Source of the DNA: an uncultured Methanomassiliicoccales archaeon
GTDB lineage: Archaea > Thermoplasmatota > Thermoplasmata > RBG-16-68-12 > JAJISG01
Reading direction: 5' to 3'
Assembly (NCBI GenBank): GCA_964347325.1
Contig: CAYFYA010000008.1
Coordinates: 23,719-87,718 of the forward strand
Length of the DNA: 64,000 bases
In this document: in pieces, positions 1 through 64,000 of the stretch
How the letters are laid out: each line of letters opens with the position of its first letter
Position numbering within the stretch: the first letter of the stretch is position 1
Translations under genes and position numbers: made by a program
The notes under the pieces: generated by a model
Seen by the model: only the letters and a program-made list of their open reading frames with translations
What the model was told of the DNA's origin: nothing
Databases searched by the model: none

Positions 1-2
1 CA

Positions 3-305
3 GTGGAGCGGTGGTTGCGCGAAGCCATGGTCCTCGCAATCTGGGAAGGCACTTCTCACCGACACATCTTGGACGGACTGGAGGCCATGGAGCGGAAGGG
101 CGCTCATAAGCTCCTCTTCCGCCATCTGTCGGGTCTGGCAAAGGAGGAGGAGTTGTCGAAGATGGCCTCCCGGGTTGAGGCACATTTGGGCCTCAGCGAG
201 GAGAAAAGGGAGGGAAGCGCCGAGCCCCTCTTCTGGGATCTCGCGAAGTTCACTGCGGATTGTCTGGCGAGAGCCCTTGGGGGCAGGCAGCCGAGTAGTC
301 GCTGA
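3..305 (+). CDS. C-terminal fragment (5' end outside the window) of a possible AidB-like acyl-CoA dehydrogenase family protein
   Basis: The ORF runs off the window start. The motif 'IWEGTSHRHILDGLE' resembles the 'WEGSGN..LDVLR' region of AidB/ACAD C-termini, but the similarity is weak. Confidence 0.3.
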   Translation: MERWLREAMVLAIWEGTSHRHILDGLEAMERKGAHKLLFRHLSGLAKEEELSKMASRVEAHLGLSEEKREGSAEPLFWDLAKFTADCLARALGGRQPSSR

Positions 306-396
306 CGCACCACTCGAGTTTCGATAGGAGCTGCCTCTCTCGGGTCAGAAGGCTAGGACGTAGGGCCTCTCCCCCCCGGTTGTGGGGACTCCGTTC

Positions 397-1422
397 CTAC
401 TTCCAGGCGACGAGGATCTTCTCCCTTCGGAAGAGCTTCAGGGCGACGTAGGCCAAGAACAAATTGACGCCGAGCAGTCCTCCAGCGAAGAGGAGGATCG
501 CGATGCCTCCTAGCTCCAAGACACCGAACAGCGGGAGCATGAAGAGGAAGAGGACGGGGAGGATTACCAGGGCGCTGAGCTGCTGTGATGCCCTCACGTC
601 GCTGACCCTGCTGGAGATCATCACGTTGGCGGTGATGCTGAGGGTGCAGACGAGGGGCGCGATGAGTGCGATGGCCACGATCCACGATAGCGTGGGCAGG
701 GGCGCGAAGCCCAGGACGGGCTCTAGGATCATGTTGGCCATCACCATGAAGATGGCGGCGGAGAGCCATGTGGCCCCCATTGTGGGGAGGAAGATGGAGA
801 GAGACTTCCCCATGAGCAGCTCCCCATCCGTCGTCGGCGTGGCCAACAGGGGCTCGAGGCTCTTGTTCAGCTTCTCGCCCACAAAGCTGTAGCTGGCTAG
901 CAGGGCGGGAATCGCCGCCGGTATGATGACGAAGAACAGCTGGAAGGAGTTCAGGATCACGAGCAAGACTGTGGTGAATTCGTCGGGGACGCCGAGGACG
1001 GGGCTGTCGATGAGGCTGACGCCCTGCATCTCCCCCGGCTCGTGGACGTTTGAGTGTCGGACCACCGAGTCCTTCAGAGTCACGCCCCGGAGGATGCTCC
1101 CCTGTACGGTAACGCCCACGAGGGTGGAGTTCGAGATGCGGGAGTCCCGGATGACCGAGTCCCGCACGGTGGAGTCCTCGATGCTGTAGTTCACGAGGAT
1201 GCGGTCGGTTACGACCTCTCCCCGTATCGTCGCGTCAACGGGAGGGTCCAGAACCAGGGGCTCTGCGGAGGGAGCCTGGGAAGCGATGGGGACGATCATA
1301 ACGAGGGGCATGATCACGGCAATGCCTAGGGGCAGCAGGAGGAGGGTGATGACGACGTACTTGTTGCTCCTGAACTCCGCCATCTCCTTTGCGGCGACGA
1401 TCCAGGCCTTCTCCAGCCTCAT
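397..1422 (-). CDS. ABC-2 type exporter permease with a pentapeptide-repeat-like segment inserted in the first extracytoplasmic loop
   Basis: Polytopic membrane protein. Its start overlaps the stop of the upstream ATPase gene in an ATGA junction at 1419-1422. Residues about 66-140 show a 5-residue periodicity: DSTVR-DSVIR-DSRIS-NSTLV-GVTVQ-GSILR-GVTLK-DSVVR-HSNVH. Confidence 0.7.
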   Translation of the reverse strand: MRLEKAWIVAAKEMAEFRSNKYVVITLLLLPLGIAVIMPLVMIVPIASQAPSAEPLVLDPPVDATIRGEVVTDRILVNYSIEDSTVRDSVIRDSRISNSTLVGVTVQGSILRGVTLKDSVVRHSNVHEPGEMQGVSLIDSPVLGVPDEFTTVLLVILNSFQLFFVIIPAAIPALLASYSFVGEKLNKSLEPLLATPTTDGELLMGKSLSIFLPTMGATWLSAAIFMVMANMILEPVLGFAPLPTLSWIVAIALIAPLVCTLSITANVMISSRVSDVRASQQLSALVILPVLFLFMLPLFGVLELGGIAILLFAGGLLGVNLFLAYVALKLFRREKILVAWK

Positions 1423-2354
1423 GATGCCTCCTGCAAGAGCCGGAGGTACACCTCCTCCAGGCCCATCTCCTTCTCGACGATGTACTCAATCTCCCCCCCG
1501 GCCTCCACGATGGTACGAGCGATGATGGGGTTGAACCTCTTGGGGTCGTCAAATGACACGTGAAGCTCCCCGTCCTCCACCTTGAGATTCTCTACGAAGT
1601 CCAGAGAGTCCACCGCATGGACCACGGCCTCAGTGGCCTCCCTGAGGCGGAAGACGGAGGTTGGTTTCATGTACCGGGCTGAGAGTTCCCTGGGGGTCCC
1701 CTGAGCCAGCAGGTGAGTGTTGACCACGCCAATCCGATCACACACCCGCTCCGCCTCGGACAGGTTGTGGGTATTCAGGAAGATGGTGCTTCCCTCTCCC
1801 CGCATCTCCAGGAGGAAGTCGCGCACCGTCTTGGCGGCCGATGGATCCAGGCCGGCCGTCGGCTCGTCGAGGAACAGGACGGAGGGTTCATGGATCATGG
1901 CCCGGACGATGGCGATCTTCTGCTTCATGCCCTTGGAGAAGGTAGCCACGGGCTGCTCCCGCCTACCCCACAGACCGATCCACCTGAGGAGCTCCTCTAT
2001 CCTCTCCTTCCGCCTCCCATCCTCGACCCCGTAGAGACGGCCGTAGAAGTCGAGGTTGCGGTGGGCGCTGAGCCTGTCGTACAGGCCTGGGGTCTCTGGT
2101 AGGAGGCCCACCATGGCCCTGATGTTCATGGAGTCGGGATCGCGGCCCACCTCGTTGTCTCCTATGAAGGCCCTGCCCTCAGTGGGGGCAATGAGGCAGC
2201 AGAGGATCCGGACAGTTGTCGTCTTTCCAGCTCCATTGGGCCCCAGGAAGCCGAAGACCTCTCCCTTCCTCACCTGAAGGTTGAGATCCTCGATGGCCGT
2301 GACGTTCTCGAACTTCCTCTTGAGGCCGATAGTCTCAATGAACTCCATCTTCAT
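1419..2354 (-). CDS. ABC transporter ATP-binding protein (ABC-2 exporter family)
   Basis: Walker A 'GPNGAGKTTT', ABC signature 'FSKGMKQKIAI', Walker B 'VLFLDEPTAGLD', and H-loop 'IFLNTH'. Confidence 0.9.
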   Translation of the reverse strand: MKMEFIETIGLKRKFENVTAIEDLNLQVRKGEVFGFLGPNGAGKTTTVRILCCLIAPTEGRAFIGDNEVGRDPDSMNIRAMVGLLPETPGLYDRLSAHRNLDFYGRLYGVEDGRRKERIEELLRWIGLWGRREQPVATFSKGMKQKIAIVRAMIHEPSVLFLDEPTAGLDPSAAKTVRDFLLEMRGEGSTIFLNTHNLSEAERVCDRIGVVNTHLLAQGTPRELSARYMKPTSVFRLREATEAVVHAVDSLDFVENLKVEDGELHVSFDDPKRFNPIIARTIVEAGGEIEYIVEKEMGLEEVYLRLLQEAS

Positions 2355-2480
2355 CCAGTCCTAAGGAGGGGACAGAGATTAGCGACGCAGGGTTGAGGTG
2401 ATAAGCCTTGTGCCATCGGGAAGGTCCCACCGCCTCGTCTGCATGCCCCGGGCATCGTTTGGGCGTGGCCTGGGAAAATC

Positions 2481-3047
2481 ATGAAGTATCCCCTGCAGTC
2501 TGGCGCTCCTCAAAAGGGGGTAACAAAGGTGAGAAAGCTTCGAGTGGTGGCGGTGTTCGGTGTCCTGGGCCTACTCATGATGCTTGCGGTGGCTAGCCCC
2601 GCCACCGCTCATCGACCAGCGACCCGGGTCTTCCTGACAACCCTTGAGGGCGACCAGGAAGTGCCGCCCGCTGAGAGCGATGGAAGGGGGATAGCCCTCT
2701 TCAAGCTGAACAGAGCCGGCACAGAACTCAGGTTCATCCTGATCGTGGTCCGCTTGGACGAGATCCTCATGGCTCACATCCACCTGGCTCCGGCCGGTGT
2801 CAACGGACCCATCGTCGTCTGGTTATATCCAGATAGCCCACCGCCGATGCTCATCCCAGGGCGCTTCAGTGGTGTCCTCGCCAGAGGCACGATTACGGAT
2901 GCCGACTTGACGGGACCACTTCAGGGCATGAGCCTTTCAGACCTGGTGGACGAGATGAGGGCCGAAAACACCTACGTGAACGTCCACACCACCGCCTTCC
3001 CCGGCGGCGAGGTCCGCGGCCAGATTACCCCCATAGCCCCTCCCTAG
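2481..3047 (+). CDS. Secreted CHRD-domain protein
   Basis: N-terminal signal peptide 'VAVFGVLGLLMMLAVASPATA'. CHRD-like motifs 'LTTLEGDQEVPP', 'AHIHLAPAGVNGPIVVWL' and 'NVHTTAFPGGEVRGQI'. Confidence 0.65.
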   Translation: MKYPLQSGAPQKGVTKVRKLRVVAVFGVLGLLMMLAVASPATAHRPATRVFLTTLEGDQEVPPAESDGRGIALFKLNRAGTELRFILIVVRLDEILMAHIHLAPAGVNGPIVVWLYPDSPPPMLIPGRFSGVLARGTITDADLTGPLQGMSLSDLVDEMRAENTYVNVHTTAFPGGEVRGQITPIAPP

Positions 3048-3145
3048 GCAGAGGACCATCGGCGCGATCGGGCGGAAGGATCGATATGATCCCGCCCTCG
3101 GAGGGCCCCCACGAGAGGCCCTCCCCTTTCTTCTCAACCAGGGGT

Positions 3146-3436
3146 CTAGCCCCAGCTGATCGCCGCAAGGATACTGAAGGCTGACACCTTTGCGACGTTG
3201 AGGTAGAGCATGGGGAGGGCGACCTCCGCGCCGATTCCTTGCGCGTCCATGGAGAAGAATGACCATATCGACATGGCGCTCTCTGCCAGGAGGAGCAGGG
3301 CGAAAAGGGTCAGCCCGAGGGCGAAGGCGGACCTCACCTCCCTCAGGTTTCTTCCATAGATGAAGAGGAGAGTCGCGAGCAAGGCCACACTCGCGCTCGA
3401 CAGTACGATGTTTATGAGCCAGACGGTCCCAACCAT
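3146..3436 (-). CDS. Small membrane protein (2-3 TM) of unknown function, last gene of the ABC-2/wHTH operon
   Basis: Hydrophobic 96-aa ORF lying directly downstream of the wHTH gene on the same strand. Confidence 0.45.
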   Translation of the reverse strand: MVGTVWLINIVLSSASVALLATLLFIYGRNLREVRSAFALGLTLFALLLLAESAMSIWSFFSMDAQGIGAEVALPMLYLNVAKVSAFSILAAISWG

Positions 3437-3482
3437 GCCTCTCAGCCCCAGGAGTTTCCTATCATCCGATACACCTACACTT

Positions 3483-3764
3483 CTACTTTTTCCCTACCTT
3501 ATCCCATATCTCCTGAAAGTCAGACCACTCATTGAGCATTCGCGGTGTCAAGAAGTAGAGGGTCCCCAGCTCTTCCCGTGAGACCATGACCATGTCGTTC
3601 TTCTCCAAGACCCTGAGATGGTGGACGACAGTCTTGTAGTCCAGACCCAGCTCCTTCGCCAGGCTGTTCCTGTTGAAGGGGCGCTCCTTGAGGCGGACCA
3701 GAATGCGCGCCCTGTTGATGCCCCCCCGGGTGCCTACCACGAGGTGCCACAGCCGCTTGTTCAA
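3483..3764 (-). CDS. Small winged-helix transcriptional regulator (ArsR/TrmB-like archaeal wHTH)
   Basis: 93-aa ORF with an HTH-like core 'RNSLAKELGLDYKTVVHHLRVLEKNDMV'. It sits between an ABC-2 permease gene and the small membrane protein gene. Confidence 0.6.
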   Translation of the reverse strand: MNKRLWHLVVGTRGGINRARILVRLKERPFNRNSLAKELGLDYKTVVHHLRVLEKNDMVMVSREELGTLYFLTPRMLNEWSDFQEIWDKVGKK

Positions 3765-3845
3765 CCGGATCGATGGAGGATATGCGGGACCTTATTTGAC
3801 CATGAGGTGCCCTTCCGGACGCGAAGAGGCCCCGAGGAACAGGAC

Positions 3846-4619
3846 CTAATCCCGGGAGGAGACCTCCCTGGTGAGCACGAGGAGGTAGGTGATGATGATG
3901 GTTACCAGGGCTATGAGGAGCGGGACGGTCACGGACCACATCAGGTCCAGGCTCGTCCGGTATTCGCCCAGCATGCCGAAACCCACTAGGTTGGCTCCGA
4001 TGGACCGGAGGTAGTGGGAGACGCTGATGAGGGGGACGTCCCCCGGCAGCTCCAGGGCGAAGGCTTCCCAGAAAAAGCCGTACAGAAGTCCCACGAAGAG
4101 GGGCCGCTTGAGAAGGAACCCCATCATGAGGAAGAGGCCTCCGTACGCGGCAGACCCCACGGCCGCCATCGACATAAGGGCCCATAGCACCGAGATGTCC
4201 TGGTCGAAGGGCACGCCTGTGCTGGACGCCAACAGGAGGTAGCTGATAGCCAAGGGCGGCAACAGTATCAGGAGGCTGGCGGCGTAGTATCCTATGAACT
4301 TGTAGGCGACGAGGCTCGCCTTCGATATCTTCCTAGTGGTGAGGTAGACCAGGGTGTTGTCGTCTGCCTCTTCCTTTAGGAGACGGGAGCCATGGATGAG
4401 GGCCGTGACGATCAGGACGATGTTGATGGTGAGAGGGACGATGATGTCCTGATAGTCGTCGATGTTCACCTGGCTGCCGTAGGCCAGGAGGCCTCCGATG
4501 ACGTAGAGGGGCAGCAGTGCCACGATCCACGTCACCGCCCCCTTCCGGGAGCTCAGTGTCGTCTTGGCGGTGAGTCCCGTCAGGGTCGTGAACCTACCCA
4601 CTTCCGCGTACATTTTCAT
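3846..4619 (-). CDS. ABC-2 type exporter permease
   Basis: Six predicted TM segments. Its start overlaps the ATPase stop at 4616-4619. Confidence 0.7.
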   Translation of the reverse strand: MKMYAEVGRFTTLTGLTAKTTLSSRKGAVTWIVALLPLYVIGGLLAYGSQVNIDDYQDIIVPLTINIVLIVTALIHGSRLLKEEADDNTLVYLTTRKISKASLVAYKFIGYYAASLLILLPPLAISYLLLASSTGVPFDQDISVLWALMSMAAVGSAAYGGLFLMMGFLLKRPLFVGLLYGFFWEAFALELPGDVPLISVSHYLRSIGANLVGFGMLGEYRTSLDLMWSVTVPLLIALVTIIITYLLVLTREVSSRD

Positions 4620-5533
4620 CCCACCAGGTACCGGAATACCGCCTCGAGGTTGTCGTCCGCGCTCTCCATGGATTGGACCGTCAGCCCCGCCTCCACCACC
4701 ATCCTGGGCAGATCTGTGTAGAACCTCTCTGGGTCCCTGGTCCTCACGACCAGGCTGCCGTCGGCGTGGAAGTTGATCTCGGCCACGTGCCCCTCCGGCG
4801 CCAGTATCTGAGCGAGCTCCCTCGGTTCCGACATCCGGATGAGGACGGTGTGGGGATGCTCGTCGATGAGCGCCCTGATCTCCTCCACCCGGCCGGAGGC
4901 GATGGCCTTTCCGTTGTTGATGAGCACCACCTGGTCCGTCAACCTCTCGATCTCGAAGAGGATGTGGCTGCTGACGACGGCGCTGATGTCGATCTCTGGC
5001 AGGCTTCGGATGACCTCTATCATCCGGACGCGACCGACGGGGTCCGTGCCGTTGAGGGGCTCGTCAAGAATCAGCAAGTCGGGTTCGTGGGCCAAAGACT
5101 GGGCCAGCTTCGCCCTCTGCCTCATCCCCTTGCTGTATCCCACCAGGGGCCTGTTCATATCCTCCTCCAGGCCGACGACCTCCATGGCGTCCCGAGCCCG
5201 CTGGTTCGCCTCCGTCCTGGAGAACCCGCTGAGACGGAGGAGCGTGACGACGAACTTGAGGCCGGTCATGTAGCCGTATACGTTGTTGTGCTCGGGGCAG
5301 TAACCGATACGGGCCATGAGCTCGCGGTTGTTCCACGGGCGCTCTCCCAGGACCTCCAGCGTGCCCTTGTCGGGGAGCAGCTGGCCCGTGACCAGCTTGA
5401 AGAAGGTGCTCTTCCCGGCCCCGTTCGGTCCCACCAAGCCCGTGATGCCCTTGTCGAAAGTGGCGTCGAAGCGGTTCAGCCCCAGCACCTCGCCGTACCA
5501 CTTCGTCAGCCCCTCCCCGTGGATGACCGTCAT
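4616..5533 (-). CDS. ABC transporter ATP-binding protein. The true start is the internal 'MTVIHGEGLTKWYG'; the 124-codon upstream extension of the listed ORF is probably spurious.
   Basis: Walker A 'GPNGAGKSTF', signature 'YSKGMRQRAKLAQ', Walker B 'LLILDEPLNGTD'. The start ATG at 5531-5533 forms an ATGA overlap with the stop of the upstream permease gene. Confidence 0.85.
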   Translation of the reverse strand: MTVIHGEGLTKWYGEVLGLNRFDATFDKGITGLVGPNGAGKSTFFKLVTGQLLPDKGTLEVLGERPWNNRELMARIGYCPEHNNVYGYMTGLKFVVTLLRLSGFSRTEANQRARDAMEVVGLEEDMNRPLVGYSKGMRQRAKLAQSLAHEPDLLILDEPLNGTDPVGRVRMIEVIRSLPEIDISAVVSSHILFEIERLTDQVVLINNGKAIASGRVEEIRALIDEHPHTVLIRMSEPRELAQILAPEGHVAEINFHADGSLVVRTRDPERFYTDLPRMVVEAGLTVQSMESADDNLEAVFRYLVG

Positions 5534-6378
5534 GAGGGGGCAACCACCTCCATGGAGCGTATCCGGAGGAAGGCGATGGCGCTGCTCACGAGGATTATGC
5601 CAACGAGAATGGCCAGGGACGTCGGCCACGCGAGGACCCCCTGTCCGACTCCGTAGAGTAGACGGCCCACTTCCAGCAGGTTCTCGTAGATCGAGAGATG
5701 GAAGATGAGGTCTGAGCCGACGACCTCCCTGAGGGGGAAGGTGATTCCCTGAAGGGCTAGGACGGACGCGAAGGCCCCTGCGGCGGCGATGCCCTTTCTG
5801 GGCGTCAGGGCGGAGAACATCAGGACCAACATCGAGAGAAGCACCGTAGCGATGGCGGCGAACGCGATTCCAGACAGGAGGGCCAGGACGGCGACGTCCC
5901 ACGTTACGTACAGCAGGATGGCCGCGACGATGGGCCCCAGGACTGTGGGGATGGCTACTGCAAGGACGACTGCGAAGGCGACTATGGAGGCCTTGGAGAG
6001 GAGGTAGTCCAAGGTCGTGATGGGACGGCTAAGGTAGAGTGTGAGGGACATGTGGCGGATGTCATCTGCGATGAGGCCAGAGCCCACGGCCGCTCCGACG
6101 ATTAGGATGAAGAACAGGATAACCGGGCTGGCGAGGGTGCCAAAGAAGAAGGAGGCATCGATGTCGGCCCCCAGGGGCGCCGCGAAGGAGGCGAGGAAGA
6201 TCGTGAAGATGGTGAAGATGATCCCGAAGGCGATGGCCAGGAAGAGGGCGATGATGTTGTACCACCTCTTCAGCTCCCTCCTGATCCCTGAGGCGAATAT
6301 GGCGAGGAATCGCCGGTAGCGACCCCGGAGGGGCTCCTCCCTCCTGACGTAGGTCGGGAGCTTTATGGTCACCACACT
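5530..6378 (-). CDS. ABC-2 type exporter permease (probably a GTG start near 6375; the listed ORF is extended to 6474)
   Basis: Polytopic hydrophobic protein downstream of the ATPase gene that ends at 6377. ATGA overlap with the next ATPase gene. Confidence 0.7.
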   Translation of the reverse strand, partial: SVVTIKLPTYVRREEPLRGRYRRFLAIFASGIRRELKRWYNIIALFLAIAFGIIFTIFTIFLASFAAPLGADIDASFFFGTLASPVILFFILIVGAAVGSGLIADDIRHMSLTLYLSRPITTLDYLLSKASIVAFAVVLAVAIPTVLGPIVAAILLYVTWDVAVLALLSGIAFAAIATVLLSMLVLMFSALTPRKGIAAAGAFASVLALQGITFPLREVVGSDLIFHLSIYENLLEVGRLLYGVGQGVLAWPTSLAILVGIILVSSAIAFLRIRSMEVVAPS

Positions 6379-7309
6379 AACCACCCCCCTCCACGATTTG
6401 CAGGAAGACCTCCTCCAGGCTTCTGGCGTGGGTTCCCAGGTAGCGGACCTGGGCCCCGGTCTCCATAGCAGCACGGAAGATCAGTTCCTCTACGCCTTCC
6501 CTCTTGTTGACCAAAACGTAGGACGGGTCCAGATTCACCCCCACACCCTTCTCCCGCAGGGAGGAGGCGAAGCTCTCGGCATCGCCGCGAACGCGTACTC
6601 GTAGGGTATTCGGATCCCCTGCCAGGAGCTGGTCCAGCTCCCCTTGGGCGACCACCCTCCCATCGTTGATGATGGCGATGTGCCTGCAGATGTCCTCCAC
6701 ATCCGGGAGAAGGTGGCTCGAGATGAGCATGCTCTTCCCCTCCATTCTGGACACGGCCTTCAAGAGGTCCAGCATCTCGGACCTGCCCTCGGGGTCCAGG
6801 CCGGCCGTGGGCTCGTCGAAGAGGAAGAGCTCGGGGTCGTGGACCAAGGCCTGGGCCAGCTTCGCCCGCTGCTTCATCCCTGTCGAGTACTCCTCGATCT
6901 TCCTGTACCGCTCCTCACCCACGCCCGCGAAGTCCAGCATGTCGTGGGCGCGGCCAAGGGCCGTGTTGGCATCCAGGCCGCTGACCCTGCCCATGTAGGC
7001 CACCAGCCCGACGCCCGTCAGCTCAGGGATCAAGCAGTCGTGCTCCGGCATGTAGCCGATCCGCTCCCGGATGTCGATGGGACGGGAGAGGGCGTCGAAT
7101 CCCAGGATGGTCGCTCGCCCCGCAGTGGGCTTCAGCAGGCCCAAGAGGACGCGGAGGAAGGTGGTCTTCCCCGCACCGTTGGGACCCAGGAGGCCGATGG
7201 GGCCCTCGGGCAGTTCCGCCGTCAGCCCGTCCAGGGCCACGACGTTCCCGAATCTCTTGGTCAGCCCCTCGGCTTGGATGATCGCCATCAGAGGGTCTAC
7301 CCGGTCCAA
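6377..7309 (-). CDS. ABC transporter ATP-binding protein (the start is probably the internal 'MAIIQAEGLTKRFG' at about 7288)
   Basis: Walker A 'GPNGAGKTTF', signature 'YSTGMKQRAKLAQ', Walker B 'LFLFDEPTAGLD'. Confidence 0.9.
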   Translation of the reverse strand: MDRVDPLMAIIQAEGLTKRFGNVVALDGLTAELPEGPIGLLGPNGAGKTTFLRVLLGLLKPTAGRATILGFDALSRPIDIRERIGYMPEHDCLIPELTGVGLVAYMGRVSGLDANTALGRAHDMLDFAGVGEERYRKIEEYSTGMKQRAKLAQALVHDPELFLFDEPTAGLDPEGRSEMLDLLKAVSRMEGKSMLISSHLLPDVEDICRHIAIINDGRVVAQGELDQLLAGDPNTLRVRVRGDAESFASSLREKGVGVNLDPSYVLVNKREGVEELIFRAAMETGAQVRYLGTHARSLEEVFLQIVEGGG

Positions 7310-7333
7310 GGGAAAAACGTTTGGGGGTGGTTA

Positions 7334-8290
7334 CTACAGCCCCTTCCTGCGCTCCCGCCAATACAGGTATATCAGGATGGCTGCGGGGACGGCCAGCAGG
7401 AGGCCAAGGAATACGGGCTGTTGCCAGAAGGGGGGTTGCGAGGAGTGCGAGAAATTCCTCAACTGGGCGTTCCCGATCTCTGTCCCGTTGGCGTGGACCT
7501 CCAAGAGGACGGGATTGCCCGTCTCCTCCGCGTAATATGCCACCTGTTCCGATCCCGGGAAGAGGAGCTGAAACGGTCCCGGGGCCAGTCCCTCGATGAG
7601 CACCGTCCGCACCGGCACGGCTTCAAATATGCCCGCCGGGACCACAACCTCCTCTGTGGGTCCGACATCGATCCTCAGCTCGGTATCAAAGTCGGCCGTG
7701 GATCGGTTGGTGATCTCCGCCCCGAGGAAGGAAACACTCAGGTTTGAGGTCACCTGGACAGGGAAGTCAACCTGAAGCTCCCCGGCCGCCAGGGGATAGG
7801 AGGGGTAGGATTCCGTCGGGGTCACGGACGCCTCCACCGCGAGGGTGGCTGCGTACTCCACCGAGATCCCGATGTTGATCGAGAGCTGGAAGGTGGTCGT
7901 GTCCCGAATTTCCAGCGGCAGGTGGTAGGGTGTCTGCAGTTCCTCCTCTCGGTTCATGACGATGGATCCCTCGAAGGGGATTCCACCGGCCTCTCCGTTC
8001 GGGAACGACAGGTTCCCGCTCGCCGTCAAGTCGGTACTCCACGTCAGGGTGGCTGCGTTTCCCGTGATGGACGAGACCCTGGCGACGGTTAGGCCTGTCG
8101 CCACGGCCTCTCCCGAGATGTTGCCGAGCGCTTCAAGGGCCAGGCGACCGTTGATGAGGTACTCCCACCGGTCTCCTGAGGAGAACGTGGGCCCCTCAAG
8201 GGCGGCCAGTTGGGCGGCCGCACTGAGTCCCGAAAGCCCGAAGAGAACGGCGATCACGGTGGCGTATAGACGCAACACACTGTCTCTCAC
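7334..8290 (-). CDS. Secreted surface protein, threonine/serine-rich, with a C-terminal TM anchor and basic tail. First gene of an ABC-2 operon.
   Basis: Signal peptide 'LYATVIAVLFGLSGLSAAAQLAA'. C-terminal 'PVFLGLLLAVPAAILIYLYWRERRKGL'. Same strand, and 25 bp upstream of the ATPase gene. Confidence 0.55.
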   Translation of the reverse strand: MRDSVLRLYATVIAVLFGLSGLSAAAQLAALEGPTFSSGDRWEYLINGRLALEALGNISGEAVATGLTVARVSSITGNAATLTWSTDLTASGNLSFPNGEAGGIPFEGSIVMNREEELQTPYHLPLEIRDTTTFQLSINIGISVEYAATLAVEASVTPTESYPSYPLAAGELQVDFPVQVTSNLSVSFLGAEITNRSTADFDTELRIDVGPTEEVVVPAGIFEAVPVRTVLIEGLAPGPFQLLFPGSEQVAYYAEETGNPVLLEVHANGTEIGNAQLRNFSHSSQPPFWQQPVFLGLLLAVPAAILIYLYWRERRKGL

Positions 8291-8375
8291 CTAGTCCGCC
8301 TATAAGGAGGTTCCCCAGGTGCCGCAACGCTCCAAGGAGGTTATTCTATTATCGAGGTTGATAACACCAGATATC

Positions 8376-8385
8376 GTTTTATACG
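8376..8385 (+). promoter_or_regulatory. Putative archaeal TATA box (TTTTATAC) for the protease gene
   Basis: AT-rich element about 45 bp upstream of the GTG at 8425, with GGAGG at 8414-8418. Confidence 0.3.
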
Positions 8386-8424
8386 CGCTTGCGATGCCCA
8401 AGACACCGTACGGGAGGAGGAATT

Positions 8425-11400
8425 GTGAAAGCAACACTCCGCATGCTAGGAGCCTTTCTCCTGACCGCTCTCATGGTCGTATCCTTCGGCGCCGCCCCCG
8501 CCCAGGCGCTCGGGAATGCCATGGCAGAGAGCAACCTACTGACGTTCGACGTACTGCTGGGCGGGGCCTCACCGTCAGCGGCCGATCTTGGAGCATCCGA
8601 CAGGCTAAGCCTGGACTCCGGCTACATCGGCCCCGACGCAGGAATGTTCCAGGCAATTCAACTGAACCCATCCGACCGCATAGAAGTGATCATCGGCTTG
8701 GAGGACAGATCCCTCGCGGCCGAGCAAGCGTACAGGGAGGCCAACGGCCTCCCGCTCCTGAGTTCCCAGGAGCAGATGGACTACGTCGCCAGCCTGCGGG
8801 CCGGACAGGCTGAGTTAAGGGCCGCCCTCGAGGCAGCTGGTGCCTCGATACTTCACGACTACCAGATAGTCTACAACGGCCTGGCCACCGTCATCGATGC
8901 CCAGAAGCTGAATGATCTGGCGGGCGTCGGCGGAGTCCAGAGCATCGCCGCCTCCAAACCCATTGAAATTGCCCTCGACGGCAGCGTCCCCTTCATCTTC
9001 GGAGGCCAGACGTGGGCCGACTTCGGCGTAACCGGGGCGGGCGTGAGTATCGCTGTCATCGACACAGGCATCGACTACTACCACGAGGGCCTCGGAGGAT
9101 CCGGCGACCCGGCCGACTACGCCGCGGACGACCCGACGATCATCGAGGCGGGGACATTCCCGACGGCCAAGGTTGTCTTTGGGTACGACTTGGTGGGGGA
9201 GAACTACCACGCCGGGTGTCCGGCCGTTGACGACCCCGCGGTGTGCAGTAGCATTCCCTTCCCAGACCCAGATCCCCTTGACTCTCATGGCCACGGTTCC
9301 CACGTTTCGGGCATCGCCGCAGGTGCCGGCACGGACTTCGTGTCTCGAGGCGTAGCTCCCGACGCGCTGCTCTACGCTCTGAAGGTCTTCGCACTGGGAT
9401 CTGCGTCCACCTCGGTGATTATGGCTGCTATCGAGATGGCCGTCGACCCGAACGGAGATGGTTCGACGGATGACAAGGCGGATGTCATCAACATGTCCCT
9501 TGGTTCGCCCTACAGCAGGAATACGGAACCTCTGGCAGCGGCGTCCAACGCCGCCGTGAACCTGGGCACGATCGTCGTGGCATCAGCCGGCAACGATGGC
9601 AATCTGCCCTACGTGACGGGCGGGCCTTCCGTAGCCGACAAGGCCATCAGTGTGGCCGCCATGAACGACCCCGGAACACGTCTGCCAGGCGTCCACTTCG
9701 AGCCCGACGCCGGAGGAGCGTTCGACTACGTGGGTACTCCTGCTCTGTTCGGAGCGTCCCTCGAGACGGATGTCACGGCCCCTGCCTTTGACGTTGCGGG
9801 TGTGGGGTGCACCCCCATCGGCGACGACCTCACCGGGACGATCGCGCTCATCGACCGTGGTACCTGCACCTTCGTCACCAAGGCGCGTAACGCCCAGACG
9901 GCGGGCGCTGAAGGCGCCATAATCATCAACAACCAGCCTGGCCTCACCACGATGGCTGACGACGGCACTGGGGGAGACATCGTCATTCCCTTGGTGATGA
10001 TACTCCAGACCGACGGCGCAGAGCTTCGATCCAACATGCCAGGAACCGCTACCCTCGGCCAAGTGGACGTACCAGACAACAACCTCGTAGGATTCACGTC
10101 CCGTGGCCCCCGCTTCGGCGACTCCTATCTGAAGCCGGACGTCTCAGCGCCTGGCGTCGTGATAGAATCGGTCCTGGCGGGGAGCGGTGACCAGGGATTC
10201 AGCATATCCGGTACCTCGATGTCATCGCCCCACGTTGCAGGCGCCGCGGCGCTTCTGCGGGAGGCGCACCCATGGTGGAGTCCGGCGAAGATCAAGGCTG
10301 CCTTGATGAACACCGCGACAGACGCCCTGGTCGACGGACAGCCCTACCCGCTCTCTCACATGGGCGCGGGCCGGATTCAGGTCGATCAGGCCCTGGAGAC
10401 CACCTCCCTGGTGATGCCCGCCAGCGCGTCCTTCGGAGTAGTGGAGGAGGACTGGCGGGGCAAGAAGGTCTACAAGGAGAAGCTCAAGCTACGCAACATG
10501 GACCACTCCTGGAGGGTCTTCACCCTCGACACGGAGTTCCTGTTCGCTGCCGACGACGAGGGGAGCATCCATGTCCATCATCCGTCCTACTTGGTCCTCA
10601 AGCCTCACCAGAGCAAGTCCTTCAAGCTACGTCTGGTAGTCGACTTCGACATGCTAGCCCCCGAGTCCCTCGTTGAGGAGTACGAGCTATTCCTCACCTT
10701 GACGGAGGTCTGGCCCGGGGACGACGTGCTGAGGGTCCCGATACACATCGTGCCCTACGCCAGGGCGAAGGCCGACGCGCATCCCAATAAGGTCAAACTG
10801 CCCTACAAGGACGAGTTCAAGGTCCGGAACAGGGGCCTTGCAGACACCCTGGTAGACATCTACCAGTTCGGCGTGAAGGACAGAAACGAGGACCTCATCT
10901 CCGAGGGCCTGTTCCTGCCCAACGACCCCGACAACTGGTTTGACATCTACCAGACCGGAGCCCACGCCTGGGACCTGGGTCCATGGAGAATCGTGGAGTT
11001 TGCAATAGTGACCCACGGCATGCGTAGCGTCGCCAACAACATGCTGGCGGAGGTCTACATCGACGCCGATGAGGACGGCACCATAGACTACCTGGTGCAG
11101 GCTGCCGACCTCGGCCTGTACTTCGGCACCTTCCCGGACGGCCGCATCGTCTCCGGTGTGTTCGACGCCGTCACCGGCGGTGGCTTCCTGGAGTTCTTCG
11201 TCTTCGACCAGATGAACACGGCCATACAGACCATCCCGATATTCCTGGATGACCTGAACTTCATCGGAGTGCAGACCGGCCAGCCAATCATCGACGCAGC
11301 CAACCCGGACTTCGACTACCTCGCCGTGAACTGGGACCTGGAGACGGGTTCCTTCGACTTCACGGACAGTGCTAGCTTCAACCCCATCACCCCAGGGCTG

Positions 11401-11577
11401 GACGCCGACCCGCAGTTCTTTGCACTGCCCGTGGGCGGCTGGCAGAACGTGCAGGTCCTCGGCGACGAGAAGGGCAAGCTGCTCCTGCTCTACTACAACA
11501 ACGAGGCCGGTCACGACCAGACAGAGCTGGTGAAGGTCAAGATGAAGTACCACCACCACTGGTGGTGCGACCCGTAG
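8425..11577 (+). CDS. Secreted subtilisin-like serine protease (S8), with I9 propeptide, PA-domain insert and a roughly 450-aa C-terminal beta-rich extension
   Basis: Catalytic triad motifs 'AVIDTGID', 'HGHGSHVSGIAAG' and 'GTSMSSPHVAGAAALL'. PA-like 'GTIALIDRGTCTFVTKARNAQTAGAEGAIIINN'. Signal peptide 'MLGAFLLTALMVVSFGAAPAQA'. The GTG at 8425 is preceded by GGAGG; the listed ORF starts at 8389. Confidence 0.9.
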   Translation: MKATLRMLGAFLLTALMVVSFGAAPAQALGNAMAESNLLTFDVLLGGASPSAADLGASDRLSLDSGYIGPDAGMFQAIQLNPSDRIEVIIGLEDRSLAAEQAYREANGLPLLSSQEQMDYVASLRAGQAELRAALEAAGASILHDYQIVYNGLATVIDAQKLNDLAGVGGVQSIAASKPIEIALDGSVPFIFGGQTWADFGVTGAGVSIAVIDTGIDYYHEGLGGSGDPADYAADDPTIIEAGTFPTAKVVFGYDLVGENYHAGCPAVDDPAVCSSIPFPDPDPLDSHGHGSHVSGIAAGAGTDFVSRGVAPDALLYALKVFALGSASTSVIMAAIEMAVDPNGDGSTDDKADVINMSLGSPYSRNTEPLAAASNAAVNLGTIVVASAGNDGNLPYVTGGPSVADKAISVAAMNDPGTRLPGVHFEPDAGGAFDYVGTPALFGASLETDVTAPAFDVAGVGCTPIGDDLTGTIALIDRGTCTFVTKARNAQTAGAEGAIIINNQPGLTTMADDGTGGDIVIPLVMILQTDGAELRSNMPGTATLGQVDVPDNNLVGFTSRGPRFGDSYLKPDVSAPGVVIESVLAGSGDQGFSISGTSMSSPHVAGAAALLREAHPWWSPAKIKAALMNTATDALVDGQPYPLSHMGAGRIQVDQALETTSLVMPASASFGVVEEDWRGKKVYKEKLKLRNMDHSWRVFTLDTEFLFAADDEGSIHVHHPSYLVLKPHQSKSFKLRLVVDFDMLAPESLVEEYELFLTLTEVWPGDDVLRVPIHIVPYARAKADAHPNKVKLPYKDEFKVRNRGLADTLVDIYQFGVKDRNEDLISEGLFLPNDPDNWFDIYQTGAHAWDLGPWRIVEFAIVTHGMRSVANNMLAEVYIDADEDGTIDYLVQAADLGLYFGTFPDGRIVSGVFDAVTGGGFLEFFVFDQMNTAIQTIPIFLDDLNFIGVQTGQPIIDAANPDFDYLAVNWDLETGSFDFTDSASFNPITPGLDADPQFFALPVGGWQNVQVLGDEKGKLLLLYYNNEAGHDQTELVKVKMKYHHHWWCDP

Positions 11578-11698
11578 AGGATCTCAGGACTGGATGGTAG
11601 GAGGGGCATCCAGTCCTCCCTTTCCCTTTTTCCGTCTTCCCAGCGATAGTTTTGAAGAATAGGCTGCCTGTAGCCGGTGCTCTGCTCGTGTTATATAG

Positions 11699-12655
11699 AT
11701 GCAGTTCTTAGTGTCCACGATGATAGAGATCGACTCCCTAGTCAAGGTGTACGATGGACGCAGGGGGACGAGGGCGGTCGATGGGATCAGCTTCACCGTC
11801 GAGCGGGGAGACCTCTTCGGCTTCCTCGGCCCGAACGGCGCCGGGAAGACCACCACCATCCGAATCTTGGCAACGCTCCTCAAGCCCACAGAGGGTACAA
11901 CAAGGATCGACGGGCACGATGCCCTGAAGGACCCAGTAGCAGTTCGAGAGATCATCGGATACACCCCCGAGAGCCCTGGCTTCTACCCCACCATGCGCGG
12001 CGAGGACCACATGCACTTCTGGGCCGAGTTCTACGGCCTGCCCAAGGCGGAGAGGTCCAAGCGGGTGACCGATCTCATGGAGCTGGTGGAGCTGGAGGAG
12101 GCGGCGAGGGTGAAGCTGAAGGCCTACTCCCACGGAATGAGGCAACGCCTCGCTGTGGCCCAGGCACTCCTGAACGATCCGCCGATCCTCATCCTCGACG
12201 AGCCTGCTGGTGGCCTCGACCCGGCCGGGATGCGCTCCTTCCGCCACCTCATGAAACGCCTCAACGGAGAGGGCAAGACCATCTTCCTCTCCTCCCACCT
12301 GCTCTCCGAGGTGGAGCAGACGTGCAAGACGGTAGGGGTCATCCATCACGGGAAGATGGTGGAGGTCAGCGACTTGAGGACCCTACAGAGAAGGATCGCC
12401 GACTCCAGGGAGACCGCTATCCTGGTAGAGACCGGTGGCCTCGGGGAGGAAGCTGTGAAGGCCGTTCAATCCCTCGAGGGAGTCCGCGAGGTGGAGGTTG
12501 GTGGGGACAACCTAACCGTCAGGCTCGAAGCGGGCAAGGACCTCGCGTCTGAGATTAACGCCACCCTCCTGGCTCACGGGACCAGGGTTAGGTCCCTCAG
12601 GCAAGAGGAAGTGAGGCTGGAGGATGTCTTCGTAGCCCTTACGGGGGGTGAGTAG
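11699..12655 (+). CDS. ABC transporter ATP-binding protein (ABC-2 family)
   Basis: Walker A 'GPNGAGKTTT', signature 'YSHGMRQRLAVAQ', Walker B 'ILILDEPAGGLD'. Confidence 0.9.
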   Translation: MQFLVSTMIEIDSLVKVYDGRRGTRAVDGISFTVERGDLFGFLGPNGAGKTTTIRILATLLKPTEGTTRIDGHDALKDPVAVREIIGYTPESPGFYPTMRGEDHMHFWAEFYGLPKAERSKRVTDLMELVELEEAARVKLKAYSHGMRQRLAVAQALLNDPPILILDEPAGGLDPAGMRSFRHLMKRLNGEGKTIFLSSHLLSEVEQTCKTVGVIHHGKMVEVSDLRTLQRRIADSRETAILVETGGLGEEAVKAVQSLEGVREVEVGGDNLTVRLEAGKDLASEINATLLAHGTRVRSLRQEEVRLEDVFVALTGGE

Positions 12656-14074
12656 GTGGCCTCCGGCCTCCTCCGTCCCCTCTACGTAGTCTCCAAGAAG
12701 GAGTTCAGGACCAACCTTCTGAGCGTCAGGATGATAATCCTGGTTTCCATCCTGGCGCTAATCGTCATCGGGATCTCATACGGGTTTGCTGGCCTGTCCG
12801 CAATCACGCTAAGCAGGGAGCAATTCGTCGTATGGGTCCACGAGACCGTGCAGGATACCGAGTTGGGGGTGACGGCCTTCGTCTCCGACGCCTGGGGTGA
12901 CCCTTATCCCGGTACCGAGGTGGAAGTTTGGCGGCAGGACCCGGACTCAGGCTTGCGTCGCTTGGTCGATAGTGGGACGACTGACAGCGATGGTTTCGCG
13001 CGATTCCCTCTGGACGAGGGTTTCTACAGTGTATCGGCCGCCATCGGAATCATCACCTGGGAGAAAGGCGCCTTTCTGAATCGAAGCTTTCTCTACGACA
13101 ACCTAAGCTACGACTTCGACACGTTCGACCGGGATGACTCGGGCTTCCTGGACGACCTAGCCGTTCACTTCCTGGACATCACCGGGGCGTTCCCGGACGG
13201 TGTGAGGGTGTTTCTGGAGGGCGAGGAGGTAGAGGGTCCGGACGCCAGGGGCTTCCTCGCGCTGAAGCTCCCGAACGAAGGAGATAACAACCTTACGTTC
13301 GTCTACGGTCAAGAGATACACGAGCTCACTGTAAAGGTGTTTGAGAACCCCGCGTCTTTCAATCCCTTCGCCGAGGGACCCGATTTCGTCCTGTTCTTGA
13401 TCGCCATGAGCTTCGGGGGTTTCCTCCTCCCGATTGTCGCCATTGCCCTATCCTATGACAGCATCTCGAAGGAGAAGGTGCAGGGCTCTGCGGACCTCCT
13501 CCTCTACAGGCCCGCCTCGTGGAGATCGATTGCCGTGGGGAAGTTCCTGGGAACGTTCACGGCCATAGCCCTGCCCGTTGCCGCTGTCAACTTGGTGGCA
13601 GCAATGATTATCGCGGCCGTAACGGGCATAATGCCCAGTACCCCCGTGATCCTGGGCTTCATAGGCTTCTCCCTCTTCCTCCTGGCTGTCTACATCCTCC
13701 TCATGCAAACGCTCTCGTCGTTTGCGAAGACCGCCGGAACCGCCATGATATTCGGCGTCATCCTCTGGTTCACCTATGCTGTGCTCTGGAGCGCTGTGTC
13801 GCTGCTTGTGGGGGCGGCGGCCGGAATCCCCTTCGGCTCGAGGGAATACATAGTTCTCGGCTCCTACACAGGCCTCTTCAACCCCAACAACATATACAGC
13901 AACCTCTTTGTCTTGGTCGCCCCCGAAGGCTTCGAGACCCTCGGAGGTCTGGCGGGAATCTCGGGCGGCCTCATCGTCTTCCCAGACTGGGTGCATGCGG
14001 TGTCCGCCGTGGTCTGGATCGTGGTCCTCTTCATCCTCTTCCTGGAAGTGTTCAAGAGGAAGGCGGCGGGATAG
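12656..14074 (+). CDS. ABC-2 permease with a large extracytoplasmic carboxypeptidase-regulatory-like (prealbumin-fold) domain
   Basis: N-terminal TM segment, then 'VTAFVSDAWGDPYPGTEVEVWRQDPDSGLRRLVDSGTTDSDGFARFPL' (CarboxypepD_reg-like), then multiple TM segments. It immediately follows the ATPase gene. Confidence 0.65.
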   Translation: MASGLLRPLYVVSKKEFRTNLLSVRMIILVSILALIVIGISYGFAGLSAITLSREQFVVWVHETVQDTELGVTAFVSDAWGDPYPGTEVEVWRQDPDSGLRRLVDSGTTDSDGFARFPLDEGFYSVSAAIGIITWEKGAFLNRSFLYDNLSYDFDTFDRDDSGFLDDLAVHFLDITGAFPDGVRVFLEGEEVEGPDARGFLALKLPNEGDNNLTFVYGQEIHELTVKVFENPASFNPFAEGPDFVLFLIAMSFGGFLLPIVAIALSYDSISKEKVQGSADLLLYRPASWRSIAVGKFLGTFTAIALPVAAVNLVAAMIIAAVTGIMPSTPVILGFIGFSLFLLAVYILLMQTLSSFAKTAGTAMIFGVILWFTYAVLWSAVSLLVGAAAGIPFGSREYIVLGSYTGLFNPNNIYSNLFVLVAPEGFETLGGLAGISGGLIVFPDWVHAVSAVVWIVVLFILFLEVFKRKAAG

Positions 14075-14209
14075 TCCAGGGGCGACTGGAGTCCACTCCC
14101 CGCTCTCCGCCCGACCTTCCCCGGGCCGGGTTAACTGATAATCCTACGAATACGTTCAAAAGGGGAGGGTAACCTCGCATATCGAGGACTGGTCTCAGGG
14201 GCATCTGCA

Positions 14210-16267
14210 ATGGTCGGAATCATCGGAAACTCGGCTCGGACGGCAACTGTAATAGTGCTCGCGCTCTCCCTCGCGCTGTTTTGGCCGTCTTCTCCGCTGA
14301 CTACAGAAGCTGGGGTCGAAGGGAGGGACGCCTTCGGGAGAGTTAGCGTAGGCGATACATCCCTGGGGGTTGGTGCGGCCTTCGATGGCAGCGTCTTGTG
14401 GTACACACTGCCGTGGGACCCTGAGGCTCCCGACACCAAGGTCTACGGGATTTATCCCACGACGGGCGAGTCCGTTACGCCCCTGGACATGGCCGACTTG
14501 GTCCAGGACGTAGCCATCGTCCCAGGTGGACTTGCGTGGGACTCCACCCGGGGGCACCTTTGGGTGGCGACGATGTTCAACTTGACCGCAATTGAGGAAG
14601 GATCCTTCGGCGGGGGAGAGATCTTCGAGATCGATCCAGCCGGACCGGGTGTCGCATCATCCTTCCTTACCAGCCCCATTACTGAGGCCGATGGGGAGCC
14701 CTTCTCAGGCGTCATTGACGGCCTCGCCTATGACCGCTGGAGCGACACGCTTTGGTTCAGCCCCTTGGAGTCTCTCCACATCTACGAGGTGAGCGTCCTC
14801 GGCGAGCTGATCTCCTCCTTTGAACTCCCCTTCGGTCCAGACATCTGGAACTCGGGAATTGCCTTCGACGGGAACCACCTCTGGCTCTCGCTACTCACAG
14901 GCAGCTTCCTGGACGGTGAGAACGACATCCCCACGGGCGTGATCCTCGTGGAGTTCACGACCGGTGGAGTTCCCCTCGGCGTCTACGTGAGGGATACTGG
15001 CCTCCTATTCCCCGAGGACCTGGCGTTTGATGACGTCACCTTCGCCCCAGCCTGTGTCGTGTGGGTCAACAGCATTGGAAGTCCCCTGAGCGCCTTTGAG
15101 GTTCCGTGTCCTCAGCGCGTCGAGGCGACGATGTATCCGGGGGAGTCGCTGGACCTGCAGAAACAGATCTCGCTCCCCGACACCCTCCCCTTCGCCTTCG
15201 AGGAGCTCACCGACGTCTGGTGGGAGGTCGAGTGTGAGACCCCCGGAATCGAAGTCACCCTCACGCCAGAGATGCACTCCGGAGTTCCGTTCAGCACGAC
15301 AGTCGAGTTTGACGAGACTATCGCAGTCCCCGCGAACGCTGATCTGGGCGAGTACCACTGCATCGTTAACTTCCTATCCAGCGCCGATCCTGAGGGAGGA
15401 GCCGTATTCGAGCAACAGTTGATCTGGATAACCGTCATCGCACCTTCCCTCATCCCCTGCGAAGTCTTCGACGCTGAGGTGGAAATCGAGGAAGACGAGT
15501 TCGAGGTCGAGGGGAGTTGCACCCTCGGAGCGGGAAGCGATGGCATAGACCCCCTCCACGAGGACGTGACCTTCAGGCTTGGACCCTACGAGGTGACCAT
15601 CCCGGCGGGCTCCTTCGAGCTCGACGATGATGACGAGTACGAGTTCGAGGGGGTCATCGACGGCGTGGAGCTGGAAGTGGAGATAGAGGACGAGGGAGAC
15701 GGCACCTTTGAGTTCGAAGTCGAGGGCGAGGACGCAGACCTCAGCGGAATCGTGAACCCCGTGGAGGTAATGCTGACCGTCGGAGACGACACGGGGGCAG
15801 CCACCGTCTTTGCTGAGTTCGATGACGACGATGACGACGATGACGACGACCTTGAACCCATTGCGGTCCCCTTGGACATCAAGCCCGGATCGTGTCGCAA
15901 TCCGTTGAACGTCAGGGAGCGTGGGGTCCTCCCGGTCGCCATCCTGGGCACAGAAGACCTCGACGTCTCAGAGATCGACCCGGCGACCGTTAGACTGGAG
16001 GGCGTTGCCCCGCTGCGTTGGTCGACGGAGGATGTCGCGACCCCCTACGAGCCCTTCATCGGTAAGGAGGATGCGGATGACTGTACTGACGAGGGCCCAG
16101 ACGGAATAGTCGACCTGACCCTCAAGTTCAGGACTCTGCAGATCCTCAGGGCTCTCGGCAAGGTGGGACACGGGGATGTCCTTGTTCTGGAGATCTCCGG
16201 CACCCTATGGGATGGAACGCCCTTCCAGGGCGAGGACGTCGTCGTAATCCTGAAGAAGGGCAGGTAG
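14210..16267 (+). CDS. Secreted acidic repeat protein with a poly-Asp tract and a C-terminal beta-rich domain; function unknown
   Basis: Signal peptide 'TATVIVLALSLALFWPSSPLTTEAG'. Repeated 'EFEVEG' acidic blocks and 'FDDDDDDDDDDLEP', encoded by a (GAT/GAC)10 run at 15821-15850. Confidence 0.5.
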   Translation: MVGIIGNSARTATVIVLALSLALFWPSSPLTTEAGVEGRDAFGRVSVGDTSLGVGAAFDGSVLWYTLPWDPEAPDTKVYGIYPTTGESVTPLDMADLVQDVAIVPGGLAWDSTRGHLWVATMFNLTAIEEGSFGGGEIFEIDPAGPGVASSFLTSPITEADGEPFSGVIDGLAYDRWSDTLWFSPLESLHIYEVSVLGELISSFELPFGPDIWNSGIAFDGNHLWLSLLTGSFLDGENDIPTGVILVEFTTGGVPLGVYVRDTGLLFPEDLAFDDVTFAPACVVWVNSIGSPLSAFEVPCPQRVEATMYPGESLDLQKQISLPDTLPFAFEELTDVWWEVECETPGIEVTLTPEMHSGVPFSTTVEFDETIAVPANADLGEYHCIVNFLSSADPEGGAVFEQQLIWITVIAPSLIPCEVFDAEVEIEEDEFEVEGSCTLGAGSDGIDPLHEDVTFRLGPYEVTIPAGSFELDDDDEYEFEGVIDGVELEVEIEDEGDGTFEFEVEGEDADLSGIVNPVEVMLTVGDDTGAATVFAEFDDDDDDDDDDLEPIAVPLDIKPGSCRNPLNVRERGVLPVAILGTEDLDVSEIDPATVRLEGVAPLRWSTEDVATPYEPFIGKEDADDCTDEGPDGIVDLTLKFRTLQILRALGKVGHGDVLVLEISGTLWDGTPFQGEDVVVILKKGR

Positions 16268-16286
16268 CACCACCACTGTGAAGTGG

Positions 16287-16712
16287 TCAGCGTTGTCGCT
16301 CCGCCGATGACCTTAGATAGAGGTACATGGGCGCAGCCATCTTGGCTACGAGGCCTCCCGACTCTGTGAGGGAGTAGCGGACCCGCGGCGGTCTATCGTT
16401 CATCACCTCCCGCCTCACCCATCCCTTCTTCTCCAGGGACTTCAGCCGGAGGGACAGCGTCCTGGAGCTGATGCCCATGAGCAGGTTGGCCAGCTCCGAG
16501 AACCCGAGGTTCCCCGATCGGTAGAGGAGGTAGATTATGGGGACCGTCCACTTCTTGGTGATGGAGCCGATGATTTCTGCACTTCTCTGGGCCTCCTCGA
16601 TGGGGTCGACCTCCTCGCCGAGGGCTCCGCCCATCTCCTCCACGAATCCGATGCAGAGGTCGGCGAACTGGGCGAACTTCTCTTCCGCCTCTTCGCGTGA
16701 CATGGCAACCAC
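16287..16712 (-). CDS. HxlR-family winged-helix transcriptional regulator with an acidic N-terminal extension of about 45 aa
   Basis: 'KKWTVPIIYLL..GNLGFSELANLLMGISSRTLSLRLKSLEKKGWVRREV..PPRVRYSLTESG' matches the HxlR signature. Confidence 0.8.
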   Translation of the reverse strand: MVAMSREEAEEKFAQFADLCIGFVEEMGGALGEEVDPIEEAQRSAEIIGSITKKWTVPIIYLLYRSGNLGFSELANLLMGISSRTLSLRLKSLEKKGWVRREVMNDRPPRVRYSLTESGGLVAKMAAPMYLYLRSSAERQR

Positions 16713-16755
16713 TTTACCTGCGGTTACTACTGCGTGATAAGAACACTGTAGGCCT

Positions 16756-16767
16756 TTTATACATATG
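16756..16767. promoter_or_regulatory. Putative shared TATA element (TTTTATACATAT) in the divergent HxlR/ABC intergenic region
   Basis: Only AT-rich element between the divergent starts at 16712 and 16806, about 45 bp from each. Confidence 0.3.
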
Positions 16768-16805
16768 AAACCTAGTGTCGAAAGTAAACTGCCCCAGGGT
16801 GTCCC

Positions 16806-17795
16806 ATGAAGATCTACAAGCCTCTAGCCGCCTTCTTCGCCCTCATAGGGGTGGCCGCCATCCTCCTGACTTTCTTCGACTACTTCTACGAACTGCGGTC
16901 GGAATACCTCGACCCCTTCTACGACGGCGTCGGCCAGGAACTCCTCATCTCCTCGTTGCTCTTCATCCTGGCGGGCGTCTTCTACCTCCTCCACTCGGTC
17001 TCCAACCTCAAGGAGGAGATAGAGGAGAGGAGGCGTCTCGACCTCATAAACCACGGAGCCGTCGCGGGGGCCCCGCAGGTCATCGTCGCACCGACGGATG
17101 GCCAGGCCCTCGTCAAGGCGGAGAACATCACCAAGATCTACGACACGGGGAAGGTGCAGGTGGAGGCCCTCAGGGGCATCGACCTAGACATCAGGAAGGG
17201 CGAGATGGTGATCATCATGGGCCCTTCCGGCTGCGGCAAGACCACGCTCCTGAACTGCCTCTCTGGCATCGACGACGTGACCGACGGCAAGGTCTACATC
17301 AGGGGCATGCTCCTGACCGATCTGAAGGATGACGAGAGGACAGACTACAGGGCCGCCAGGATGGGCTTCATCTTCCAGGCCTACAACCTCATACCGGTCC
17401 TGCGGGCGGTAGAGAACGTGGAGCTCCCACTTCTCATCCTGGGCGTCAACCCCAAGGACGCCCGGAGGAGGGCCCTGGAGGCCCTCGCGGCCGTCCACCT
17501 GGAGGGGGAGGCCTTGAGGACGCCCATGGAGATGTCGGGGGGCCAACAGCAGCGGGTGGCCATCGCCCGAGCTATCGTCAACGACCCGGAGGTGGTCTTC
17601 GCCGACGAGCCCACGGGCAACCTGGACGAGGAGACGAGCCAGGAGGTCGTCTCTCTGCTGAGGGAGCTCAACCGCGAGCGGGGTCTGACCCTGGTCATGG
17701 TGACACACGATCCCGCCGTCAGCCCATATGTCGACCGCATCCTGACGATGCGGAGCGGCGAGATAGTGGAGGAGAAGAGGTACCAGGAGGCGTGA
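16806..17795 (+). CDS. MacB/LolD-type ABC ATP-binding protein carrying an N-terminal 2-TM membrane hairpin
   Basis: Walker A '[12 protein letters not shown]', signature '[14 protein letters not shown]', Walker B '[12 protein letters not shown]'. The first 70 residues form two hydrophobic helices. Confidence 0.85.
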
Positions 17796-17796
17796 G

Positions 17797-20661
17797 TTGG
17801 TAGAGCTCAACCTCGCCACTGTCTCCTTCATCTTGGCGGGAGTCGCCTTCCTAATCATCCTCCTGGCGGGCCTCAGGAAGAGGATCCTTATGCGCGTCGG
17901 CTTCCGCAACGTTGTCCGGCGGAAAACCCAGGTGATCCTCGCGGTGGCGGGCCTCACAGTGGCCACCTCCATCATCTCCGGCGCCCTGGTCATAAGCGAC
18001 AGTTTCGACGCGACTGTCCTCGCTATAGTCTTACGCGGGACCGACCACGTCGATGAGGTTGTATATCTCCAGGACGAGGCGGGACTCCGCAGCTATTTCG
18101 ACTACTCCGTCTACGAGCGTCTGCATGCGAACCTCTCGACTATGGAGAACGTGGACGCCGTCGCCCCACGGATCCATCTGCCGGCAGCCGTGAGCGACGA
18201 GAGGACCGATCTGGTCCAGCCGTCGACGACCCTAATCGCCTTCGACCCCGCCTTGGACATGGGCTCCTTTACCCTTCTGAACGGCAGCTCTGTGGACGGG
18301 ACTGCCCTGCAGGAGGACGAGGTCTACGTCAACGAGGCGCTGGCCAGTGAGCTCGACGCCAAAGGCGGGGACGTCGTCCAGGTCTTCGTAAACGGCCAGT
18401 CCCTGGACATGCGCGTGAGGGACGTTGTCCAGGACATAGGCAGAGGGGGCTGGGCAACCACCGATGGCATCTTCCTTCGACTGTCCGCTGTGCAGCAGGC
18501 CCTGAACGTCTCGGGCCAGATCAACTTCATCACGGTCTCCAATATTGGCGGCGTGGCGGATGGTCACGAGGCGACGGACGGGGCCCTGGAGGACCTCAAC
18601 GCCGTCCTGGGGGAGGGCCATCCCTTCGTCATCGAAGCCATCAAGCGGGACGCCATCGACCTCTTCACAGACCTGATGGACCAGCTGAGCCAGCTCTTCA
18701 CCCTGATGAGCGCCTTCACCGTGGTGGCGGGCATCCTCCTCATCCTGAACATCTTCTCCATGGTGGCGGAGGAGCGGAAGACTGAGATGGGTATGGCCAG
18801 AGCCCTCGGCATGCGCAGGAGCCACCTGGTCCAGGCCTTCATATTCGAGGGTTTCATCTACTCCTTGGCCTCGGCTGTCCTGGGTGCCTTCGCGGGCCTC
18901 GGCGTCGCAACCGTTATCATGGAGGCCTTCCGACAGATCTTCACCTTCTTCGCCCGAGACCTCCAGATAGTCTTCGAGTTGGGCAGCCTGATGACGGCCT
19001 TCTCCCTGGGACTCCTCCTCACGCTCGTCACGATAGCGCTGGCCTCGTGGAGGATCAGCAAGCTGAACATCGTTCGGGCCATACGGGACCTGCCCGAGCC
19101 CCTGCAGAAGGGGGCCACGTGGCTGGAGTTGCTGGCGGCCGCGACCCTTGCCGGCGGTGGCGCCTTCGGCCTATACTACAGCCTGGTCGAGTCCAACGAG
19201 ATGCTCTACATTGTGGGCGCCCCCCTCATCGCCCTGGGTCTGGGCCTGGCGGCCGTTCACAGACTCGGGCCTAGGCTCCCCCTCACCATCGCGGGGGCCT
19301 TCACCATCGCCTGGATCCTGATGCCCTTCAGGTTCATCGGAGAGGTGGAGCCCAACATCGAGAACTTCATCATCGCAGGCATCCTGCTGGTGGCGGGCGG
19401 CGTCCTCACCATCATGGCCAACAGCGCGTTCATTCTCCGCCTGGGACCGAAGATTACCAAGGACAGAAAGGCCCTTCCCGTGATCAAGGCTGCCATCGCC
19501 TACCCCCTGGCGAAGAAGTTCAGGACAGGCGTCATCCTGGCCATGTTCGCCCTTATCATGTTCACCATCACCGTCATGAGCATGGTCATGGCCATGACGG
19601 GCTCCACCGTCGACGTCTTCGGGCGCATGGAGTCGGGAGGATACCAAGTCATCGGACGGACAAGCCCCTTCGCCATCCTGGACGACTTCGACGAGAGGCT
19701 CAATGAGTCCGGTCTCGCCGAATCAATCGAGTTTAGAGAGGAGCTGCTGCAGGCCAGGGTCCTGGTCAGCGGGCCACGACTGGGGGAGATGAACTACCCG
19801 CTGGTGGGGGTATCCCAGGACTTCGCTGATAGGAACGAGTTCAGCTTCCATAGGATGGCCGAGGGCTACGAGACCTCCAGGGATGTGTGGGAAGCACTAA
19901 CGGCCGATCCCAGCCTGGCTGTGGTTGACAGGTCCGCCCAGCCCGTCGACTTCGGACCGGCAACGGACTTCAGAGCGGAGGTAGGAGACGTCCTTCGTCT
20001 GGAGAACGTCATCGGGGAGCAGAAGGACGTCACCGTCATAGCAATCCTCGATGCCCGCTTCGTCCCTGGCATCTTCGTGGCGGGAGAGGGGGTCGAGGAA
20101 TTCGGCTTCATCGACAAGCCCACTCTTTTCTACTTCAAGATTACCGAAGGAGAAGACGAGTCCACCCTGTCCAAGTCCCTGGAGCGGGAGTTCGTGGACT
20201 ACGGCCTGCAGACGACGGTCATCATGGACGAGGTGCGGGACGCCATGGAGGTGACCCTGAACGTCATGCAGCTCATCCAGGCCTTCCTGGCCCTGGGCCT
20301 GGCTGTCGGCATCTCTGGCTTGGGTGTCCTGGCGGTTCGCAACGTGGTGGAGAGGCGCTCCATCATCGGGACCCTCCGGGCCCTAGGCTTCCGCAAGGAG
20401 ATGATCCTGAAGACCTTCCTCCTCGAGTTATCCTTCGTGGCGGTCCTGGGAATCCTCCTCGGGCTGACCCTAGGCATCGCCCTGGCCTACAACCTCTTTA
20501 CCACGATGGATATCTTCAACGGTGCTGAGTTCGTGATCCCTTGGCCTAACCTCGCCTTCATCTTGGTCCTCTCCTTCGTCGCCAGCGTCCTGGCCACGCT
20601 CTCTCCTTCACTCAGGGCCTCGAAGATGCCGCCCGCGGAGGCACTGAGACAGGTGCTGTAG
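17797..20661 (+). CDS. FtsX/MacB-family ABC permease with two FtsX-like 4-TM modules (954 aa)
   Basis: Two blocks of 4 TM helices separated by large extracytoplasmic domains. Immediately downstream of the MacB-type ATPase gene. Confidence 0.8.
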
Positions 20662-20671
20662 AGGTCTCCCG

Positions 20672-21148
20672 TCAGTGTGATCTGGATACCCGCTGTTGTC
20701 GGTCCACTTGGAGGGCCATCCTGTACGCCTTGCCCGCCTTGATGTTGGCGACAATCAGGAGGATTCCGGCGATGATGTTGGCCAGAAGGATGACCACAAC
20801 GCCCAGAATCAGACACTGGATCGCCGCTGCGCCGACCCTCCTCGACCGCAAGGGCTTGATGGCCCATGCGTAGATGATGTAGATGAAGACGAGCCCTAGG
20901 ACACCGGTTATGAGGAGTAGGTCGGAAAGGAAGAACCCCTGGGTGATTAGCACGTCAGGGACGAGGAGTCCACCTCCTATGAGTATGAATGCAGTCACCG
21001 CTTGAATGAGCAACGCCCCCACCGCAAAACCCTCCGCGGACGACGCTTCCCGCTCGGCCTCGGTCGGCAGGGTGGCTGGCACGGTCGCGATCCTGGTTGG
21101 CCGACGTGGCCGCCAATCCGGGAAGCGGGGGCCCCGTTGGGGGAGCAC
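20672..21148 (-). CDS. Hypothetical membrane protein (3 TM)
   Basis: Hydrophobic ORF with a non-hydrophobic N-terminus; the start is uncertain. Confidence 0.4.
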   Translation of the reverse strand: MLPQRGPRFPDWRPRRPTRIATVPATLPTEAEREASSAEGFAVGALLIQAVTAFILIGGGLLVPDVLITQGFFLSDLLLITGVLGLVFIYIIYAWAIKPLRSRRVGAAAIQCLILGVVVILLANIIAGILLIVANIKAGKAYRMALQVDRQQRVSRSH

Positions 21149-21303
21149 GATTCTAGATTCCCTTGGTCATATAAGGTAGGTTCTCAAGAGAGAGGTGGAA
21201 TGAGGATGGCGTGGTAGTCTCTCACTTGTCGCTCGTCACACATCCTTCGAGGCCGTAGACAGCTCCAGCCCCGCTCCTGTTCTGAAGGCCAGATAACTGA
21301 GGA

Positions 21304-22389
21304 ATGATTCTTCCCTACACCTTTATACGGCCACCGACGCAGGCTTTCACCGTGACCCTGTCCAACGATACGAAGATCAAGATCCTGTGGTACCTCCTCC
21401 TCTCGGCCCTTGGGGTCTTCCATGCCGAGGTCCTGAGTTGGAGCCAGCCCGGTGTGCTCATCGAACCGGCGACTTTCGCGTTAGTCACACCGGTCTACGC
21501 GGTGCATTACATCCTCTTCGGGGATTTGATGGGGCGTTACAGGGACAAGAAGGCTGTCCTGTACGTCTTTGGCTGCCTGACGGGGATGTACGAGACCTTT
21601 ATAACCAAGGTCTACTGGTCACCGCCCTGGAACCCCGAGGCTGTGACAGCTTTGGGCGTGGCCTGGGTAGAGCTTCTCTGGATCGGCTTCACGTGGCACG
21701 CCTTCATGAGCTTCCTTATTCCATTCACACTGATGAGTCGCCTCTTCACGCCGGGAGGGCGAACAAGTCTGAAGGCGCGTGACCTGAGGGCCATTCTCAT
21801 CGTCGGACCCTTCATGGGAGCCACGCTGGGCTACGGGTTCGGGCAGGGCATTGAGGTGATGCTCCCTTCGGTCCTGCTGTCGCTGCTTGTGATTTCGGTC
21901 CTCGCGGCAGCCGTCATCTGGGGATTCAAGCGCTGGGGATTCACGAGTCCAGACCAACTCGCCTTCGGAGGCGCGGGTCGGAAGCTGGCCATCAGTTCGT
22001 TCCTTGGTGTCTACGTGGGCTACAGTGTTCTCCTCCGTCCGGAGTTCATCCCTTTCGGGATTCCTATAGTTACTGTGCTGTCAGTCTACGCCGGCCTCGC
22101 TTATCTCGCATCGAATGTACTCCGGGCATCTCGAGAGACTGCACTGCCAATCTCGGACCCTCTCGATGGCCGTGGCTCCCTGAGGTATCTGCTGCTCTAT
22201 GCAGCTGTGTTCGCCCTTTTCTTCCTGGCCTTCGCGGGCCTTCAAGCACTCGTGCCGCTCCTCTTTCCCATAGCGGCCAGCTTCATCGTCTACGCGGGGG
22301 CAGCACTGCCCGTGGGACTCCTCATTGTCATAACGGTGAGAAAACTCCGGTTCGCAAGACGTCAGCGCATGGCTACCGACTACGCCTAG
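21304..22389 (+). CDS. Hypothetical polytopic membrane protein (about 10 TM) next to the glycan island
   Basis: Hydrophobicity pattern only; no recognisable motif. Confidence 0.45.
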   Translation: MILPYTFIRPPTQAFTVTLSNDTKIKILWYLLLSALGVFHAEVLSWSQPGVLIEPATFALVTPVYAVHYILFGDLMGRYRDKKAVLYVFGCLTGMYETFITKVYWSPPWNPEAVTALGVAWVELLWIGFTWHAFMSFLIPFTLMSRLFTPGGRTSLKARDLRAILIVGPFMGATLGYGFGQGIEVMLPSVLLSLLVISVLAAAVIWGFKRWGFTSPDQLAFGGAGRKLAISSFLGVYVGYSVLLRPEFIPFGIPIVTVLSVYAGLAYLASNVLRASRETALPISDPLDGRGSLRYLLLYAAVFALFFLAFAGLQALVPLLFPIAASFIVYAGAALPVGLLIVITVRKLRFARRQRMATDYA

Positions 22390-23920
22390 ACTCCTTGCTC
22401 TCGGTGTCCGTAAGCTCGTCTCGGATGTAGAGCGCCATCTTCCTCGGATTCAAGATGTCTAGGAAGAAGAGGACGTCAGATCTACGAAACTCCCGCGCAA
22501 CGGTCAGGACGGCTATGTAGGCTCCCAAGAACGCGGCCCCGACGGCCAGTAGATGGAACCATCGCCAGTTGAGCGCCTGCTCTGGAGAGAGGACGAGTGT
22601 GAAGATGATTGCGATGGATGCGGCGGCGGCGACGTGGAATACGACGGGGCGGTGCACGCGGTCGCCCACGAGCCGGTGGGAAAAGAACAGCGCGATGCCT
22701 AGGGCGACGGAGTACCCTACCAGCACGCTAGCAGCGGCGCCTTGGGCTCCCAGACCCGCCAGGCCGACGCCGAAGATGGACGTGGGGATGAGCACGAAGT
22801 AGAGTGCTAAGATCACAAGAGCCGCCAACAGGGATACGAAACCGGCCAGGTCGGCTCGATCCATTCCCTGGAGGATCGTTCCTCGGGGTACTCCTAAGCC
22901 GAAGACGAAGGCAGCGGCCCCAAAGAGTCGGAGGACATTCACAGCTGGAAGGAAGTCGTCGGCGAGCAAGACGTGGATGACGCCCTCGGGATAGAGTATC
23001 AGGAAGGCGGAGGCAGGCGCCAGAATCATGCTCAGATATCTCTCTGCCTGCCTCGATCTGCTCCGAAGCTCATCGATCTCGTCTCGGGCGTGGTGTCGGG
23101 AGAGTACCGGGAACAGGAGGAGAGAGACGGCCGCGGCAATGCTGGCAAGAAGGCGGAAGATCAGTTGAGTCGTGAAGTAGTAACCCACCTCTGCTACGCC
23201 CCAGAAGAGCTGTATGACCGCTTTGTCGATGTAGACCGAGAGACTTGTGAGGGCGGCGGGCACCGCCAGGGGGAGTGCGAATTTCATGTAGCTCTTCACG
23301 CGGCCGAGTCTCGGAGGACCAAGGGGATACCGACGAAGGAAGAAGAGAGCACCCCCCGCCAGGGCTAGCGCCCCTGCGACGTAGGCCCACGCGATCTCAA
23401 GCGGCCCTAGTCCCGCTACGGCGACGACAATCATCCCAGCAACCCTCACAACCGTGCCCGTGAGCGCCGCCGTCTGAGTCTTCGCCGTCTGCAGTCGCGC
23501 GTTGAACGTCGATGTGCCGTAGTCGGCGACGGAGATCGCAACGAAGTATAGGATCATGATGTAGACGACGCGGAGGTGGAGGGCAGTCTCGAAACCCCTA
23601 CCCAAGACCTCGCTCCAGACGAAGAGAGCGAGGAAGGTAGTGGCAACCGCAAGTCCGATCTGCACGACCTTGATCAGCGCGAAGGCGCCTAGGCACAGAT
23701 CAAGGGGCTCCCCCTGCGAGATCCTCTTCACGTGAGCGGCCTGCACCCCAAGTCCGGCAAGTATGAAGAAGGAACCCACGAAGCCAACGCCGAAGCCTAC
23801 GATCCCAAGTGTCTCCGCGGGGCTAGGCAACAATCGCGCGATTGCTAGGACTCCCACGTAGCCCAGGAGACCCCCAAGAGTGTTGGCCAGGAGGATGAGC
23901 AGAGACCGCCTAGCTATCAT
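22373..23920 (-). CDS. Wzx/AglR-like oligosaccharide flippase (polysaccharide biosynthesis protein, MOP superfamily)
   Basis: About 14 TM segments with a Wzx-like N-terminus 'RSLLILLANTLGGLLGYVGVLAIARLL'. First gene of the glycosylation gene block. Confidence 0.7.
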   Translation of the reverse strand: MIARRSLLILLANTLGGLLGYVGVLAIARLLPSPAETLGIVGFGVGFVGSFFILAGLGVQAAHVKRISQGEPLDLCLGAFALIKVVQIGLAVATTFLALFVWSEVLGRGFETALHLRVVYIMILYFVAISVADYGTSTFNARLQTAKTQTAALTGTVVRVAGMIVVAVAGLGPLEIAWAYVAGALALAGGALFFLRRYPLGPPRLGRVKSYMKFALPLAVPAALTSLSVYIDKAVIQLFWGVAEVGYYFTTQLIFRLLASIAAAVSLLLFPVLSRHHARDEIDELRSRSRQAERYLSMILAPASAFLILYPEGVIHVLLADDFLPAVNVLRLFGAAAFVFGLGVPRGTILQGMDRADLAGFVSLLAALVILALYFVLIPTSIFGVGLAGLGAQGAAASVLVGYSVALGIALFFSHRLVGDRVHRPVVFHVAAAASIAIIFTLVLSPEQALNWRWFHLLAVGAAFLGAYIAVLTVAREFRRSDVLFFLDILNPRKMALYIRDELTDTESKESRRSR

Positions 23921-24025
23921 TGCCTCAACGCCATCCAGAGCAACGTTTAGAGATAATCCTTCTGGAAACCGCTATGCTAGCCCTGCCCCACATCCCCTCT
24001 TCAAGGACGGTTCGAGGAGTGGAAA

Positions 24026-24883
24026 CTATGCATCACCCTCGCCATGAGTTAGCAGCTTGAGGAAACCTAGGATTTCGAGAACGAATTGGGACATGGAGGT
24101 CCCCCGAGGATCGGAGGCGTTCTTGACCCGCCAAGGGAGCTGCATTACTTGGTACATGAGGTAGGCAGCGACACCAAACAAGGCGGCGGTAGCCTCCATG
24201 CGGCGGAGCCCCTTGATGAGAACCCGCTTGCCAGCCTGTCTCATCGCTCTGACGTTGGTGGAGGTCTGCCCGGGGTGCACACGATACCTGACCAGAGGTT
24301 CCGGGATGTGTAGGACGTCATACCTCTGCACGATACGAAACCAGAGGTCATAGTCTGGCGCGAACCGCTCGGTCTCATCGAAGAGTCCAACGTTGTCGAA
24401 GACGTCGTGGCGAATCAGCGCCGTGCTGCCGTTGATGAAGCACTTGCGGGCTAGCCAAACCTGTTGGGCGAGCTTGGTTCGGGGACACCACGCGTAGGAC
24501 TCCCCTATCACCCTCCCATGGGAATCGATCCGGAGGTCGTCTGAGAAGACTAGTCCCACCGTTGGCGATTGCCCTATGGCCTCCACTTGAAGAGCGAGCT
24601 TGTGCGGTTCCCATAGGTCGTCTGAGGAGAGCCAGGCAATCCAGTCTCCCTGAGCTTGTGAAATCCCGAGGTTCAGCGCGGATGCACCGCCTCCGTTGGG
24701 TTTCCGAAAGCCGCGGACTCTTAATCCGTAGGAAGCGATGACTTCAGGTGTCCCATCAGTACTCCCGTCGTCGACCACGATTAATTCATAGTCAGTATAG
24801 GTCTGCGCTAGCACAGAGTCGATCGCGTCCCCTAGGTAACGCTCCTGATTGTAAACAGGGATGATTACGCTGATATGGACCAT
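24026..24883 (-). CDS. Family 2 glycosyltransferase
   Basis: 'ISVIIPVYNQERYLGDAIDSVLAQTYTDYELIVVDDGSTDGT' (GT-A fold with DxD region). Confidence 0.85.
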   Translation of the reverse strand: MVHISVIIPVYNQERYLGDAIDSVLAQTYTDYELIVVDDGSTDGTPEVIASYGLRVRGFRKPNGGGASALNLGISQAQGDWIAWLSSDDLWEPHKLALQVEAIGQSPTVGLVFSDDLRIDSHGRVIGESYAWCPRTKLAQQVWLARKCFINGSTALIRHDVFDNVGLFDETERFAPDYDLWFRIVQRYDVLHIPEPLVRYRVHPGQTSTNVRAMRQAGKRVLIKGLRRMEATAALFGVAAYLMYQVMQLPWRVKNASDPRGTSMSQFVLEILGFLKLLTHGEGDA

Positions 24884-24892
24884 GAAAACCCT

Positions 24893-25777
24893 CTAGATTC
24901 GGAGCCACTCTCTGTATCGGTGCAGGCCGGTGGCAAAGGGCACGAAGGGTCCGATCCCAAGCTCTGAACGGCAGGCATCGGGGGATGAGAAGAACCGAAC
25001 TGGGACCTCTCCCTCACGCGGCTGAGTGGTCACATCCATGTCTGAGTCGAGAACATCCAGGGCCTCCTTGATAATCTCGGGGACCGTCCTGGGACTCCCA
25101 CCGCAGAGATCGAGGCATCTGTCGGCTGCCCGCCCGTCGGCGGCTGCAATGGCGGCTCCAGCTACGTCCGACACGTACAAGGGATCCAGGAGCGAACCCT
25201 CGGCAGATGTCACCGGAAAGACTTCACGACCCTCGTCGACAGCACGAATCAGCAGCGGAATGAGCCGATTTGGATGATCGTGCGGTCCGTAGGTGTAGTA
25301 GAGGCGGAGGATGGTCCCCCACTCGAGGGTACCCCTCTTCATATAGTGTCGGATGTACTGCTCCGACGCCAGCTTGGTGATAGCATAAGGCATCTGAGGA
25401 TCGGTTCTGGTATCGGGTGACACCTTACCGGAATTCCCCTCATAGACAGCGGCAGAGCCCATGAAGACCAGACCTCCGGAGAAGCCTGTCAGGAACCGAT
25501 TGAGCGCCTCCAGGTTCATCGCAAGGTCTTCGAGGGGTGACTGGACGGACTTCAGGTGGCTTGAGTTGCCGGCCGCGTAGATACACCCGTCTGCGTCGAG
25601 AGACTTCGTCGCGCCCAGGAGGTTGTAGCGAATGGCCGAACATCCGAACTCCCTTGCGAATCGAGGGAAGTCCTCAGCTCGCCAGTACGTGCCATACACC
25701 TCCCACCGCGTGTCTGCGGCCGCCCTAACTAGGTTCCTGCCGATGAAGCCGCTGGCACCTACGATGAGGAGCTTCAT
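24893..25777 (-). CDS. NAD-dependent sugar epimerase/dehydratase (SDR family)
   Basis: 'MKLLIVGASGFIGRNLV' Rossmann motif and catalytic 'YAITKLASE' (YxxxK). Confidence 0.8.
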   Translation of the reverse strand: MKLLIVGASGFIGRNLVRAAADTRWEVYGTYWRAEDFPRFAREFGCSAIRYNLLGATKSLDADGCIYAAGNSSHLKSVQSPLEDLAMNLEALNRFLTGFSGGLVFMGSAAVYEGNSGKVSPDTRTDPQMPYAITKLASEQYIRHYMKRGTLEWGTILRLYYTYGPHDHPNRLIPLLIRAVDEGREVFPVTSAEGSLLDPLYVSDVAGAAIAAADGRAADRCLDLCGGSPRTVPEIIKEALDVLDSDMDVTTQPREGEVPVRFFSSPDACRSELGIGPFVPFATGLHRYREWLRI

Positions 25778-25783
25778 GGTCTC

Positions 25784-26713
25784 TCAGCATTCGATGTCTG
25801 GATCCCTAATGAAGTCCCTCTGCCACTCTATTGTGCGGCGAAGGCCCTCATCCAGGGGTGTCTTGGCCTCAAAGCCCAGCTCTCGCTTGGCCTTCTCGAA
25901 GGACGCATTCTTGACGCGCGTGACAAACCGAGGTACATCAGCATAGCGGATCAGGCCCCTCGGCTTGTCCGCCAGGTCGCAAATCAGCTCTGCAACCTCC
26001 GACATCTGACTGGGGTGATGCCTGCCGATGTTGTAGACTTCGGCTGATCCTGGCTTGAAGTTCTCCATGACCGAACGCCACCCCTCCACTATGTCATCGA
26101 CGTAGCACCAGCTGCGAGACGTTCCTGAATGAACGTGGATGGGTCGATCGTGCAGGATGTTGTAGACGAAGCGTGCGATAGCGCTCCGGAAGTAAGAGGG
26201 GTATTCCCCAGGTCCGTAACACATGAAGATGCGAATGATGTGAGCCTCGAGGTCGTAGTTCTCCACGAAGTGGCTAATATACTGTTCGGCCTGATACTTG
26301 GAGATGGCGTAGCAGTTCGTCTGCTTGACAGGGACCATGTCCTCTCTCATCACAGCCTCACTCACGTCCCCGTAGACTTCCGAGGTGCTAGCGAATATCA
26401 GTCGAGCACCGTATTCCCTACACATCTGAATCATGTTCAGCGTGCCGCTGACGTTGATGTCTACCGTGCGTCTGGCGAAGAGTTCACCGTTCTCGCGACC
26501 AGCTTCACCGGCCAGGTGGAGGACGTAATCGATGTCCCACTTCTTGAAGGCCTCCACTACTTCTATCACGGAGGTTACGTCAGCACGAATGTAGTCCTCG
26601 TGACGCATGATCTTGTTATCCAAGGCCTTGACGTCATGGCCGCCCTCCCGCAGTAGGGGCACCATTCGACTCCCGATGGCACCCAGTCCGCCGGTCACAA
26701 GAACAGTAGACAT
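25784..26713 (-). CDS. NAD-dependent nucleotide-sugar 4,6-dehydratase/decarboxylase-like SDR
   Basis: 'VLVTGGLGAIGSRMV' and 'YAISKYQAE' (YxxxK). Overall resembles the dTDP-glucose dehydratase / UDP-glucuronate decarboxylase family. Confidence 0.8.
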   Translation of the reverse strand: MSTVLVTGGLGAIGSRMVPLLREGGHDVKALDNKIMRHEDYIRADVTSVIEVVEAFKKWDIDYVLHLAGEAGRENGELFARRTVDINVSGTLNMIQMCREYGARLIFASTSEVYGDVSEAVMREDMVPVKQTNCYAISKYQAEQYISHFVENYDLEAHIIRIFMCYGPGEYPSYFRSAIARFVYNILHDRPIHVHSGTSRSWCYVDDIVEGWRSVMENFKPGSAEVYNIGRHHPSQMSEVAELICDLADKPRGLIRYADVPRFVTRVKNASFEKAKRELGFEAKTPLDEGLRRTIEWQRDFIRDPDIEC

Positions 26714-26897
26714 CTGATCATCCTCTACGATACAGGCGTGCTCTTTATCTAGTCTGCGTCAATCTCCTGAGGTAGAAAACGATTTCTCACCAGTTCTCGT
26801 TCGCCAGATGACTCACCCAACGAACTAACGCCGCCCCGTGTTGAGGGAGGTGATGTTCCAGCCGAGACGGGGGAACTGATCCCGGGTCTAGCCCTGG

Positions 26898-28472
26898 TTA
26901 GGGTTCGCTGGTGTCTTTGCTCGCGACAAAGATCATCTGAAGGGTCCGCGGATGGGGGGAGAAGGTCAAGACGGGAAGGCCCAGAGATGCGTATGCAGAG
27001 GGGTAGTCGTGAATCCATGCGTTCCTGCCGCTGGACCCGGTGGCGTAGCTCTCGTACCAGTCCAAATTGACGACATGCCGCTTCGCCACCCGAACCATCT
27101 CGGCGAGCGCGTTTAGAAAGCTTTCGGGCGGCAGGTGCATGAGAACTTCCGATGCCAAGACTAGGTCGGCGCTTCCACTCTTGAAGGGCAAGAAACCAGC
27201 ATCACCCTGGACGAATGAGGCTCCATTGTCCCCCAGGAATCTAACGGCCGATCGCAGCTGATCTATGCTTATGTCGACGCCGCACCCTGCCGCCCCAGAC
27301 CGTTCGCTGAGCAGCCGCGTTATCCGACCGAAGCCACACCCGACCTCGATAAAGTCTTGGTACTCTAGAGTATTCAGGATTCTCCGAAGGCTCCCCTCCT
27401 GATCGCGCTTGCTCGGAAGGTCGTCTCGTTTCGGATGACCTCGGAACTCATCCAGGTAGCCCTTTCCTCTCTTGAGCCAATATCTGCTCGCAGCTGCCCT
27501 GTCCCACGAGCCGCCCGACAACAGGTCATAGTAGAGTTTGAGGAATCGACCTGCAACTCGCAGGTCTGAGTGAGTCTGCTTCACGTAGTCGCGGCCGGCA
27601 ATCCCGATCTCGGGCCACTCCTCTCGCCGTCCCATCAGGTCCCGAAGAACGCTGCTGAGCCGGTCTTGCGGAGAGACACGAACGATGGGAAGCTCTCCGT
27701 AGAAGTCGGGGTTAAAGGAACTCACCACGACCTTCCCCAGTGACATGCCCTCGACAGAGACCATGCTGTAGATACCATACGGCATTATCTGATCTACCAC
27801 GATGTCACAACGGCTCATCAGATCCAGAGCTCGTTCGTGAGGAACCCCTTCAACAACCCACAGCTCCGCGTCCTCCGACACGTGCTTCCTTACTTCAGCG
27901 TCCTGAATGTTCGACATGCCCTTCTCACCAACAAACTTGTCGAACTCCTGGACCACTTCCGCAGTTCCCTTCATTGCCCGTCTCGACGGGAAGTGACCAA
28001 TAATGACCTTCCGTTCACGTCCCGGCGGCATTAGCTCCCGAGGCAATGGAAACGGGTTGGGGATCCATTGAGCCTGCGGCACAAACTGCGTGAGATCCGG
28101 AGTTGAGCAGACGACTGCGTCCGCCCATCCAACATGGTGCAGACCGCGGCCGGTTCGTGTTTCAGTGCCGTGAAGATGGACAAGGATCGCCGTTTCTGGG
28201 AACACCCTTCGGAGGAGTCCGTAGCCTACCTGGCTTAACCAGATGCCACCGTGGATGTGAATCACGTGAGCCTGCTGGAAAACCCTCCAGCGTCTCAGCA
28301 CCTCCACATTCCAGGACAGAGGGTCCCCGTGCGTTCGCAGGATCACGTCCCCAGGCCACACCGACTCCATGTCCTTCCGAATGAGAACGGTCACATCGTG
28401 ACCCAAGGACTCTTGAGCTCTGGCTAGGTACCAGGCAACGTTGGCTATGTTGTTGACGTGGACTATCCTCAT
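26898..28472 (-). CDS. Fusion protein: N-terminal GT4-like glycosyltransferase fused to a C-terminal class I SAM-dependent methyltransferase
   Basis: The N-terminal roughly 320 aa are GT-B-like. The C-terminus carries 'EVGCGFGRITRLL' (SAM motif I) and 'ADLVLASEVLMHLP'. Confidence 0.65.
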   Translation of the reverse strand: MRIVHVNNIANVAWYLARAQESLGHDVTVLIRKDMESVWPGDVILRTHGDPLSWNVEVLRRWRVFQQAHVIHIHGGIWLSQVGYGLLRRVFPETAILVHLHGTETRTGRGLHHVGWADAVVCSTPDLTQFVPQAQWIPNPFPLPRELMPPGRERKVIIGHFPSRRAMKGTAEVVQEFDKFVGEKGMSNIQDAEVRKHVSEDAELWVVEGVPHERALDLMSRCDIVVDQIMPYGIYSMVSVEGMSLGKVVVSSFNPDFYGELPIVRVSPQDRLSSVLRDLMGRREEWPEIGIAGRDYVKQTHSDLRVAGRFLKLYYDLLSGGSWDRAAASRYWLKRGKGYLDEFRGHPKRDDLPSKRDQEGSLRRILNTLEYQDFIEVGCGFGRITRLLSERSGAAGCGVDISIDQLRSAVRFLGDNGASFVQGDAGFLPFKSGSADLVLASEVLMHLPPESFLNALAEMVRVAKRHVVNLDWYESYATGSSGRNAWIHDYPSAYASLGLPVLTFSPHPRTLQMIFVASKDTSEP

Positions 28473-28701
28473 GGGAGCGATCTCCGGGATGAGGTGTGAA
28501 CTGTCTCAGGGTTGCGCCCCTGGGCGGGGTGGGGGATGTTTCTCAGGTGGCGGACAGGAGTATGGTCCATTTATATTCGTTGCTCACGACGTCGGACCCT
28601 CTGGGGCGGGAACCCCAGCTGGTCCCTCCAAGCCTTACGAGAGGGCCCATGGATGGCTGCCGCGTGGCAGGGGTCTCATGCTTTAATACGGCCTCTGTCA
28701 T

Positions 28702-29778
28702 GTGGCGCTGATGAAGGTGGCCAGCATCGTCGGGGCTCGGCCGCAATTCGTCAAGGCGGCCATGGTCTCCAGGCTCCTGCGTCGCCGCCACAAGGAGTGT
28801 CTTATCCATACGGGTCAGCACTACGACGAGAATCTGAGCAAGGTCTTCTTTGAGGTTTTGGACATTCCAGAGCCGGACATCAACCTAGGCATTGGCTCGG
28901 CACCCCACGGGGCCCAAACGGGGAGAATGCTGGAGGCTGTGGAGGCAATCCTCATTGAGGAGGAGCCGGAGATGGTGCTGGTGTACGGCGACACCAACTC
29001 CACCCTCGCAGGAGCCCTCGCCGCCGCGAAGCTCTGTCAGAGAGTGGCTCACGTGGAGGCTGGTGTAAGAAGCTTCAACTGGACCATGCCAGAGGAGATC
29101 AATAGGCTACTGGCGGACAGGATCTCGAACCCCCTCTTCTGTCCTACGCAGAAGGCGGTGGAGAACCTCCACGGTGAGGGCATAACCGATGGGATCCATC
29201 TAGTGGGCGATGTCATGTACGACAGCGTTCTCCGCTACTCGCCGGCGGCGCGTTCGAGGCATGCCTGCGGACAGTACGGCCTAAGCGGAAAGGACTACGT
29301 TCTCCTGACAATCCATAGACCGGCGAATGCGGAGCAGCCTGATCGCTTGAAGACAATCCTCGATTCGATCGCCTCCACAGGAGTAAAGGCCCTTTTCCCG
29401 GCCCATCCAAGGACACGCAGGGTCCTAGAGACCTCTGGAATCTCCGGAGCGTTTGGCGATAGGATGATGATTGTGGACCCTGTTGATTATCTCACGTTCC
29501 TTTCGCTCCTCATAGACTCGGAGAAGGTCATCACGGATAGCGGCGGGGTGCAGAAGGAGGCCTACGTCTTGGAAGTCCCGTGCATAACACTGAGGGAGGA
29601 GACCGAATGGGTGGAGACACTCGATGACGGCTGGAATACGATCGTGGGTGCCGACCCTAAGAGGATTGTCAAGGCCATAAGAAGCTCCCCCGTGGGCCGT
29701 CCTCGACCGGAAGTTTACGGTGACGGGCAGGCCGCCAATAAGGTGGTCGGAGTTGTGGAGCAGGCTCTGAACGGTTAG
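28702..29778 (+). CDS. wecB: UDP-N-acetylglucosamine (or UDP-GlcNAc3NAcA) 2-epimerase, non-hydrolysing (WecB/WbpI family)
   Basis: 'ARPQFVKAAMV', 'HTGQHYD', 'VLVYGDTNSTLAGALAAAKL' and 'HVEAGVRSFN'. Confidence 0.85.
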   Translation: MALMKVASIVGARPQFVKAAMVSRLLRRRHKECLIHTGQHYDENLSKVFFEVLDIPEPDINLGIGSAPHGAQTGRMLEAVEAILIEEEPEMVLVYGDTNSTLAGALAAAKLCQRVAHVEAGVRSFNWTMPEEINRLLADRISNPLFCPTQKAVENLHGEGITDGIHLVGDVMYDSVLRYSPAARSRHACGQYGLSGKDYVLLTIHRPANAEQPDRLKTILDSIASTGVKALFPAHPRTRRVLETSGISGAFGDRMMIVDPVDYLTFLSLLIDSEKVITDSGGVQKEAYVLEVPCITLREETEWVETLDDGWNTIVGADPKRIVKAIRSSPVGRPRPEVYGDGQAANKVVGVVEQALNG

Positions 29779-29812
29779 AACCAACATCGGACTCCGCCGC
29801 GCCCTCTATCGC

Positions 29813-30946
29813 CTAAGCGAGACCAAGACGTTTGTAGATTCCGAGGAGTCTCTCTTCCTGGGCCCCCCAGTTGAACTCCTCGAGGGCGCGCTGCAAAGCC
29901 CTCTTTCCGAGTGTCTCACGGAGACCTGGGTCATCCCGCAATCTGATGAGACCGTCCCGAACACCGTCCAGGGAATGCTCCACAGCGAATCCAACTCCAT
30001 GTTTCTCAGTGAACTCAGCCAGATAAGTGTCCTTCGACACCAGAATGGGACGCCCGCACGCCATGGCCTCGAAGAGCTTGTTTCCCACCCCGATGGAGTT
30101 GTTCCTGTCCCGTGGATCGGTAAGACACACGACCGCGTCGGCCGCGAGGGTCATTGGAAGCACGTCTCTCTGGGCCACTTTCCCGACGAACTCTGCGTTG
30201 GGGACGATCCAGCACGCCTTCCGGACCGCCTCGAGGTAGTGGTCCTTCCCGAAGCCTGCCACGACTAGCCTCACCCCCTCAAGTACGTCCACAGCCTCGA
30301 TGAGCTCCAGGATGAATCTAGCGCGATTCAGCGTCCCGATGTAGACAAGCGTGAGGACGTCGTTTTTCGGCGGGGTGTATTCCCTAACCATGGGGGGCTT
30401 GGCGTTTAGTACGAGGCTCACGGGTGCAGAGGTGAGCTCCTCGAAGTACTCCTTGATCGGTTCGCTGACAGTTATCACCGCATCGACGTCCTTGACGAGG
30501 CGCTTCTCCTTCCGAAGGAAGTGGCTGGCGATGACGCCGGGCACGTCTCTCCCCACCATGTAGCCCCAGATTTCGTGGGCGTCGTAGAGGAGGGGCATCC
30601 CCGCACCACGCTTCAGCCAAACTCCCGTGGGAAGGGTGTCCAGGTCATGGCAGTGGACCACTGAGAAGGACGAGTCTCGATGGAGCTCCATCGCGCGGGC
30701 GTAGGCGAGGCGCCACCAAGGCCTAAGGCGGAGGAGGTCTCGGCGGAGGAACCGCATGTAGGGCGTGTTGCGCAGTCGAACGATGCTCACGCCATCGGTC
30801 TCCTCACGGGGAAATTGGGAGAGACGGTCCCACGCGATGATGGTGACATCATACCCGTGCCGAGAGAGGCTCTGAGCCTCGATGGTCACTCGAGGATCGT
30901 GGGTCACGGGATTGGCGACTATCATCAAGACTGAATCGTCGACCAC
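29813..30946 (-). CDS. Family 4 glycosyltransferase
   Basis: GT-B C-terminal domain with 'EAMACGRPILVS'. Confidence 0.8.
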   Translation of the reverse strand: MVDDSVLMIVANPVTHDPRVTIEAQSLSRHGYDVTIIAWDRLSQFPREETDGVSIVRLRNTPYMRFLRRDLLRLRPWWRLAYARAMELHRDSSFSVVHCHDLDTLPTGVWLKRGAGMPLLYDAHEIWGYMVGRDVPGVIASHFLRKEKRLVKDVDAVITVSEPIKEYFEELTSAPVSLVLNAKPPMVREYTPPKNDVLTLVYIGTLNRARFILELIEAVDVLEGVRLVVAGFGKDHYLEAVRKACWIVPNAEFVGKVAQRDVLPMTLAADAVVCLTDPRDRNNSIGVGNKLFEAMACGRPILVSKDTYLAEFTEKHGVGFAVEHSLDGVRDGLIRLRDDPGLRETLGKRALQRALEEFNWGAQEERLLGIYKRLGLA

Positions 30947-31057
30947 TAGCTCACCAGTCGGGACTCGGAAGCATCACCCGGGACCAATGTAACGTTATCG
31001 CTGCGCTCCGAGCCTCTCGGAATCTCTTTAAGGCGAGGGCAGCTTTCGTGAGACTCG

Positions 31058-31597
31058 ATGGGTATTTACATACACAAGACGGCCGAAGTCTCCGACGAGG
31101 CGGAGGTCGGAGACGGGACCTTTGTGTGGCACCAGGCCCAGATTCGCGAGAGGGCGAAAGTCGGTCGTAACTGCAGGCTCGGCAAAGGGGTCTACATCGA
31201 CAAGAACGTCGTCGTGGGAGATGACTGCAAAATCCAGAACGGGGCGACAGTGTATGACGGAGTAACCCTGGAGGACGAGGTATTCGTCGGTCCTCACGCC
31301 GTGTTCACCAACGACCTGCGCCCCAGGGCCAGACCCGATGAATGGGAGATCGTGCCCACCCTCGTGAAGAGGGGAGCATCCATTGGGGCCAACGCGACCA
31401 TTCTCTGTGGCGTCACCATCGGGTCGTACGCGGTCGTGGGGGCTGGCGCCGTCGTCACCCGCGATGTCCCCGCCTACGCCGTCGTCTACGGGGTTCCCGC
31501 CAAGCTGCGGGGCTATGCATGTGACTGCGGGAGGCCCCTGGACGAGAACATGTACTGCTCTCATTGTCAGAAGGAAGTCCTCGTAGAAGGTGTGTAG
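31058..31597 (+). CDS. Hexapeptide-repeat sugar N-acetyltransferase (WbpD/WlbB-like) with a C-terminal Cys4 tail
   Basis: Left-handed beta-helix repeats 'VGDGTFVWHQAQI..VGRNCRLGKGVYI..VGDDCKIQNGATV'. C-terminal 'CDCGRPLDENMYCSHC'. Confidence 0.8.
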   Translation: MGIYIHKTAEVSDEAEVGDGTFVWHQAQIRERAKVGRNCRLGKGVYIDKNVVVGDDCKIQNGATVYDGVTLEDEVFVGPHAVFTNDLRPRARPDEWEIVPTLVKRGASIGANATILCGVTIGSYAVVGAGAVVTRDVPAYAVVYGVPAKLRGYACDCGRPLDENMYCSHCQKEVLVEGV

Positions 31598-32690
31598 CCT
31601 GATCCCCATCGCGAGGCCCGTCTTGGAGGAGGAAGAGAAGAATGCCGTCCTCCGAGTCCTCGAGTCGGGTCACCTCGTACAGGGAGCGAAGGTGGAGGAG
31701 TTCGAGGCACTCTTCTCTGACTTTGTCGGGACAAAGGGCGCAGTGGCGACGAACTCCGGGACGTCAGCCATCCACACCGCCCTCACTGCCTTGGGTGTAG
31801 GACCAGGGGACGAGGTGATACTGCCCGCTATCACATTCTTCTCGTGCGCCGCAATGGTGGCGGCCTGCGGGGCCACCCCCGTCGTGGTGGATGTGGAACG
31901 GGAGGACTACACGATGAGTCCCGCGGAGGCGGCGGTGGCCGTGAACCCGGCCACCAAGGCTCTGATGCCAGTCCACATCTACGGACAGCCAGCGGATATG
32001 GGGGCGATCCTGGACCTGGCGAGCGATCACGACATCGCCGTCTTGGAAGATGGTTGCCAGTCCCATGGAGCGCGGTACGAGGACTCGATGGTGGGGTCCA
32101 TGGGGAGCGTCGGCTGCTTCAGCTTCTACCCGTCAAAGATCATGACCACGGGGGAGGGCGGGATGCTGGTCACGAACGATGAAGAGGTGGCGGAACACTC
32201 CCGGATGTTTCGCAATCATGGTGCCCGCGCGAAGTACAGCCACGAGATTCTCGGCTTCAACTACAGAATGACGGACCTGGCGGCCGCCCTGGGCATCGAA
32301 CAGCTTCGGAGGGTCGATAACTTTATCGATGCGAGGACCCGCAATGCAGCCCTCTTGAGCAACGGCCTCGCAGGTATCGACGGACTCACCCCGCCGGAGG
32401 TCCAGGTGGGTCGAACCCACGTTTTCTACCAGTACGTTATCCGCGTGACGGAGGAATACCCGCTGGGGAGGGATGAGGTGATGGCTCGTCTTGGGCAGAA
32501 GGGGGTGGAGAGCCGCCCCTCCTACCCGATGCCCATCCACCGGCAGAGAGCTTTCGAGGGCGTGGGCCGGGCCGCGGATTGTCCCGTCGCAGAGGCGGTC
32601 CTACCGCAGATGCTGGAAATTCCGGTCCATCCCAGCCTGACGTCGGAGGACCTGGAGACCATCGTGGAGGCAATCTCTAGCCTCTCGTAG
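31590..32690 (+). CDS. DegT/DnrJ/EryC1-family PLP-dependent sugar aminotransferase (WbpE-like)
   Basis: Family-typical N-terminus 'PIARPVLEEEEKNAVLRVLESGHLVQG'. Four-base overlap with the upstream acetyltransferase gene. Confidence 0.85.
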   Translation: MCSLIPIARPVLEEEEKNAVLRVLESGHLVQGAKVEEFEALFSDFVGTKGAVATNSGTSAIHTALTALGVGPGDEVILPAITFFSCAAMVAACGATPVVVDVEREDYTMSPAEAAVAVNPATKALMPVHIYGQPADMGAILDLASDHDIAVLEDGCQSHGARYEDSMVGSMGSVGCFSFYPSKIMTTGEGGMLVTNDEEVAEHSRMFRNHGARAKYSHEILGFNYRMTDLAAALGIEQLRRVDNFIDARTRNAALLSNGLAGIDGLTPPEVQVGRTHVFYQYVIRVTEEYPLGRDEVMARLGQKGVESRPSYPMPIHRQRAFEGVGRAADCPVAEAVLPQMLEIPVHPSLTSEDLETIVEAISSLS

Positions 32691-32730
32691 TCCTGCGAAG
32701 CCTTTATCGCTGGCTCGCCCATCGGCGAGG

Positions 32731-33750
32731 TTGTTGACGCGAGTTGGGGTCATAGGCACGGGATCTATGGGCCAGAACCACGCCCGCGTCTACTCCGAGT
32801 TGGCGGAACTTGCGGGAGTGTGTGACTCGGACCCGGCCGTCGGTGAACCCACAGCGAAGAGATTCGGCGCCACCTTCTTCCAGGACTTCGAGAAGCTGCT
32901 GAGACTCGACCTGACGGCTGTCAGCATCGCCACACCGACGACTCTCCACTTCGACATGGCGAAGGCGGCCCTCGAGGGGGGTGTCCACGTCCTCCTGGAG
33001 AAGCCGTTCACAGGCGATGTTGGAAAGGCAAGGACCCTGGCGGAGATAGCGGCGGACCAAGGGCTCGTGCTCGCCGCGGGGATGGTCGAACGGCACAACC
33101 CCTGCGTGGAGTTCGCCCACGAGGCTCTTCGGGAGGGGCGATTCGGGAAGCTCATAACTGTCTCCTCCAGGCGAGTGAGCGCCTTCCCAACCCGCATTCG
33201 CGACGTGGGCGTGATGATGGACCTCGGGATTCACGACGTGGATGTAATGCGGTACCTCGTCGGCGATGAGGTGGTGGGGGTCTACAGTGTGGGAGGCAGG
33301 GAGCGCCACGAGTCATACGAGGATTATGCCACAGCCCTCCTCACGTTCCGTAATGGTGTCAGCGGCGTGGTCGAAGTCAACTGGCTGACCCCCATGAAGG
33401 TCAGGAAACTCTCCCTCACGTGCCTCAAGAACTTCGTCGAGCTGGACTACATCAATCAGACGGTGGATATATCCTCTTCCAGGCTCATGAAGTACGACCC
33501 CTCGGACCTGTATCAGGCACCCTTCGAGTACGACGTACGGCAGGTTGCACTCGAGAAGCAGGAGCCTTTGAGGAGGGAGATCATGGACTTCCTGGGAGCC
33601 GTCGAGGGACGTCACAGCCCCCTTGTTGATGGGACGGAGGCCGCCCTGAATCTCACTGTTGTTGACGCGATCGTGGAGTCCCGGGCCAAGGGAGTGCCTG
33701 TGGAGATCTCTCAGGCGGGGCCCGGCCTCCCTAGGCCGAAGAATCGATAG
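32731..33750 (+). CDS. Gfo/Idh/MocA-family oxidoreductase (WbpB-like UDP-GlcNAcA 3-dehydrogenase)
   Basis: 'RVGVIGTGSMGQNHARVY' NAD-binding N-terminus. Confidence 0.8.
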   Translation: MLTRVGVIGTGSMGQNHARVYSELAELAGVCDSDPAVGEPTAKRFGATFFQDFEKLLRLDLTAVSIATPTTLHFDMAKAALEGGVHVLLEKPFTGDVGKARTLAEIAADQGLVLAAGMVERHNPCVEFAHEALREGRFGKLITVSSRRVSAFPTRIRDVGVMMDLGIHDVDVMRYLVGDEVVGVYSVGGRERHESYEDYATALLTFRNGVSGVVEVNWLTPMKVRKLSLTCLKNFVELDYINQTVDISSSRLMKYDPSDLYQAPFEYDVRQVALEKQEPLRREIMDFLGAVEGRHSPLVDGTEAALNLTVVDAIVESRAKGVPVEISQAGPGLPRPKNR

Positions 33751-35003
33751 CCCCTCCCCTCCAACGCCTCTCGTGGGGCAACTCCCCGGCAGTCCACTAG
33801 GGCGCGACGATTCATTCTCGTCGCCAATGCCTCCCAGTCGATTTCGCGATAGTCGTCGTGAGCCGTCACCAGAACGACGCAATCCGCCCCTTCAGCAGCT
33901 TCTTCGAGGTCCTGCCACAAGTCGACACCCTCGATCGCCACCACGTGGGGGTCGTGGAGGCGCACCGTAGCACCAAGCGACTCAAGGTCTCGATGCAGCC
34001 TCACTCCGGGGGAGTTTTTGGTCTCGGCGACGTTCTCCTTATAGGCACCTCCCAGCAACAGAATCCGCGCGCCCTTCAATCCCTCACCACCAACGGCCTG
34101 AGTGACGAGGCGCGTGACGTGGTCGAGCATCCCATCATTCACCTCCCTGGCTGCAAGCATCAATCGAGCTTCATCTCCCACGGATGAAGCCAGGAGCCAG
34201 GTATCCTTCGGGATGCAGTGTCCCCCAACGCCGGGTCCTGGCATCAGCATGGACCTTCCTGGACAGGTGTTGACGAGCTGCCGCACCTCCAGCACATCAG
34301 CTCCCGCATGTTCACAGATGAGGGCCACCTCGTTGGCGAAGGCGAGCTCGACATCTCGATAGGCGTTTTCGACCGTCTTGGAAAGCTCGGCATGAAGCCA
34401 GTCTGTCTCGTGGAGGCGGCCCGTGCAGATGTCGCCATACAGCTCGATGGCACGACGCCTACTCTCCTCATCCTCACCACCGATGGCCCTGTCAAGGGTG
34501 GTCAGGTTCTGGAGGAGCCTTCCAGCTGTCACCCTCTCGGGGCAGTGAACGAGGTGGAAGTCCTCATGGACCCTGAGTCCGGAGCGTTCTTCGAGAAGAG
34601 GGCACACCAAGTTCCTCATCGTTCCGGGAACCAGGGTCGACTCAACGGAGACGAGTACACCCTTTCTCATGTGGATCGTAACGGTCTCGAGGGCAGATCT
34701 CAGGGCTGAGAAGTCAGGCTCGTGGGTGGCAGGGTCCACGGGAGTGTCGACGGCGACGATGATGGCATCGACGTCCTCCGACGCCTCGAGCGACTCGGTG
34801 GCCTTCAGCCTGCCCTTTGCGACTACATCCGCGATCATTGCCTCCAAACCGGGTTCCCTCGTGGGGAAGGGGCTGTTGCCGCCGTTGAGGGTCTCGACCC
34901 TTCCTGGGTCTATGTCAACCCCGACTACGGTGTGGCCCGCATTGGCCAACGAAGCCGCGACGGGAACGCCTACGTATCCCAGCCCGACGACCAGGATCTT
35001 CAT
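33711..35003 (-). CDS. UDP-N-acetyl-D-glucosamine/mannosamine 6-dehydrogenase (WbpA/WecC family)
   Basis: 'MKILVVGLGYVGVPVAASLA' and catalytic Cys 'GGHCIPKDTWLL'. Confidence 0.85.
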   Translation of the reverse strand: MKILVVGLGYVGVPVAASLANAGHTVVGVDIDPGRVETLNGGNSPFPTREPGLEAMIADVVAKGRLKATESLEASEDVDAIIVAVDTPVDPATHEPDFSALRSALETVTIHMRKGVLVSVESTLVPGTMRNLVCPLLEERSGLRVHEDFHLVHCPERVTAGRLLQNLTTLDRAIGGEDEESRRRAIELYGDICTGRLHETDWLHAELSKTVENAYRDVELAFANEVALICEHAGADVLEVRQLVNTCPGRSMLMPGPGVGGHCIPKDTWLLASSVGDEARLMLAAREVNDGMLDHVTRLVTQAVGGEGLKGARILLLGGAYKENVAETKNSPGVRLHRDLESLGATVRLHDPHVVAIEGVDLWQDLEEAAEGADCVVLVTAHDDYREIDWEALATRMNRRALVDCRGVAPREALEGRGYRFFGLGRPGPA

Positions 35004-35075
35004 GGCTGAATCGATGAGAGATAGCGCCTATAAACCTTGTCAGATGCATCGGGCGCGCCCTTGACCCGTTAGTAG

Positions 35076-35750
35076 TCACTTCTCGGCGAGAACGATGAGG
35101 TCCGTCGCGAGCGTCGGGAACCTCGAGAAGACGGCTCGATCCAGATACGTGACCGCTCGAAAACCGTAGTCGCCCAAGGAGGCCCCTTCGCGTCTCTTCA
35201 CTCGAAATCCGTTTGAGGTCAACAGCTCAAGGAGGGCGCGGGGCGTGAAGAGCTTCACGTGTCCAAAGGGACGTTCCTTCCTCCTCACGCCCAGCAAGGA
35301 GCCGACTGCGAACTCCAATGAGGGCTCCATGTGGACGGGCTGATAGCCCATTGGGAGTAGGAGGCGATTCATCCAGCTGGCCAGATTGGGGGTAGAGAGG
35401 ATGAGGTGACCCCCTCTCTTGAGGACGCGGTAGCTATTCCTGATGAGGTTGTCACCGTTGACCAGATGTTCCACAACCTCTACGGCGCTCACGAGGTCGA
35501 AGTGGTCGTCATCGAACGGGAGATCCTCCGCTCCCAGATCCAACCGTATCCCGCGAATCCCCGTCGGCAACCTGGCGAGATGCGTGTCCGAAATGTCGAC
35601 ACAGTAGACCTCCTCGCTTCCCACCACGGATGAGATCCGGGCGGCAAGCTGACCATCTCGCCCCCCCAGGTCTATGTAGCGGGGGGCGGAAATGGCAGCA
35701 TCTGAAAGGACACCCACGACCCTCTCGTGAACGCTTCCCGGCACGCCCAA
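35076..35750 (-). CDS. Class I SAM-dependent methyltransferase
   Basis: 'YIDLGGRDGQLAARI' (motif I) and 'FDLVSAVEVVEHL'. Confidence 0.75.
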   Translation of the reverse strand: MGVPGSVHERVVGVLSDAAISAPRYIDLGGRDGQLAARISSVVGSEEVYCVDISDTHLARLPTGIRGIRLDLGAEDLPFDDDHFDLVSAVEVVEHLVNGDNLIRNSYRVLKRGGHLILSTPNLASWMNRLLLPMGYQPVHMEPSLEFAVGSLLGVRRKERPFGHVKLFTPRALLELLTSNGFRVKRREGASLGDYGFRAVTYLDRAVFSRFPTLATDLIVLAEK

Positions 35751-35910
35751 GCCCTATCCCCTCTCTGGGTGCCTTTCCATCATGAGCCCTTATGGGTCTC
35801 GCTGTGGAAGGCGGAGTTCAGTTGCGGCCACTGCGCAATGTCCTGGTGTATCGTCGCCCCCCCCAATATTCTTCCGTTCTCCTGCGGGTGTTGGAACGAA
35901 ACACCTCCCC

Positions 35911-36399
35911 TCAGAGGCTGATCGAGCGCAGAAACTGGAAGTCACTTTCGATGAGTGAAGTGAATGTGGTCTCCAGATTGTGGGGCGACTGGCCCTGATA
36001 GACGATGGAGTAGAGGGGGATATCGAGGTGCTCCCTCAGGGCGGCGACGCGTCGACAGTTCTCGGGATAGTCGTCGACGAACAGTACTGCGGGAGGTATG
36101 ATCCCGCGCTCCTTCAACTTCCATAGCGCATGCCGGACCTGATAGTCTCTGGGCCGATAGTCGGCGAAGACCCCCTGAAAGTACCCCGTGAGCTGGAACC
36201 CTTCGAGAAGTCCATGGACCACATGAGGGGGGTTTCGGCTGCAGAGGAACGGCAAGACCCCACGGCGGATCAGCTGCCTCAGCATGACGGGGATCTTATC
36301 CTCAGTCAACTCCCGGGGCGGGTCGCTGGTCACAACGGTGTCCTCGAGGTCCAACACGATGAGCAAGTCGCGCAGACTCGCGGGGCCTTCGTTAGACAT
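35911..36399 (-). CDS. Putative HAD-like hydrolase/phosphatase
   Basis: 'LIVLDLEDTVV' and 'VLFVDDYPEN' resemble HAD motifs I and IV. The match is weak. Confidence 0.35.
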   Translation of the reverse strand: MSNEGPASLRDLLIVLDLEDTVVTSDPPRELTEDKIPVMLRQLIRRGVLPFLCSRNPPHVVHGLLEGFQLTGYFQGVFADYRPRDYQVRHALWKLKERGIIPPAVLFVDDYPENCRRVAALREHLDIPLYSIVYQGQSPHNLETTFTSLIESDFQFLRSISL

Positions 36400-36410
36400 G
36401 GTGCATCATT

Positions 36411-37510
36411 CTACGCAGCGCTGTCTTCCAGTGGGAAGATGCGTCCCTCGTGCTCAAAAAGCTCGAAGTAGACCCGTTCAAGGCGGAGGTCGTATAGAAT
36501 CCGCGGCCGGAAGTTGAAGTCGAACTTCCTCAAGGCCATGTCCAGGATCAGCTCCGGTATGTTGACGCCTGCGCCGACCGAAATGACGGTCGTTCCCTGG
36601 AGCCTGGGGTTTATCTCGATGGGGTAGTAGGTCCCAGGGTTGGTGGAGGACTGACGGAACTGGAGGCCCACCGAGTACGAAAATCCGAAGGCCTCGATTA
36701 CCTTCCTGACATAATCTGCCGTAGAGTCCGATAGCTGCTCCACGACGCCCGTCACCGTGATGCCCCCCACCATCCTCTCCCTTCGCCGGGCGACGATGGC
36801 GAAGGTCCTCCCCTTGTAGCTGAGCACGTCGAGGGTGTACTCCGGCTCACCCAAGAACTCCATTACGAGCATTTCCGGGAACTCCTCTCCTAGCACGGCA
36901 AGGAGGTCGTCCGCAGTCATGTACGTGGAGGTGGGCTTCTCTTCGAAGAAGAGCCTCCGTCGGTCGACCTTGGAGTCGAGGACCCTGAAGCCGCGGCTCC
37001 CGCTGGCGTGGGCGGGCTTCACCACGACGGGCACCTCAGGATATCCGAGTTCCTCCACGGCCTCCTCGACCTGGGACCTAGTGGTTGCCACCCTATACTC
37101 GGGTACAGGCAGTCCCGCCACCTCTCTTAGGTACTCCAGCATCCTCAGCTTGTTGATGGCCGTCTCCATCAGGTCAGCATCGGGAGTCACGACGGCGGCC
37201 ACGGTCCCCGCCTCCTCGAACTCCCGCAGATGACGGCAGATGGGAACCTGGTCGTCCGTCCGGATTGGCAGGATAACGTCCACCTTCTCCTTCTGGCAGA
37301 CCTTCACTAGCTCGCTTGCGAACTCAGGACTCCTGTTGTCGGGGAGGGTGTAGGACTCGTCGGCATAGTAGGGGCCCTTCAGGTTCTCCTTCCAATCGGT
37401 GCCTACGATCTTCAGACGGTACTTGTCGCTGAGCCGCAAGGAGCGGACTATGCTGGAGAACCCTGGGGCGTCCGACCCCGTCACGAGGACCGTTAGTTCT
37501 CGCGGCACAC
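36411..37510 (-). CDS. ATP-grasp family carboxylate-amine ligase (the listed ORF is extended at its 5' end; probable GTG start near 37510)
   Basis: 'VVVKPAHASGSRGFRVL', 'LVMEFLGEPEYTLDVL' and 'YPIEINPRLQGTTVIS' match ATP-grasp nucleotide-binding motifs. Confidence 0.7.
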
Positions 37511-38152
37511 TCACGGCCAGACCCACCTTATGACCTCGAAGGCCTCGGCGTACTCGACTTGAATCTGGGTCCCACGCGTTACTGCCAGGGACCTGATGAA
37601 CTCCGGCTTTAGGTAGGGATGGTGGCGCTGGGACTTGTAACACGAGAGGGCCTCGACCTTCTTCTGCACGTGCTTGTCCTCCAAGATGGTGAAGCAGTTC
37701 GTGGGGAACGAGATGTTGTTCCAGGGCAGCTCATACCCCAGAAGGCACGTAGTCTTGAAGGCCCTCACGCCCTCGTTGTTCAAAACCTGGTGGTCCTGAT
37801 GGACGTCCTGAGTGGAAGGCAGGAACACGAGATCTGGGTGGAGATCCTTCTTGAGCTTTACCAGGCTCTCCAAGATCTCCTGACGGTGATAGGAGAATGT
37901 CCGCACCTCGTGGGGGAGAACGTGAACACGCTCTTGGGGCACCTGCAGGACGTCCATGGCATTCCGTAGCTCCCTCTCGAGGGTGTCGGCCGGGAGATCA
38001 GCGGGGAGGGACTTGGCGGCGTTGGAGAAGGCGTGATAGTAGACCTCGACACCCCTCTCCACCAGGCGGGCGATGGTCCCGCCGAGTCCCAGTTCACCGT
38101 CGTCAGTGTGGGGTGACAGCACCAGGACGTGCTCGAATCTCTCAACAGTCAT
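37511..38152 (-). CDS. PIG-L/LmbE-family N-acetylglucosaminyl deacetylase
   Basis: 'LVLSPHTDDGELGLGGTIARL' matches the PIG-L zinc-binding motif. Confidence 0.8.
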   Translation of the reverse strand: MTVERFEHVLVLSPHTDDGELGLGGTIARLVERGVEVYYHAFSNAAKSLPADLPADTLERELRNAMDVLQVPQERVHVLPHEVRTFSYHRQEILESLVKLKKDLHPDLVFLPSTQDVHQDHQVLNNEGVRAFKTTCLLGYELPWNNISFPTNCFTILEDKHVQKKVEALSCYKSQRHHPYLKPEFIRSLAVTRGTQIQVEYAEAFEVIRWVWP

Positions 38153-38202
38153 CCTTCACACCTCTCGGGCCTCACATTATACCCCACATAAACATTTCTG
38201 TG

Positions 38203-39351
38203 TTAGTGCTGGCGGGTCAGTAGGAGGTTCTGATATGCCTCCACGAGCCTCCTTCTCATGGACTCCCACTGGTACCTCTCGCTGAAGGCGCGGGAACCCC
38301 TAGTCGCCATAGAGCTTCGGCCCTTGAGGTCTCCCAACAGCTCCCCGATGACCCTTCGGATCTCTCGGACATCGTCGTGCTTGACGCAGATACCCACACC
38401 CTCCCTCTCAACAAGCCCGGCATTGGCGGTCCCGTGGCTCGCAAGTGCCGGTATGCCCAGTGCCATGGCTTGCAGCAGGCGGGTGGAGGTTCCCACCCGG
38501 TTGATTCCGTAGGCGGGGTCGTCGAGGAGGAGGACGAGATCGGCGGCTGCGACGTACGAGGCAATCTGCTCGGGAGGGATCCAGCCCACAAACTCCACGT
38601 TCTCCATCCGGGAGCACCTGGCGGCAATGGTCTCCGCCAGAGTCCCGCTACCTCCGATGATGAGGGCCACATCCTCCATCCCGTCGAACACTTCGATGAT
38701 GGTGTCCAGGTTCCGGGACCTCTCCAGCATGCCGATGTAGACGCACACGCCCTTCCCCGACAGGCCGAGCCGCTCCCGCATGACCACCGAGTCGATAACC
38801 TCAAGCTCTTCGGGCATTGGACTGTTCATTACGACGACGACCCGCTTCGACCCCATGCCAAGGTACGCCTCTCGCAGCACGTCGTTGACGGTGATGACGA
38901 GTTCTGGCCCCTTTGCAAGCCTCCTCTCCATCCACTTCAGCAGACGAAGTACAGGACCTGGGGTGTTGTCCCTCACCATCTCCGAGTACAGCTCGTGGGC
39001 GTCGAAGACGCAGGGAACGCTTCTCAGCCTCGCGGCGAAGAGGCCGAGGGGAAGGGTGTCGAAGTCGTGGCAGTGGACAAGCCTGAAGCGGGCCTTGAGC
39101 AACCGCCGCAGCATCCTCGACCACACCAAGGGGAGCTTCACGAGGAGCTCCAGAAAGTTGTCGTAGCCCGCCCGCATCCAGATCCGGTTGACCTGGATGT
39201 TGTCGACATCCTCCCGGCGGGGGAGGCTCGACTCCCTGTCCCAGGCCAGGAGGAGTATGTCGTATCCTTCCTCCGTCAGGACCAGTGCCTCCCTACGGAC
39301 GCGAGCATCTGGACGATACGCGTTGGACAGGAGCATGACGACATCCAGCAA
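38203..39351 (-). CDS. Family 4 glycosyltransferase
   Basis: GT-B fold with 'LQAMALGIPALASH'. Confidence 0.8.
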   Translation of the reverse strand: MLDVVMLLSNAYRPDARVRREALVLTEEGYDILLLAWDRESSLPRREDVDNIQVNRIWMRAGYDNFLELLVKLPLVWSRMLRRLLKARFRLVHCHDFDTLPLGLFAARLRSVPCVFDAHELYSEMVRDNTPGPVLRLLKWMERRLAKGPELVITVNDVLREAYLGMGSKRVVVVMNSPMPEELEVIDSVVMRERLGLSGKGVCVYIGMLERSRNLDTIIEVFDGMEDVALIIGGSGTLAETIAARCSRMENVEFVGWIPPEQIASYVAAADLVLLLDDPAYGINRVGTSTRLLQAMALGIPALASHGTANAGLVEREGVGICVKHDDVREIRRVIGELLGDLKGRSSMATRGSRAFSERYQWESMRRRLVEAYQNLLLTRQH

Positions 39352-39411
39352 CGGTCGAGTCCATCTTGGTCGGTTTATTAAAGGCCACCGTCCCCGATGG
39401 AACTACTCGTC

Positions 39412-39843
39412 CTAGGGCTCTGCAGGGGTCTCCTCACTCGGTCCCTCTTCTTGAGGGGGTGCCTCCCCGCTGAGAATGATGGCGATAGCACCAGAGAGGA
39501 TCAGGCCGTATCCCCACCAGCCCGTGAGCAGCATGAGGGCAACGACGTTGTCCAGGGTCACGCCCGCAATCCCGAGATAGAGTACTGCCACAGGCCCGAA
39601 GACGCTCAGCAGCCCGGCTAACAGAGCCACCCATGCGGCCTTTATCAGCCTCTCACGGACGAAGATTCCACCGGCGACGGCGCCGGCTCCGGCAATGAAC
39701 CCAAGAATGGGGATGAGGAGGAGGATGGCTGCCCTCCCGGCGGCCGCCTGCAGGAAGGCCGTGAAGGCGAATAGCACCAGAAAGGACCAGAGGAAGCCCA
39801 GGGCTCCGAAGGAGATGCTGAAGGCGCGGATCCATCTCGTCAT
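39412..39843 (-). CDS. Hypothetical 4-TM membrane protein
   Basis: Hydrophobicity only. Confidence 0.4.
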   Translation of the reverse strand: MTRWIRAFSISFGALGFLWSFLVLFAFTAFLQAAAGRAAILLLIPILGFIAGAGAVAGGIFVRERLIKAAWVALLAGLLSVFGPVAVLYLGIAGVTLDNVVALMLLTGWWGYGLILSGAIAIILSGEAPPQEEGPSEETPAEP

Positions 39844-39940
39844 GCAGTCCGGGAGGCCGATGGGGGCCCCACGACTTATCGATTGCGTCGGATGGCCGTC
39901 GCTTACGCTAGCGTGGTCCTATCCAGTATGACTCGGGGGC

Positions 39941-42286
39941 CTAGTGGACTTCTCCGTGACCGTACCTGTGGGGGTCTGCGTCGAAGGTCTCCTTGCAGTG
40001 GGCGCTGCAGAAGTAGAAGACCACGCCCGCGTGTTCTGAGCTACCGTAGGCCGTGTCGGGATTGACGTCCATTCCGCAAACTGGGTCCTTCGCCATGGTG
40101 GGCCTCCTTTCCTCCCACTTCGTGATGGTGGGTCGGAATCTCTTCAGCAATAAAGAGTTAGCTACAACCGTTGTAGAGGAGAACCCCATGGCGGCCCCGG
40201 CGAAGATAGGGTCCAGCAGCAGGCCAACGAGGGGGTATAGTATACCGGCCGCCACCGGGATGAGGGCCGTGTTGTAGGCGAAGGCCCAGAACAGGTTCTG
40301 TCGTATCTTGGAGTACGTCCTGCGGCTGAGTTGAATGGAGGCCACCACATCCCGGAGGTCGTCCTTCACCAGGACGATGCCGCCCGCCTCCCTGGCGACG
40401 TCTGTGCCGCTGCCGATGGCGATCCCCACATCCGCTTGAGCGAGGGCTGGGGCGTCGTTGATCCCGTCCCCCACCATGGCGACGGAGTGGCCCTTAGCCT
40501 GGAGCTCCTTGACCTTCTCCGCCTTGTCCCCCGGAAGCACCTCGGCCATGACCTCCTCGATGCCAACCTGAGCGGCGACGGCCATGGCCGTCCTCTCGTT
40601 GTCCCCTGTCAGCATAACGGGCCGGATGTTCATGGCCTTGAGCGCCTCCAACACTTCCTTGGCGTGCTCTTTGGGCGCGTCGGCTACGGCGAAGACGCCC
40701 GCCAGTTCATCGTCGACGGCCAAGAGCATGACGGTCTTGCCCTGCTGCTCGAGACCCTGCATCGTGCTCTCCATCTTGGAGAGTTCGACCCCGCTCTCCT
40801 GCATCAGCTTCCGGTTGCCGAGGAGGACTTTCCTGCTCTTCACCTTGGCCCTGACTCCGTGGCCCGGTACCGCCTTGAACTCCTCAGGGTCCACAGCCGC
40901 GATGCCGACCTCCTCCGCCTTTCGCAGTATCGCCTGGGCTAGGGGATGTTCAGAACCCTTCTCGGCCCCTGCGGCGAATCCGTAGACCTCCTCCACCGGA
41001 AGGCCCACGGGCACGACGTCAATCACCTCCGGCCTTCCCTTAGTGAGGGTTCCGGTCTTGTCGAAAATCACGATGTCTAGCTTGCGGGCCTTCTCCAGGT
41101 GCTCCCCTCCTTTGATGAGCAGGCCATTCTCGGCCCCCATGCCAGTGCCGACCATGATGGCGGCTGGGGTAGCGATTCCCAGGGCACATGGACAGGCGAT
41201 AATCAGGACGGCCACGAAGACCGTCAGACTGAATGTGAAGGAGGAGAGCTCGACAGGGGGAGTCCAGAGCCCGGTTCCTATGAAGTACCAGAACAGGGCG
41301 GCGATGATGGCAACGCTGATGACCGCCGGGACAAAGTAGCCCGCAACGACGTCTGCCAACCTCTGGATGGGGGCCCTGGACTCCTGGGCCTCCTCCACCA
41401 GGTGGATGATCTGGGCCAGCGTGGTGTCCTTCCCCACCTTGGTGGCCCTGAACTTCAGCATCCCGGTCTTGTTGATGGTGGCGCCGATGACCTCGTCCTC
41501 CAGCCCCTTCTCCACCGGAAGGGACTCGCCAGTAATCATAGACTCGTCCAGGGCTGACTGACCCTCCAGGATGACCCCATCCACGGGGACCTTCTCGCCC
41601 GGACGGACTACGACGATCTCACCCACCTCCACCTGCTCTACTGGGACCTCGACCTCCTCCCCATCACGGATGACTTTGGCCATCCTCGGGGCGAGGTCCA
41701 TCAGCCGGCGGATGGCCTCCGAGGCTCTCCCCTTGGCCTTCTCCTCGAAGAAGCGGCCCAGGAGGATGAGGGAAATGATGAAGGCCGCCGTGTCGAAGAA
41801 GACCGCCTCGCTGGCGAAGAAGGTCGGGAGGAATGTGACGACGGTGCTGTACCCGTAGGCGGCGCTGGTCCCCACGGCGATGAGGAGGTCCATGTTGGCG
41901 ACGCGATTCTTGAGGGCGTCCAAGGAACCGCGGTAGTATCGCCATCCTGCGACGAACTGCACGGGGGTGGCGAGGGCGAAGAGGACGAAGTTGCGGATGG
42001 CGGGCTCGAGGATGGGCAGTATGCTAAGGATGAGTATGGGTATCGAGAGGGAGAAGCTCAGGACGAGGAGCCGCTTGAGATGCCCGAGCTCCTTCGCCGG
42101 CTCCTTGAAGGTCAGCAGGCAGGTCTCGCTGCAGAAGAAGTAGTCTTTGCCATCCACAGTGGCCACTAGCTTGACCTTCGTCTCGTCCACGTACATGCCG
42201 CACACTGGGTCCTTCGCCAAGACTACCTCCTTGTGGAGAGAAGACCCGGTCGTACTTAAGCGGTGTCTACACGAGGCCTGGGCCAT
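39941..42286 (-). CDS. copA: Heavy-metal (Cu+) translocating P1B-type ATPase with N- and C-terminal TRASH/YHS metal-binding domains
   Basis: '[11 protein letters not shown]' (CPC), 'DKTGTLT', 'GDGINDAP'. N-terminal '[16 protein letters not shown]' and C-terminal '[16 protein letters not shown]'. Confidence 0.9.
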
Positions 42287-42374
42287 TGGCCGACCGTGAT
42301 GAGCCTAAGAGTAGAGCCGGAGGAAAAGGAGTCTCCTTGGCTAGAGTCCCTTGGATGATAATGGTTGAGGAAGG

Positions 42375-42382
42375 CTTAATAG
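42375..42382 (+). promoter_or_regulatory. Putative TATA box (CTTAATAG) about 34 bp upstream of the GTPase ATG; leaderless-type promoter
   Basis: Only AT-rich element upstream of 42412. Confidence 0.3.
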
Positions 42383-42411
42383 CCCTCTTCCCCCAGCACC
42401 TTCTGACCTAG

Positions 42412-42966
42412 ATGGCTAAGAAGGCCGATAGGGCGAAACTCAAGATTTGCCTCGCCGGTGAGGCCGCCGTGGGGAAGACCTCCCTTATCCGTCGATTCGT
42501 CTACGACCAGTTCGACGAGAAGTACACCGTGACCCTGGGGGCCAAGGTGACTAAGAAGACGGTAACCTTCAAGGGCAAGAAGGGCGACCTCGAGGTGGAC
42601 CTAGCCATCTGGGACATCATGGGCGAGAAGTTCCTTCGAGAACTGCTCCGGGAAGCCTATTTCTACGGCGCCCAGGGAATCCTCGCGGTTTGCGACGTCA
42701 CGAGGGCGGAGACCCTTGTCGACTTAGAGGACTGGAAGACAGCGATTGAGAAGGTAGTCGGGAAGGTGCCAGTGATCGTCCTGGCCAACAAGTCCGACTT
42801 GGTGGACGAGACGGTCATCGACGAGAAAGGCCTCAAGCTCTTCTGCGAAGAGTGGCACTGTCCCTATCTCCTCACCAGCGCCAAGGAGGGGGACAACGTG
42901 GAGAAGGCCTTCCAGGATATTGCGGACACGGTGCTGGAAGGCATCACCGCCGAACGCATTGCCTGA
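42412..42966 (+). CDS. Ras-superfamily small GTPase (Rab/Ran-like)
   Basis: G1 'GEAAVGKTS', G2 Thr in 'YTVTLG', G3 'WDIMG', G4 'NKSD', G5 'TSAK'. 184 aa, with no lipidation motif. Confidence 0.8.
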   Translation: MAKKADRAKLKICLAGEAAVGKTSLIRRFVYDQFDEKYTVTLGAKVTKKTVTFKGKKGDLEVDLAIWDIMGEKFLRELLREAYFYGAQGILAVCDVTRAETLVDLEDWKTAIEKVVGKVPVIVLANKSDLVDETVIDEKGLKLFCEEWHCPYLLTSAKEGDNVEKAFQDIADTVLEGITAERIA

Positions 42967-43445
42967 GTGGCGAATCTACCACAGACCTGAACGAGCGGTT
43001 CCAGATCCGACTCATGGCGATTCCTGGATTGTGAACGGTGATTCAGAGAGCGGTGTCGGCCGCAGGCGATGTGGAACCGACACCTTTGATAACCATCCAC
43101 TCATCGATCAGCAGTGGTAAGCTGCTCGCGTGGTTAGGGGAGAATAACGCAGCCGATGATCTGGCCTCAGTATGATAGGGGGTCCGTTTCCAAGTTCTGG
43201 GAGATACTGGCCCTGGGATCCCCCAAGGGCGAGCGCTTGCCTCGATTCTCCCGGTAATGATGGTGTGATTAGTGGCGGGAAGTCAAGTGCCGTGTCATCC
43301 CCCATCTCTGCGTAAAAGATGTATCGAGTCTTCGATAGGGAGGCTACAATCCCGATTCCTCCGCTAATGAGGTGGTCGGTGGCCAAGGAGGTGACCGCGA
43401 GACTGACAGCCTCATGGTCTGGAAGCGTCTGAGGTAATCCTACCT

Positions 43446-44144
43446 TCAGCGTACGGCGATGCCGAGGCCAGGAACTGCAAACCTGGCCTCCACGAGCCTC
43501 AGGAAGAGCGTCAACAATAGAGACAGCGCAAGGAAGACGGCGGCCGCCATCAGAAAGGCCTCCAAAGTGACTCCGAGGGTCTGTCCAAAGCGTCGGGTGA
43601 CGCTGATGAGATCAGGAACGGCGGTGCCCGCTACCAAGAAAGCGATAGAGGTGGCGTCCTTGAACATGATGATGTACTCATTGGTTAGAGGCGGCGAGAT
43701 CGTTCTCAAGGCCTGGGGGAGAATGACGTGTCTCATCGTTTGCCCGCGAGTCATTCCGATTGACGAGGCAGCCTCGATTTGCCCGGTGGCGATGGACTGG
43801 AATCCCGCCCTGAAGATCTCCCCCTGATAGGCGCTCGTGTTGATGGTCAGGGCGATGATGATACGATTGATTGCAGGGATGTTCAGCGACACGTCGATCC
43901 CCGCTTCATTGAAGAGTATGTTGAGGGCTGGGAAGGAGAAAAAGACAATGAACATCTGGATTAGCAGTGGTGTCCCCCGGATCAGCTCCGTGTAGCCGCG
44001 GGCAACCGCGCGAGCGCCGGCGAAGCGGGAGACTCGACCCCAGCCGACCATGAAACCGATGACTACCCCTACGCCTATGGACGTGAGGGCCATCTGAAGG
44101 TTTAGCATAACCGCAGGCGCCACATCCCTCAGATACTGTGCCAC
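43446..44144 (-). CDS. Polar amino-acid ABC transporter permease (HisM/GlnP family)
   Basis: The 'EAA-loop' region 'EAASSIGMTRGQTMRHVILPQAL' is typical of this family. Confidence 0.85.
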   Translation of the reverse strand: MAQYLRDVAPAVMLNLQMALTSIGVGVVIGFMVGWGRVSRFAGARAVARGYTELIRGTPLLIQMFIVFFSFPALNILFNEAGIDVSLNIPAINRIIIALTINTSAYQGEIFRAGFQSIATGQIEAASSIGMTRGQTMRHVILPQALRTISPPLTNEYIIMFKDATSIAFLVAGTAVPDLISVTRRFGQTLGVTLEAFLMAAAVFLALSLLLTLFLRLVEARFAVPGLGIAVR

Positions 44145-44168
44145 GACTTCGAGGACCAGTATGCCACC

Positions 44169-44900
44169 TCACGTCAGGATCTTGCTGATGAAGTCTCGCA
44201 CTCGGTCATGCTTGGGGCGTTCCAAGATATCCTCCGGGGGACCCTCCTCCAAGATGATTCCCTCCGCCAGGAACAGGACACGGTGGGCAACGCTTCGGAC
44301 AAACCCCATCTCATGGGAGACTACTAGCATGGTCATCCCCTCTCGAGCCAGCTGGATCATGACCTCCAAAACCTCCCCGATCAGCTCTGGATCTAGGGCG
44401 CTCGTGGGTTCATCAAAAAGCACGGCCTTAGGATTCATGGCAAGAGCCCGGGCGATGGCGACCCGCTGTTGCTGTCCTCCTGACAGCTGGGCGGGGTAGC
44501 TGTCTGCCTTGTCCCCAAGCCCTACCTTCTCCAGCAGCTGACGTCCGGCGGCGTCGGAGGCGGCGTTGGAGATCCGGAGTACCTTTGTCATCCCGACAGT
44601 GACGTTCTGAAGGGCGGTCAGATGCGTAAACAGGTTGAAGTTCTGGAAAACCATCCCCACCTGACGGCGGAGACCCTCCACGCCCTTCTTGACTCCAGTT
44701 ATGGGAGCGCCATCGATGTAGACCTCGCCCTCGTCAGGGTCCACTAGGCGGTTGACGCACCGCAACAGCGTGCTCTTGCCGGACCCGCTGGGTCCAACGA
44801 TGACCACGACTTCTCCCTTGTCGACCTCCAGGGAGACCCCCCTTAGGACATTTTGGTCACCAAAGCTCTTGTGCACGTTTACCACTTGAATGATGCTCAA
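44169..44900 (-). CDS. Polar amino-acid ABC transporter ATP-binding protein (GlnQ/HisP-like). The listed ORF is extended at its 5' end; probable TTG start.
   Basis: 'GPSGSGKSTLL', '[14 protein letters not shown]', 'VLFDEPTSALD'. Confidence 0.85.
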   Translation of the reverse strand: MSIIQVVNVHKSFGDQNVLRGVSLEVDKGEVVVIVGPSGSGKSTLLRCVNRLVDPDEGEVYIDGAPITGVKKGVEGLRRQVGMVFQNFNLFTHLTALQNVTVGMTKVLRISNAASDAAGRQLLEKVGLGDKADSYPAQLSGGQQQRVAIARALAMNPKAVLFDEPTSALDPELIGEVLEVMIQLAREGMTMLVVSHEMGFVRSVAHRVLFLAEGIILEEGPPEDILERPKHDRVRDFISKILT

Positions 44901-45703
44901 GCAGTCACCACCCCCAATCCGGGGACCTTGTAGTTCTCCTCCACGATCTGAATCGTCTTTGAGATGGCGATGGTCAGTACGAGATAGACGGCGGCCGCCA
45001 CCAAGAAGATCAAGGGCCAGACGGAGGGGTCCAAGATGGAAAGCTGCAGCGACCGGGCCCGGGCGGTTACCTCGAATACCCCTGGGAACTGGCTCGGGAT
45101 GCCAGTGAGGGCCACCAGGAGCGACGTGTCCTTCAGGACGATGATCCACTCGTTGCCCAGCGGTGGGAGAATGGTTCGGACGACCTGGGGCAAGGTGATG
45201 TGTCTCATGGTTTGCCAGTATGTCAGGCCGAGACTATGGGCTGCCTCGATCTGACCGTGAGCGATCGACTCGAATCCGGAGCGGAAGACCTCTGCCTGGT
45301 AGGCCCCGCTGCTGATCCCGAGGGCGATGATTCCCCAGAGGAAGCTGCTGTCCACGTCGCCCAGCCACCCAAGAAGTGGGGTCAACCTGCCGATGCGGGG
45401 GAAGATGACGATGGCTAGCAGGACAATTATGATGCGAGGAATTCCCCGTAGGGTCTCCACATACACTCCAGCTGGCACGGAGGCCAGCGGATGCCTCGTG
45501 GAGCGTCCCCAGCCGACCACGAATCCGATGAGGAGCCCTAGCATGGCCGACCCGAGGAAGAGCATGACGGTGTTCCCGACTGTGACCCCCCAGAAGCAGA
45601 TGTAGTCGCTGAGGATTCCCGCCGCGCACAGGAGGATGAAGGTCGCGATGCCCGCTGGGATGGCGGCCAGAAGGAGGACGGTGTAGAGTTGCCTCTTACG
45701 CAC
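44897..45703 (-). CDS. Polar amino-acid ABC transporter permease (second membrane subunit)
   Basis: 'EAAHSLGLTYWQTMRHITLPQVV' EAA loop. Confidence 0.85.
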   Translation of the reverse strand: MRKRQLYTVLLLAAIPAGIATFILLCAAGILSDYICFWGVTVGNTVMLFLGSAMLGLLIGFVVGWGRSTRHPLASVPAGVYVETLRGIPRIIIVLLAIVIFPRIGRLTPLLGWLGDVDSSFLWGIIALGISSGAYQAEVFRSGFESIAHGQIEAAHSLGLTYWQTMRHITLPQVVRTILPPLGNEWIIVLKDTSLLVALTGIPSQFPGVFEVTARARSLQLSILDPSVWPLIFLVAAAVYLVLTIAISKTIQIVEENYKVPGLGVVTA

Positions 45704-45752
45704 GCTAGGCCTCCGTTATGGACGGGAGGTGAGCTACTCGGAGCCCTTATAC

Positions 45753-46613
45753 TTACGGTCCGAACCACTCGTCGAAGATGTCGTCGTACGTGCCGTCAGC
45801 AATGAGCTTGGCCAGTGACGCGTCCACGGCTCCCTTGAGGGCGACCTCGCCCAGGGGCATGGGGATGCCGAACTCCTCGTTAGTGATGATGGTGTCGACA
45901 ATGACCACGCTACCAGCGCCCTCGTAGCCCTCCGCCACCGGCTGGTCGATGACCACAGCATCCACCTCGTTCGCGAGGAGTAGCTGTATGGCGTCCGTGA
46001 ACAGGGTCGTCGCCGTCTTCGTGACGGTTCCGCCCCACTCGCCTTCGAACGTCTCCTCGATCCAGGCCTCTGAGGTCGTAAACTCCTGGTAGGCTACCCT
46101 GGTTCCGTTCAAATCATCAACGGAGTTGATAATTCCAACCTGGGGACCGCCGGCGCGGATGACGACCGTCAGGTTGCTGCGGAAGTACGGGTCCGAGAAG
46201 AGGAAGGTCTGCTTCCTTGCATCGGTGATAGTCATGGCGGAAATGGCCAGGTCGATGGTCTTGTCAGGGACAGCCTCGAAGATGGGATCCCAACCGATGT
46301 TCCGGACTTCCACATCGAGGCCCATGACCTCTCCGATGGCTGTAATTAGGTCGATGTCAAATCCTTCGATTTCAAGTGTATCGGGGTTGACGTTCTCGAA
46401 GGGCGGGAAGGCAGCGTCTGTTCCGACGATGATGTGTCCGCGAAGGTAGATATCCTCGAGGAGGGTGTCTGCTGTGCGGGCAGGGGGCTGAATGACGAGG
46501 CTGATGCCGTAGCCGGCGCCAATGCCGACGACGAGGAGTACGATGGCCAGACCGACTGCGAGCACTCTGGAGATTTGGGCTCCTTGCTGAGGGGCGACTC
46601 CTTCTTGTGCCAC
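45753..46613 (-). CDS. Amino-acid ABC transporter substrate-binding protein (SBP family 3) with an N-terminal membrane anchor
   Basis: N-terminal TM segment, then the SBP_bac_3-like 'IIVGTDAAFPPFE..EGFDIDLITAIGEVMG'. Confidence 0.8.
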   Translation of the reverse strand: MAQEGVAPQQGAQISRVLAVGLAIVLLVVGIGAGYGISLVIQPPARTADTLLEDIYLRGHIIVGTDAAFPPFENVNPDTLEIEGFDIDLITAIGEVMGLDVEVRNIGWDPIFEAVPDKTIDLAISAMTITDARKQTFLFSDPYFRSNLTVVIRAGGPQVGIINSVDDLNGTRVAYQEFTTSEAWIEETFEGEWGGTVTKTATTLFTDAIQLLLANEVDAVVIDQPVAEGYEGAGSVVIVDTIITNEEFGIPMPLGEVALKGAVDASLAKLIADGTYDDIFDEWFGP

Positions 46614-46631
46614 GAGGTTGGCATTGGGTAC

Positions 46632-46642
46632 GGTTATATAAC
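46632..46642. promoter_or_regulatory. Putative TATA box (GGTTATATAAC) for the minus-strand SBP operon
   Basis: About 24 bp upstream of the start at 46613. A second TATA-like element 'CACTATAGCATAT' at 46727-46739 faces the radical-SAM gene. Confidence 0.3.
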
Positions 46643-46768
46643 TCTTCTTCCCGGCCTACCGTCATCTTAATTATGAGAGATGGCTAACAGGGCAGAAACC
46701 AGCGCAAAACTTCGAATATTCCTTGCCACTATAGCATATCGTACTCTGGTGAGGGGAGAGCCGAGGAG

Positions 46769-48334
46769 ATGGCATCCGAGGGCTTCGAAATTGTCTTGAC
46801 GGGCGGGACTGCGCTGATGAGCGACTATGGTGGAACTCCATTATGGGGCTTCGCCTCCGCCCTGCCCGAGGAGTTCTTCCCCTCCGTTGTGGACAAGCGT
46901 CTCTTCCCCACCAGGTCCGACCGGAACGGTCGAGCAAGGGAAGCCCCCTTGGCACTCTGCAAGATCGAAGCCTCCCTCCTGCGGGACGGCTTCACCAGGG
47001 ACCAGGTCATCATCGCCGATCCTCGGAAGCTGGACCGAGTCGTCGGACCCGAGACCAAGGCAGTCGGTCTCACGACTATGGACCCGCTGGGCGTCAGCTT
47101 CGGCAGTGGCGTCATCTACATGCTGATGCGCCTGATGGGCTACCAGCCGAAGGGTCGCTCCTACATCTCCCGCAGCTTCCTGCGGGTGCTGCACCACCCC
47201 GCCCTGGAGAGGTACAGGCCCAAGGTGATTCTGGGAGGGCCGGCGGCCTGGCAGTTCCTCGACCTCACGAACCCGAAGGAGAGCGGCATCGACTGCATCA
47301 TCGAGGGCGAGGGGGAGACCGTCGTCCAGGACGTATTCCGGAGGGCCGTCCGTGGAGAGGAGCTCCCCCCGGTGGTCCATGGCCCCCCGCCGCCGGCGGA
47401 GGACATACCGACCATCGCGACCCCCTCCATAGGAGGCATCGTCGAGGTGACTCGAGGATGCGGCCGGGGCTGCAAGTTCTGCCACCCAACGCTGCTCTCC
47501 TTCCGCTCCATGCCCCTGGAGGCCATCGAGAAGGAGGTCCAGCTCAATATCGACCACGGGGCGCCGGCCGTTTGCCTCCACTCGGAGGAGTTCTTCCGCT
47601 ACGGCGTGCGCGGGCTGACACCCGACCCGAAGAAGGTGGAGAGGCTTCTGCAGCGTGTGCACTGCTTGACCGGGGACGACGTGTACCTGGAGACGGATTT
47701 CACCACCGCGGCCACCGTGATGACGAAGCCGGAGGTCGTGCCCCTGGCTGCTGACTACATGACCAATGGTCGGTGGAGCTACATCGAGATGGGCATCGAA
47801 ACGCCCAGCCCCAGGATGATCATAAGGATAATGCCGGGCAAGGTCCTCCCCTTCAAACCGGAGGAGTACGGGGAGGTGGTGGAGCAGTCCATCGGGCTGC
47901 TGAACGACCACCGTTGGATCGTCTGTGCCACGATGATCACCAACATGCCTGGTGAGACGGAGGAGGACGTCATCGCGGCCCTGGAGTTGGTGGACCGCCT
48001 CAAGAGCTCCAAGGCCCTGATTAACGTGCTGCCCTTTATCCCCATGGGAGCGCTACGCGGGAGGCACCAGACGATCTACAACGAGGTGCTGGCAGACCCA
48101 CTGCGGGCGGAACTCATCATCCGGGGCTTCCTGCAGACGGAGAGAATGCTTGAGAGCGGGCCTGGAAGGCTGGTCGGCTGCAGGGACATCCACTCGACCT
48201 GGGGTCGCGCCTTGAGGCACTTCATGATGTGGGCCTCGGCGACGTGGTCCATCGGCAAGCTGGAAGCGAAGCTGTCGGAGTTGCACCCGAGTTTCGAGGC
48301 GTCTGTAGCAGTGCCCGAGATCGTCGCCCGCTGA
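46769..48334 (+). CDS. Radical SAM enzyme with an N-terminal B12-binding-like domain
   Basis: 'VTRGCGRGCKFCHP' (CxxxCxxC), preceded by a Rossmann-like N-terminal domain. Confidence 0.7.
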   Translation: MASEGFEIVLTGGTALMSDYGGTPLWGFASALPEEFFPSVVDKRLFPTRSDRNGRAREAPLALCKIEASLLRDGFTRDQVIIADPRKLDRVVGPETKAVGLTTMDPLGVSFGSGVIYMLMRLMGYQPKGRSYISRSFLRVLHHPALERYRPKVILGGPAAWQFLDLTNPKESGIDCIIEGEGETVVQDVFRRAVRGEELPPVVHGPPPPAEDIPTIATPSIGGIVEVTRGCGRGCKFCHPTLLSFRSMPLEAIEKEVQLNIDHGAPAVCLHSEEFFRYGVRGLTPDPKKVERLLQRVHCLTGDDVYLETDFTTAATVMTKPEVVPLAADYMTNGRWSYIEMGIETPSPRMIIRIMPGKVLPFKPEEYGEVVEQSIGLLNDHRWIVCATMITNMPGETEEDVIAALELVDRLKSSKALINVLPFIPMGALRGRHQTIYNEVLADPLRAELIIRGFLQTERMLESGPGRLVGCRDIHSTWGRALRHFMMWASATWSIGKLEAKLSELHPSFEASVAVPEIVAR

Positions 48335-48394
48335 TGGGAGGCACCGCAAGCTTTACGGCGGAGGAAATCATCCAACGCGAAAGGGGAAGCGGAC

Positions 48395-48667
48395 ATGGCG
48401 AACCTGGTGCTGCTCGGGGCGGGAATGGCTGCCTTCGGCTTCCTTGTCGGCCTCGTGACCGGCCTCAGCAAGCAGCAGAACGCGGGCAGGGACTTCGTGA
48501 TAGCCCTCCTGGGAGGAGGCCTGATCACCCAGCTGTTCACGATGCTTGCGGGCATGGACGTGGACCTAGTCGCCGTTGCACTCCTGGGCTTCTCCGTAGG
48601 CGCTGTTGTCGGCATTGCGATCGGTCTCGCGTTCCGCGGTTCGATTCAAGCTCGCCTGGTCAGCTAG
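48395..48667 (+). CDS. Small 3-TM membrane protein
   Basis: Hydrophobic 90-aa ORF followed by a T6 tract. Confidence 0.4.
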   Translation: MANLVLLGAGMAAFGFLVGLVTGLSKQQNAGRDFVIALLGGGLITQLFTMLAGMDVDLVAVALLGFSVGAVVGIAIGLAFRGSIQARLVS

Positions 48668-48692
48668 GGACGGCGAATCCACTCTGTGGGCG

Positions 48693-48700
48693 TTTTTTGA
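48693..48700 (+). terminator. Oligo-T tract (GTTTTTTG); putative archaeal intrinsic terminator
   Basis: T6 run 26 bp after the stop at 48667. Confidence 0.3.
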
Positions 48701-48895
48701 GCGCACTTCAAGAGTCCAGAAAAGAAAGAAAAAGGGGAAGGGGGCCTCCCTCACAGGATGGAGACCCAGAAGGCTGCGACGCGGAGAGCCGCCAAGGCGA
48801 CCACCGCCAGGATTGCGATGCCCCTGAACACGGCCTTCACCTCCTTCTCCCTGGGTATTTGTATAGTGCCCCTCCTCGGCACTTGTTCAACCGGC

Positions 48896-49146
48896 TCACC
48901 TCGTAGGCGCTGGGTTCTCGGTCTTTCGGCCGCTGTTTGCCAGAGCCCTCATGGCCTTGGCGAGGGCGCTGTAGGTCCTCGCGGCCAGGCCCTTCCGGGA
49001 CTCGGTCCCGTCGGCCACCTCCTTCAGGAAGTATCCGGGTCCGGTGCCAGGCCCGTACTCCATCCGGAGGTAGCGTGAGAGCTCCGCGTACTGCTGCGGG
49101 CTTGCGCGTTCCTTCACGACGGCCTTGCCGTATTCATGCTGCATTT
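48896..49146 (-). CDS. Hypothetical soluble protein (83 aa from 'MQHEYGKAVV')
   Basis: A GGAGG lies 6 bp upstream of the ATG at 49144-49146. No recognisable domain. Confidence 0.35.
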
Positions 49147-49503
49147 CTTTCTGCCTCCTTGGCGATCCTTTCCGACCACCTAGGAGGAGGCAGGTGAGAG
49201 GGGGGTCATTGGCCTGCCGTAGTAGGTCCATAGTAACTACTATGGAGCGGTATCCGTTCCGCTTTGGCAGAAATACGGCAAGCCGATCGGAGAGGAGTCA
49301 CGCCTCGATGTTGCGGCAATCCGCAGCCTCACTAGGCAGTTCACTAACTCGTTGTCGCCCGACCGCAGCAGTAGACACCGTCGAAATGATGGGAGATCTC
49401 TCGGCGTACTCCAAAGGCCAGCCTACACCCAGAGAATGCAGTCAAAGCTGGCCGACGTAGGGCGTGCTAGGCACCAACCGTATCGCAAGGCTGCTTGCGA
49501 GCT

Positions 49504-49920
49504 CTATCTGGCTACCCTCGATGCACCAGAGGCGATGGCGAGGCCTCCACCCGCGAGGCCCGTTATGATGCTTAGTGCGTAGTCCGTCCCTCCAATCACA
49601 AAGGTCACAATGGAAAGGACGATAACGACGATTCCACCGATCCGCGCGGACCTGGGACTGATGAATGTAAGGATCGCCAAGACAAGAACCAGAACCCCGA
49701 CGCCCCGCAGGATGTTGACCAGAAGGTCCCAGATCGAAGCGTCCACGAATATGAACGGACCGAACTGCATCGCAGACCCAGCGTAAGGACCCTGCATGCC
49801 TGCTACCTGCATCGGCTCTTCACCGCTCAGTCCGATAGGATGTCCCATGCAACCCGCCGAGGTCCCCAGGTTAGAACCACCAGCTACTGTGTCCAATGCT
49901 CCAGCTACTTTATTGCTCAA
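49504..49920 (-). CDS. Hypothetical Gly-rich membrane protein (TTG start with a GGAGG RBS)
   Basis: Two or three TM segments. TATA-like 'GTATAAATAA' at 49955-49964 upstream. Confidence 0.45.
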   Translation of the reverse strand: MSNKVAGALDTVAGGSNLGTSAGCMGHPIGLSGEEPMQVAGMQGPYAGSAMQFGPFIFVDASIWDLLVNILRGVGVLVLVLAILTFISPRSARIGGIVVIVLSIVTFVIGGTDYALSIITGLAGGGLAIASGASRVAR

Positions 49921-50128
49921 TTAGCCTCCCCCGTGCCGATAGCCACCTCTATCGTATAAATAACTTTGTTAGCTTTCGCAGACTCCCTGCCCGACCGTCG
50001 AATTCCGTCTAGATGTCGACGTGGGCTGCGGCCGGAAGCCGTCTCCGGGCCTTGCCAACGGTTCCGAGAGCCTCCAGCCACAGGTGCAGGAGTCACGGTA
50101 TCTCCTGTGCCTGCGAACTGTTATCTAG

Positions 50129-52969
50129 ATGCATGACGGTCCAACAAGAGCGGGGGCCCTGGCAACGACCTTAGAAGCTCCAACTGTGAAGGACCGGATT
50201 TTGCTCCACCTCTTTGGCTATAGGCAACACGAGGAGGACTTCGCAGTCCCTCTGGTGATAACACAGGAAGGAATTGCCCGGGCGGTATGGATTGATGTCC
50301 GTCATGTGGTTCAGTACGTCCGTCCCCTCATGGAGGAAGAGTTCGTCCGGGAACGGATGGCACATATAGAGGGTGGGAGGAGAAGGCGCAAGGTCTACTG
50401 TCTCACGGACCGAGGGAAATCAAGAGCGCTGCAGCTCCAGAAGAGCCTAGCCTCCGAAACCGTGCGCGTTCGAGACGCTGAGGGTGTTCGTGAAGAGACG
50501 GTTGCGGAAGTTCTTCAGCGGCCTGGTGTAGAGACCTCGGTTCTGGAAGTCATACGCGAGTTCGTTCACTCAGGGGCAGTCGATGTTACGGCCCTCCAGG
50601 CTCCCTCCCCAGGTAGATACGTAGAGATGCTAGCTGACGCGCCGAAGGTCTCCGAGTTCCTCGGACGTGAGAGGGAACTTGAAACTCTCATGCGGGAAGG
50701 TGACGGGCCACGGATCTTCGTCATAAAGGGTGTGGCTGGGATCGGCAAGTCCACACTGGCAGCCAGGGTATGCGGGCTCCGAAGAAGCCGCCAGAATGTC
50801 TTTTGGCATAGAATCAGGTCGTGGGACACCCCCCACTCGATCCTCGCTGCCCTCGGCACCTTCCTCTCGGCCCTGGGAAGGCCCGGCCTGAAGACTGTCC
50901 TGGCGGAGGGTAGGCCCGAGATGGCTCCCGAGGTACTCAGAGAAGATCTTCCCGGCGTGAAGGCGGTGATAGTGATTGACGATGCCCACGACGCGAGTCG
51001 TGATGTGCTGGAATTCCTCCGCTTCCTGAAGGATGCGATTGCGGAGACCCCGGGGGTAACAGCACTGGTTATCACCCGACGGTCCCTTCCATTCTACGAC
51101 AGACGCGACGTGGTCCTCGACGAGATGGTTCAGGAGGTAGATCTAGAGGGTCTCGAGCCGGAGGTCGTCGAAGCAACAACCTCGGCTGAGGAGAGGGGTA
51201 GTCTGCCGATCGACCTGCTTCGTCACCCCCTCTTCCTGAAGCTAATGCGAGCCTCAACCGGAAGGAGAGCGCGTCGAGAGGCGCTAAGGGACTTCCACCG
51301 CTTCATCCAAGAGGCGATCTACTCGGAGTTGCCGGAGCCTGGGAGGAGGATGATGAAGATTGCCTCTCTATACCGAGTCCCAATCCCCCCAGAGGCCCTC
51401 CTCTTCGAGGCCACCTTGTCCCGCGACGTCATGCACGATCTGATGGAAAGAGCCCTTCTCACCGTAGTTGGCGAGGAGGACGTGGAAGTTCACGACACCA
51501 TTCGGGACTTCTTCGAGGCATTGCTCACGGAGGTCGAGAAGACGGAGTTCAGGGCCTTCGTAGTCCCACAGCTACGCGAACTAGCTTCCAAGGCTTGGGA
51601 CCAGGGAGATCTCTCCTACTGTATCAGCTGTCTCTCAAACGCCCTACACCTCTCCCCATCGGGATCGGAAGGATTAGCCGTCTATGAGGCCCTCGGCGAC
51701 GTCAAGGAGCGCATCGGTGACGTCGAAGGAGGCCTTGAGTCCTACAGGATGGCTATGGTTGCCGCCGGAGACCCTGAGTACTCGGCACGGCTCTACAGGA
51801 AGATAGGCACGGCTCTGGTCATTCGAGGAGAGATCCCTCCAGCCGCTAAGGCCGTGGAGGATGGATTCCAGGCCCTTGGACAAAGGGTCTGCGCAGAGCT
51901 CGGTTGGCTCAACCTGACCAGGTGTCGGGTCCTTGAGTGGCTTGAGCGCTGGGAGGAAGCCAAGGAGCACGGCATTGTCGCCTTGGAGACCTTCGAGGCC
52001 TTCGGAGAGCTCAGTGGCCAGGCCCAGGCCTATCTCCTGCTCGGACACATCGAAACGGGGATGCCTGGTGGGAGGCCCTCTCTGGCCCAAAGATACTTCA
52101 AGAGGGCGTTGGACCTGGCAGAAGCCCTTGGCGATGCTGCCGCCGTAGCGACGGTCCATCTGTTCCTCAGCAGTCTCTACGCCTTCCCCCTGGGAAATGT
52201 GGAGAAGGCAGAGGATCATCTGACGGCCGTCAGCCCCCTAGTCGACGACCTGGGAGACACCTTCAAGCGAATCAATTTCCTCTCGATGAAAGGGGCGTTC
52301 GACCTTCACATCAGGGCCGATTTCGAAGGGGCGGAGGCTCTCTTCGAGGAGGCAGCGTCGTTGGGCCGAAAACTCCGCAGCCCGGGTAGGGCAGCCTTCG
52401 CGGAATACCTACTCGGCTGGAGTAACTACTACCAGGGGAGGTTCGGCAAGGCGATGGATATGTTCAGGGAGTTCGCTGACGACATGCGAGAACGCGGTAT
52501 TCAACCGTCAGCAGTGGAGGCTCTGTGTATGGCCGCTGAGTGTGCTTTGCTTGAAGGTAACGTTGACGAGTTCCGTCGAATTCTGGTGGCCCTGAGGGAC
52601 CAGAGTCTCTCCCAAGGCGCTGAGGCTAGGCCGATGATGATGAAGGTGGTTGGTGCCATTGACCTGTTCCTCCGCGGCGACCTCGAAGCGTCCCGCACGT
52701 CCCTGGAGGAGGCAGTTGTGGCCGATGAGGGCGGGCTCGCATTTGACCCCGCTCTTCCCCACGTTGTGCACGCAGCCCTTTCACGGGCACTGGGGCGGGA
52801 GGAGGAGGCGACGGAGCACCTGAAAGCGGCGGCAAGCGCCTTCGAGGCCCTCTCCCGCACGGCCCATCTTAATCTCCTCGAAACCAGAGAGCAGTGTCTG
52901 GCTGAGACGCTCCACTCAACCGCAACTGGGTCCTCCGATCCGCCTACCCCAGCCGGTCGCGGCTCGTAG
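50129..52969 (+). CDS. STAND-class P-loop NTPase with an N-terminal PadR-like winged HTH and C-terminal TPR-like helical repeats
   Basis: wHTH 'RRKVYCLTDRGK'. Walker A 'IKGVAGIGKSTLAARV' and Walker B 'VIVIDDAHD'. Long alpha-helical repeat C-terminus. Confidence 0.75.
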   Translation: MHDGPTRAGALATTLEAPTVKDRILLHLFGYRQHEEDFAVPLVITQEGIARAVWIDVRHVVQYVRPLMEEEFVRERMAHIEGGRRRRKVYCLTDRGKSRALQLQKSLASETVRVRDAEGVREETVAEVLQRPGVETSVLEVIREFVHSGAVDVTALQAPSPGRYVEMLADAPKVSEFLGRERELETLMREGDGPRIFVIKGVAGIGKSTLAARVCGLRRSRQNVFWHRIRSWDTPHSILAALGTFLSALGRPGLKTVLAEGRPEMAPEVLREDLPGVKAVIVIDDAHDASRDVLEFLRFLKDAIAETPGVTALVITRRSLPFYDRRDVVLDEMVQEVDLEGLEPEVVEATTSAEERGSLPIDLLRHPLFLKLMRASTGRRARREALRDFHRFIQEAIYSELPEPGRRMMKIASLYRVPIPPEALLFEATLSRDVMHDLMERALLTVVGEEDVEVHDTIRDFFEALLTEVEKTEFRAFVVPQLRELASKAWDQGDLSYCISCLSNALHLSPSGSEGLAVYEALGDVKERIGDVEGGLESYRMAMVAAGDPEYSARLYRKIGTALVIRGEIPPAAKAVEDGFQALGQRVCAELGWLNLTRCRVLEWLERWEEAKEHGIVALETFEAFGELSGQAQAYLLLGHIETGMPGGRPSLAQRYFKRALDLAEALGDAAAVATVHLFLSSLYAFPLGNVEKAEDHLTAVSPLVDDLGDTFKRINFLSMKGAFDLHIRADFEGAEALFEEAASLGRKLRSPGRAAFAEYLLGWSNYYQGRFGKAMDMFREFADDMRERGIQPSAVEALCMAAECALLEGNVDEFRRILVALRDQSLSQGAEARPMMMKVVGAIDLFLRGDLEASRTSLEEAVVADEGGLAFDPALPHVVHAALSRALGREEEATEHLKAAASAFEALSRTAHLNLLETREQCLAETLHSTATGSSDPPTPAGRGS

Positions 52970-52988
52970 TCTCCGATCCCGAGCCCGA

Positions 52989-53303
52989 CTACTTCTTTTG
53001 CAGGACCTCCTCGACCCAGATGAGGCTCCTCATCATGGTGGGGAAGCCCAAGGTTGTCACTGCCAACAGCGCCGCGTGTCTCAGCTCTTCGGGGGTAACT
53101 CCCGCTTCTAGCGCCCGTCGGACGTGGGAGTGGGCAGCTCCCTCCATGGCCGCGCCGAAGGAGATCCCCAGCCTCACCAGCTCCCTGGTCTTCGCGTCCA
53201 GGGGGCCCGCCTCGAGGGCCTCTATGCCAAGCTTCTCATACGCCTCGTAGAGCCTCGGGTAGTCGGCCTTGAAGTCTTCAAAGGGTTTGGGTAATTCCGG
53301 CAT
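52989..53303 (-). CDS. Carboxymuconolactone decarboxylase (CMD/AhpD-like) family protein
   Basis: 104-aa all-helical CMD-domain pattern 'ELVRLGISFGAAMEGAAHSHVRRALEAGVTPEELRHAALLAV'. Confidence 0.65.
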   Translation of the reverse strand: MPELPKPFEDFKADYPRLYEAYEKLGIEALEAGPLDAKTRELVRLGISFGAAMEGAAHSHVRRALEAGVTPEELRHAALLAVTTLGFPTMMRSLIWVEEVLQKK

Positions 53304-53381
53304 CGCTTCATTCCTCCGCTCGAATTCCGATTCGGGCTGTCCTGAGTGGACCGTAGCCTATGAGTTTTGTGCCCACTTTCT

Positions 53382-54656
53382 CTAGAGGAGGATTCTCCGC
53401 CGGCGGAGGAGGTGGTAAGCCACGGTCCCTCCCACCATCCCAATGACGTACCCGTACGGCAGCCCGATGATGATGGCACCCACGAGGAGGGCGATGGTTA
53501 GGTCCAGCTTGCTGTCCTTCACCTTAGCCACCAGCTTCACCAGGGCGAAGCCCTCAAAGACCAGAAGCACCCCGAGGATCGGGAAGGGGAAGACCTTCAC
53601 CACCTCGAAAATCACCCCACTGAAGAAGAGGCCGAGGACGAGGAAGATCGCACCGTAGATTACCACCGAACCGCCGGTCCGGGCGCCGAAGCGGTAGTGT
53701 CCGGCCATGCCGCCAGAGCCATGGCAGACGGGGACACCGCTGGCGAAGGGCGCTGCCAGGTTCATCAAGGAGTAGGTGAGTCCGATTCTGCGTGGCGTTA
53801 CGTCCACTCTCTGCGGGAAGTAGTCGCGGACGAGGTAGGCCGTGGCCACAATGGAGTTCGCTATGGAGAGCGGGATCTGGGGAAGGGCCAGCTGGATCCC
53901 ACCTTGGACGATGTCATTGATGGAAGGGACGTTGAACTTGGGCAGGGCGAATCCCACCCCGCCCAGGACGGCGCCGGAGTCGAATCCCTGGAACAAGGCG
54001 AGGCCGACTCCGGCGGCAATGAGTATGAGGGCAGGGGGGAATCTGCTCCCCCGTCCCAGGAAGAGCACCACGAGGATCCCGGCGAAGGCGACGACGTAGC
54101 CAATGATCGCCTCCCCCAGGGGAGCCCCGGGCTGCAGTATGAACCCGAAGGCGATGAGCATGAGCGTCAGGCCCAGGCCCAACTGGATGCCTCGGACGAC
54201 GCCTGGCGGGATGACCCTGTGAATCCAGTCGATGGAACGTGTCAGCACCAGGGCTAGCATCACCGCCCCGACCACGAGGCCGCCTCCGTAGAGCCAACTC
54301 GCCGAGGCGCCGGGGCCCAGTGCTATCATTATGGCGGCCATCGCCTTCAGGGGCTGCACGGGCATAGGGAGGCCATATCGGAGGGCCGTGAGGATCTGGA
54401 AGACACCGAACATCACAAAGGTGCTCGCCGCGTCCAAGCCGTTGATCGCCACCATCGCCAGGATGAGGGGCAGGTCCGTGCCGATATCGCCGAAGGCGCC
54501 GGCGATCTCTCCCCGGTTGAACAGGACCCGAGGTGCCTGGGGAGCCGCGGTCACGGGAGTCCACGATGGATTCCTCTCTAATAATATCGAGGTCCTCCTT
54601 GGGTCACGACTCGAGGACGGCCTTCCCACCAGTCTCCTTATGGGGAGCTTCCCCAC
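53382..54656 (-). CDS. MOT1-family (MFS-like) molybdate transporter with two internal repeats
   Basis: 'AGAFGDIGTDLPLILAM..GLPMPVQPLKAMAAI' closely matches the conserved MOT1 'GDLGTYIPI...PMPVQPMK' motifs. The start is uncertain. Confidence 0.6.
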   Translation of the reverse strand: MGKLPIRRLVGRPSSSRDPRRTSILLERNPSWTPVTAAPQAPRVLFNRGEIAGAFGDIGTDLPLILAMVAINGLDAASTFVMFGVFQILTALRYGLPMPVQPLKAMAAIMIALGPGASASWLYGGGLVVGAVMLALVLTRSIDWIHRVIPPGVVRGIQLGLGLTLMLIAFGFILQPGAPLGEAIIGYVVAFAGILVVLFLGRGSRFPPALILIAAGVGLALFQGFDSGAVLGGVGFALPKFNVPSINDIVQGGIQLALPQIPLSIANSIVATAYLVRDYFPQRVDVTPRRIGLTYSLMNLAAPFASGVPVCHGSGGMAGHYRFGARTGGSVVIYGAIFLVLGLFFSGVIFEVVKVFPFPILGVLLVFEGFALVKLVAKVKDSKLDLTIALLVGAIIIGLPYGYVIGMVGGTVAYHLLRRRRILL

Positions 54657-54976
54657 TTCGACGGGTAGCCGACGATGGCAACCGAGGTGTTAGTCGCCGT
54701 CATAACCGTATTCGATGCTCCACGAAACACCTTGCTAGCCCTTCCGCCCAATACCACCAAGCCAGCCTGGTCAAGGTGTTCCACATCGCAGCTCGCACGT
54801 CGAAATGTCGAAACCTAAACGGCGGTGGGGCCGGTGTCGAACAGGGTGACCTCGTGGTCGTGACCATGACTTCCTTAGCACGACCCACGTGGCCCACTTG
54901 GAGACCACCTTGGTCCTGCCTCATGCACGCCCTGTGACGGCGCTCTGGGGGAGTTCGATGCAATCCAGAGGTGGGC

Positions 54977-56392
54977 CTACTGAGTTGGTGTCAAAACACG
55001 GCAGTCGGAGCAATAGCGGTTGAGCACTGGAATCAGCGAGGTATACTCCTCTCCTAGAAGCTCGCCGACCCTCTCCAGCATTGCCTGGGGTGCTATCGGA
55101 GCCCCACATCTCTCACACGTGGGCGTGGCATCGCGATGGAGGGCGATTCTGCCTTGGTTCAATCGGCCGAGGTCCACAGTCTTGACGAGTCGAATCGCGC
55201 CGCGATGTCTCTCCGGGCACGGTGGGATACAGATACCGCAGGCCACGCACTTCATGGCATCGAACGTCAGGAAGACTCCTTCCACCTCGCTCCCATAGAC
55301 CAGGGCGTCTGTGGGACAGGCTTCTGCGCACATGCCACAAGTTGTGCAAGCCTCCCCGATTTCCACCACTCCCAGGGGCGATCGCTCGTGGGCGACGGTG
55401 ACTTCCTCCCCGCCGAACAGGTGCGCCAAAACCCTCAGGATTTCCGGAATCGCTTCATGACCAAAGGGCCGATCCAAAGATACCGGGGTCACGCCACGCG
55501 GCGGGTCCTGACTCAGGTCTGGGCCCAACAATACGAGATCCTCCGGGGCCCCGAGACTGGCGAGGAAATCCCGACAGAAGGCCACAGTCTCGGCGATCTT
55601 GTCCGCCTGACCTGCGGGGCACTCGATGGGACATCCCTGAATACCGACCGTACCCGCCCCCATCAGGAGAGGAGCGAGCATCCAACCCGGCGTCGCCATG
55701 CCCGCGCAAGGGAGTCTGAGCGGCATCCATCCCTCTGCGCCCTGCGGTGCGGGAGAGTGTGCACAATGGTACACGATGCCACGAGGCCCGTTCTCTCCAG
55801 AGATGAGGGCACCTACCTGTGCCTCCAACTGTGCGGGCGTGGTCGTGGGGTCGTGAACGGCTCCACACGGACAAGCAGTAACGCAGATACCGCAGGGTTC
55901 ACAGGTCGACTTGTCGAATCGAATCCGCCCCTCGGACCACTTGAGGGCACCCTGGGGACACACCTGGGTGCATACATTGCATCCGCCGCCGGCCGCACAA
56001 GCGGTACGGTCTACGGACGGGACTGCCCGATATTCGGTCCACCTGAGTCCGAACAAGGACCTCCTGCCGATCCTGGAGGATCTGTAAATCTTGGAGTGTT
56101 CAGGGCGGCTGCCGGCGAAGGCCCTCGCCCTCGCCACGGCGGCTGCCAAGAGGACCTTGCCCCTTTCCGGGGTGGCCTCCCCCAGGTGAACGATCTCTAC
56201 CCCCAGGGGATCGAGACCCGCCTTTCTGACCTCCGGCTGCAGTTCCGCCAGTGAGTAGTTCTTCGAGCAGAGGCCAAGGACCAGACGATCGACTTCCTTG
56301 CCGGCAAGGAGCTCGCTGGCTGTCCCCAAACGTTCGCATAGGTTCGGCACAACCTGGACTTCTGTGTGGCTCTCGCCTCCCCACTCAAGCAC
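54977..56392 (-). CDS. Iron-sulfur protein with multiple 4Fe-4S ferredoxin motifs and MvhD-like domain(s)
   Basis: Ferredoxin motifs 'CTTCGMCAEACP', 'CVACGICIPPCP', 'CEPCGICVTACP' and 'CNVCTQVCP'. MvhD-like 'VYHCAHSP...RLPCAGMATPGWMLAPLLMGAGTVGIQGCPIECPAG'. Confidence 0.65.
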   Translation of the reverse strand: MLEWGGESHTEVQVVPNLCERLGTASELLAGKEVDRLVLGLCSKNYSLAELQPEVRKAGLDPLGVEIVHLGEATPERGKVLLAAAVARARAFAGSRPEHSKIYRSSRIGRRSLFGLRWTEYRAVPSVDRTACAAGGGCNVCTQVCPQGALKWSEGRIRFDKSTCEPCGICVTACPCGAVHDPTTTPAQLEAQVGALISGENGPRGIVYHCAHSPAPQGAEGWMPLRLPCAGMATPGWMLAPLLMGAGTVGIQGCPIECPAGQADKIAETVAFCRDFLASLGAPEDLVLLGPDLSQDPPRGVTPVSLDRPFGHEAIPEILRVLAHLFGGEEVTVAHERSPLGVVEIGEACTTCGMCAEACPTDALVYGSEVEGVFLTFDAMKCVACGICIPPCPERHRGAIRLVKTVDLGRLNQGRIALHRDATPTCERCGAPIAPQAMLERVGELLGEEYTSLIPVLNRYCSDCRVLTPTQ

Positions 56393-56414
56393 ACGAGAGC
56401 TGCTCTCGCTCTCC

Positions 56415-57128
56415 TCACAGAGAAGTACGGTCGTCTCGATGTTCGTAGTCAGCCTCCTTGATTAGGAAGCTCAAGTAGTCCTGGTCGTGCCCTATGAAGG
56501 CGTCGGCGGTCTTGACGATTGCCCTGTAGAACGGTTCCTTCGTGGCATTCACGACGATCTCCGCGAACCTGGAGAACCAGGTGCCAAGGTGTTGCTCCAA
56601 GAAAACGAGCTCCTCTTTCACAGTCTCCTGGGCCTTTCCGAGGCCGCCATCCTTCCAGGCTTCCGCCTCCCTCTCGCAGAGGAAGGCCATCGCATCCATT
56701 TCGATGGACACGTGATCGGGCAGACCCTTGTAATCGGTGGGCAGGTCGAGACCCATCCTGGCATACTCTCCATCCAGCTGGGTGATTATAGCTGTTCGTA
56801 GGCCGGGCGGGGCACGGTAATATGACTCGTGGGGATGACAGATAGGACCCCGCGGACCCACGGAGAAGAGCCTCACATGCTCTTGCTGGATTTTCTTGGC
56901 GCTGTTCAGGCCCTGAAACGCTTCTCTTAGCGCTGCCCAGCTCGGATAGAATGCGAAGTCAGCCAAGTGGCGATCATCGAGGCGTTGCAGGGCGTCCTCA
57001 AGCAAAGCTACACGCTTCCCCTCAGGGTAGAGGAGGCTAGTCGCGAGGAAACGGTAGAGTCCGTGGCGGAGCTGCGCTAGCGCTCCCCCATCCAGCTCAT
57101 TCTCCAGAACTTTCCGGTAGGATTTCAT
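56415..57128 (-). CDS. TorD/DmsD/NarJ-family molybdoenzyme maturation chaperone
   Basis: All-helical 237-aa protein with a TorD-like N-terminus 'LAQLRHGLYRFLATSLLYP'. Located inside the molybdoenzyme operon. Confidence 0.6.
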   Translation of the reverse strand: MKSYRKVLENELDGGALAQLRHGLYRFLATSLLYPEGKRVALLEDALQRLDDRHLADFAFYPSWAALREAFQGLNSAKKIQQEHVRLFSVGPRGPICHPHESYYRAPPGLRTAIITQLDGEYARMGLDLPTDYKGLPDHVSIEMDAMAFLCEREAEAWKDGGLGKAQETVKEELVFLEQHLGTWFSRFAEIVVNATKEPFYRAIVKTADAFIGHDQDYLSFLIKEADYEHRDDRTSL

Positions 57129-57315
57129 AGACCACCGCTGACAGGAACATGACTAGGAAGCCGAGGATGAAAATACCTGGAGCGAACGGAACGATTGGGT
57201 TGCTATGATCGACGTTGCTTGGGGGGAAGCCCCAAGGGGCTGCGAAGTAGAAATAGCTCACGATCATGAGCGCTGCACCGACAACGATGAGGAGAGCAGT
57301 GAGGAGTCTACGCAT
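57097..57315 (-). CDS. Small 2-TM membrane protein with a conserved 'PWGFPPS' motif (72 aa from 'MRRLL', preceded by a GGTGA RBS)
   Basis: Overlaps both the NrfD gene and the TorD gene. A paralog lies at 62697-62912. Confidence 0.5.
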   Translation of the reverse strand: MRRLLTALLIVVGAALMIVSYFYFAAPWGFPPSNVDHSNPIVPFAPGIFILGFLVMFLSAVVYEILPESSGE

Positions 57316-58627
57316 CTGTACTATCACCTCCATCTGACATGGTTGTTCTTTCTTCTGGCAAGGGCATAATCGGGAAGAGCTTCATGAAGAGGCCGATGAG
57401 GAGGGCTCCGAAGGCGAAGAGACCGACAATGATCCCGTATTCCACCCAGGTGGGCGTGTATACGCCTATCTGGTACGGGAGAAGGCTCCCGTGAGTGAGC
57501 GAGGGTACGACAACGATGTACCGTTTGGCGATGGCGGCGACGTTGACCATCAGTCCGATCGCCACGAGCACGGGGATGCTCCATCGGCCAGTCAGGGCAA
57601 GAGTGACGATTAGGAAGAGCGGAATGACCAAGAATGCGACGGAGAGCCAGTAGACCCCCGCATACTCGCCGAAGAGGAGAGCGTTCACCAGAAGTGTTTC
57701 TTGAGCGTGCCCTTGGTAGGTCGCCGTAAGGAGCTCGACGAGCATGAAGTACAGATAGACCGCGATGAGGACCATCAGGTACTTTCCGAGGGATTTGAAT
57801 ACGTCGCCATTGATGTTTCTCTTCTCGCCCATGGACCAGCGCGCGATGGCAATAAGAACGATGAGTGCCCCGAGCCCGGAGATTCCCGCCAACACCACGA
57901 ACGCAGGAGCCTGCAGGGCGCTGTACCAACCTGGTCGTCCCGCCTGAAGCCCGAAGACGAGGCCCAGCGTAGAGTGGGCGGCCACCAGAATGGGGATGAT
58001 GGCCACGGCGAGCCAGAAGCTGACCCGACGATGTCGCTTCTGCTCTTCGGGAGTATCGCGATATCCAGCCGCCAAGAAGCGATGGAGTCTTTGCAGACGA
58101 CCTGGTGTCTTCGCGAGAACGGCGGCATCCTTCCTGCTGTCAAGGTAGAGGTAAGTCAGGCTTGCCAGAAGGTAGCCGGCGATGACTAGAACGAAGGTCC
58201 CGAAGAAGGGGGACTGCGGGCGAGCGTATGTGAAGAGGTTGACGATCCCGACGAGAGGGCGACCAAGATCGGGTATCACGGCAAAGGTGGCGAGGATTAG
58301 AGCAACGACAGTCAGCACTTCCGCGATCCGGGCCACTGGGCGAAGATGCTTCAGATCGAGTAGCCTGATCATGGCTGCCATCGTGATGCCCGCGAAGCTG
58401 ATCCCGACGAAGTAGATGTCGAAGGATATGTAGAGGCCCCATGGGGAACCTCCCATCGTTCCTGTGTCCCTCAGACCAGTGACGACTAATCCGAAATTGA
58501 CCTGGACCAACCAGGCAATGAAACCGAACAGGGCAACCGCGGCGGAGACCAACATGAAGATGATCCAACGCCAGGTGAGCCTGCCGACGCCGTACGGCAA
58601 ACGTGCCACAGCAACTTCAGCCGTCAT
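57308..58627 (-). CDS. NrfD/PsrC-family polysulfide-reductase-type membrane anchor subunit
   Basis: Eight to ten TM helices. Its start codon overlaps the stop of the upstream FeS-subunit gene (ATGA at 58624-58627). Confidence 0.8.
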   Translation of the reverse strand: MTAEVAVARLPYGVGRLTWRWIIFMLVSAAVALFGFIAWLVQVNFGLVVTGLRDTGTMGGSPWGLYISFDIYFVGISFAGITMAAMIRLLDLKHLRPVARIAEVLTVVALILATFAVIPDLGRPLVGIVNLFTYARPQSPFFGTFVLVIAGYLLASLTYLYLDSRKDAAVLAKTPGRLQRLHRFLAAGYRDTPEEQKRHRRVSFWLAVAIIPILVAAHSTLGLVFGLQAGRPGWYSALQAPAFVVLAGISGLGALIVLIAIARWSMGEKRNINGDVFKSLGKYLMVLIAVYLYFMLVELLTATYQGHAQETLLVNALLFGEYAGVYWLSVAFLVIPLFLIVTLALTGRWSIPVLVAIGLMVNVAAIAKRYIVVVPSLTHGSLLPYQIGVYTPTWVEYGIIVGLFAFGALLIGLFMKLFPIMPLPEERTTMSDGGDSTDA

Positions 58628-59367
58628 AGTGTGACCTCCTCTTTCACCCTTTCAATCTGTCTCATCTCGATATTAGGCGGAGACCCCGCGAGGTAGAAGA
58701 CGCTGGGATCAGTACCCACCTCCTCCAGCAGCTGGAAGTGCGGCTTCTCCACGAGCAACCTGGACACCTCGCTGTCCGGATCTTCGGCGTCTCCGAAGTG
58801 GAGGACGTGGGTTGGACAGGTCTCCACGCAGGCGGGCAACAGTCCCTTCTCGACCCGTTGCACGCAGAAGGTGCACTTCTCGATGACACCCTTGTAGTGG
58901 CCGCCACCCGCGATGCGCCGCTGCTCCGGGCCGAACGCAGTGTCCAGATCGGGATTCTTGTAAGGGGGGACCGCGCCCTCGCTGACTCCCGCCAGATCGG
59001 GATCGTCCCATGCCAAGTAGTAACTCCTCACAGGCTCCTTCCAGTTGAAGTAGTTCACGCCGTAGGGACAGGCCACCTCACAGTACCGGCAGCCAATGCA
59101 GCGGTCCCAGTCCGTGGCCACGAGCCCGTCGATTCGCTTGTAGCGGGCCCCGACGGGACACACCTTCACACAGGGCGCGTTATCGCAGTGCTGACAAGGC
59201 CTGGGGAAGAACGAGATGCGCGTGTCTGGATAGGTCCCCTCCTCAAGGCGCCACACGTACATCCAGAAGTTCGCCTGGGGGGTGTTGTTCTCCACCTTGC
59301 ACGCTTCCATACAGGCGCGGCAACCGGTACATCGATCGAGGTCGATCGTCATGACGTACTTGGCCAT
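58624..59367 (-). CDS. 4Fe-4S ferredoxin-type electron-transfer subunit (PsrB/DmsB-like)
   Basis: 'CTGCRACMEACK', 'CQHCDNAPCVKVCP', 'CIGCRYCEVACP' and 'CTFCVQRV'. Confidence 0.9.
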   Translation of the reverse strand: MAKYVMTIDLDRCTGCRACMEACKVENNTPQANFWMYVWRLEEGTYPDTRISFFPRPCQHCDNAPCVKVCPVGARYKRIDGLVATDWDRCIGCRYCEVACPYGVNYFNWKEPVRSYYLAWDDPDLAGVSEGAVPPYKNPDLDTAFGPEQRRIAGGGHYKGVIEKCTFCVQRVEKGLLPACVETCPTHVLHFGDAEDPDSEVSRLLVEKPHFQLLEEVGTDPSVFYLAGSPPNIEMRQIERVKEEVTL

Positions 59368-61955
59368 CAGTCCTCACCCCCTGCCTTGGAGACCTGAACC
59401 TTCACGTGATATGACTGATCCGCCGTGTTGGAGACGTAGCCCTCGCCGGTGAAGAAGAGCTCGTTGGGTGAGGGACCCTGCCCGTCGTTCGTGGGGTTCC
59501 TCCACATTCCGAAGTGGTGGGGCATGCCCACAGTGTCCGGTCGAATGCTTTCAACGAGGGTCGCTCGCACCTTCGCCCTCCTCGTTTCCCCCGTCACAGC
59601 GTTCTGGGCTTCGACCCAAACCAGGTCCCCTTCGCGGATGCCCCGCGCCCGGGCGGCCTCCGGATTCATGTCGAGCCGCTGCTCCGGGGTCAGTTCCGCC
59701 AGAAGCGGGATGAAGCTGGTCCGGGACTGCTTGTGCTCGATGAGCTTGTAGCTGATCAGGTAGAGGTCGTAGGCCGACGGGGACCCCTCCATCGTGGGAT
59801 CTCGCCACACGGGGAACGGCGTGTAGTCCTGCCAGTAGATCTGCTCCACGCCCTTCGCCTTCATCTCATTCTGGTACCGCAGCAGGCTCTCCCCGTAGAG
59901 GCGGTGCAGGGCGCCCCCGAAGGGCGGGCCGGCGGCGTAGCCGTATCGCGCCGAGGGGGACAGGGGCCCCTTGATCCACACGCCGTTGTTCTCGAAGAAT
60001 TCGATTCCACCGCTCAAGCCTTCCATCAAGGACCATTGATGGAAGATGTCGCGGACGGAAGGCTTCGTGTCGAGGTCGAGGAGATACGGATCTTCGAGCC
60101 CTACCGCAGCATTGATCCGATCGATGTAGCCTCCGACTCCATAGAGGACACCCATCTTCTCGGCGAGATCCAGATAGATGTCGATCTCCCCCCGCGATTC
60201 GAAGAGGGGATCCATCGGCGGGAGACGAAGCGTCTTGGCGTCGATGTACTGGTCCGATACGGAGCTGACGCCCTCGTACTTCTCGATGGTCGCCGCTGGC
60301 AGCACGACATCGGCGAAGTAGTCTGCGGTCTCTGACAGCCACGGATTGATGTCGACGACGAAGTTGAGCTTCTTGTACGCGTCAATGAAGTCCTTCTGAG
60401 AGAGGAAGGAGGTGAGGGGATTGGCCATGTGCAGAATCATCACTTCCGGCAGGTCGTCTACCCCGTACTTGGCGGGATCGAGCATGACCTTGGCCGCGAC
60501 GCCAGGGAGGGCCGAGTTGATCGGGTAGAACTTGCTATTCTTGAGGTAGAAGTTGTACGGGGGGTCCCCAATCGTAATCTCATCTAGGCCCGCATAATTG
60601 CTGTGAATCTTCCAGGTGAAGTCAATCATGGTGCCCCCTACCGCTCCCATGGCTCCGAGGAGCATTTCGACGAGGATCATGGCCCGAAGCGCCTGGAATC
60701 CGAGCTCTTGCTGCGCCATGTGATAGGCCATGATGGCGACGGGTCGGTAGGGGATGTCCTCCCCCTCCAGGTTAATCGTGCTGCCGATTAGGGCGTTCTC
60801 GCCCATTTCGAGGGCCACTTGTCTGATTTGCGCCGCCGCGACGTCGCAGACTCCCTCCGCCCATTCGGGGGTGTACGAGGCCACGTGCTCTGTGAAGAGC
60901 TGGAAGGCGGGCTTAACAGTCTCGGCGCCGACCGTGTACTCACCCTCTAGGGCGGGCACAGCGGCCGGGTCATCATGGTCCATTGGAGCTGAGGTCACCG
61001 TGTCCCAGACCTGCTCCTTGTCGCCAACCCGATAGAAGGAGCCGTCCTCCCCCACCAGGAAGGGCGCGTTAGTGTAGGTCGAGAGGTAGTCCGTGTCCAC
61101 ATACCCGTTCGCAATCAGCACGTTGCAGAGAGCCAGGGCCAGCGCCATGTCAGTCCCGGGTTTGATGGGAAGCCAGACGTCCGCAAAGTGGCCGGCACTC
61201 CGGAGTCGCGGGTCGATATGAACCACCTTGATGCCCCGCTCCCGGGCCTCCATGAGTTGCTGAGGCCAGGTGATCCAGCAGAACTTGTTTCCGCCCGCAT
61301 TGGTGATGTTCCATCCCCAGGAGAGGAGGTAGCGGGTATACTTGAAATCGGGATGGAGCACCCCATGCGGTCCAATGGTGTACTCCGCCGCTCGATAGCC
61401 GGCGTCGGAACAGTAGCCGCCGTGGCCTAGCTTGCTGGCGCCTATCGCCCCGACAAAGGCCGTATCGTAGAAGGCACCGGCCTTGCTCCTTCCTTTCTGC
61501 CAGAGTACGAGACTCGGGTCGCGATCCCTTACCGTGTTGACTTGCTGCGCCACGAGGTCGAGGGCTTCGTCCCAGGAGGCTTCCCGCCATTGGCCGGTGA
61601 CGCCTTTCTCGTTCGTCCGGATGAGAGGGGTCTTGACCCGGTTAGGGTCATAGAACGCCATAATCTGTGCCTGGCCCTTGGGACAGAGGGTGCCGAGGTT
61701 CCTCGGATGGTCTGGGTGACCCGCAAGGGACACCACCCTGCCGTTGAGTCTCCGGGCGATCATGCCGCATTCCTGCTTCCCTATCCAGCAAGTTGTGGGG
61801 ACGAAATCCTCGGTCGCAGGGGCGGCATCCTTGGGGGTGGTGGGTCTCAGAATCGAGGGAATGCCCAGGTTCCAAGGCGAGACTTGGGTTGCGATCGCGG
61901 CGCCCGCGGCGGTGGCTCCACTCAGCTTCAGGAACGTTCTTCTCGAATGTTTCAC
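59367..61955 (-). CDS. Molybdopterin (bis-MGD) oxidoreductase catalytic subunit with a Tat signal; Psr/Phs/Ttr/Arr clade
   Basis: Tat motif 'SRRTFLKLSGATAAGAAIA'. FS0 region 'CWIGKQECGM...GRVVSLAGHPDHPRNLGTLCPKG'. 862 aa. Confidence 0.9.
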   Translation of the reverse strand: MKHSRRTFLKLSGATAAGAAIATQVSPWNLGIPSILRPTTPKDAAPATEDFVPTTCWIGKQECGMIARRLNGRVVSLAGHPDHPRNLGTLCPKGQAQIMAFYDPNRVKTPLIRTNEKGVTGQWREASWDEALDLVAQQVNTVRDRDPSLVLWQKGRSKAGAFYDTAFVGAIGASKLGHGGYCSDAGYRAAEYTIGPHGVLHPDFKYTRYLLSWGWNITNAGGNKFCWITWPQQLMEARERGIKVVHIDPRLRSAGHFADVWLPIKPGTDMALALALCNVLIANGYVDTDYLSTYTNAPFLVGEDGSFYRVGDKEQVWDTVTSAPMDHDDPAAVPALEGEYTVGAETVKPAFQLFTEHVASYTPEWAEGVCDVAAAQIRQVALEMGENALIGSTINLEGEDIPYRPVAIMAYHMAQQELGFQALRAMILVEMLLGAMGAVGGTMIDFTWKIHSNYAGLDEITIGDPPYNFYLKNSKFYPINSALPGVAAKVMLDPAKYGVDDLPEVMILHMANPLTSFLSQKDFIDAYKKLNFVVDINPWLSETADYFADVVLPAATIEKYEGVSSVSDQYIDAKTLRLPPMDPLFESRGEIDIYLDLAEKMGVLYGVGGYIDRINAAVGLEDPYLLDLDTKPSVRDIFHQWSLMEGLSGGIEFFENNGVWIKGPLSPSARYGYAAGPPFGGALHRLYGESLLRYQNEMKAKGVEQIYWQDYTPFPVWRDPTMEGSPSAYDLYLISYKLIEHKQSRTSFIPLLAELTPEQRLDMNPEAARARGIREGDLVWVEAQNAVTGETRRAKVRATLVESIRPDTVGMPHHFGMWRNPTNDGQGPSPNELFFTGEGYVSNTADQSYHVKVQVSKAGGED

Positions 61956-62073
61956 AATCCGACCTCCCTCTCAGCTGCATTGTGAAGGAAGACGTGACAC
62001 GGCCGTCTTCCCGCTATCGTAATGGCCCCGTGTATGCGCGTGGGATGGGTACGGCGCTTGGACCCTAGAGACA

Positions 62074-62277
62074 TCAGAGATCCTCCATGACCGCCTCAAT
62101 GGTCTTCTGCAACTGGGAAATCAGTTCCGCCTCGGAATCCCTCAAGGATTCAATCAGCCCTCCCATGCCTTTCGGGACGTCCCGTTCCAGGGCCTGGTTG
62201 CACACACTTAGCCCCCTCATCCTTGAGTCGAGGAGTTGTCTCAGCAGCTGGAGTTCAACTTCCTTGCTCATGGGCAA
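62074..62277 (-). CDS. Small helical protein B1 (67 aa), paralog of 63069-63287
   Basis: About 45% identity to B2, sharing 'SRM.GL..CN..LE....K.....LIE.LRD.EAELIS.LQ.TI..VME'. Confidence 0.5.
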   Translation of the reverse strand: MPMSKEVELQLLRQLLDSRMRGLSVCNQALERDVPKGMGGLIESLRDSEAELISQLQKTIEAVMEDL

Positions 62278-62503
62278 TTTCCTCCAGGATTTGCTCCAAC
62301 GCTTGGAGAATCTGGGTCGTCTGCCAAAGGGTGGTTCGAACGATCTCCGCTGTCATCTCTCTTATCTCTGGGTTCTCGATGCTGTCTCCTAGGTATGCAC
62401 AGATGATGGAGAGGGACTGAACCTCACACTCCTCGAGAAATCGCGATAAGGCCGCCGTCGAATCCAGCACCTTGTGGGTAGCTGGAACTGTATCCCCGTT
62501 CAA
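62255..62503 (-). CDS. Small helical protein A1 (82 aa), paralog of 63259-63498; overlaps B1 by 23 nt
   Basis: About 35% identity to A2, sharing 'H.V....AL.....E.C..QSL..IC.YL.D....P.IR.M'. Confidence 0.5.
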   Translation of the reverse strand: MNGDTVPATHKVLDSTAALSRFLEECEVQSLSIICAYLGDSIENPEIREMTAEIVRTTLWQTTQILQALEQILEEIAHEQGS

Positions 62504-62546
62504 TACAATCGCGGAAGGTAGAAAGGGTCTTTGCTGTTGCGTATGG

Positions 62547-62560
62547 AATTTATATAAATT
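62547..62560. promoter_or_regulatory. Perfect 14-bp palindromic TATA element AATTTATATAAATT upstream of A1
   Basis: About 45-50 bp upstream of the A1 start at 62503, in a 190-bp intergenic gap. Confidence 0.4.
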
Positions 62561-62696
62561 ATGTAACCATAATTGGCGAAGATTACGTACAGCCTTCCGC
62601 GGCAGAGCCTCCAGTGGGCGAAGAGTTCACTGGCCAGGCGGTCTCTGGAGGGACCGATGAATCCCCGGATCGCCTGACCTCGCCCTCCAAGGCCGC

Positions 62697-62912
62697 TTAT
62701 GCTGGCCTCTTTCCCGGCAAGACCTCAAAGGCCACAGCCGCTAGCCACATCAGGACTCCCCCGATGATGAACAAGAGGGGGGCGAAGGGGAGCCGTGGAT
62801 CACTGTGCTCAACGCCGCTTGGGGGGAAACCCCACGGTGTTGCGAGGACGAAGAAGCTGACGACGACGAGAACAGCGCCGATGACTAGCATGCATGAGGC
62901 ATACGTTTTGCG
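62697..62912 (-). CDS. Small 2-TM membrane protein with 'PWGFPPS', paralog of 57097-57315 (72 aa from 'MRKTY', GGTGA RBS)
   Basis: Shares 'VGA.LM.VS.F..A.PWGFPPS.V.HS.P..PFAP..FI.G..M...AV..E.LP' with the operon copy. Confidence 0.5.
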   Translation of the reverse strand, partial: RKTYASCMLVIGAVLVVVSFFVLATPWGFPPSGVEHSDPRLPFAPLLFIIGGVLMWLAAVAFEVLPGKRPA

Positions 62913-63068
62913 CATTTCAGTCACCTTCACTCAAACTCTCTTTCAATTGGGAGGAGGGGAAAGAGGTGGCATAGAGGCCCACTTCATAAGAGAGGAGCGT
63001 GCCGAAGATCTGGGATGGGAAGACGATAAGGTCTTGGCGGGGATACGAGAAGGGAACGCCCACGCCGA

Positions 63069-63287
63069 TCAACCCTCCTCCATCACCGTGGCAATCGTCC
63101 TTTGGAGCCGGGAGATGAGTTCGGCCTCTTCGTCCCGGAGTGTCTCAATCAGCTGTCTCAGGGGCTTGTCAACCGCCCCCTCGAGGACATCGTTGCAGAT
63201 TTTGAGTCCAGACATCCTCGATTCCAGTACTGATCTCAACATTGCCAACTCCTCTTGGCTACCTGTCATCCATACCCTCCAGGGCAC
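63069..63287 (-). CDS. Small helical protein B2 (72 aa)
   Basis: Paralog of B1. Confidence 0.5.
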   Translation of the reverse strand: MPWRVWMTGSQEELAMLRSVLESRMSGLKICNDVLEGAVDKPLRQLIETLRDEEAELISRLQRTIATVMEEG

Positions 63288-63498
63288 TCCGGACCTGCTT
63301 GAGAGTGAGACTGGTCTGCCTCACGGAGGCCCTGAGAACATCCTCCAGCATGCCTCTGATCTGCGGATCCTCCACCCTGTCCTTCAGATAGTCACAGATG
63401 GTGGCGAGCGACTGGATTCCGCAGTCTTCGGTGAGCTTGAGTAGTGCTTGATGGGGTGAGGCGACCTCATGATCAGAAGATGCTAGGCTTCCGCACAC
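63259..63498 (-). CDS. Small helical protein A2 (79 aa); overlaps B2 by 29 nt
   Basis: Paralog of A1. Confidence 0.5.
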   Translation of the reverse strand: MCGSLASSDHEVASPHQALLKLTEDCGIQSLATICDYLKDRVEDPQIRGMLEDVLRASVRQTSLTLKQVRSALEGMDDR

Positions 63499-63576
63499 GA
63501 GAAATCGATGCGGAGCCGTCCTCTTGGCTTTTGTTTGTAGAAAGTATGGAAATTGCAGAAGGCCTGCAGAGGGCCG

Positions 63577-63987
63577 TCACTTCTGGGTTGTGGACCCCTG
63601 GAAGGATATCTCTGCCACAGTGGTGACGAGCCGGGCCATTCTTCGCAGCAACTCAAGCACGTTGCCGACAGCCAGGCATGCTGCGCATCCCAGCTTGCCC
63701 GTAGCCGGCTTGGCAACGAACTCCCGGACCTCTTTGATTCTCTCCTCAAGGATCGGGAGGGAAGAAATGCAGTCCGTGGCGCTCCTCAGATCCCCTCTCG
63801 TGAAGGCGAAGAGGCCCTTGTCGGACATGGAGATGACCGAGTTTCCGATCTCCACGCACTCCAAGAGGGCGGACCTCGGGACTTTCAACTTGTCGAGCTC
63901 CGCCAACATGTCGAGGATGTCGCGACACGTCCAGGCCATGGCTTTCAGGTGCTGGGCGGTCAGGGCATAGGCGGGGGAGTCAGCCAC
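63577..63987 (-). CDS. Hypothetical protein (136 aa) with several Cys residues
   Basis: ORF only. Its start lies close to the window end. No motif recognised. Confidence 0.3.
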   Translation of the reverse strand: MADSPAYALTAQHLKAMAWTCRDILDMLAELDKLKVPRSALLECVEIGNSVISMSDKGLFAFTRGDLRSATDCISSLPILEERIKEVREFVAKPATGKLGCAACLAVGNVLELLRRMARLVTTVAEISFQGSTTQK

Positions 63988-64000
63988 ATCCAGATTCAGG

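Follow-up and report, generated by a model that had tools for sequence, protein, structure and literature searches.

The amino sugars of O-antigens, capsules, flagellin glycans, and archaeal glycans often bear an aminoacyl or hydroxyacyl group in place of acetyl; to our knowledge, the enzymes adding these groups have been identified in only a minority of cases. A shared logic is seen in LpxC/LpxD of lipid A synthesis, NodB/NodA of Nod factor synthesis, MshB/MshC of mycothiol synthesis, and BshB/BshC of bacillithiol synthesis, in which the 2-N-acetyl group of a GlcNAc derivative is removed and a new acyl or aminoacyl group is attached. In archaea, AglU of M. maripaludis is responsible for the attachment of threonine to ManNAc3NAmA, and Thr-amidated uronic acids occur in Methanococcus glycans.

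ATP-grasp enzymes have been connected with glycan amides in bacteria. In the HS:2 capsule of C. jejuni, the TupA-like ATP-grasp enzyme Cj1438C forms an amide with a phosphorylated partner, and the HAD phosphatase Cj1435 then carries out the dephosphorylation (PMC11800379). In C. difficile, the CPSase-like ATP-grasp protein CDR20291_0245 is genetically required for the peptidylamido sugar of the type B flagellin glycan (PMC5207246). The locus analysed here lies in a 64-kb stretch of DNA (64,000 nucleotides in full, hereafter the window) and combines an ATP-grasp gene with genes for a PIG-L deacetylase and a HAD-like protein. No co-mention of PIG-L and ATP-grasp as a pair was found in a literature search.

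Results

Gene arrangement of the cassette

The ORFs and the sequence of the window were read, and all three ORFs of the minus-strand trio were confirmed. The trio and the genes on either side of it are as follows.

38203..39351, minus strand: GT4 glycosyltransferase (Glyco_trans_4_4, Glycos_transf_1, and related Pfam families)
37511..38152, minus strand: PIG-L/LmbE-family N-deacetylase, 213 aa, cassette gene 1 (PF02585)
36411..37514, minus strand: ATP-grasp carboxylate-amine ligase, 367 aa, GTG start (ATPgrasp_Ter, PylC-like_N)
35911..36399, minus strand: predicted capless HAD-type (MDP-1/HAD-IIIC-like) phosphatase, 162 aa (weak TIGR01681, DUF705, and DUF2608 matches)
35076..35750, minus strand: SAM-dependent methyltransferase (Methyltransf_23, Methyltransf_11, and related Pfam families), 160 nt 3' of the HAD gene

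The ATP-grasp gene has its true start at 37514, where its GTG codon and the end of PIG-L share the 4-nt overlap GTGA, which includes the PIG-L stop codon. The mechanically called ORF (36411-37643) is longer than the real gene, and an identical 367-aa product was obtained in an independent gene call from a second assembly of the same sequence. The HAD gene starts 12 nt past the ATP-grasp stop. The overlap of the PIG-L and ATP-grasp genes recurs in four further loci (L001, L003, L087, and L089), and the ATP-grasp and phosphatase genes overlap or abut in L003, L005, L087, and L088. The trio forms a tightly coupled cassette, which occurs in further archaea as well as in bacteria and on virus-like contigs.

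The GT4 gene is co-directional with the cassette, and 50 nt separate its end from PIG-L, which follows it; its product may be the enzyme that transfers the sugar on which the cassette acts. In many related loci, too, the cassette has a GT4- or GT2-type gene at its side. The methyltransferase gene is not conserved beside the cassette elsewhere, and its membership in the cassette is uncertain.

The surrounding glycan island and its sugar pathway

The island also encodes glycosyltransferases and a flippase, and all five enzyme types of a UDP-2,3-diacetamido-2,3-dideoxy-hexuronate pathway are present between 28702 and 35003.

33711..35003, minus strand: nucleotide-sugar 6-dehydrogenase, UDP-ManNAc/GlcNAc type (TIGR03026, 395.6 vs 189.8 bits)
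32731..33750, plus strand: GFO/IDH/MocA oxidoreductase, UDP-GlcNAc 3-dehydrogenase-like (NF040723, 294 bits, under the cut-off)
31590..32690, plus strand: DegT-family sugar aminotransferase (DegT_DnrJ_EryC1, 419.5 bits)
31058..31597, plus strand: hexapeptide N-acetyltransferase, WlbB/WbpD-like (PDB 3mqg, E = 1e-42; Pfam Hexapep)
28702..29778, plus strand: UDP-GlcNAc 2-epimerase-family enzyme (Epimerase_2, 323.7 bits)

The best PDB match of the 3-dehydrogenase-like protein was 7bvj (E = 4e-40), which we take to be GnnA, followed by 3q2k and 3q2i; the acetyltransferase match 3mqg is presumably WlbB. The PDB matches of the aminotransferase include WbpE structures (217 bits). The 6-dehydrogenase reached 322 bits against the archaeal UDP-ManNAc dehydrogenase model, under its cut-off. 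The pathway is therefore predicted to be of the UDP-GlcNAc3NAc/ManNAc3NAcA type, and its exact substrates are given as probable ones because the archaeal equivalog models stayed under their cut-offs.

The PIG-L protein

The PIG-L protein of the window scored 67.7 bits against Pfam PF02585 (cut-off 28.2; residues 10-131). PHTDD and HQDH, its Zn-binding and catalytic motifs, matched in alignment the equivalent motifs of the solved diacetylchitobiose deacetylase (Dac) and BC1534 structures, and they were invariant across 13 members of its subfamily. Moreover, the subfamily (about 209 aa) is highly conserved, with 51-63% identity across Archaea and Bacteria. BshB and MshB were the top named matches, though far under the cut-off, and assignment as a BshB/MshB equivalog was rejected (BshB1, 59.2 vs 182.5 bits; BshB2, 38.8 vs 195.25 bits); seven related PIG-L proteins likewise fell below the equivalog cut-offs. 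The catalytic residues are intact as far as the alignment goes, and the protein is probably an N-deacetylase for a GlcNAc derivative.

The ATP-grasp protein

The ATP-grasp protein exceeded the Pfam cut-offs for ATPgrasp_Ter (87.1 vs 29.1 bits), PylC-like_N (32.9 vs 27 bits), and ATP-grasp_3 (31.7 vs 23.2 bits). In an alignment of 23 homologs, K122, K166, E219, N302, and R304 were invariant and E300 was nearly so, and the E-x-N-x-R motif is legible in the window protein as IEINPR; judged from this alignment, the catalytic residues are intact. The AF2 model (pLDDT 93) showed an ATP-grasp fold, and the top 50 matches listed in a Foldseek search against the PDB were all ATP-grasp enzymes (E 5e-20 to 2e-15). 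The best PDB relative was 2pn1 (profile E = 7e-31; Foldseek E = 5e-20), and PurT, PurK, biotin carboxylase, L-amino-acid ligases, and PylC followed at a TM of about 0.6-0.67 to the model. Since these enzymes are equidistant, the Foldseek comparison with the PDB gave no substrate hint for a structure-based transfer of function.

Named alternatives for this protein were rejected. The scores were 16.3 vs 245.65 bits for Ddl, 15.7 vs 327 for PurK, 32.1 vs 502 for PurT, 21 vs 1027 for CPSase (CarB), and 23 vs 740 for biotin carboxylase, and the LysX, RimK, PylC, and pseudomurein ligase equivalogs were also far under their cut-offs. Among solved structures, 2pn1 is the nearest to it, and among named models, those of the PRK12767 'carbamoyl phosphate synthase-like protein' come nearest. 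However, 2pn1 was solved without an assigned function, and the window protein fell under every PRK12767 equivalog cut-off (best NF009402, 124.8 vs 218 bits), which makes it a relative, not a member, of the curated sub-models. By sequence comparison, it belongs to a distinct 2pn1/PRK12767-like clade, whose setting is a glycan locus in the majority of the loci examined.

The HAD-like protein

The HAD-like protein gave sub-threshold matches only, to TIGR01681 HAD-IIIC (23.2 vs 35.75 bits), DUF2608 (20.2 vs 22.6 bits), and DUF705 (19 vs 20.4 bits). A PDB sequence search with this protein gave no match, and a homolog search retrieved only the protein itself. Because these searches were uninformative, its HAD nature was recognised by aligning homologs taken from the loci. 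All four HAD motifs were present in a 14-member Asgard family (I, DxDxT; II, SRN; III, RPK; IV, (V/I)DD..N), and from these family motifs we predict a capless HAD-type phosphatase. In the window copy, motif I reads DLEDT, with the second Asp replaced by Glu (Asp+2 to Glu), and motif III reads RPR (Lys to Arg). Because of these substitutions, the activity of the window copy may be altered or impaired.

The three family assignments of the preliminary description (ATP-grasp, PIG-L, and HAD-like) were borne out by the profile matches, motifs, and AF2 fold, and its glycan-island setting beside a 2,3-diacetamido-sugar pathway held as well, with the five enzyme types in place. Grouping of the ATP-grasp protein with Ddl or PurK, which that description had named as evidence against its proposal, was not seen, the equivalog models being far under their cut-offs.

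Loci carrying the ATP-grasp gene

Genomes were scanned for ATP-grasp loci with a 9-sequence alignment. A PIG-L homolog was detected by tblastn in 55 of the 85 ATP-grasp loci first screened. In the 89-locus table, PIG-L lay within 5 kb of ATP-grasp in 13/15 Asgard, 1/5 haloarchaeal, 6/10 other, and 36/59 Bacteroidota loci. Furthermore, a HAD-like gene was directly 3' of ATP-grasp in 13/15 Asgard loci. Given the Asgard locus counts, the trio arrangement is far from a chance one. A 6-dehydrogenase homolog was found within 5 kb in 7/15 Asgard loci, the Hfx. mediterranei ATP-grasp homolog is adjoined by two 6-dehydrogenase genes, and AsnB-type amidotransferases recur near ATP-grasp in Asgard and haloarchaeal loci.

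ATP-grasp and phosphatase genes occur without PIG-L in three haloarchaeal loci and in Sinorhizobium. A CE4-like protein was considered as a substitute for PIG-L in haloarchaea; its Pfam match was borderline and its motifs suggestive, with no PDB support, and the replacement is unproven because CE4-like and PIG-L proteins co-occur in L087 and L132. The phosphatase is absent from about 36 Bacteroidota ATP-grasp loci, and about 36 Bacteroidota loci belong to a housekeeping-like block that lacks glycan genes. Two neighbouring genes in Bacteroidota were rejected as a hidden phosphatase, one encoding a 328-aa protein with no family match and the other a 176-aa ArsR-like protein. In the Bacteroidia type D loci, the HAD protein encoded two genes downstream was identified as a YjjG nucleotidase with adenylate kinase as its neighbour, and its presence was treated as coincidental.

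Partners of the PIG-L subfamily

A survey anchored on PIG-L covered 84 loci, 68 of them with a readable downstream gene. Immediately 3' of PIG-L was an LpxD-like N-acyltransferase in 19 of the 68 loci, ATP-grasp in 17, a WbqC-like gene in 7, and a 3-hydroxyacyl-CoA dehydrogenase in 2. The LpxD-like representative scored above the PRK00892 cut-off (209.5 vs 207 bits). WbqC-like genes lay within three genes of PIG-L in 14 loci, with a GNAT gene between or fused, and the same three partners (LpxD-like, ATP-grasp, and WbqC-like) turned up again among 50 IMG/VR contigs. Therefore, going by the downstream-gene counts, PIG-L is the fixed centre of these loci, and it is the acylating enzyme that varies.

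Phosphatase homologs were found in 12/18 ATP-grasp-type loci vs 0/64 others (Fisher p = 2.2e-10); the phosphatase is tied to ATP-grasp rather than to PIG-L. It has been replaced non-homologously among the loci, as HAD-IIIC-like in Asgard archaea, as HAD-IA in three haloarchaeal loci, one archaeal MAG, and metagenomic contigs, and as a PHP phosphoesterase in ANME-1, Halobaculum/Halorarum, Levyibacteriota, Woesearchaeota, Breznakiella, and Sinorhizobium. PHP-GT2 fusions were also seen in related loci. UDP-sugar 6-dehydrogenase genes, on the other hand, showed no enrichment in the ATP-grasp-type PIG-L loci (2/18 vs 3/64, p = 0.30). A gene for a phosphorylated acyl donor was sought near the cassette, where only glycan-assembly genes were found.

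Discussion

Our best reading of the trio, to which we give about an even chance, is a cassette for N-acyl exchange on an amino sugar in the island glycan. PIG-L would strip the N-acetyl group from a GlcNAc-derived residue and leave a free amine; the target would probably be the 2-N-acetyl group of the neighbouring GlcNAc3NAc/ManNAc3NAcA-type sugar, or else a GlcNAc glycoside. This step is proposed because of the PIG-L family chemistry and the partners of the subfamily. The ATP-grasp enzyme would then turn a free carboxylic acid into an acyl phosphate and couple it to the exposed amine, giving a new amide, a step suggested by the coupling of the genes. Finally, the HAD-type phosphatase would remove a phosphate that accompanies the ATP-grasp substrate. 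The phosphate would most simply be carried by the acyl donor, as a phospho-amino acid or a phospho-hydroxy acid, and the idea of a phosphorylated partner follows from the precedent of the C. jejuni amidoligase with phosphorylated amines. The surface glycan would then contain an amino sugar N-acylated with an aminoacyl or hydroxyacyl group. We infer the substrate, the deacetylation site, and the acyl donor from the genes and their neighbours. The loci lacking PIG-L, the Bacteroidota loci lacking the phosphatase, the HAD substitutions in the window, and the failure to find a donor-making gene count against N-acyl exchange. That PIG-L may unmask an amine for further modification had been suggested before, and this suggestion is now well supported, the subfamily being otherwise paired with N-acylating enzymes. 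In the preliminary description, no function was proposed for the HAD protein; the specific coupling of this protein to ATP-grasp is a key feature of the cassette.

The ATP-grasp enzyme had been proposed to amidate the C6 carboxylate of a uronic acid with an amino acid. In an extended form of this proposal, the 2,3-diacetamido uronic acid would be activated by the enzyme at its C6 carboxylate and joined there to an amine, which may be O-phospho-Thr/Ser, ethanolamine-P, or serinol-P and may afterwards be dephosphorylated by the HAD protein, and PIG-L would act separately. The action of an ATP-grasp enzyme and a HAD phosphatase on glucuronate in C. jejuni is a biochemical precedent (PMC11800379), and the loci with ATP-grasp and a phosphatase yet no PIG-L fit this scheme. 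Since 6-dehydrogenase and AsnB genes recur nearby, in Asgard and haloarchaeal loci, a sugar carboxylate is available as an alternative substrate. However, the tight and widespread coupling to PIG-L would be left without a reason, the pairing of the PIG-L subfamily with N-acyltransferases elsewhere would be unexplained, and the 6-dehydrogenase was not enriched in the survey. In addition, the TupA-like family, to which Cj1438C belongs, was absent among the seven Pfam ATP-grasp families that the window protein matched at E <= 0.01. We consider C6 amidation unlikely, and it has lost its place as the leading idea, since no other partner of the ligase is as strong or as widespread as the deacetylase.

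The nearest characterised relatives of the ATP-grasp protein in structure and sequence are CarB, biotin carboxylase, PurT, and PurK, of which the last two act on the amino groups of phosphorylated compounds. Activation of formate or bicarbonate, followed by N-formylation or N-carboxylation of the PIG-L-exposed amine, would amount to a formyl-tetrahydrofolate-independent swap of N-acetyl for N-formyl and would account for the PIG-L coupling as N-acyl exchange does. Nevertheless, the resemblance is an unspecific one (16-20% identity, TM about 0.65) that amino-acid ligases show to the same degree, all the equivalog models are far under their cut-offs, and the phosphatase would have no clear role unless the sugar substrate were phosphorylated; we regard the use of such a small carboxylate as very unlikely. 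There is also a slim chance that GT4, PIG-L, ATP-grasp, and HAD follow a mycothiol-like logic and make a soluble aminoacyl-glucosaminide instead of decorating a glycan, with GT4 acting on a phosphorylated acceptor, then the phosphatase, PIG-L deacetylation, and addition of an amino acid by the ligase. The four enzyme types in a single co-directional run in the window, the adjacent GT4-like gene in Bacteroidota type A, Alicyclobacillus, and several Asgard loci, the best named matches of PIG-L (BshB and MshB), and the housekeeping-like Bacteroidota block speak for it. Against it, the BshB, MshB, BshA, and MshA models are all far under their cut-offs, and the glycosyltransferase varies among the loci, where it may be of the GT2 or the GT4 type or missing altogether. 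Moreover, cassette loci carry flippases, polymerase-like proteins, and many transferases, the phosphatase follows ATP-grasp and not the glycosyltransferase, and the PHP-GT2 fusion indicates glycan assembly. Slimmer still is the chance that the four genes form a self-contained route to a mycothiol/bacillithiol-like low-molecular-weight thiol or protective solute in Asgard archaea and many Bacteroidota; if so, ATP-grasp would fill the role of MshC or BshC, in Bacteroidota through the conserved block that runs from ATP-grasp to PIG-L.

Read as an N-acyl exchange cassette, the trio follows the known deacetylate-then-acylate logic in a new version with an ATP-grasp enzyme and a phosphatase. The survey defines a modular system in which a conserved PIG-L protein is combined with one of three alternative re-acylating partners, and one of these, the ATP-grasp ligase, brings its own phosphatase. 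If N-acyl exchange is confirmed, the N-acyl sugar chemistry of thousands of glycan loci, among them loci in Asgard archaea and on virus-like contigs, could be predicted from the genes that they carry, and a second tailoring route by ATP-grasp plus phosphatase would stand beside the C. jejuni amidoligase. Cultured carriers are Alicyclobacillus spp., Breznakiella homolactica, Halopenitus persicus, Halobaculum sp. XH14, and Sinorhizobium meliloti.

Of the described systems, AglU belongs to archaeal N-glycan synthesis, and the 2,3-diamino uronic acid pathway there is of the type that adjoins the window cassette; no Methanococcus protein was among the ATP-grasp homologs listed. The likeness to CDR20291_0245 is that this CPSase-like ATP-grasp gene adjoins a DegT-family sugar aminotransferase gene and that the peptidylamido sugar is an N-acylated amino sugar, as predicted for the product of the cassette. 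However, CDR20291_0245, likened here by description only, belongs to Pfam ATP-grasp_4, and its partners are FemAB-like and ornithine cyclodeaminase proteins, not PIG-L and a phosphatase. The likeness to Cj1438C/Cj1435 lies in the ATP-grasp gene with a phosphatase gene, the polysaccharide locus, and, as proposed for the cassette, an amide on a glycan sugar and a phosphorylated partner, and GT2 fusions occur on both sides, as ATP-grasp-GT2 in C. jejuni and as PHP-GT2 in loci related to the window cassette. Nevertheless, Cj1438C acts on the C6 carboxylate of GlcA without a deacetylase, whereas the deacetylase is the most conserved partner here. The deacetylate-then-acylate pairs are linked to the cassette through their enzymes, MshB and BshB being PIG-L enzymes and an LpxD-like protein being an alternative partner of the window's PIG-L subfamily. 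They differ in the re-acylating enzyme: MshC is aminoacyl-tRNA-synthetase-like, and LpxD and NodA use acyl carriers, whereas here the re-acylation would be performed by an ATP-grasp enzyme with a dedicated phosphatase.

Gene organization and setting of the cassette

The cassette of a PIG-L deacetylase, an ATP-grasp ligase and a HAD-like phosphatase was located in a run of six co-directional genes on the minus strand of the glycan island, spanning 39351 to 33711:

38203-39351, minus strand, GT4 glycosyltransferase
37511-38152, minus strand, PIG-L deacetylase
36411-37643 (ORF; real start 37514), minus strand, ATP-grasp protein
35911-36399, minus strand, HAD-like protein
35076-35750, minus strand, SAM methyltransferase
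33711-35003, minus strand, nucleotide-sugar 6-dehydrogenase

The mechanically called ATP-grasp ORF (36411-37643, 410 aa) overlapped the PIG-L gene by 133 nt. When the DNA was read directly, a GTG at 37514-37512 was found to form GTGA with the PIG-L stop codon, giving a 367-aa ATP-grasp protein, and an independent gene call in another assembly of the same sequence yielded the identical 367-aa product, also with a 4-nt overlap. The ATP-grasp stop is followed 12 nt later by the start of the HAD-like gene. The trio coordinates and three family labels in the preliminary description were thus borne out.

The G+C content of the window was approximately 61%, and the closest relatives of its proteins came from Asgard MAGs (Hodarchaeales, Heimdall-, Thor- and Promethearchaeota). 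A small GTPase of the Ras family encoded nearby (42412-42966, plus strand, 184 aa; Pfam Ras, 120.5 bits; Roc, 93 bits), a signature protein of eukaryote-like character, fits this Asgard affinity. Immediately outside the island lies a gene for a 781-aa putative P-type metal ATPase (39941-42286, minus strand), judged from the translation alone, with DPVCGM motifs at its N-terminal and C-terminal ends. A 524-aa protein (26898-28472, minus strand), with a GT4-like N-terminal half and a C-terminal SAM-methyltransferase domain, may serve as glycosyltransferase and sugar methylase in one.

The best solved relative of the island oxidoreductase was 7bvj, and 3q2k and 3q2i were matched as well; we take these three to be GnnA and WlbA. 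WbpE was among the matches of the DegT aminotransferase, and the hexapeptide acetyltransferase had 3mqg, presumably WlbB, as its best solved relative (E = 1e-42). The island also encodes a 2-epimerase, a 6-dehydrogenase, glycosyltransferases and a Wzx/MurJ-like flippase. This gene set comprises the enzymes for a sugar of the UDP-GlcNAc3NAc to ManNAc3NAcA type, of which the exact substrates are presumptive because the archaeal equivalog models score under cut-off.

A constant deacetylase with exchangeable partners

The window PIG-L protein scored 67.7 bits against Pfam (cut-off, 28.2), and its PHTDD and HQDH motifs lined up with those for metal binding and catalysis in PIG-L enzymes of solved structure. 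Its subfamily, of approximately 209 aa, is very conserved, with 51-63% identity in Petrotogales, ANME-1, Heimdallarchaeota, Deltaproteobacteria and Cyclobacteriaceae. A BshB or MshB identity was rejected by the NCBIfam equivalog models.

We surveyed 84 PIG-L loci, 80 metagenomic and four from named assemblies, and the downstream gene was readable in 68 of them. The following genes were found directly 3' of PIG-L:

19/68, LpxD-like left-handed-beta-helix N-acyltransferase
17/68, ATP-grasp of the window protein's family
7/68, WbqC-like protein
2/68, 3-hydroxyacyl-CoA dehydrogenase

The LpxD-like representative scored above the PRK00892 cut-off (209.5 vs 207 bits). The WbqC-like gene was at most three genes from PIG-L in 14 loci, often with a GNAT acyltransferase between the two or fused. 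LpxD-type and GNAT enzymes are N-acyltransferases, and in lipid A synthesis a deacetylase frees the amine on which LpxD acts. Since the deacetylase is constant and the acylating partners are interchangeable, our leading reading, to which we give about even chances, is that the trio performs an N-acyl exchange on an amino sugar. The PIG-L subfamily was also present on 50 putatively viral IMG/VR contigs, with a WbqC-like gene in 16, ATP-grasp in seven and an LpxD-like gene in six (loci L177-L226; L-numbers denote related loci, and positions after a colon are those within the locus).

The ATP-grasp ligase

The window ATP-grasp protein matched Pfam ATPgrasp_Ter (87.1 bits) and PylC-like_N. The ATP/Mg residues, including the E-x-N-x-R motif, were invariant or nearly so among 23 homologs, and the AF2 model was confident (pLDDT 93). 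The best PDB relative was 2pn1, a structural-genomics protein of unassigned function, followed by CarB, biotin carboxylase, PurT, PurK, L-amino-acid ligases and PylC, all at 16-20% identity. The models for Ddl, PurK, PurT, CarB, LysX, RimK and PylC and the PRK12767 sub-models all scored far under their equivalog cut-offs. Because every curated equivalog model fell so far short, the ligase groups with neither Ddl nor PurK, in agreement with the preliminary description, which had proposed a role in sugar modification for it; its specific function is not transferable from these models. In Thorarchaeota loci L016:9001-11852 and L017:7117-10056, one PIG-L gene is flanked by a pair of ATP-grasp paralogs with 31-45% identity to that of the window, an arrangement that would fit two ligations in succession.

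A phosphatase coupled to the ligase

All HMM matches of the window HAD-like protein were sub-threshold (HAD-IIIC, DUF705, DUF2608), and a homolog search with it returned nothing beyond the query itself. Nevertheless, an alignment of 14 distinct copies from Asgard loci displayed the full set of capless HAD motifs (I DxDxT, II SRN, III RPK, IV (V/I)DD..N). In the window copy, alone among the 14, the second Asp of motif I is replaced by Glu (DLEDT) and the motif III Lys by Arg, substitutions that may alter or weaken its activity.

For the ATP-grasp survey, the neighbourhoods of close homologs, 80 genome loci and two plasmid loci were clustered and annotated, and ORFs in the fetched loci were called by a simple longest-ORF procedure. 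PIG-L was within 5 kb of ATP-grasp in 13/15 Asgard loci, and ATP-grasp was directly 5' of the HAD-like gene in 13/15. The order of deacetylase, ATP-grasp and phosphatase returned in non-Asgard loci with a phosphatase of another kind.

Gene orders in loci beyond the Asgard archaea
L087, Halorarum / Halobaculum: PIG-L, ATP-grasp, PHP; genes overlap
L092, ANME-1: PIG-L, ATP-grasp, PHP
L019, Levyibacteriota: PIG-L, ATP-grasp, PHP, then directly WbpB/D/E-like genes
L025, Woesearchaeota: PIG-L, ATP-grasp, PHP
L089, archaeal MAG: HAD-IA, PIG-L, ATP-grasp
L005, L086, L088, Halopenitus, Halorubellus and relatives: ATP-grasp, HAD-IA
L032, Breznakiella: CE4-like, ATP-grasp, PHP, 6-dehydrogenase
L090, Sinorhizobium pSymB: PHP, ATP-grasp

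The third gene, directly after PIG-L and ATP-grasp, was a PHP phosphoesterase in eight and a HAD gene in three of 15 readable cases. Over whole loci, phosphatase homologs were detected in 12/18 ATP-grasp-type loci vs 0/64 with LpxD-like, WbqC-like or other partners (Fisher p = 2.2e-10), counts that are lower bounds because homology was judged against the representatives at hand. UDP-sugar 6-dehydrogenase was not enriched (2/18 vs 3/64, p = 0.30). Three phosphatase types, unrelated or distantly related, occupy the one slot, which argues that the ATP-grasp chemistry would need phosphate removal. Furthermore, two loci encode a fusion of PHP domain and GT2 glycosyltransferase (L140:6678-8321 and L145:3138-4796; 547-552 aa), directly 3' of PIG-L and ATP-grasp, and this fusion ties the dephosphorylation step to glycan assembly or sugar transfer.

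In the Bacteroidota, PIG-L was within 5 kb of ATP-grasp in 36/59 loci, and phosphatase homologs were detected in none of the 59. About 36 Bacteroidota loci (L044-L085, e.g. L048:9001-13516) hold a fixed block with approximately 3 kb from ATP-grasp to PIG-L, in the order ATP-grasp, AccA, FabK-like, NusG-like, PIG-L, Fe-S protein and amidase. Since this block has neither phosphatase nor glycosyltransferase, it may have a different, possibly housekeeping, role.

A protein family of 245-258 aa with CE4/NodB-like motifs (HDVD, HFSTH, RPP, LTHPG) lies at the deacetylase position of loci without PIG-L (L005:4876-5613, L086:5101-5877, L088:5204-5941, and L032 upstream of 9001); it gave a borderline Pfam match and no match in a PDB search. 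On Sinorhizobium meliloti pSymB (L090:4581-10934), cysD, nodQ, cysQ, PHP, ATP-grasp and an epimerase/dehydratase follow in order, adjoining glycosyltransferases and a formyltransferase-like gene; this ATP-grasp homolog (identity approximately 26%) had matches in 71 Sinorhizobium plasmid records. In five Thorarchaeota loci (L008, L010, L012, L015, L017), a GlcD-like FAD oxidase and a CCG/Fe-S protein lie directly 3' of the HAD-like gene, a pair that may be linked to 2-hydroxy or 2-oxo acid supply or may reflect mere synteny.

Proposed mechanism and alternatives

In the mechanism proposed here every substrate is presumed, whereas the order and coupling of the genes, the families of their products, the intact catalytic motifs and the statistical association were observed. 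PIG-L would take the N-acetyl group off a GlcNAc-derived residue, ATP-grasp would activate a free acid and ligate it to the newly exposed amine, and the phosphatase would take off a phosphate that had come through the ligation step. A phosphorylated acyl donor, for example a phospho-amino acid or a phospho-hydroxy acid, would account for this phosphate most simply.

It is possible that ATP-grasp instead amidates C6 of a uronic acid, as the preliminary description proposed. Asgard and haloarchaeal loci frequently have uronic-acid genes close to ATP-grasp, some loci have ATP-grasp and phosphatase without PIG-L, and the sole biochemical precedent for that pair is a uronate amidoligase. However, C6 amidation leaves the PIG-L coupling unexplained, and the window ATP-grasp lies outside the TupA-like family of Cj1438C (PMC11800379). 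We give minor weight to a PurT/PurK-like activation of formate or bicarbonate by ATP-grasp, and likewise to a mycothiol-like small-molecule pathway.

Comparison with known systems

Deacetylation followed by re-acylation is known from LpxC/LpxD, NodB/NodA and MshB/MshC, and the cassette would share this logic. In a search of the open-access literature, PIG-L and ATP-grasp were not named together in any paper, and neither a conserved three-gene combination of this logic with that of ligase and phosphatase nor a modular system with PIG-L as the hub for three kinds of partner has been described. The cassette is directly testable in cultured carriers.

In C. difficile flagellin, a peptidylamido sugar depends genetically on an ATP-grasp that carries a carbamoyl-phosphate synthetase annotation (PMC5207246). 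The pairing of ATP-grasp ligase and phosphatase is already known from the C. jejuni capsule, where Cj1438, through its ATP-grasp domain, ligates either serinol-phosphate or ethanolamine-phosphate, after which the ligation product is dephosphorylated by the HAD enzyme Cj1435 (PMC11800379). A phosphorylated donor in the cassette would parallel this sequence, in which the phosphorylated partner is ligated and then dephosphorylated.

Follow-up and report, generated by a model that had tools for sequence, protein, structure and literature searches.

The best-known prokaryotic switch of the Ras superfamily is MglA of Myxococcus and Thermus, which lacks the G3 Asp, carries an insertion between G1 and G2 and is coupled to MglB (PMC4316618). 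The Rup GTPases (Wuichet and Sogaard-Andersen 2015, PMC4316618) are prokaryotic proteins of 150-240 aa, of unknown function, that have eukaryote-like G1-G5 motifs including the G3 Asp and are uncoupled from MglB. Group 1 Rup proteins lack the G3 Gln, and a Gln acting in trans has been proposed for them; their genes lie in a conserved 4-gene neighborhood. The archaeal group 2, confined to Crenarchaeota and linked to Arf/Sar, has undergone much duplication, and one genome may hold as many as six copies. Archaeal Rab-like GTPases were also described by Surkont and Pereira-Leal (2016, PMC4915359), whose set included a Thermoplasmatales archaeon and Aciduliprofundum with a single gene each. These are single-domain proteins most similar to Rabs, found once per species in non-Asgard, Euryarchaeota-grade archaea. 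They form long divergent branches, have a short C-terminus without a prenylation Cys and have an unresolved position in the Ras superfamily; instability is notorious in the deep parts of small-GTPase trees (PMC4915359). Thermoplasmata are not discussed in the Asgard GTPase papers that we consulted.

We analyzed a small GTPase gene in a 64,000-nucleotide stretch (hereafter the window) of the genome of an uncultured Methanomassiliicoccales archaeon. Its 184-aa product has the size, the G motifs and the G3 Asp (D68) of the Rup definition, and no MglB gene is near it; none of the three distinguishing marks of MglA applies. It shares with group 1 Rup the missing G3 Gln, but no 4-gene neighborhood of the group 1 kind is found at its locus. 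The duplication of its family recalls group 2; when the Rup groups are compared by description, however, the family differs from group 2 in being Thermoplasmata-specific and in grouping with Ras/Rab/Rho/Ran. The protein is like the Rab-like GTPases of the 2016 study in domain content, in closest similarity and in its C-terminus, whereas its family is multi-copy and arranged in tandem arrays. With the Rab of Thorarchaeota (7ezb/7ezd/7eze) and Rab1/7/8 it shares the G boxes and the order of secondary-structure elements at 28-34% identity, but where the Thorarchaeota and eukaryotic Rabs have the catalytic Gln (DTAGQ / DLAGQ) it has Glu.

The GTPase gene, its G boxes and predicted fold

An earlier note on this DNA had described a plus-strand gene for a 184-aa, single-domain, Ras/Rab-like GTPase with all five eukaryote-type G boxes. 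The ORF, which begins with ATG, was confirmed exactly (Table 1). Since the G domain fills residues 11-175, there is no extra domain, in agreement with the note. The Ras-type match is far above chance: the protein matched Pfam Ras (PF00071) at E=6.8e-35 (120.5 bits; cutoff 21.6), TIGR00231 small_GTP at E=4e-20 (72.2 bits; cutoff 42.5) and the PDB sequence of Rab1B at 1e-25. The full G1-G5 set, carried by a G domain some 170 aa long, is that of a Ras superfamily small GTPase. Pairwise scores ranked Rab1A first (97 bits), then Rab7, Rab5, RalA, Rab11 and Ran, and far below these Arf1 (40) and MglA (29). The best solved relatives were Rab1, Sec4 and the Thorarchaeota Rab; a search of PDB with the family profile likewise placed the Thorarchaeota Rab 7ezb at the top (121.8 bits), followed by Rab1.

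All five G boxes are present and invariant across 27 family members. In the P-loop, G16, E17, A19, V20, G21, K22 and T23 do not vary, and G1 as a whole (GEAAVGKT) resembles the GESAVGKS of Rab5; in switch I, Y38, T41, G43, A44 and K45 are likewise fixed. The nucleotide-binding apparatus, comprising the P-loop Lys/Thr, the switch-I Thr, DxxG, NKxD and SAK, is thus complete and strongly conserved. The claim of five eukaryote-type boxes falls short in one place: the match at G3 is incomplete because the position of the catalytic Gln is occupied by Glu (E72).

The AF2 model (pLDDT 81.6) predicts a Rab-like protein with the canonical small-G fold of a 6-stranded sheet and 5 helices, in the order b1-a1-b2-b3-a2-b4-a3-b5-a4-b6-a5. 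P-loop residues 18-21 are of low confidence (pLDDT <50), as expected without ligand. Foldseek returned 1380 PDB matches to this model at E<=1e-3, the best of which were all Rabs, with Rab1/8/27/35 and the Thorarchaeota Rab at TM 0.71-0.78.

Table 1. Features of the GTPase locus, in coordinates of the window
Feature	Coordinates	Strand	Remarks
copA, P-type ATPase with YHS domains	39941-42286	-	upstream of the GTPase gene, divergent
Upstream element TGATAATG, candidate regulator-binding site	42356..42363	+	always 6 nt before the BRE/TATA block
Putative BRE + TATA box GAAGGC-TTAATA-G	42370..42382	+	30-42 nt upstream of ATG
Small GTPase gene	42412..42966	+	single Ras-superfamily G domain; copA-side orthogroup, Thermoplasmata Ras-like family
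G1 / P-loop GEAAVGKT	42457..42480	+	residues 16-23
Switch I / G2 YTVTLGAK	42523..42546	+	Mg-coordinating Thr41; aligned to Rab1 YISTIGVD
G3 / switch II start WDIMGEK	42610..42630	+	DIMG = residues 68-71; aligned to Rab1 WDTAGQE
G4 NKSD, guanine specificity	42787..42798	+	residues 126-129; N126, K127, D129 invariant
G5 SAK	42877..42885	+	residues 156-158; T155, S156, A157, K158 invariant
479-bp stretch, content unexplained	42967..43445		between the convergent ends of the GTPase and ABC permease genes

Glu72 and the proposed switch

Judged from its sequence, the protein is probably a cytosolic, single-domain guanine-nucleotide switch belonging to a Thermoplasmata-specific clade within the Ras-like (Ras/Rab/Rho/Ran, 'Rup'-type) branch. 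It would cycle between GTP and GDP, with switch I and II changing conformation, and would pass on its signal by binding effectors. The C-terminus (...EGITAERIA) has no Cys, and Cys is missing from the last six residues in 178 of 180 family genes. Any association with membranes would presumably occur through partners, since the protein has no lipid-anchor Cys, polybasic tail or Arf-type amphipathic helix; a hypervariable tail is also lacking.

The residue that follows DxxG, equivalent to Ras Q61, is Glu72 here, and 90% or more of the close members share it. Across 181 family genes this residue is E in 107, Q in 50, S in 20, N in 2 and A or D in 1 each. Paralogs thus have E, Q or S here, and their mechanisms may therefore differ as well. 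Gln at this position is typical of the Ras superfamily, yet it is not obligatory; Rap1 carries Thr there. For the GTPase studied here, the most likely mode of hydrolysis would be an intrinsic one in which the attacking water is positioned or activated by Glu72, because Glu is nearly invariant in the orthogroup and the Q61E substitution in Ras raised intrinsic GTPase activity above that of the wild type (PMC2987813). The protein may then be a self-timing switch that does without a Gln-dependent, GAP-assisted mechanism, which would fit with the lack of a linked GAP or Roadblock gene.

A switch that depends on a GAP encoded elsewhere, which would supply the catalytic residue in trans, or a non-hydrolyzing pseudo-GTPase scaffold, appears unlikely to us. 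The frequent replacement of Gln by Glu, or by Ser, in the family counts above is what such proteins might show, and a scheme like that of Rap and RapGAP is conceivable given the Thr of Rap1. A trans-acting Gln is also what was proposed for the group 1 Rup proteins (PMC4316618). However, the Ras Q61E protein was faster than the wild type, not dead (PMC2987813), and no conserved neighbor is fit to serve as a GAP. A pseudo-enzyme is argued against by the strong conservation of the remaining catalytic and binding residues.

Gene neighborhood and putative promoter

The gene had been said to stand between copA and a non-coding stretch of about 480 bp, with no GEF or roadblock gene as a neighbor, and this is what we found, the stretch measuring 479 bp. 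Within about 10 kb on each side there were no Roadblock/MglB, longin, TBC or DENN-type genes; a GDI-like gene was not found near the GTPase, Roadblock/LC7 was not among the precomputed Pfam matches of the syntenic relatives, and no tRNA or Rfam genes were found in the window. A defense-system role was also considered and set aside: PADLOC gave only a weak P-loop match of the GTPase to PtuA (20.8 bits) and matched neither the radical-SAM nor the STAND-TPR gene, nor any of the small neighbors.

The GTPase represents an orthogroup of its own at a fixed position between copA and an ABC amino-acid-type transporter. The position is held by orthologs, down to 65% identity, in at least 7 Thermoplasmata assemblies, and no sister genomes were found in which the GTPase is missing from it. 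The surrounding 15 kb, including the radical SAM, STAND-TPR and glycosyltransferase genes, are colinear in relatives. In two of these (L001 and L002) a gene of 182-208 aa lies between copA and the GTPase gene. It was considered as a partner and rejected: its product is a polytopic His-rich membrane protein encoded on the copA strand, and the gene is absent from the window and, by the gene calls, from a further relative (L008).

A functional tie of the GTPase to the homeostasis of copper or metals, or to the ABC transporter beside it, might be read from the gene order, which recurs in all ortholog loci of sufficient length for this judgment, from the conservation of the shared divergent intergenic region, and from the insertion of the His-rich membrane protein in some relatives. 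We regard such a tie as quite improbable. The neighbors are on the opposite strand, hence there is no operon; the spacing of the promoter block is fixed relative to the GTPase gene and not to copA or another divergent gene; and other family paralogs occupy unrelated gene contexts. Because the whole 15 kb is colinear, adjacency to copA and the ABC genes may be plain synteny among fairly close genomes.

A TATA-like element of the gene's own had been suggested, and the sequence TTAATA at 42376-42381, some 31-36 nt before the ATG, is indeed conserved. It lies within the block GAAGGCTTAATAG, which is kept in 8 aligned ortholog upstream regions while the flanks have diverged. If the block acts as BRE and TATA box, as its position suggests, the leader would be very short. 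The composite motif TGATAATG-N6-GAAGGCTTAATA occurs once in the window, where 0 are expected, and among the 86 family loci fetched it is found only in 9, all of them ortholog loci. TGATAATG keeps a constant distance from the TATA element of the GTPase but not from the divergent gene. The GTPase thus has a conserved, gene-specific putative promoter. The conserved TGATAATG upstream of the BRE/TATA block suggests regulation by a dedicated factor, and transcription may be under the control of a regulator that binds there.

The 479-bp stretch has a lower GC content and holds no convincing gene; its 92-aa ORF gave no Pfam match. In the orthologous loci only 4-175 bp separate the GTPase and ABC permease genes, and the GTPase unit of these relatives does not include the stretch. 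It resembles neither the relatives nor any other part of the window, and it has no excess of RNA structure (z=-0.63), no terminal repeats or mobile-element ends and no plasmid similarity. A search of Rfam at a permissive threshold gave only a spurious miRNA match, which lies inside coding sequence, and neither a sigma-70-type promoter nor an intrinsic terminator was predicted by a tool that is unsuited to archaea.

Phylogenetic placement and descent

Trees were built by a distance (NJ) method and bootstrapped, with 200 replicates in a first run and 500 in a later one; of the reference sequences only MglA was verified against PDB (3T12), and they included no bacterial Rup set. The Thermoplasmata family was monophyletic in 489 of 500 bootstraps (98%). 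It grouped with Ras/Rab/Rho/Ran in 432 (86%), with Arf/Sar in 11 and with MglA in none. By this NJ analysis the family appears to sit inside the Ras/Rab/Rho/Ran branch, not specifically with Rab. The Ras/Rab-like, single-domain character claimed for the protein therefore holds, and an MglA, Arf, Era or Obg identity does not. In an exhaustive search the top match was a multi-Rab gene model of Solemya velum; its score was summed over repeats, so this match is uninformative on the nearest outgroups.

A Rab in the strict sense, that is, an orthologue-grade relative of eukaryotic and Asgard Rabs with Rab-type regulators and a part in membrane identity or trafficking, is very unlikely. In favor of a true Rab, matches in PDB and by fold are best to Rabs, that of Thorarchaeota included, NCBI already labels many relatives 'Rab family GTPase', and the smallest tree distances of the family are to Rab7, the Thorarchaeota Rab and Rab1. 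Nesting within the Rabs was nevertheless rare in the bootstraps, with 15 of 500 for the Thorarchaeota and eukaryotic Rabs together, 49 of 500 for the Thorarchaeota Rab and 6 of 200 for the eukaryotic Rabs, although this negative is a weak one since it comes from NJ trees only. The RabF1-F5 motifs carried by eukaryotic Rabs reportedly have the consensus IGVDF, KLQIW, RFRSIT, YYRGA and LVYDIT, as Pereira-Leal and Seabra are said to have set out in 2000. In an alignment with Rab1B the GTPase is identical to this consensus at 11 of 27 positions (LGAKV 1/5, DLAIW 3/5, KFLREL 1/6, YFYGA 3/5, AVCDVT 3/6), about 40%, whereas RabF is fully conserved in a mostly Lokiarchaeal consensus (PMC4915359). Eukaryotic Rabs also end in a prenylatable Cys after a hypervariable tail, both missing here, and the TBC, DENN, longin and GDI-like genes sought nearby were absent.

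Codon usage and GC had been proposed as checks for horizontal acquisition. The GC3 of the gene is 0.82, compared with 0.77+-0.06, and its codon-adaptation rank is 32 of 42. This composition is native, at or above the norm of the window, and there is thus no sign of transfer. We find it hardly credible that the gene came recently from a bacterial, eukaryotic or Asgard archaeal donor. The gene stands isolated on its strand with its own promoter and adjoins the odd, lower-GC stretch, features that an acquired gene might show; but the stretch matches nothing mobile, orthologs hold the same position across the assemblies described above, and the family is monophyletic and lineage-wide. Among the relatives, no homolog of >60% identity was found outside Thermoplasmata.

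A polarity or motility GTPase of the MglA type, or a ribosome-associated one of the Era/Obg/Eng type, the outcome that would have told against a Ras-like assignment, is effectively refuted: the Pfam and NCBIfam side matches (MMR_HSR1, RsgA, Era, EngA, EngB) reached only 15-25 bits against cutoffs of 100-307, identity to MglA was 21%, MglA attracted no bootstraps, the G3 Asp missing in MglA is kept (PMC4316618), and no MglB/Roadblock gene is nearby. The Era, EngA and EngB models in particular scored 18-22 bits, below their cutoffs of 164-307; over the Era/Obg/EngA/EngB set the scores were 15-22 bits, with NCBIfam equivalog cutoffs of 100-326, and there is no KH, OCT or second G domain. The marks of Arf/Sar are an N-terminal amphipathic helix, a WDxGGQ G3 and an Arf-type interswitch; the GTPase has DIMGE at G3 and scored 42.5 bits with Pfam Arf against 120.5 with Ras. 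Pfam Roc was matched at 93 bits, yet the protein stops at residue 184 and has no COR domain, so it is not a ROCO protein.

A multi-copy family in Thermoplasmata

The non-Asgard archaeal host suggested by the earlier note was borne out, as the closest homologs and the best 80 genome loci all belong to Thermoplasmata/Thermoplasmatota MAGs. The supposed rarity of such GTPases outside Asgard archaea was not. No record with exactly the sequence of the GTPase was found; the closest relatives are 88-89% identical, and the family is represented by at least 546 loci in species-representative genomes. Tandem arrays of 2-4 paralogs were present in 50 of 86 fetched family loci, and there are 1-7 copies per genome, counting fetched loci alone. 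The GTPase is an ordinary member of this large, already annotated, multi-copy family, which is ubiquitous in Thermoplasmata, and on its own it adds little. Ras-like GTPases with near-complete eukaryote-type G boxes are normal, vertically inherited genes in Thermoplasmata; their mere presence outside Asgard archaea should therefore not be taken as unusual or as a sign of transfer.

We suggest, tentatively and with more doubt than confidence, that the family may represent a Thermoplasmata-specific Ras-like radiation independent of the Asgard/eukaryote expansion, with at least 4-7 paralogs per genome, fixed orthogroups, a Gln61 position that has diversified between orthogroups (Glu, Gln, Ser) and a core array beside LonB. 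If so, the GTPase studied here would belong, as the copA-side member with regulation of its own, to a small-GTPase network not yet described as such, and would show that multi-paralog Ras-like signaling arose in a non-Asgard archaeon. Experiments have yet to touch this large, multi-copy family, whose catalytic residue varies by paralog. The family could serve as a tractable non-Asgard system for the diversification of small-GTPase paralogs and for their roles before or outside eukaryogenesis.

We found no report of archaeal small GTPases linked to LonB when searching the literature. In many related genomes 3-4 paralogs form a conserved array immediately upstream of the gene for LonB, a membrane-bound protease, next to the ribosomal/SecY cluster; this array is of greater interest than the GTPase itself.

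Sequence and predicted fold of the GTPase

The GTPase gene lies exactly where the earlier note had placed it, with an ATG start and a product of 184 amino acids. The translation contains G1 (GEAAVGKT), switch I (YTVTLGAK, including Thr41), G3 with its DxxG (WDIMGEK), G4 (NKSD) and G5 (TSAK). The reported set of five G boxes was thus found, with the qualification that Glu72 follows DxxG. In Ras, Rab, Rho and Ran, this position is occupied by a catalytic Gln. Judged from sequence, the nucleotide- and Mg-binding apparatus is complete and under strong purifying selection; an alignment of 27 members of the Thermoplasmata family to which the protein belongs has 57 invariant columns.

Identification as a small GTPase was confirmed by profile, PDB and structure matches. 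Pfam Ras matched residues 11-175 at 6.8e-35 (120.5 bits, cutoff 21.6), with Roc, Arf and Gtr1/RagA as weaker, overlapping matches, and TIGR00231 (small_GTP) matched at 4e-20. The best 60 matches in a PDB sequence search were all Rabs (Rab1B at 1e-25, Sec4, Rab18, Rab28) and the Thorarchaeota Rab, ThorRab; when a profile of 27 family members was used, ThorRab came first (121.8 bits) with Rab1 close behind. An AlphaFold2 model built with the family alignment as input had a mean pLDDT of 81.6 and the canonical order of strands and helices, and Foldseek matched it to Rab1, Rab8, Rab27, Rab35 and ThorRab in the PDB at TM 0.71-0.78. The fold is therefore predicted to be Rab-like, and the likeness to known small GTPases exceeds chance by far.

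Phylogenetic placement

The 181 family genes were aligned with human H-Ras, Rap1A, RalA, Rheb, Rab1A/5A/7A/11A, Ran, RhoA, Rac1, Cdc42, Arf1 and Sar1A, and with two MglA sequences and ThorRab. The MglA reference is 100% identical to PDB 3T12 and ThorRab was taken from the PDB profile-search match. In bootstrapped, distance-based NJ trees (200 and 500 replicates, without a reference set of Rup, the prokaryotic Ras superfamily GTPases), the family was monophyletic in 198/200 and 489/500 replicates and fell within Ras/Rab/Rho/Ran (plus ThorRab), as against Arf/Sar/MglA, in 135/200 and 432/500. It joined ThorRab in 49/500 replicates and ThorRab plus Rabs in 15/500. BLASTP against the window protein ranked Rab1A first (97 bits, 34%), then Rab7A, Rab5A, RalA, Rab11A, Ran, Rap1A, Rheb, RhoA and H-Ras, with Arf1 (40 bits) and MglA (29 bits) far behind.

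The earlier description as Ras/Rab-like holds for Ras-like; Rab in the strict sense is unsupported: the RabF motifs are identical at 11 of 27 positions in the Rab1B alignment, a C-terminal Cys and hypervariable tail are absent, and the family grouped with Rabs in 6/200 replicates. The family grouped with Arf/Sar in 11/500 replicates. MglA or Era/Obg, the placements that the earlier note had set against its own reading, are rejected, as the family joined MglA in 0/200 and 0/500 replicates and the Era, EngA, EngB, YqeH and RsgA models scored 15-22 bits against cutoffs of 100-307. By the tests that define them, the protein belongs to none of ROCO, Era/Obg, MglA, Arf/Sar or Rab proper; it qualifies as a Rup-type GTPase of the Ras superfamily and would work like a Ras or Rab switch. 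Instability of deep nodes is a known problem of trees of this superfamily (PMC4915359).

Host range, abundance and composition

Uncultured Thermoplasmata MAGs are the source of all the closest homologs (at most 89% identity), and an exact-sequence lookup found no record of an identical protein. In a scan restricted to a single genome for each GTDB species, relatives occupied at least 546 loci, and the best 80 of these are all from Thermoplasmata, Thermoplasmatota or 'Methanomassiliicoccales' MAGs, so that the guess of a non-Asgard archaeal host was right. The 86 loci fetched hold 183 family genes, with tandem runs of 2-4 copies in 50 loci and, counting these loci alone, 1-7 copies per assembly over 55 assemblies; the premise that such genes are rare is therefore wrong for this lineage. 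At E<=1e-30 an exhaustive HMMER search gave 257 clusters (50% identity), a number that rose to 11,329 at E<=1e-10. The search also returned multidomain or multi-GTPase proteins, P0123 (762 aa), P0140 (698 aa) and P0192 (1706 aa, six matched stretches), with one to six G domains 30-50% identical to the query.

The protein is already annotated in relatives, many close homologs being named 'Rab family GTPase' or 'GTP-binding protein' at NCBI. It was also foreshadowed by a 2016 survey reporting Rab-like genes in a Thermoplasmatales archaeon and Aciduliprofundum (PMC4915359), and by the 2015 definition of the prokaryotic Rup family, with eukaryote-like G boxes and without MglB coupling (PMC4316618).

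Codon usage and GC, proposed as a check for horizontal acquisition, proved native: GC3 is 0.82 versus 0.77+-0.06 in 42 proxy genes of the window, and the codon-adaptation index ranks 32 of 42. Orthologs occupy the same place in several Thermoplasmata assemblies, and none of these measures gave a sign of recent acquisition.

Orthologs, neighborhood and promoter region

In the family tree, the window gene and its orthologs beside copA (loci L001-L003 and L008-L013, 65-89% identity) form an orthogroup distinct from the paralogs found in arrays. As the earlier note had it, copA is adjacent; it lies upstream and divergent here and in every ortholog locus long enough for judgement, and an ABC transporter (permease, ATPase, permease, SBP_bac_3) lies downstream and convergent in all such loci. 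Genes within about 10 kb comprise glycosylation genes, copA, the ABC transporter, radical-SAM, STAND AAA_16/TPR and a molybdoenzyme cluster. Roadblock/MglB, longin, TBC and DENN-type genes are absent over this distance, which bears out the reported lack of neighboring partners, and PADLOC gave no defense-system signal at the locus. Some close relatives encode, in the interval separating copA from the GTPase gene, a polytopic membrane protein (182-208 aa) with a His-rich GPDHWLPH motif, probably a metal transporter sharing a transcript with copA. This protein is missing from the window (tblastn) and from the called genes of L008.

Across eight orthologs, the sequence upstream of the gene is conserved in two blocks only, TGATAATG and GAAGGCTTAATAG, always 6 nt apart, the pair ending about 30 nt 5' of the ATG. 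The composite TGATAATG-N6-GAAGGCTTAATAG motif occurs once in the window (0 expected) and, among the 86 family loci, in the nine orthologous loci only. The second block is a putative BRE plus TATA, which would imply a very short leader, and the first is a candidate regulator site.

The GTPase and ABC permease genes converge, and their stops are separated by 479 bp of lower GC (0.557). In relatives the corresponding gap measures 4-175 bp, so the stretch is specific to this genome. It yielded no homology, ncRNA family, excess structure or terminal repeats, and its 92-aa ORF had no Pfam match.

Coordinates of the GTPase gene and associated features
Feature	Sequence	Coordinates	Strand	Remarks
GTPase gene	window	42412-42966	+	
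Glu72 codon	window	42625-42627	+	
479-bp stretch	window	42967-43445		
92-aa ORF	window	43108-43386	-	
Gene-poor stretch	window	49232-50128		897 bp, before STAND gene; no convincing ORF
STAND-type NTPase gene	window	50129-52969	+	946 aa
Molybdoenzyme cluster	window	53382-61955	-	respiratory-type
ORF	window	6644-7747	+	367 aa; no Pfam match at E<=1e-5
ORF	window	14210-16267	+	685 aa; no Pfam match at E<=1e-5
His-rich membrane protein gene	L001	7121-7669	-	no Pfam match
His-rich membrane protein gene	L002	7228-7854	-	no Pfam match
His-rich membrane protein gene	L003	6481-7107	-	no Pfam match
GTPase array upstream of LonB	L004	7370-11932		
GTPase array upstream of LonB	L005	5702-9690		
GTPase array upstream of LonB	L006	6367-10943		
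GTPase arrays upstream of LonB	34 loci in L014-L073			

The Ras Gln61 position and the proposed switch

At the position of Ras Gln61, the 181 family genes encode Glu (107 genes), Gln (50), Ser (20) or, in the remaining 4, one of Asn, Ala and Asp. The residue segregates by orthogroup in the family tree; the Ser genes are a separate singleton group. We infer that the window protein would act as a GTP/GDP conformational switch, signalling via effectors. A self-timing switch, in which Glu72 would aid intrinsic hydrolysis, is favored because Glu is near-invariant in the copA-side orthogroup, Ras Q61E has raised intrinsic GTPase activity (PMC2987813) and no GAP-like partner is linked. The main rival is an unlinked GAP acting in trans, as proposed for group 1 Rup (PMC4316618), against which the Q61E activity and the lack of a linked partner also argue. 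The protein has neither a lipid anchor nor an amphipathic helix and is therefore probably soluble unless recruited by a partner.

LonB-linked arrays and other genes

In 37 of the 86 family loci, same-strand arrays of GTPase paralogs, mostly 3-4 copies, lie directly upstream of a LonB protease gene (661 aa), often adjoined by a ribosomal-protein/SecY cluster. Each array position matches a separate orthogroup: the two LonB-proximal genes have Glu and the distal gene has Gln. A copA-side ortholog (L002, 80% identical) and a LonB array (L020) occur together in assembly CAYFYB01, and the window's genome probably also holds such an array elsewhere. We found no paper on LonB-linked small-GTPase arrays.

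The shorter of the two plus-strand ORFs lacking Pfam matches may not be a real gene, because its first-position GC is unusually high (0.85) and its GC3 (0.65) the lowest of the set. The STAND-type NTPase (AAA_16/AAA_22/NACHT-like, with C-terminal TPR repeats) had no PADLOC match; it is syntenic with genes of 912-916 aa in L001 and L008, and NB-ARC/TPR proteins occur near a family GTPase in L007 as well. The molybdoenzyme cluster encodes an MFS_MOT1 molybdate transporter, a 4Fe-4S protein, a TorD/NarJ-like chaperone, an NrfD membrane subunit, a 4Fe-4S subunit and an 862-aa molybdopterin oxidoreductase, and suggests anaerobic respiration rather than methanogenesis as the lifestyle of this Thermoplasmata lineage.

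Follow-up and report, generated by a model that had tools for sequence, protein, structure and literature searches.

A PH0952/MalT-type STAND ATPase as a probable signal-gated transcription factor of an uncultured Methanomassiliicoccales archaeon

The STAND ATPases owe their fame to roles in immunity and cell death, where they serve as switches; to our knowledge, an understanding of such proteins as transcription factors exists only for a few bacterial representatives (MalT, AfsR, GutR). A long open reading frame in the window (the whole stretch of 64,000 nucleotides analysed here) raises the question of which kind of switch it encodes and, in case it is a regulator, what is regulated. Comparison with homologous sequences confirms that this ORF (Table 1) is a real, conserved gene. 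Among the 120 homologs listed, most are 900-970 aa long, the identity ranges from 38 to 62%, and all originate from uncultured Thermoplasmata-type archaea. The archaeal family is large (1179 clusters at 50% identity, E<1e-30), its paralogs being multiplied, often in tandem, across many MAGs. The GC content of the gene is in line with that of its surroundings and its composition is native. The encoded protein is acidic, which had first suggested a haloarchaeal origin; this idea was abandoned in view of the Thermoplasmata homologs. An identical product is present in NCBI (P0001), where it is called from the latest of three possible start codons. Which of these starts is the true one is uncertain; however, since residues 1-19 have no structure in the AlphaFold model, the architecture of the protein does not depend on the choice.

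Table 1. Features of the STAND locus (nucleotide positions are those of the window; residues are those of the 946-aa reading).
Feature	Position (nt)	Strand	Residues	Basis
SP, 82-aa basic small protein, pI 9.8, motif Y.R.EYGPG	48896..49144	-		identical to P0126
Conserved hairpin in SP leader; anti-SD (CCUCC) pairs with GGAGG ribosome-binding site	49154..49187	-		
SP upstream element: 21-mer AGTAGTTACTATGGACCTACT (49221-49241), overlapping palindrome CCATAGTA-N2-TACTATGG (49228-49245)	49221..49245	-		
Predicted membrane protein, 138 aa, between SP and STAND gene; common to closest relative L005	49504..49920	-		
Inverted repeat CAGGAG-N9-CTCCTG, just 5' of ORF	50087..50107	.		
AACTGTTATCTAG, element conserved in divergent loci, abuts annotated ATG	50116..50128	+		inspection
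STAND regulator ORF, 946 aa, ATG start, stop included	50129..52969	+		ORF reading, homologs
Alternative start GTG, 927 aa	50186	+		
Alternative start TTG, 922 aa (NCBI call)	50201	+		
N-terminal winged helix-turn-helix (wHTH)	50186..50452	+	20-108	
RHVVQYVRPL, in probable recognition helix		+	58-67	
Basic wing, GGRRRRKVYCLTDRG		+	82-96	
Conserved 55-residue alpha/beta linker domain: beta-hairpin and three short helices	50453..50623	+	109-165	AF2, distant relatives
P-loop nucleotide-binding domain (NBD)	50642..51148	+	172-340	Pfam, family profile vs PDB, motifs
FLGRERE, in NBD		+	177-183	motif reading
Walker A, GVAGIGKST	50729-50755	+	201-209	motif reading
Walker B, VIVIDDAHD	50966-50992	+	280-288	motif reading
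TRR, in NBD		+	316-318	motif reading
Helical domain (HD) and STAND winged-helix domain (WHD)	51149..51523	+	341-465	6mfv alignment, invariant residues, AF2
HPL; MHD-like VHD (within HD/WHD region)		+	366-368; 454-456	motif reading
Arm and TPR sensor, ~26 helices	51530..52930	+	468-934	Pfam TPR_12, second 6mfv stretch, AF2, TPR fold matches

The hallmarks of STAND proteins are a Walker A motif GxxxxGK[ST], a Walker B motif hhhhD[DE] and an NBD-HD-WHD core with a GxP motif in the HD and an MHD-like His motif in the WHD. Both Walker motifs, the NBD-HD-WHD fold and the HPL and VHD motifs were found in the protein under study, which places it in this class. Residues G201, G204, G206, K207, D284 and D285 are invariant in the family (117 sequences), as are P367, L368 and H455, while this subfamily has R365 in place of the G of GxP; the VHD motif aligns with FVHD of PH0952 from Pyrococcus horikoshii. 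Pfam models AAA_22 (residues 193-314), AAA_16 (176-303) and TPR_12 (three stretches; 57 bits) scored above their cut-offs. NACHT, NB-ARC, nSTAND and TPR_MalT remained under the cut-offs for this protein, and NB-ARC and ATPase_2 exceeded them in distant relatives (ten sampled). A family profile compared with the PDB matched PH0952 (6mfv) across NBD-HD-WHD with E 1e-42 and, in a second stretch, its TPR region (residues 408-600, E 6e-5); the next STAND-core chain, NLRP1, was matched over a short P-loop stretch only, with E about 0.006. The AlphaFold model (mean pLDDT 92.6) bore out the proposed STAND fold, its best Foldseek match being 6mfv_A (4e-15, identity ~19%), followed by Avs3. In distant relatives the part comprising the wHTH, the linker and the NOD is kept (profile positions 3-470), and the sensors vary.

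The best structural matches of the N-terminal domain are DNA-bound MarR, AspA and SmtB, and the wing (RRRRKVY) is highly basic and nearly invariant in the family. The initial annotation had described this domain as PadR-like: the wHTH fold holds, yet it suits PadR, MarR and ArsR about equally, and Pfam PadR (PF03551) stayed under its cut-off of 27 with both the whole protein (13.7 bits) and the domain alone (16.7 bits). Sub-threshold PadR matches were obtained in 28 of 32 relatives, and an N-terminal HTH signal in nine of the ten distant relatives sampled. That the wHTH signal lies below the Pfam thresholds at the sequence level is a point against a regulator.

PH0952 (PDB 6mfv) is predicted by the authors of its structure to be a transcription factor, and is described by them as having an N-terminal wHTH effector, a NOD, an arm and a TPR domain (Lisa et al. 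2019, PMC6468293). Judged by profile and fold comparison, it is the closest solved relative of the STAND protein, and the order of NBD-HD-WHD core, arm and TPR sensor is the same in both, behind an N-terminal wHTH that for PH0952 is taken from the authors' description. The STAND protein, however, is ~200 residues longer, has a longer sensor, belongs to a Thermoplasmata rather than a Thermococcales lineage and carries between wHTH and NBD the linker domain for which there is no room in PH0952. The crystal construct of PH0952 was devoid of its N-terminal domain, and a search for full-length PH0952 with a 293-residue segment read off the HMMER alignment scored no protein. Although the structure has been solved, we know of no ligand, DNA site or regulon of PH0952.

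A mechanistic model for the STAND protein is provided by MalT of Escherichia coli, which activates transcription, forms oligomers in response to ATP and inducer, and shares the STAND core, the arm and a helical-repeat sensor. The DNA-binding domain of MalT, however, is a C-terminal LuxR-type HTH, whereas no C-terminal HTH was found in the STAND protein by Pfam, its C-terminus being TPR, and NCBIfam MalT (NF003420), whose cut-off is 537 bits, scored 13.6. AfsR and the large SARP regulators of Streptomyces (PDB 8k60, 8jke) likewise combine an N-terminal DNA-binding winged helix with a STAND ATPase and TPR. In AfsR, however, the winged helix is of OmpR type and is accompanied by BTAD; neither Trans_reg_C nor BTAD was detected in the STAND protein (Pfam, E<=1), and AfsR was matched in the PDB profile search in the TPR region only (E 1e-4). 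The PadR/MarR/ArsR regulators (AF1382, MepR, AspA, SmtB) are small stand-alone dimeric repressors, whereas the wHTH is here built into a switch of 946 aa. The wHTH/P-loop STAND/TPR architecture and the MalT/AfsR logic put forward in the initial annotation are both backed by the family profile, the model and the fold matches.

Throughout the family, the gene has a pair of small ORFs as its conserved partners, here termed SP and SP2, which had escaped notice in the initial annotation. Of 31 family loci, 22 encode a protein of the SP family (~85 aa) near the STAND gene, and 17 have SP2 (~65 aa) at its 3' end. The linkage of SP to the STAND gene occurs in two different gene orders, the spacing of divergent SP/STAND pairs is fixed at about 145 or about 182 bp, and in L015 each of the tandem STAND paralogs is provided with its own SP copy. 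Neither SP nor SP2 gave a match in Pfam, NCBIfam, PADLOC or PDB profiles; a ribbon-helix-helix reading of SP, which rested on a sequence pattern only, was unsupported. In the window SP2 is not present, and SP is separated from the STAND gene by a 984-bp gap containing a membrane-protein gene. This SP may be a leftover of a lost paralog, the paralog being present in L005 and L007; a tblastn search (E<=10) of positions 48335-48895 of the window detected no remnant of the paralog or of SP2.

SP is preceded by a strongly conserved upstream element, which is significant and has its sole copy in the window at this site. The non-coding elements, the 21-mer among them, are kept at a protein identity of just 31-45%, and all seven metagenome matches to the 21-mer have an SP gene behind them. 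The SP element might be nothing more than a promoter, or else belong to a structured RNA leader. A Moco riboswitch in the SP leader or upstream of the STAND gene was also considered and dropped, since Rfam returned noise only for both regions. In family genes, counterparts of AACTGTTATCTAG precede the KERIL codons by ~57-70 nt (consensus about AAC-N-T-W-CTTA-S-G), and this element is, as judged by inspection, a candidate promoter or operator. The half-site of the nearby inverted repeat shows some resemblance to the AGGAGTCCC/GGGACTCCT palindrome found at other loci of the family. The short motif GGACCTACT was rejected as a window-wide operator, its 21 matches against 14.7 expected being not significant. 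The type of palindrome and the sequence of the recognition helix (DVRHVVQYVRPL, YVQHVRQFINPL, ELRHLSQYLRPL) change together, in three clades only and confounded by phylogeny. Taken at the sequence level, SP is a candidate target or partner of the STAND protein.

In this lineage (the window, L005 and L008) the STAND gene and SP genes lie beside MOT1, moa and moeA genes, and genes for a NarJ-like chaperone and a Mo-oxidoreductase are also found close to the STAND gene. A Mo supercluster spans ~20 kb here; at one of its ends the SP elements separate SP from moeA, and at the other lies the STAND gene. Since SP copies stand back-to-back with moeA, beside moa and MOT1, the Mo-cofactor genes are possibly part of the regulon. 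Mo genes are, however, absent from the neighbourhoods of most STAND relatives, so that the link is confined to this lineage, and the earlier suggestion that the protein regulates the neighbouring respiratory/Mo locus is circumstantial: it agrees with the gene order in the window, L005 and L008, and not with that around most relatives.

On the sequence and model evidence, the product of the STAND gene is probably a signal transduction ATPase of the PH0952/MalT type, working as a transcription factor under the control of a signal. By analogy with MalT, APAF1 and PH0952, the core would at rest be closed with ADP and locked by contacts of the arm and the sensor. A ligand, either a small molecule or a protein, would bind to the TPR sensor, upon which the core would open, exchange ADP for ATP and oligomerise, and the oligomer would gather several wHTH heads on repeated or palindromic DNA sites, whereby transcription would be switched. 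Comparative genomics suggests that the most likely targets would be its own promoter and the SP gene or genes with the conserved upstream element, and that Mo-cofactor genes may be included in this lineage. The lack of SP adjacency and of SP2 in the window and the absence of Mo genes near most family members are points against this model.

Instead of, or besides, being regulated targets, SP and/or SP2 might act on the TPR sensor as its protein ligands or as anti-activators, so that the small proteins set the switch. MalT with MalY, MalK and Aes, as well as the peptide-sensing HTH-TPR regulators, offer parallels, and TPR domains often bind peptides. Such a role would fit with the linkage of both small genes to the STAND gene through changes in gene order, with their lack of similarity to any known family and with the C-terminal tails shared within SP clades (...P-T-R in one, ...E-V in another). 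However, SP copies also occur in this lineage far from any STAND gene, and SP2 is missing from the window; this reading is considered possible but unlikely.

An Avs-type antiviral or conflict sensor of NLR-like kind, in which a protein of an invader would be sensed by the TPR and the response carried out by the wHTH, perhaps with SP and SP2 as small effectors, seems improbable. The rank of Avs3 (PDB 8dgc) as second-best fold match, with its STAND core and TPR-like sensor, the multiplied, often tandem paralogs and the small associated ORFs without known function speak for it. Avs proteins, however, are sensors of phage proteins and have a nuclease or another effector at the N-terminus, where the STAND protein bears a wHTH. 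No nuclease, protease, TIR or other death-effector domain was found in it or in ten sampled relatives. Homologs with nuclease or protease N-termini, for which the initial annotation had proposed to search, were not encountered among these distant relatives. PADLOC was null for the STAND protein (nothing below E 0.01), three relatives, SP and SP2, and a search for a phage homolog of the STAND protein found none. The neighbours are housekeeping genes, the composition is native, and synteny with metabolic genes is kept in the lineage. Because nine of the ten sampled relatives carry an N-terminal HTH signal and none a nuclease or protease, and since PADLOC and phage matches are lacking, defence was rejected as the main explanation, and the preference of the initial annotation for a regulator over a defence protein appears justified at the sequence level. 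Least probable of all is a non-transcriptional scaffold or chaperone, whose winged helix would contact protein or RNA and whose TPR would organise the maturation of Mo-enzymes or another complex: the Mo genes and NarJ-like chaperone nearby and the existence of winged helices that do not bind DNA are outweighed by the nearly invariant basic wing, the DNA-bound structural matches and the lack of Mo linkage in most of the family.

Taken alone, the STAND gene represents a known architecture and is not unusual within it. What the Thermoplasmata family adds to PH0952 are handles: a pair of small genes inherited together with the STAND gene, a 21-nt element that is sharply conserved and coupled to a palindrome, the co-change of palindrome and recognition helix in three clades and, in one lineage, the link to Mo-cofactor genes. 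With these, the question of what an archaeal STAND regulator regulates becomes testable with recombinant protein, without a cultured host. More speculatively, and with rather low probability, the wHTH-STAND-TPR protein, SP and SP2 may constitute a conserved three-gene archaeal signalling module, in which the STAND protein would bind the palindromic element in SP-type divergent promoters, maybe tuned by both small proteins, and which in this lineage would have been recruited to Mo-cofactor synthesis and Mo-dependent respiration. Should this hold, an archaeal STAND transcription factor would for the first time have a defined regulon, and the regulators linked to Mo would gain a new type.

The open reading frame at window 50129..52969 (+) is as initially annotated, with an ATG start and 946 codons plus a stop. 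Since a database record with an identical product exists (P0001, in the NCBI version 922 aa long with a later TTG start) and the best 120 homologs, mostly 900-970 aa in length, align with it end to end at 38-62% identity, this ORF is not a chance one. The close relatives all reside in soil and groundwater MAGs of uncultured Thermoplasmata or with a Methanomassiliicoccales label (named sources; one genome per GTDB species scanned), and the GC content of the gene (0.59-0.62) matches that of the rest of the window.

Pfam matches of the STAND protein above the cut-off were AAA_22, AAA_16 and TPR_12, while NACHT, NB-ARC, nSTAND and TPR_MalT stayed below it. When a family profile of 117 members was run against all PDB sequences, a single outstanding relative was revealed, 6mfv, the "tetratricopeptide repeat sensor PH0952" of Pyrococcus horikoshii, matching across the nucleotide-binding, helical and winged-helix domains (E 1e-42) and in a second stretch within the TPR region. 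An AlphaFold model built from the family alignment was confident (mean pLDDT 92.6), and a Foldseek search of the PDB returned 6mfv_A first (4e-15), followed by Avs3. The proposed architecture of a wHTH, a STAND core and a repeat sensor was supported. PH0952 is a MalT homolog according to its crystallographers (PMC6468293). The order of its parts is identical to that of the window protein, which therefore belongs to a known kind, the PH0952-like archaeal STAND regulators.

Features of the window, of the STAND protein (residues) and of related loci (L numbers).
Feature	Location	Strand	Remarks
SP (small basic-protein gene)	window 48896-49144	-	82 aa; identical to NCBI-called P0126
SP copies with common upstream region	window 48896-49260	-	
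SP copies with common upstream region	L037 5776-6124; L042, L045, L046, L047		
SP upstream element	window 49221-49245		AGTARTTACTATGGACCTACT with palindrome CCATAGTA-N2-TACTATGG; window's clade
Membrane-protein gene	window 49504-49920		138 aa; between SP and STAND gene
Candidate STAND upstream element	window 50116-50128	+	AACTGTTATCTAG; conserved across very different family loci
Mo supercluster	window 53382-61955 and beyond right end (L037/L038/L044)		~20 kb
SP2 (second small gene)	L001 10742-10945	-	
SP2	L006 10784-10990	-	
SP2	L005 6141-6305	-	
SP2	L007 3983-4156	-	
Walker A GVAGIGKST	residues 201-209		present, conserved
Walker B VIVIDDAHD	residues 280-288		present, conserved
TRR	residues 316-318		present, conserved
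HPL	residues 366-368		present, conserved
MHD-like VHD	residues 454-456		conserved; aligned with FVHD of PH0952
Arm and TPR sensor	residues 468-934		~26 helices; AlphaFold model

A search of 1.84 billion cluster representatives with the family profile yielded 1179 clusters at E<1e-30. Some 50 of these clusters are close and full-length and a second tier is likewise full-length, while members of a third tier have profile positions 3-470 (wHTH, linker, NOD) in common and differ in their sensors. None of 10 distant relatives carries an enzymatic effector such as an N-terminal nuclease or protease; an HTH signal was detected at the N-terminus of nine, with an additional DUF835 in one. PADLOC gave no match for the STAND protein, three relatives, SP or SP2, and a search for phage homologs of the STAND protein found none. 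Many MAGs harbour at least two STAND paralogs, in some cases in tandem, a multiplicity equally compatible with an expanded regulator family and a conflict system. Given the HTH N-termini, the lack of enzymatic effectors and the empty PADLOC and phage searches, the best-supported reading of these comparisons is that of the initial annotation, a putative signal-gated regulator rather than a defence protein.

The STAND gene forms a transcription unit of its own: its upstream neighbour points away from it, and a convergent CMD-family gene lies 19 nt past the STAND stop. A short, AT-richer element of the AACTGTTATCTAG type (consensus ~AAC-N-T-W-CTTA-S-G) lies 57-70 nt 5' of the KERIL codons even where the reading frame cannot reach that far, and is kept in L005, L007, L011, L012, L016, L019, L027 and the type I loci although the proteins of those genes are only 40-50% identical. 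The 946-aa start is doubtful, because the annotated ATG abuts this element in the window and is next to or inside it in L005. Were the element the promoter, GTG 50186 would be the translation start (927 aa); the NCBI start, TTG 50201, would truncate helix 1. As residues 1-19 of the 946-aa version are unstructured in the AlphaFold model, the choice of start codon leaves the architecture unchanged.

Neighbourhoods vary widely among the relatives, yet two small ORFs recur. SP encodes a basic protein of ~82-93 aa with the motif Y.R.EYG and, by HMM search, adjoins the STAND gene in 22 of 31 loci, all retrieved by STAND homology. In 17 of the 31, SP2 (~60-70 aa, motif W..I..Y...KL...IDYW) lies convergently on the other strand, either at the STAND stop codon or overlapping it. 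Two gene orders occur: either SP is divergent at a fixed ~145 or ~182 bp and SP2 convergent, or the order is STAND, SP2, SP, with both small genes on the strand opposite to STAND. Two tandem STAND paralogs in L015 have one SP and one SP2 apiece, and SP still accompanies a STAND gene whose product is only 31.5% identical. That the linkage outlasts rearrangement and duplication indicates a putative functional module. Searches of Pfam, NCBIfam, PADLOC and the PDB gave no family for either small protein, and the SP homologs in a set of 5.8 billion proteins are all unnamed (75-93 aa). In the window's lineage SP is multi-copy, with at least four paralogs across two source metagenomes.

Each SP copy of the lineage shares a ~100-nt upstream region comprising the 21-mer/palindrome, a C-rich tract and an SD-sequestering hairpin with the loop GGAAAG. 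The element, which is sharply conserved, occurs once within 64 kb (0.05 expected), and exact matches in 241 million metagenome records numbered seven, all 80-100 nt upstream of an SP gene. Other clades have different palindromes at the same position, CAGTGTACCCACTG or AGGAGTCCC-N3-GGGACTCCT, and the STAND recognition helix varies in step (DVRHVVQYVRPL, YVQHVRQFINPL, ELRHLSQYLRPL). Such a pattern is expected if an operator co-evolves with its wHTH; it spans only three clades, however, and could also stem from shared ancestry. Alternatively, the element could act as promoter of SP. The leader downstream of the element folds well (z -3.1) and ends in a hairpin in which an anti-SD is paired with the ribosome-binding site, with some compensatory support (3/19 pairs); an Rfam search of the leader gave no match.

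SP2 is absent from the window. The closest long relative, L005 (54% identity), has the order radical-SAM, STAND paralog 1, SP2, SP, membrane protein, STAND paralog 2, and L007 the order radical-SAM, STAND, SP2, SP. The window keeps this frame without paralog 1 and SP2, hence its STAND gene is, judging from gene order, the second paralog. The 561 bp at 48335-48895, with no detectable remnant of either gene, correspond to L005 3175-6305 and L007 1228-4156, which hold the extra paralog and SP2; this suggests that one module copy was lost, or never gained, in the window, whose SP may have started out with the lost STAND copy. The conserved left neighbour of the block in the lineage is a 521-aa radical-SAM protein (46769-48334, +; 66% identity; counterparts L005 1710-3227 and L007 6-1094). 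Elsewhere, the window encodes a 184-aa small GTPase (42412-42966, +) with good Pfam matches to Ras (E 7e-35) and Roc; for a Thermoplasmata-type archaeon, a Ras/Rab-like protein of this kind may merit separate study. A P-type (E1-E2) ATPase (39941-42286, -), probably a copper exporter, carries YHS domains, including a C-terminal one, and has a weak TRASH-like match close to its N-terminus.

The genes to the right of the STAND gene encode CMD, the molybdate transporter MOT1, Fe-S proteins, a NarJ-like chaperone, NrfD and a molybdopterin oxidoreductase with a TAT signal. Contigs L037, L038 and L044 appear to continue the window's genome, since their oxidoreductase start is 100% identical. They add an AbrB/MazE-domain protein, mobA, moaA, moaD, moaE, moaC and mogA, then a second SP copy (74% identity) with the same upstream element, back-to-back with moeA. 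In L037 (11123-12291) the oxidoreductase gene is preceded by two paralogous helical mini-ORFs of ~57-65 aa (motif ...L..C...L...V.....L.E.LRD.EAELIS.LQ.TI..VME..); the equivalent region of the window is upstream of the oxidoreductase, beyond 61955. Thus joined, the STAND gene and SP copies of the lineage would bracket the supercluster, with SP genes at both its ends. Two more SP paralogs of the same metagenomes adjoin moeA or moa genes, and in L008 (STAND 46% identical) SP is followed by moaE, moaC, CMD, mobA and moeA. Control of the neighbouring Mo/respiratory locus, as initially proposed, is consistent with this bracketing, but none of the other STAND loci has a Mo gene within 6-8 kb. The Mo link, which is specific to the lineage and could reflect inherited synteny, is "a lead, not a finding", and the regulon initially proposed is only circumstantial.

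While domains, motifs and fold were observed here, the steps of the switch are taken from MalT, APAF1, PH0952 and general STAND knowledge. At rest the protein would be an ADP-bound, autoinhibited monomer; ligand binding to the TPR sensor would open the core, ADP would be swapped for ATP, and the protein would oligomerise, bringing its wHTH heads together at sites that are repeated or palindromic. Comparative genomics points to possible autoregulation and control of SP-type promoters, and SP and SP2 may be targets, partners or both. The added value of the analysis lies in the conserved small-gene partners and cis-elements, through which this STAND family becomes experimentally tractable.
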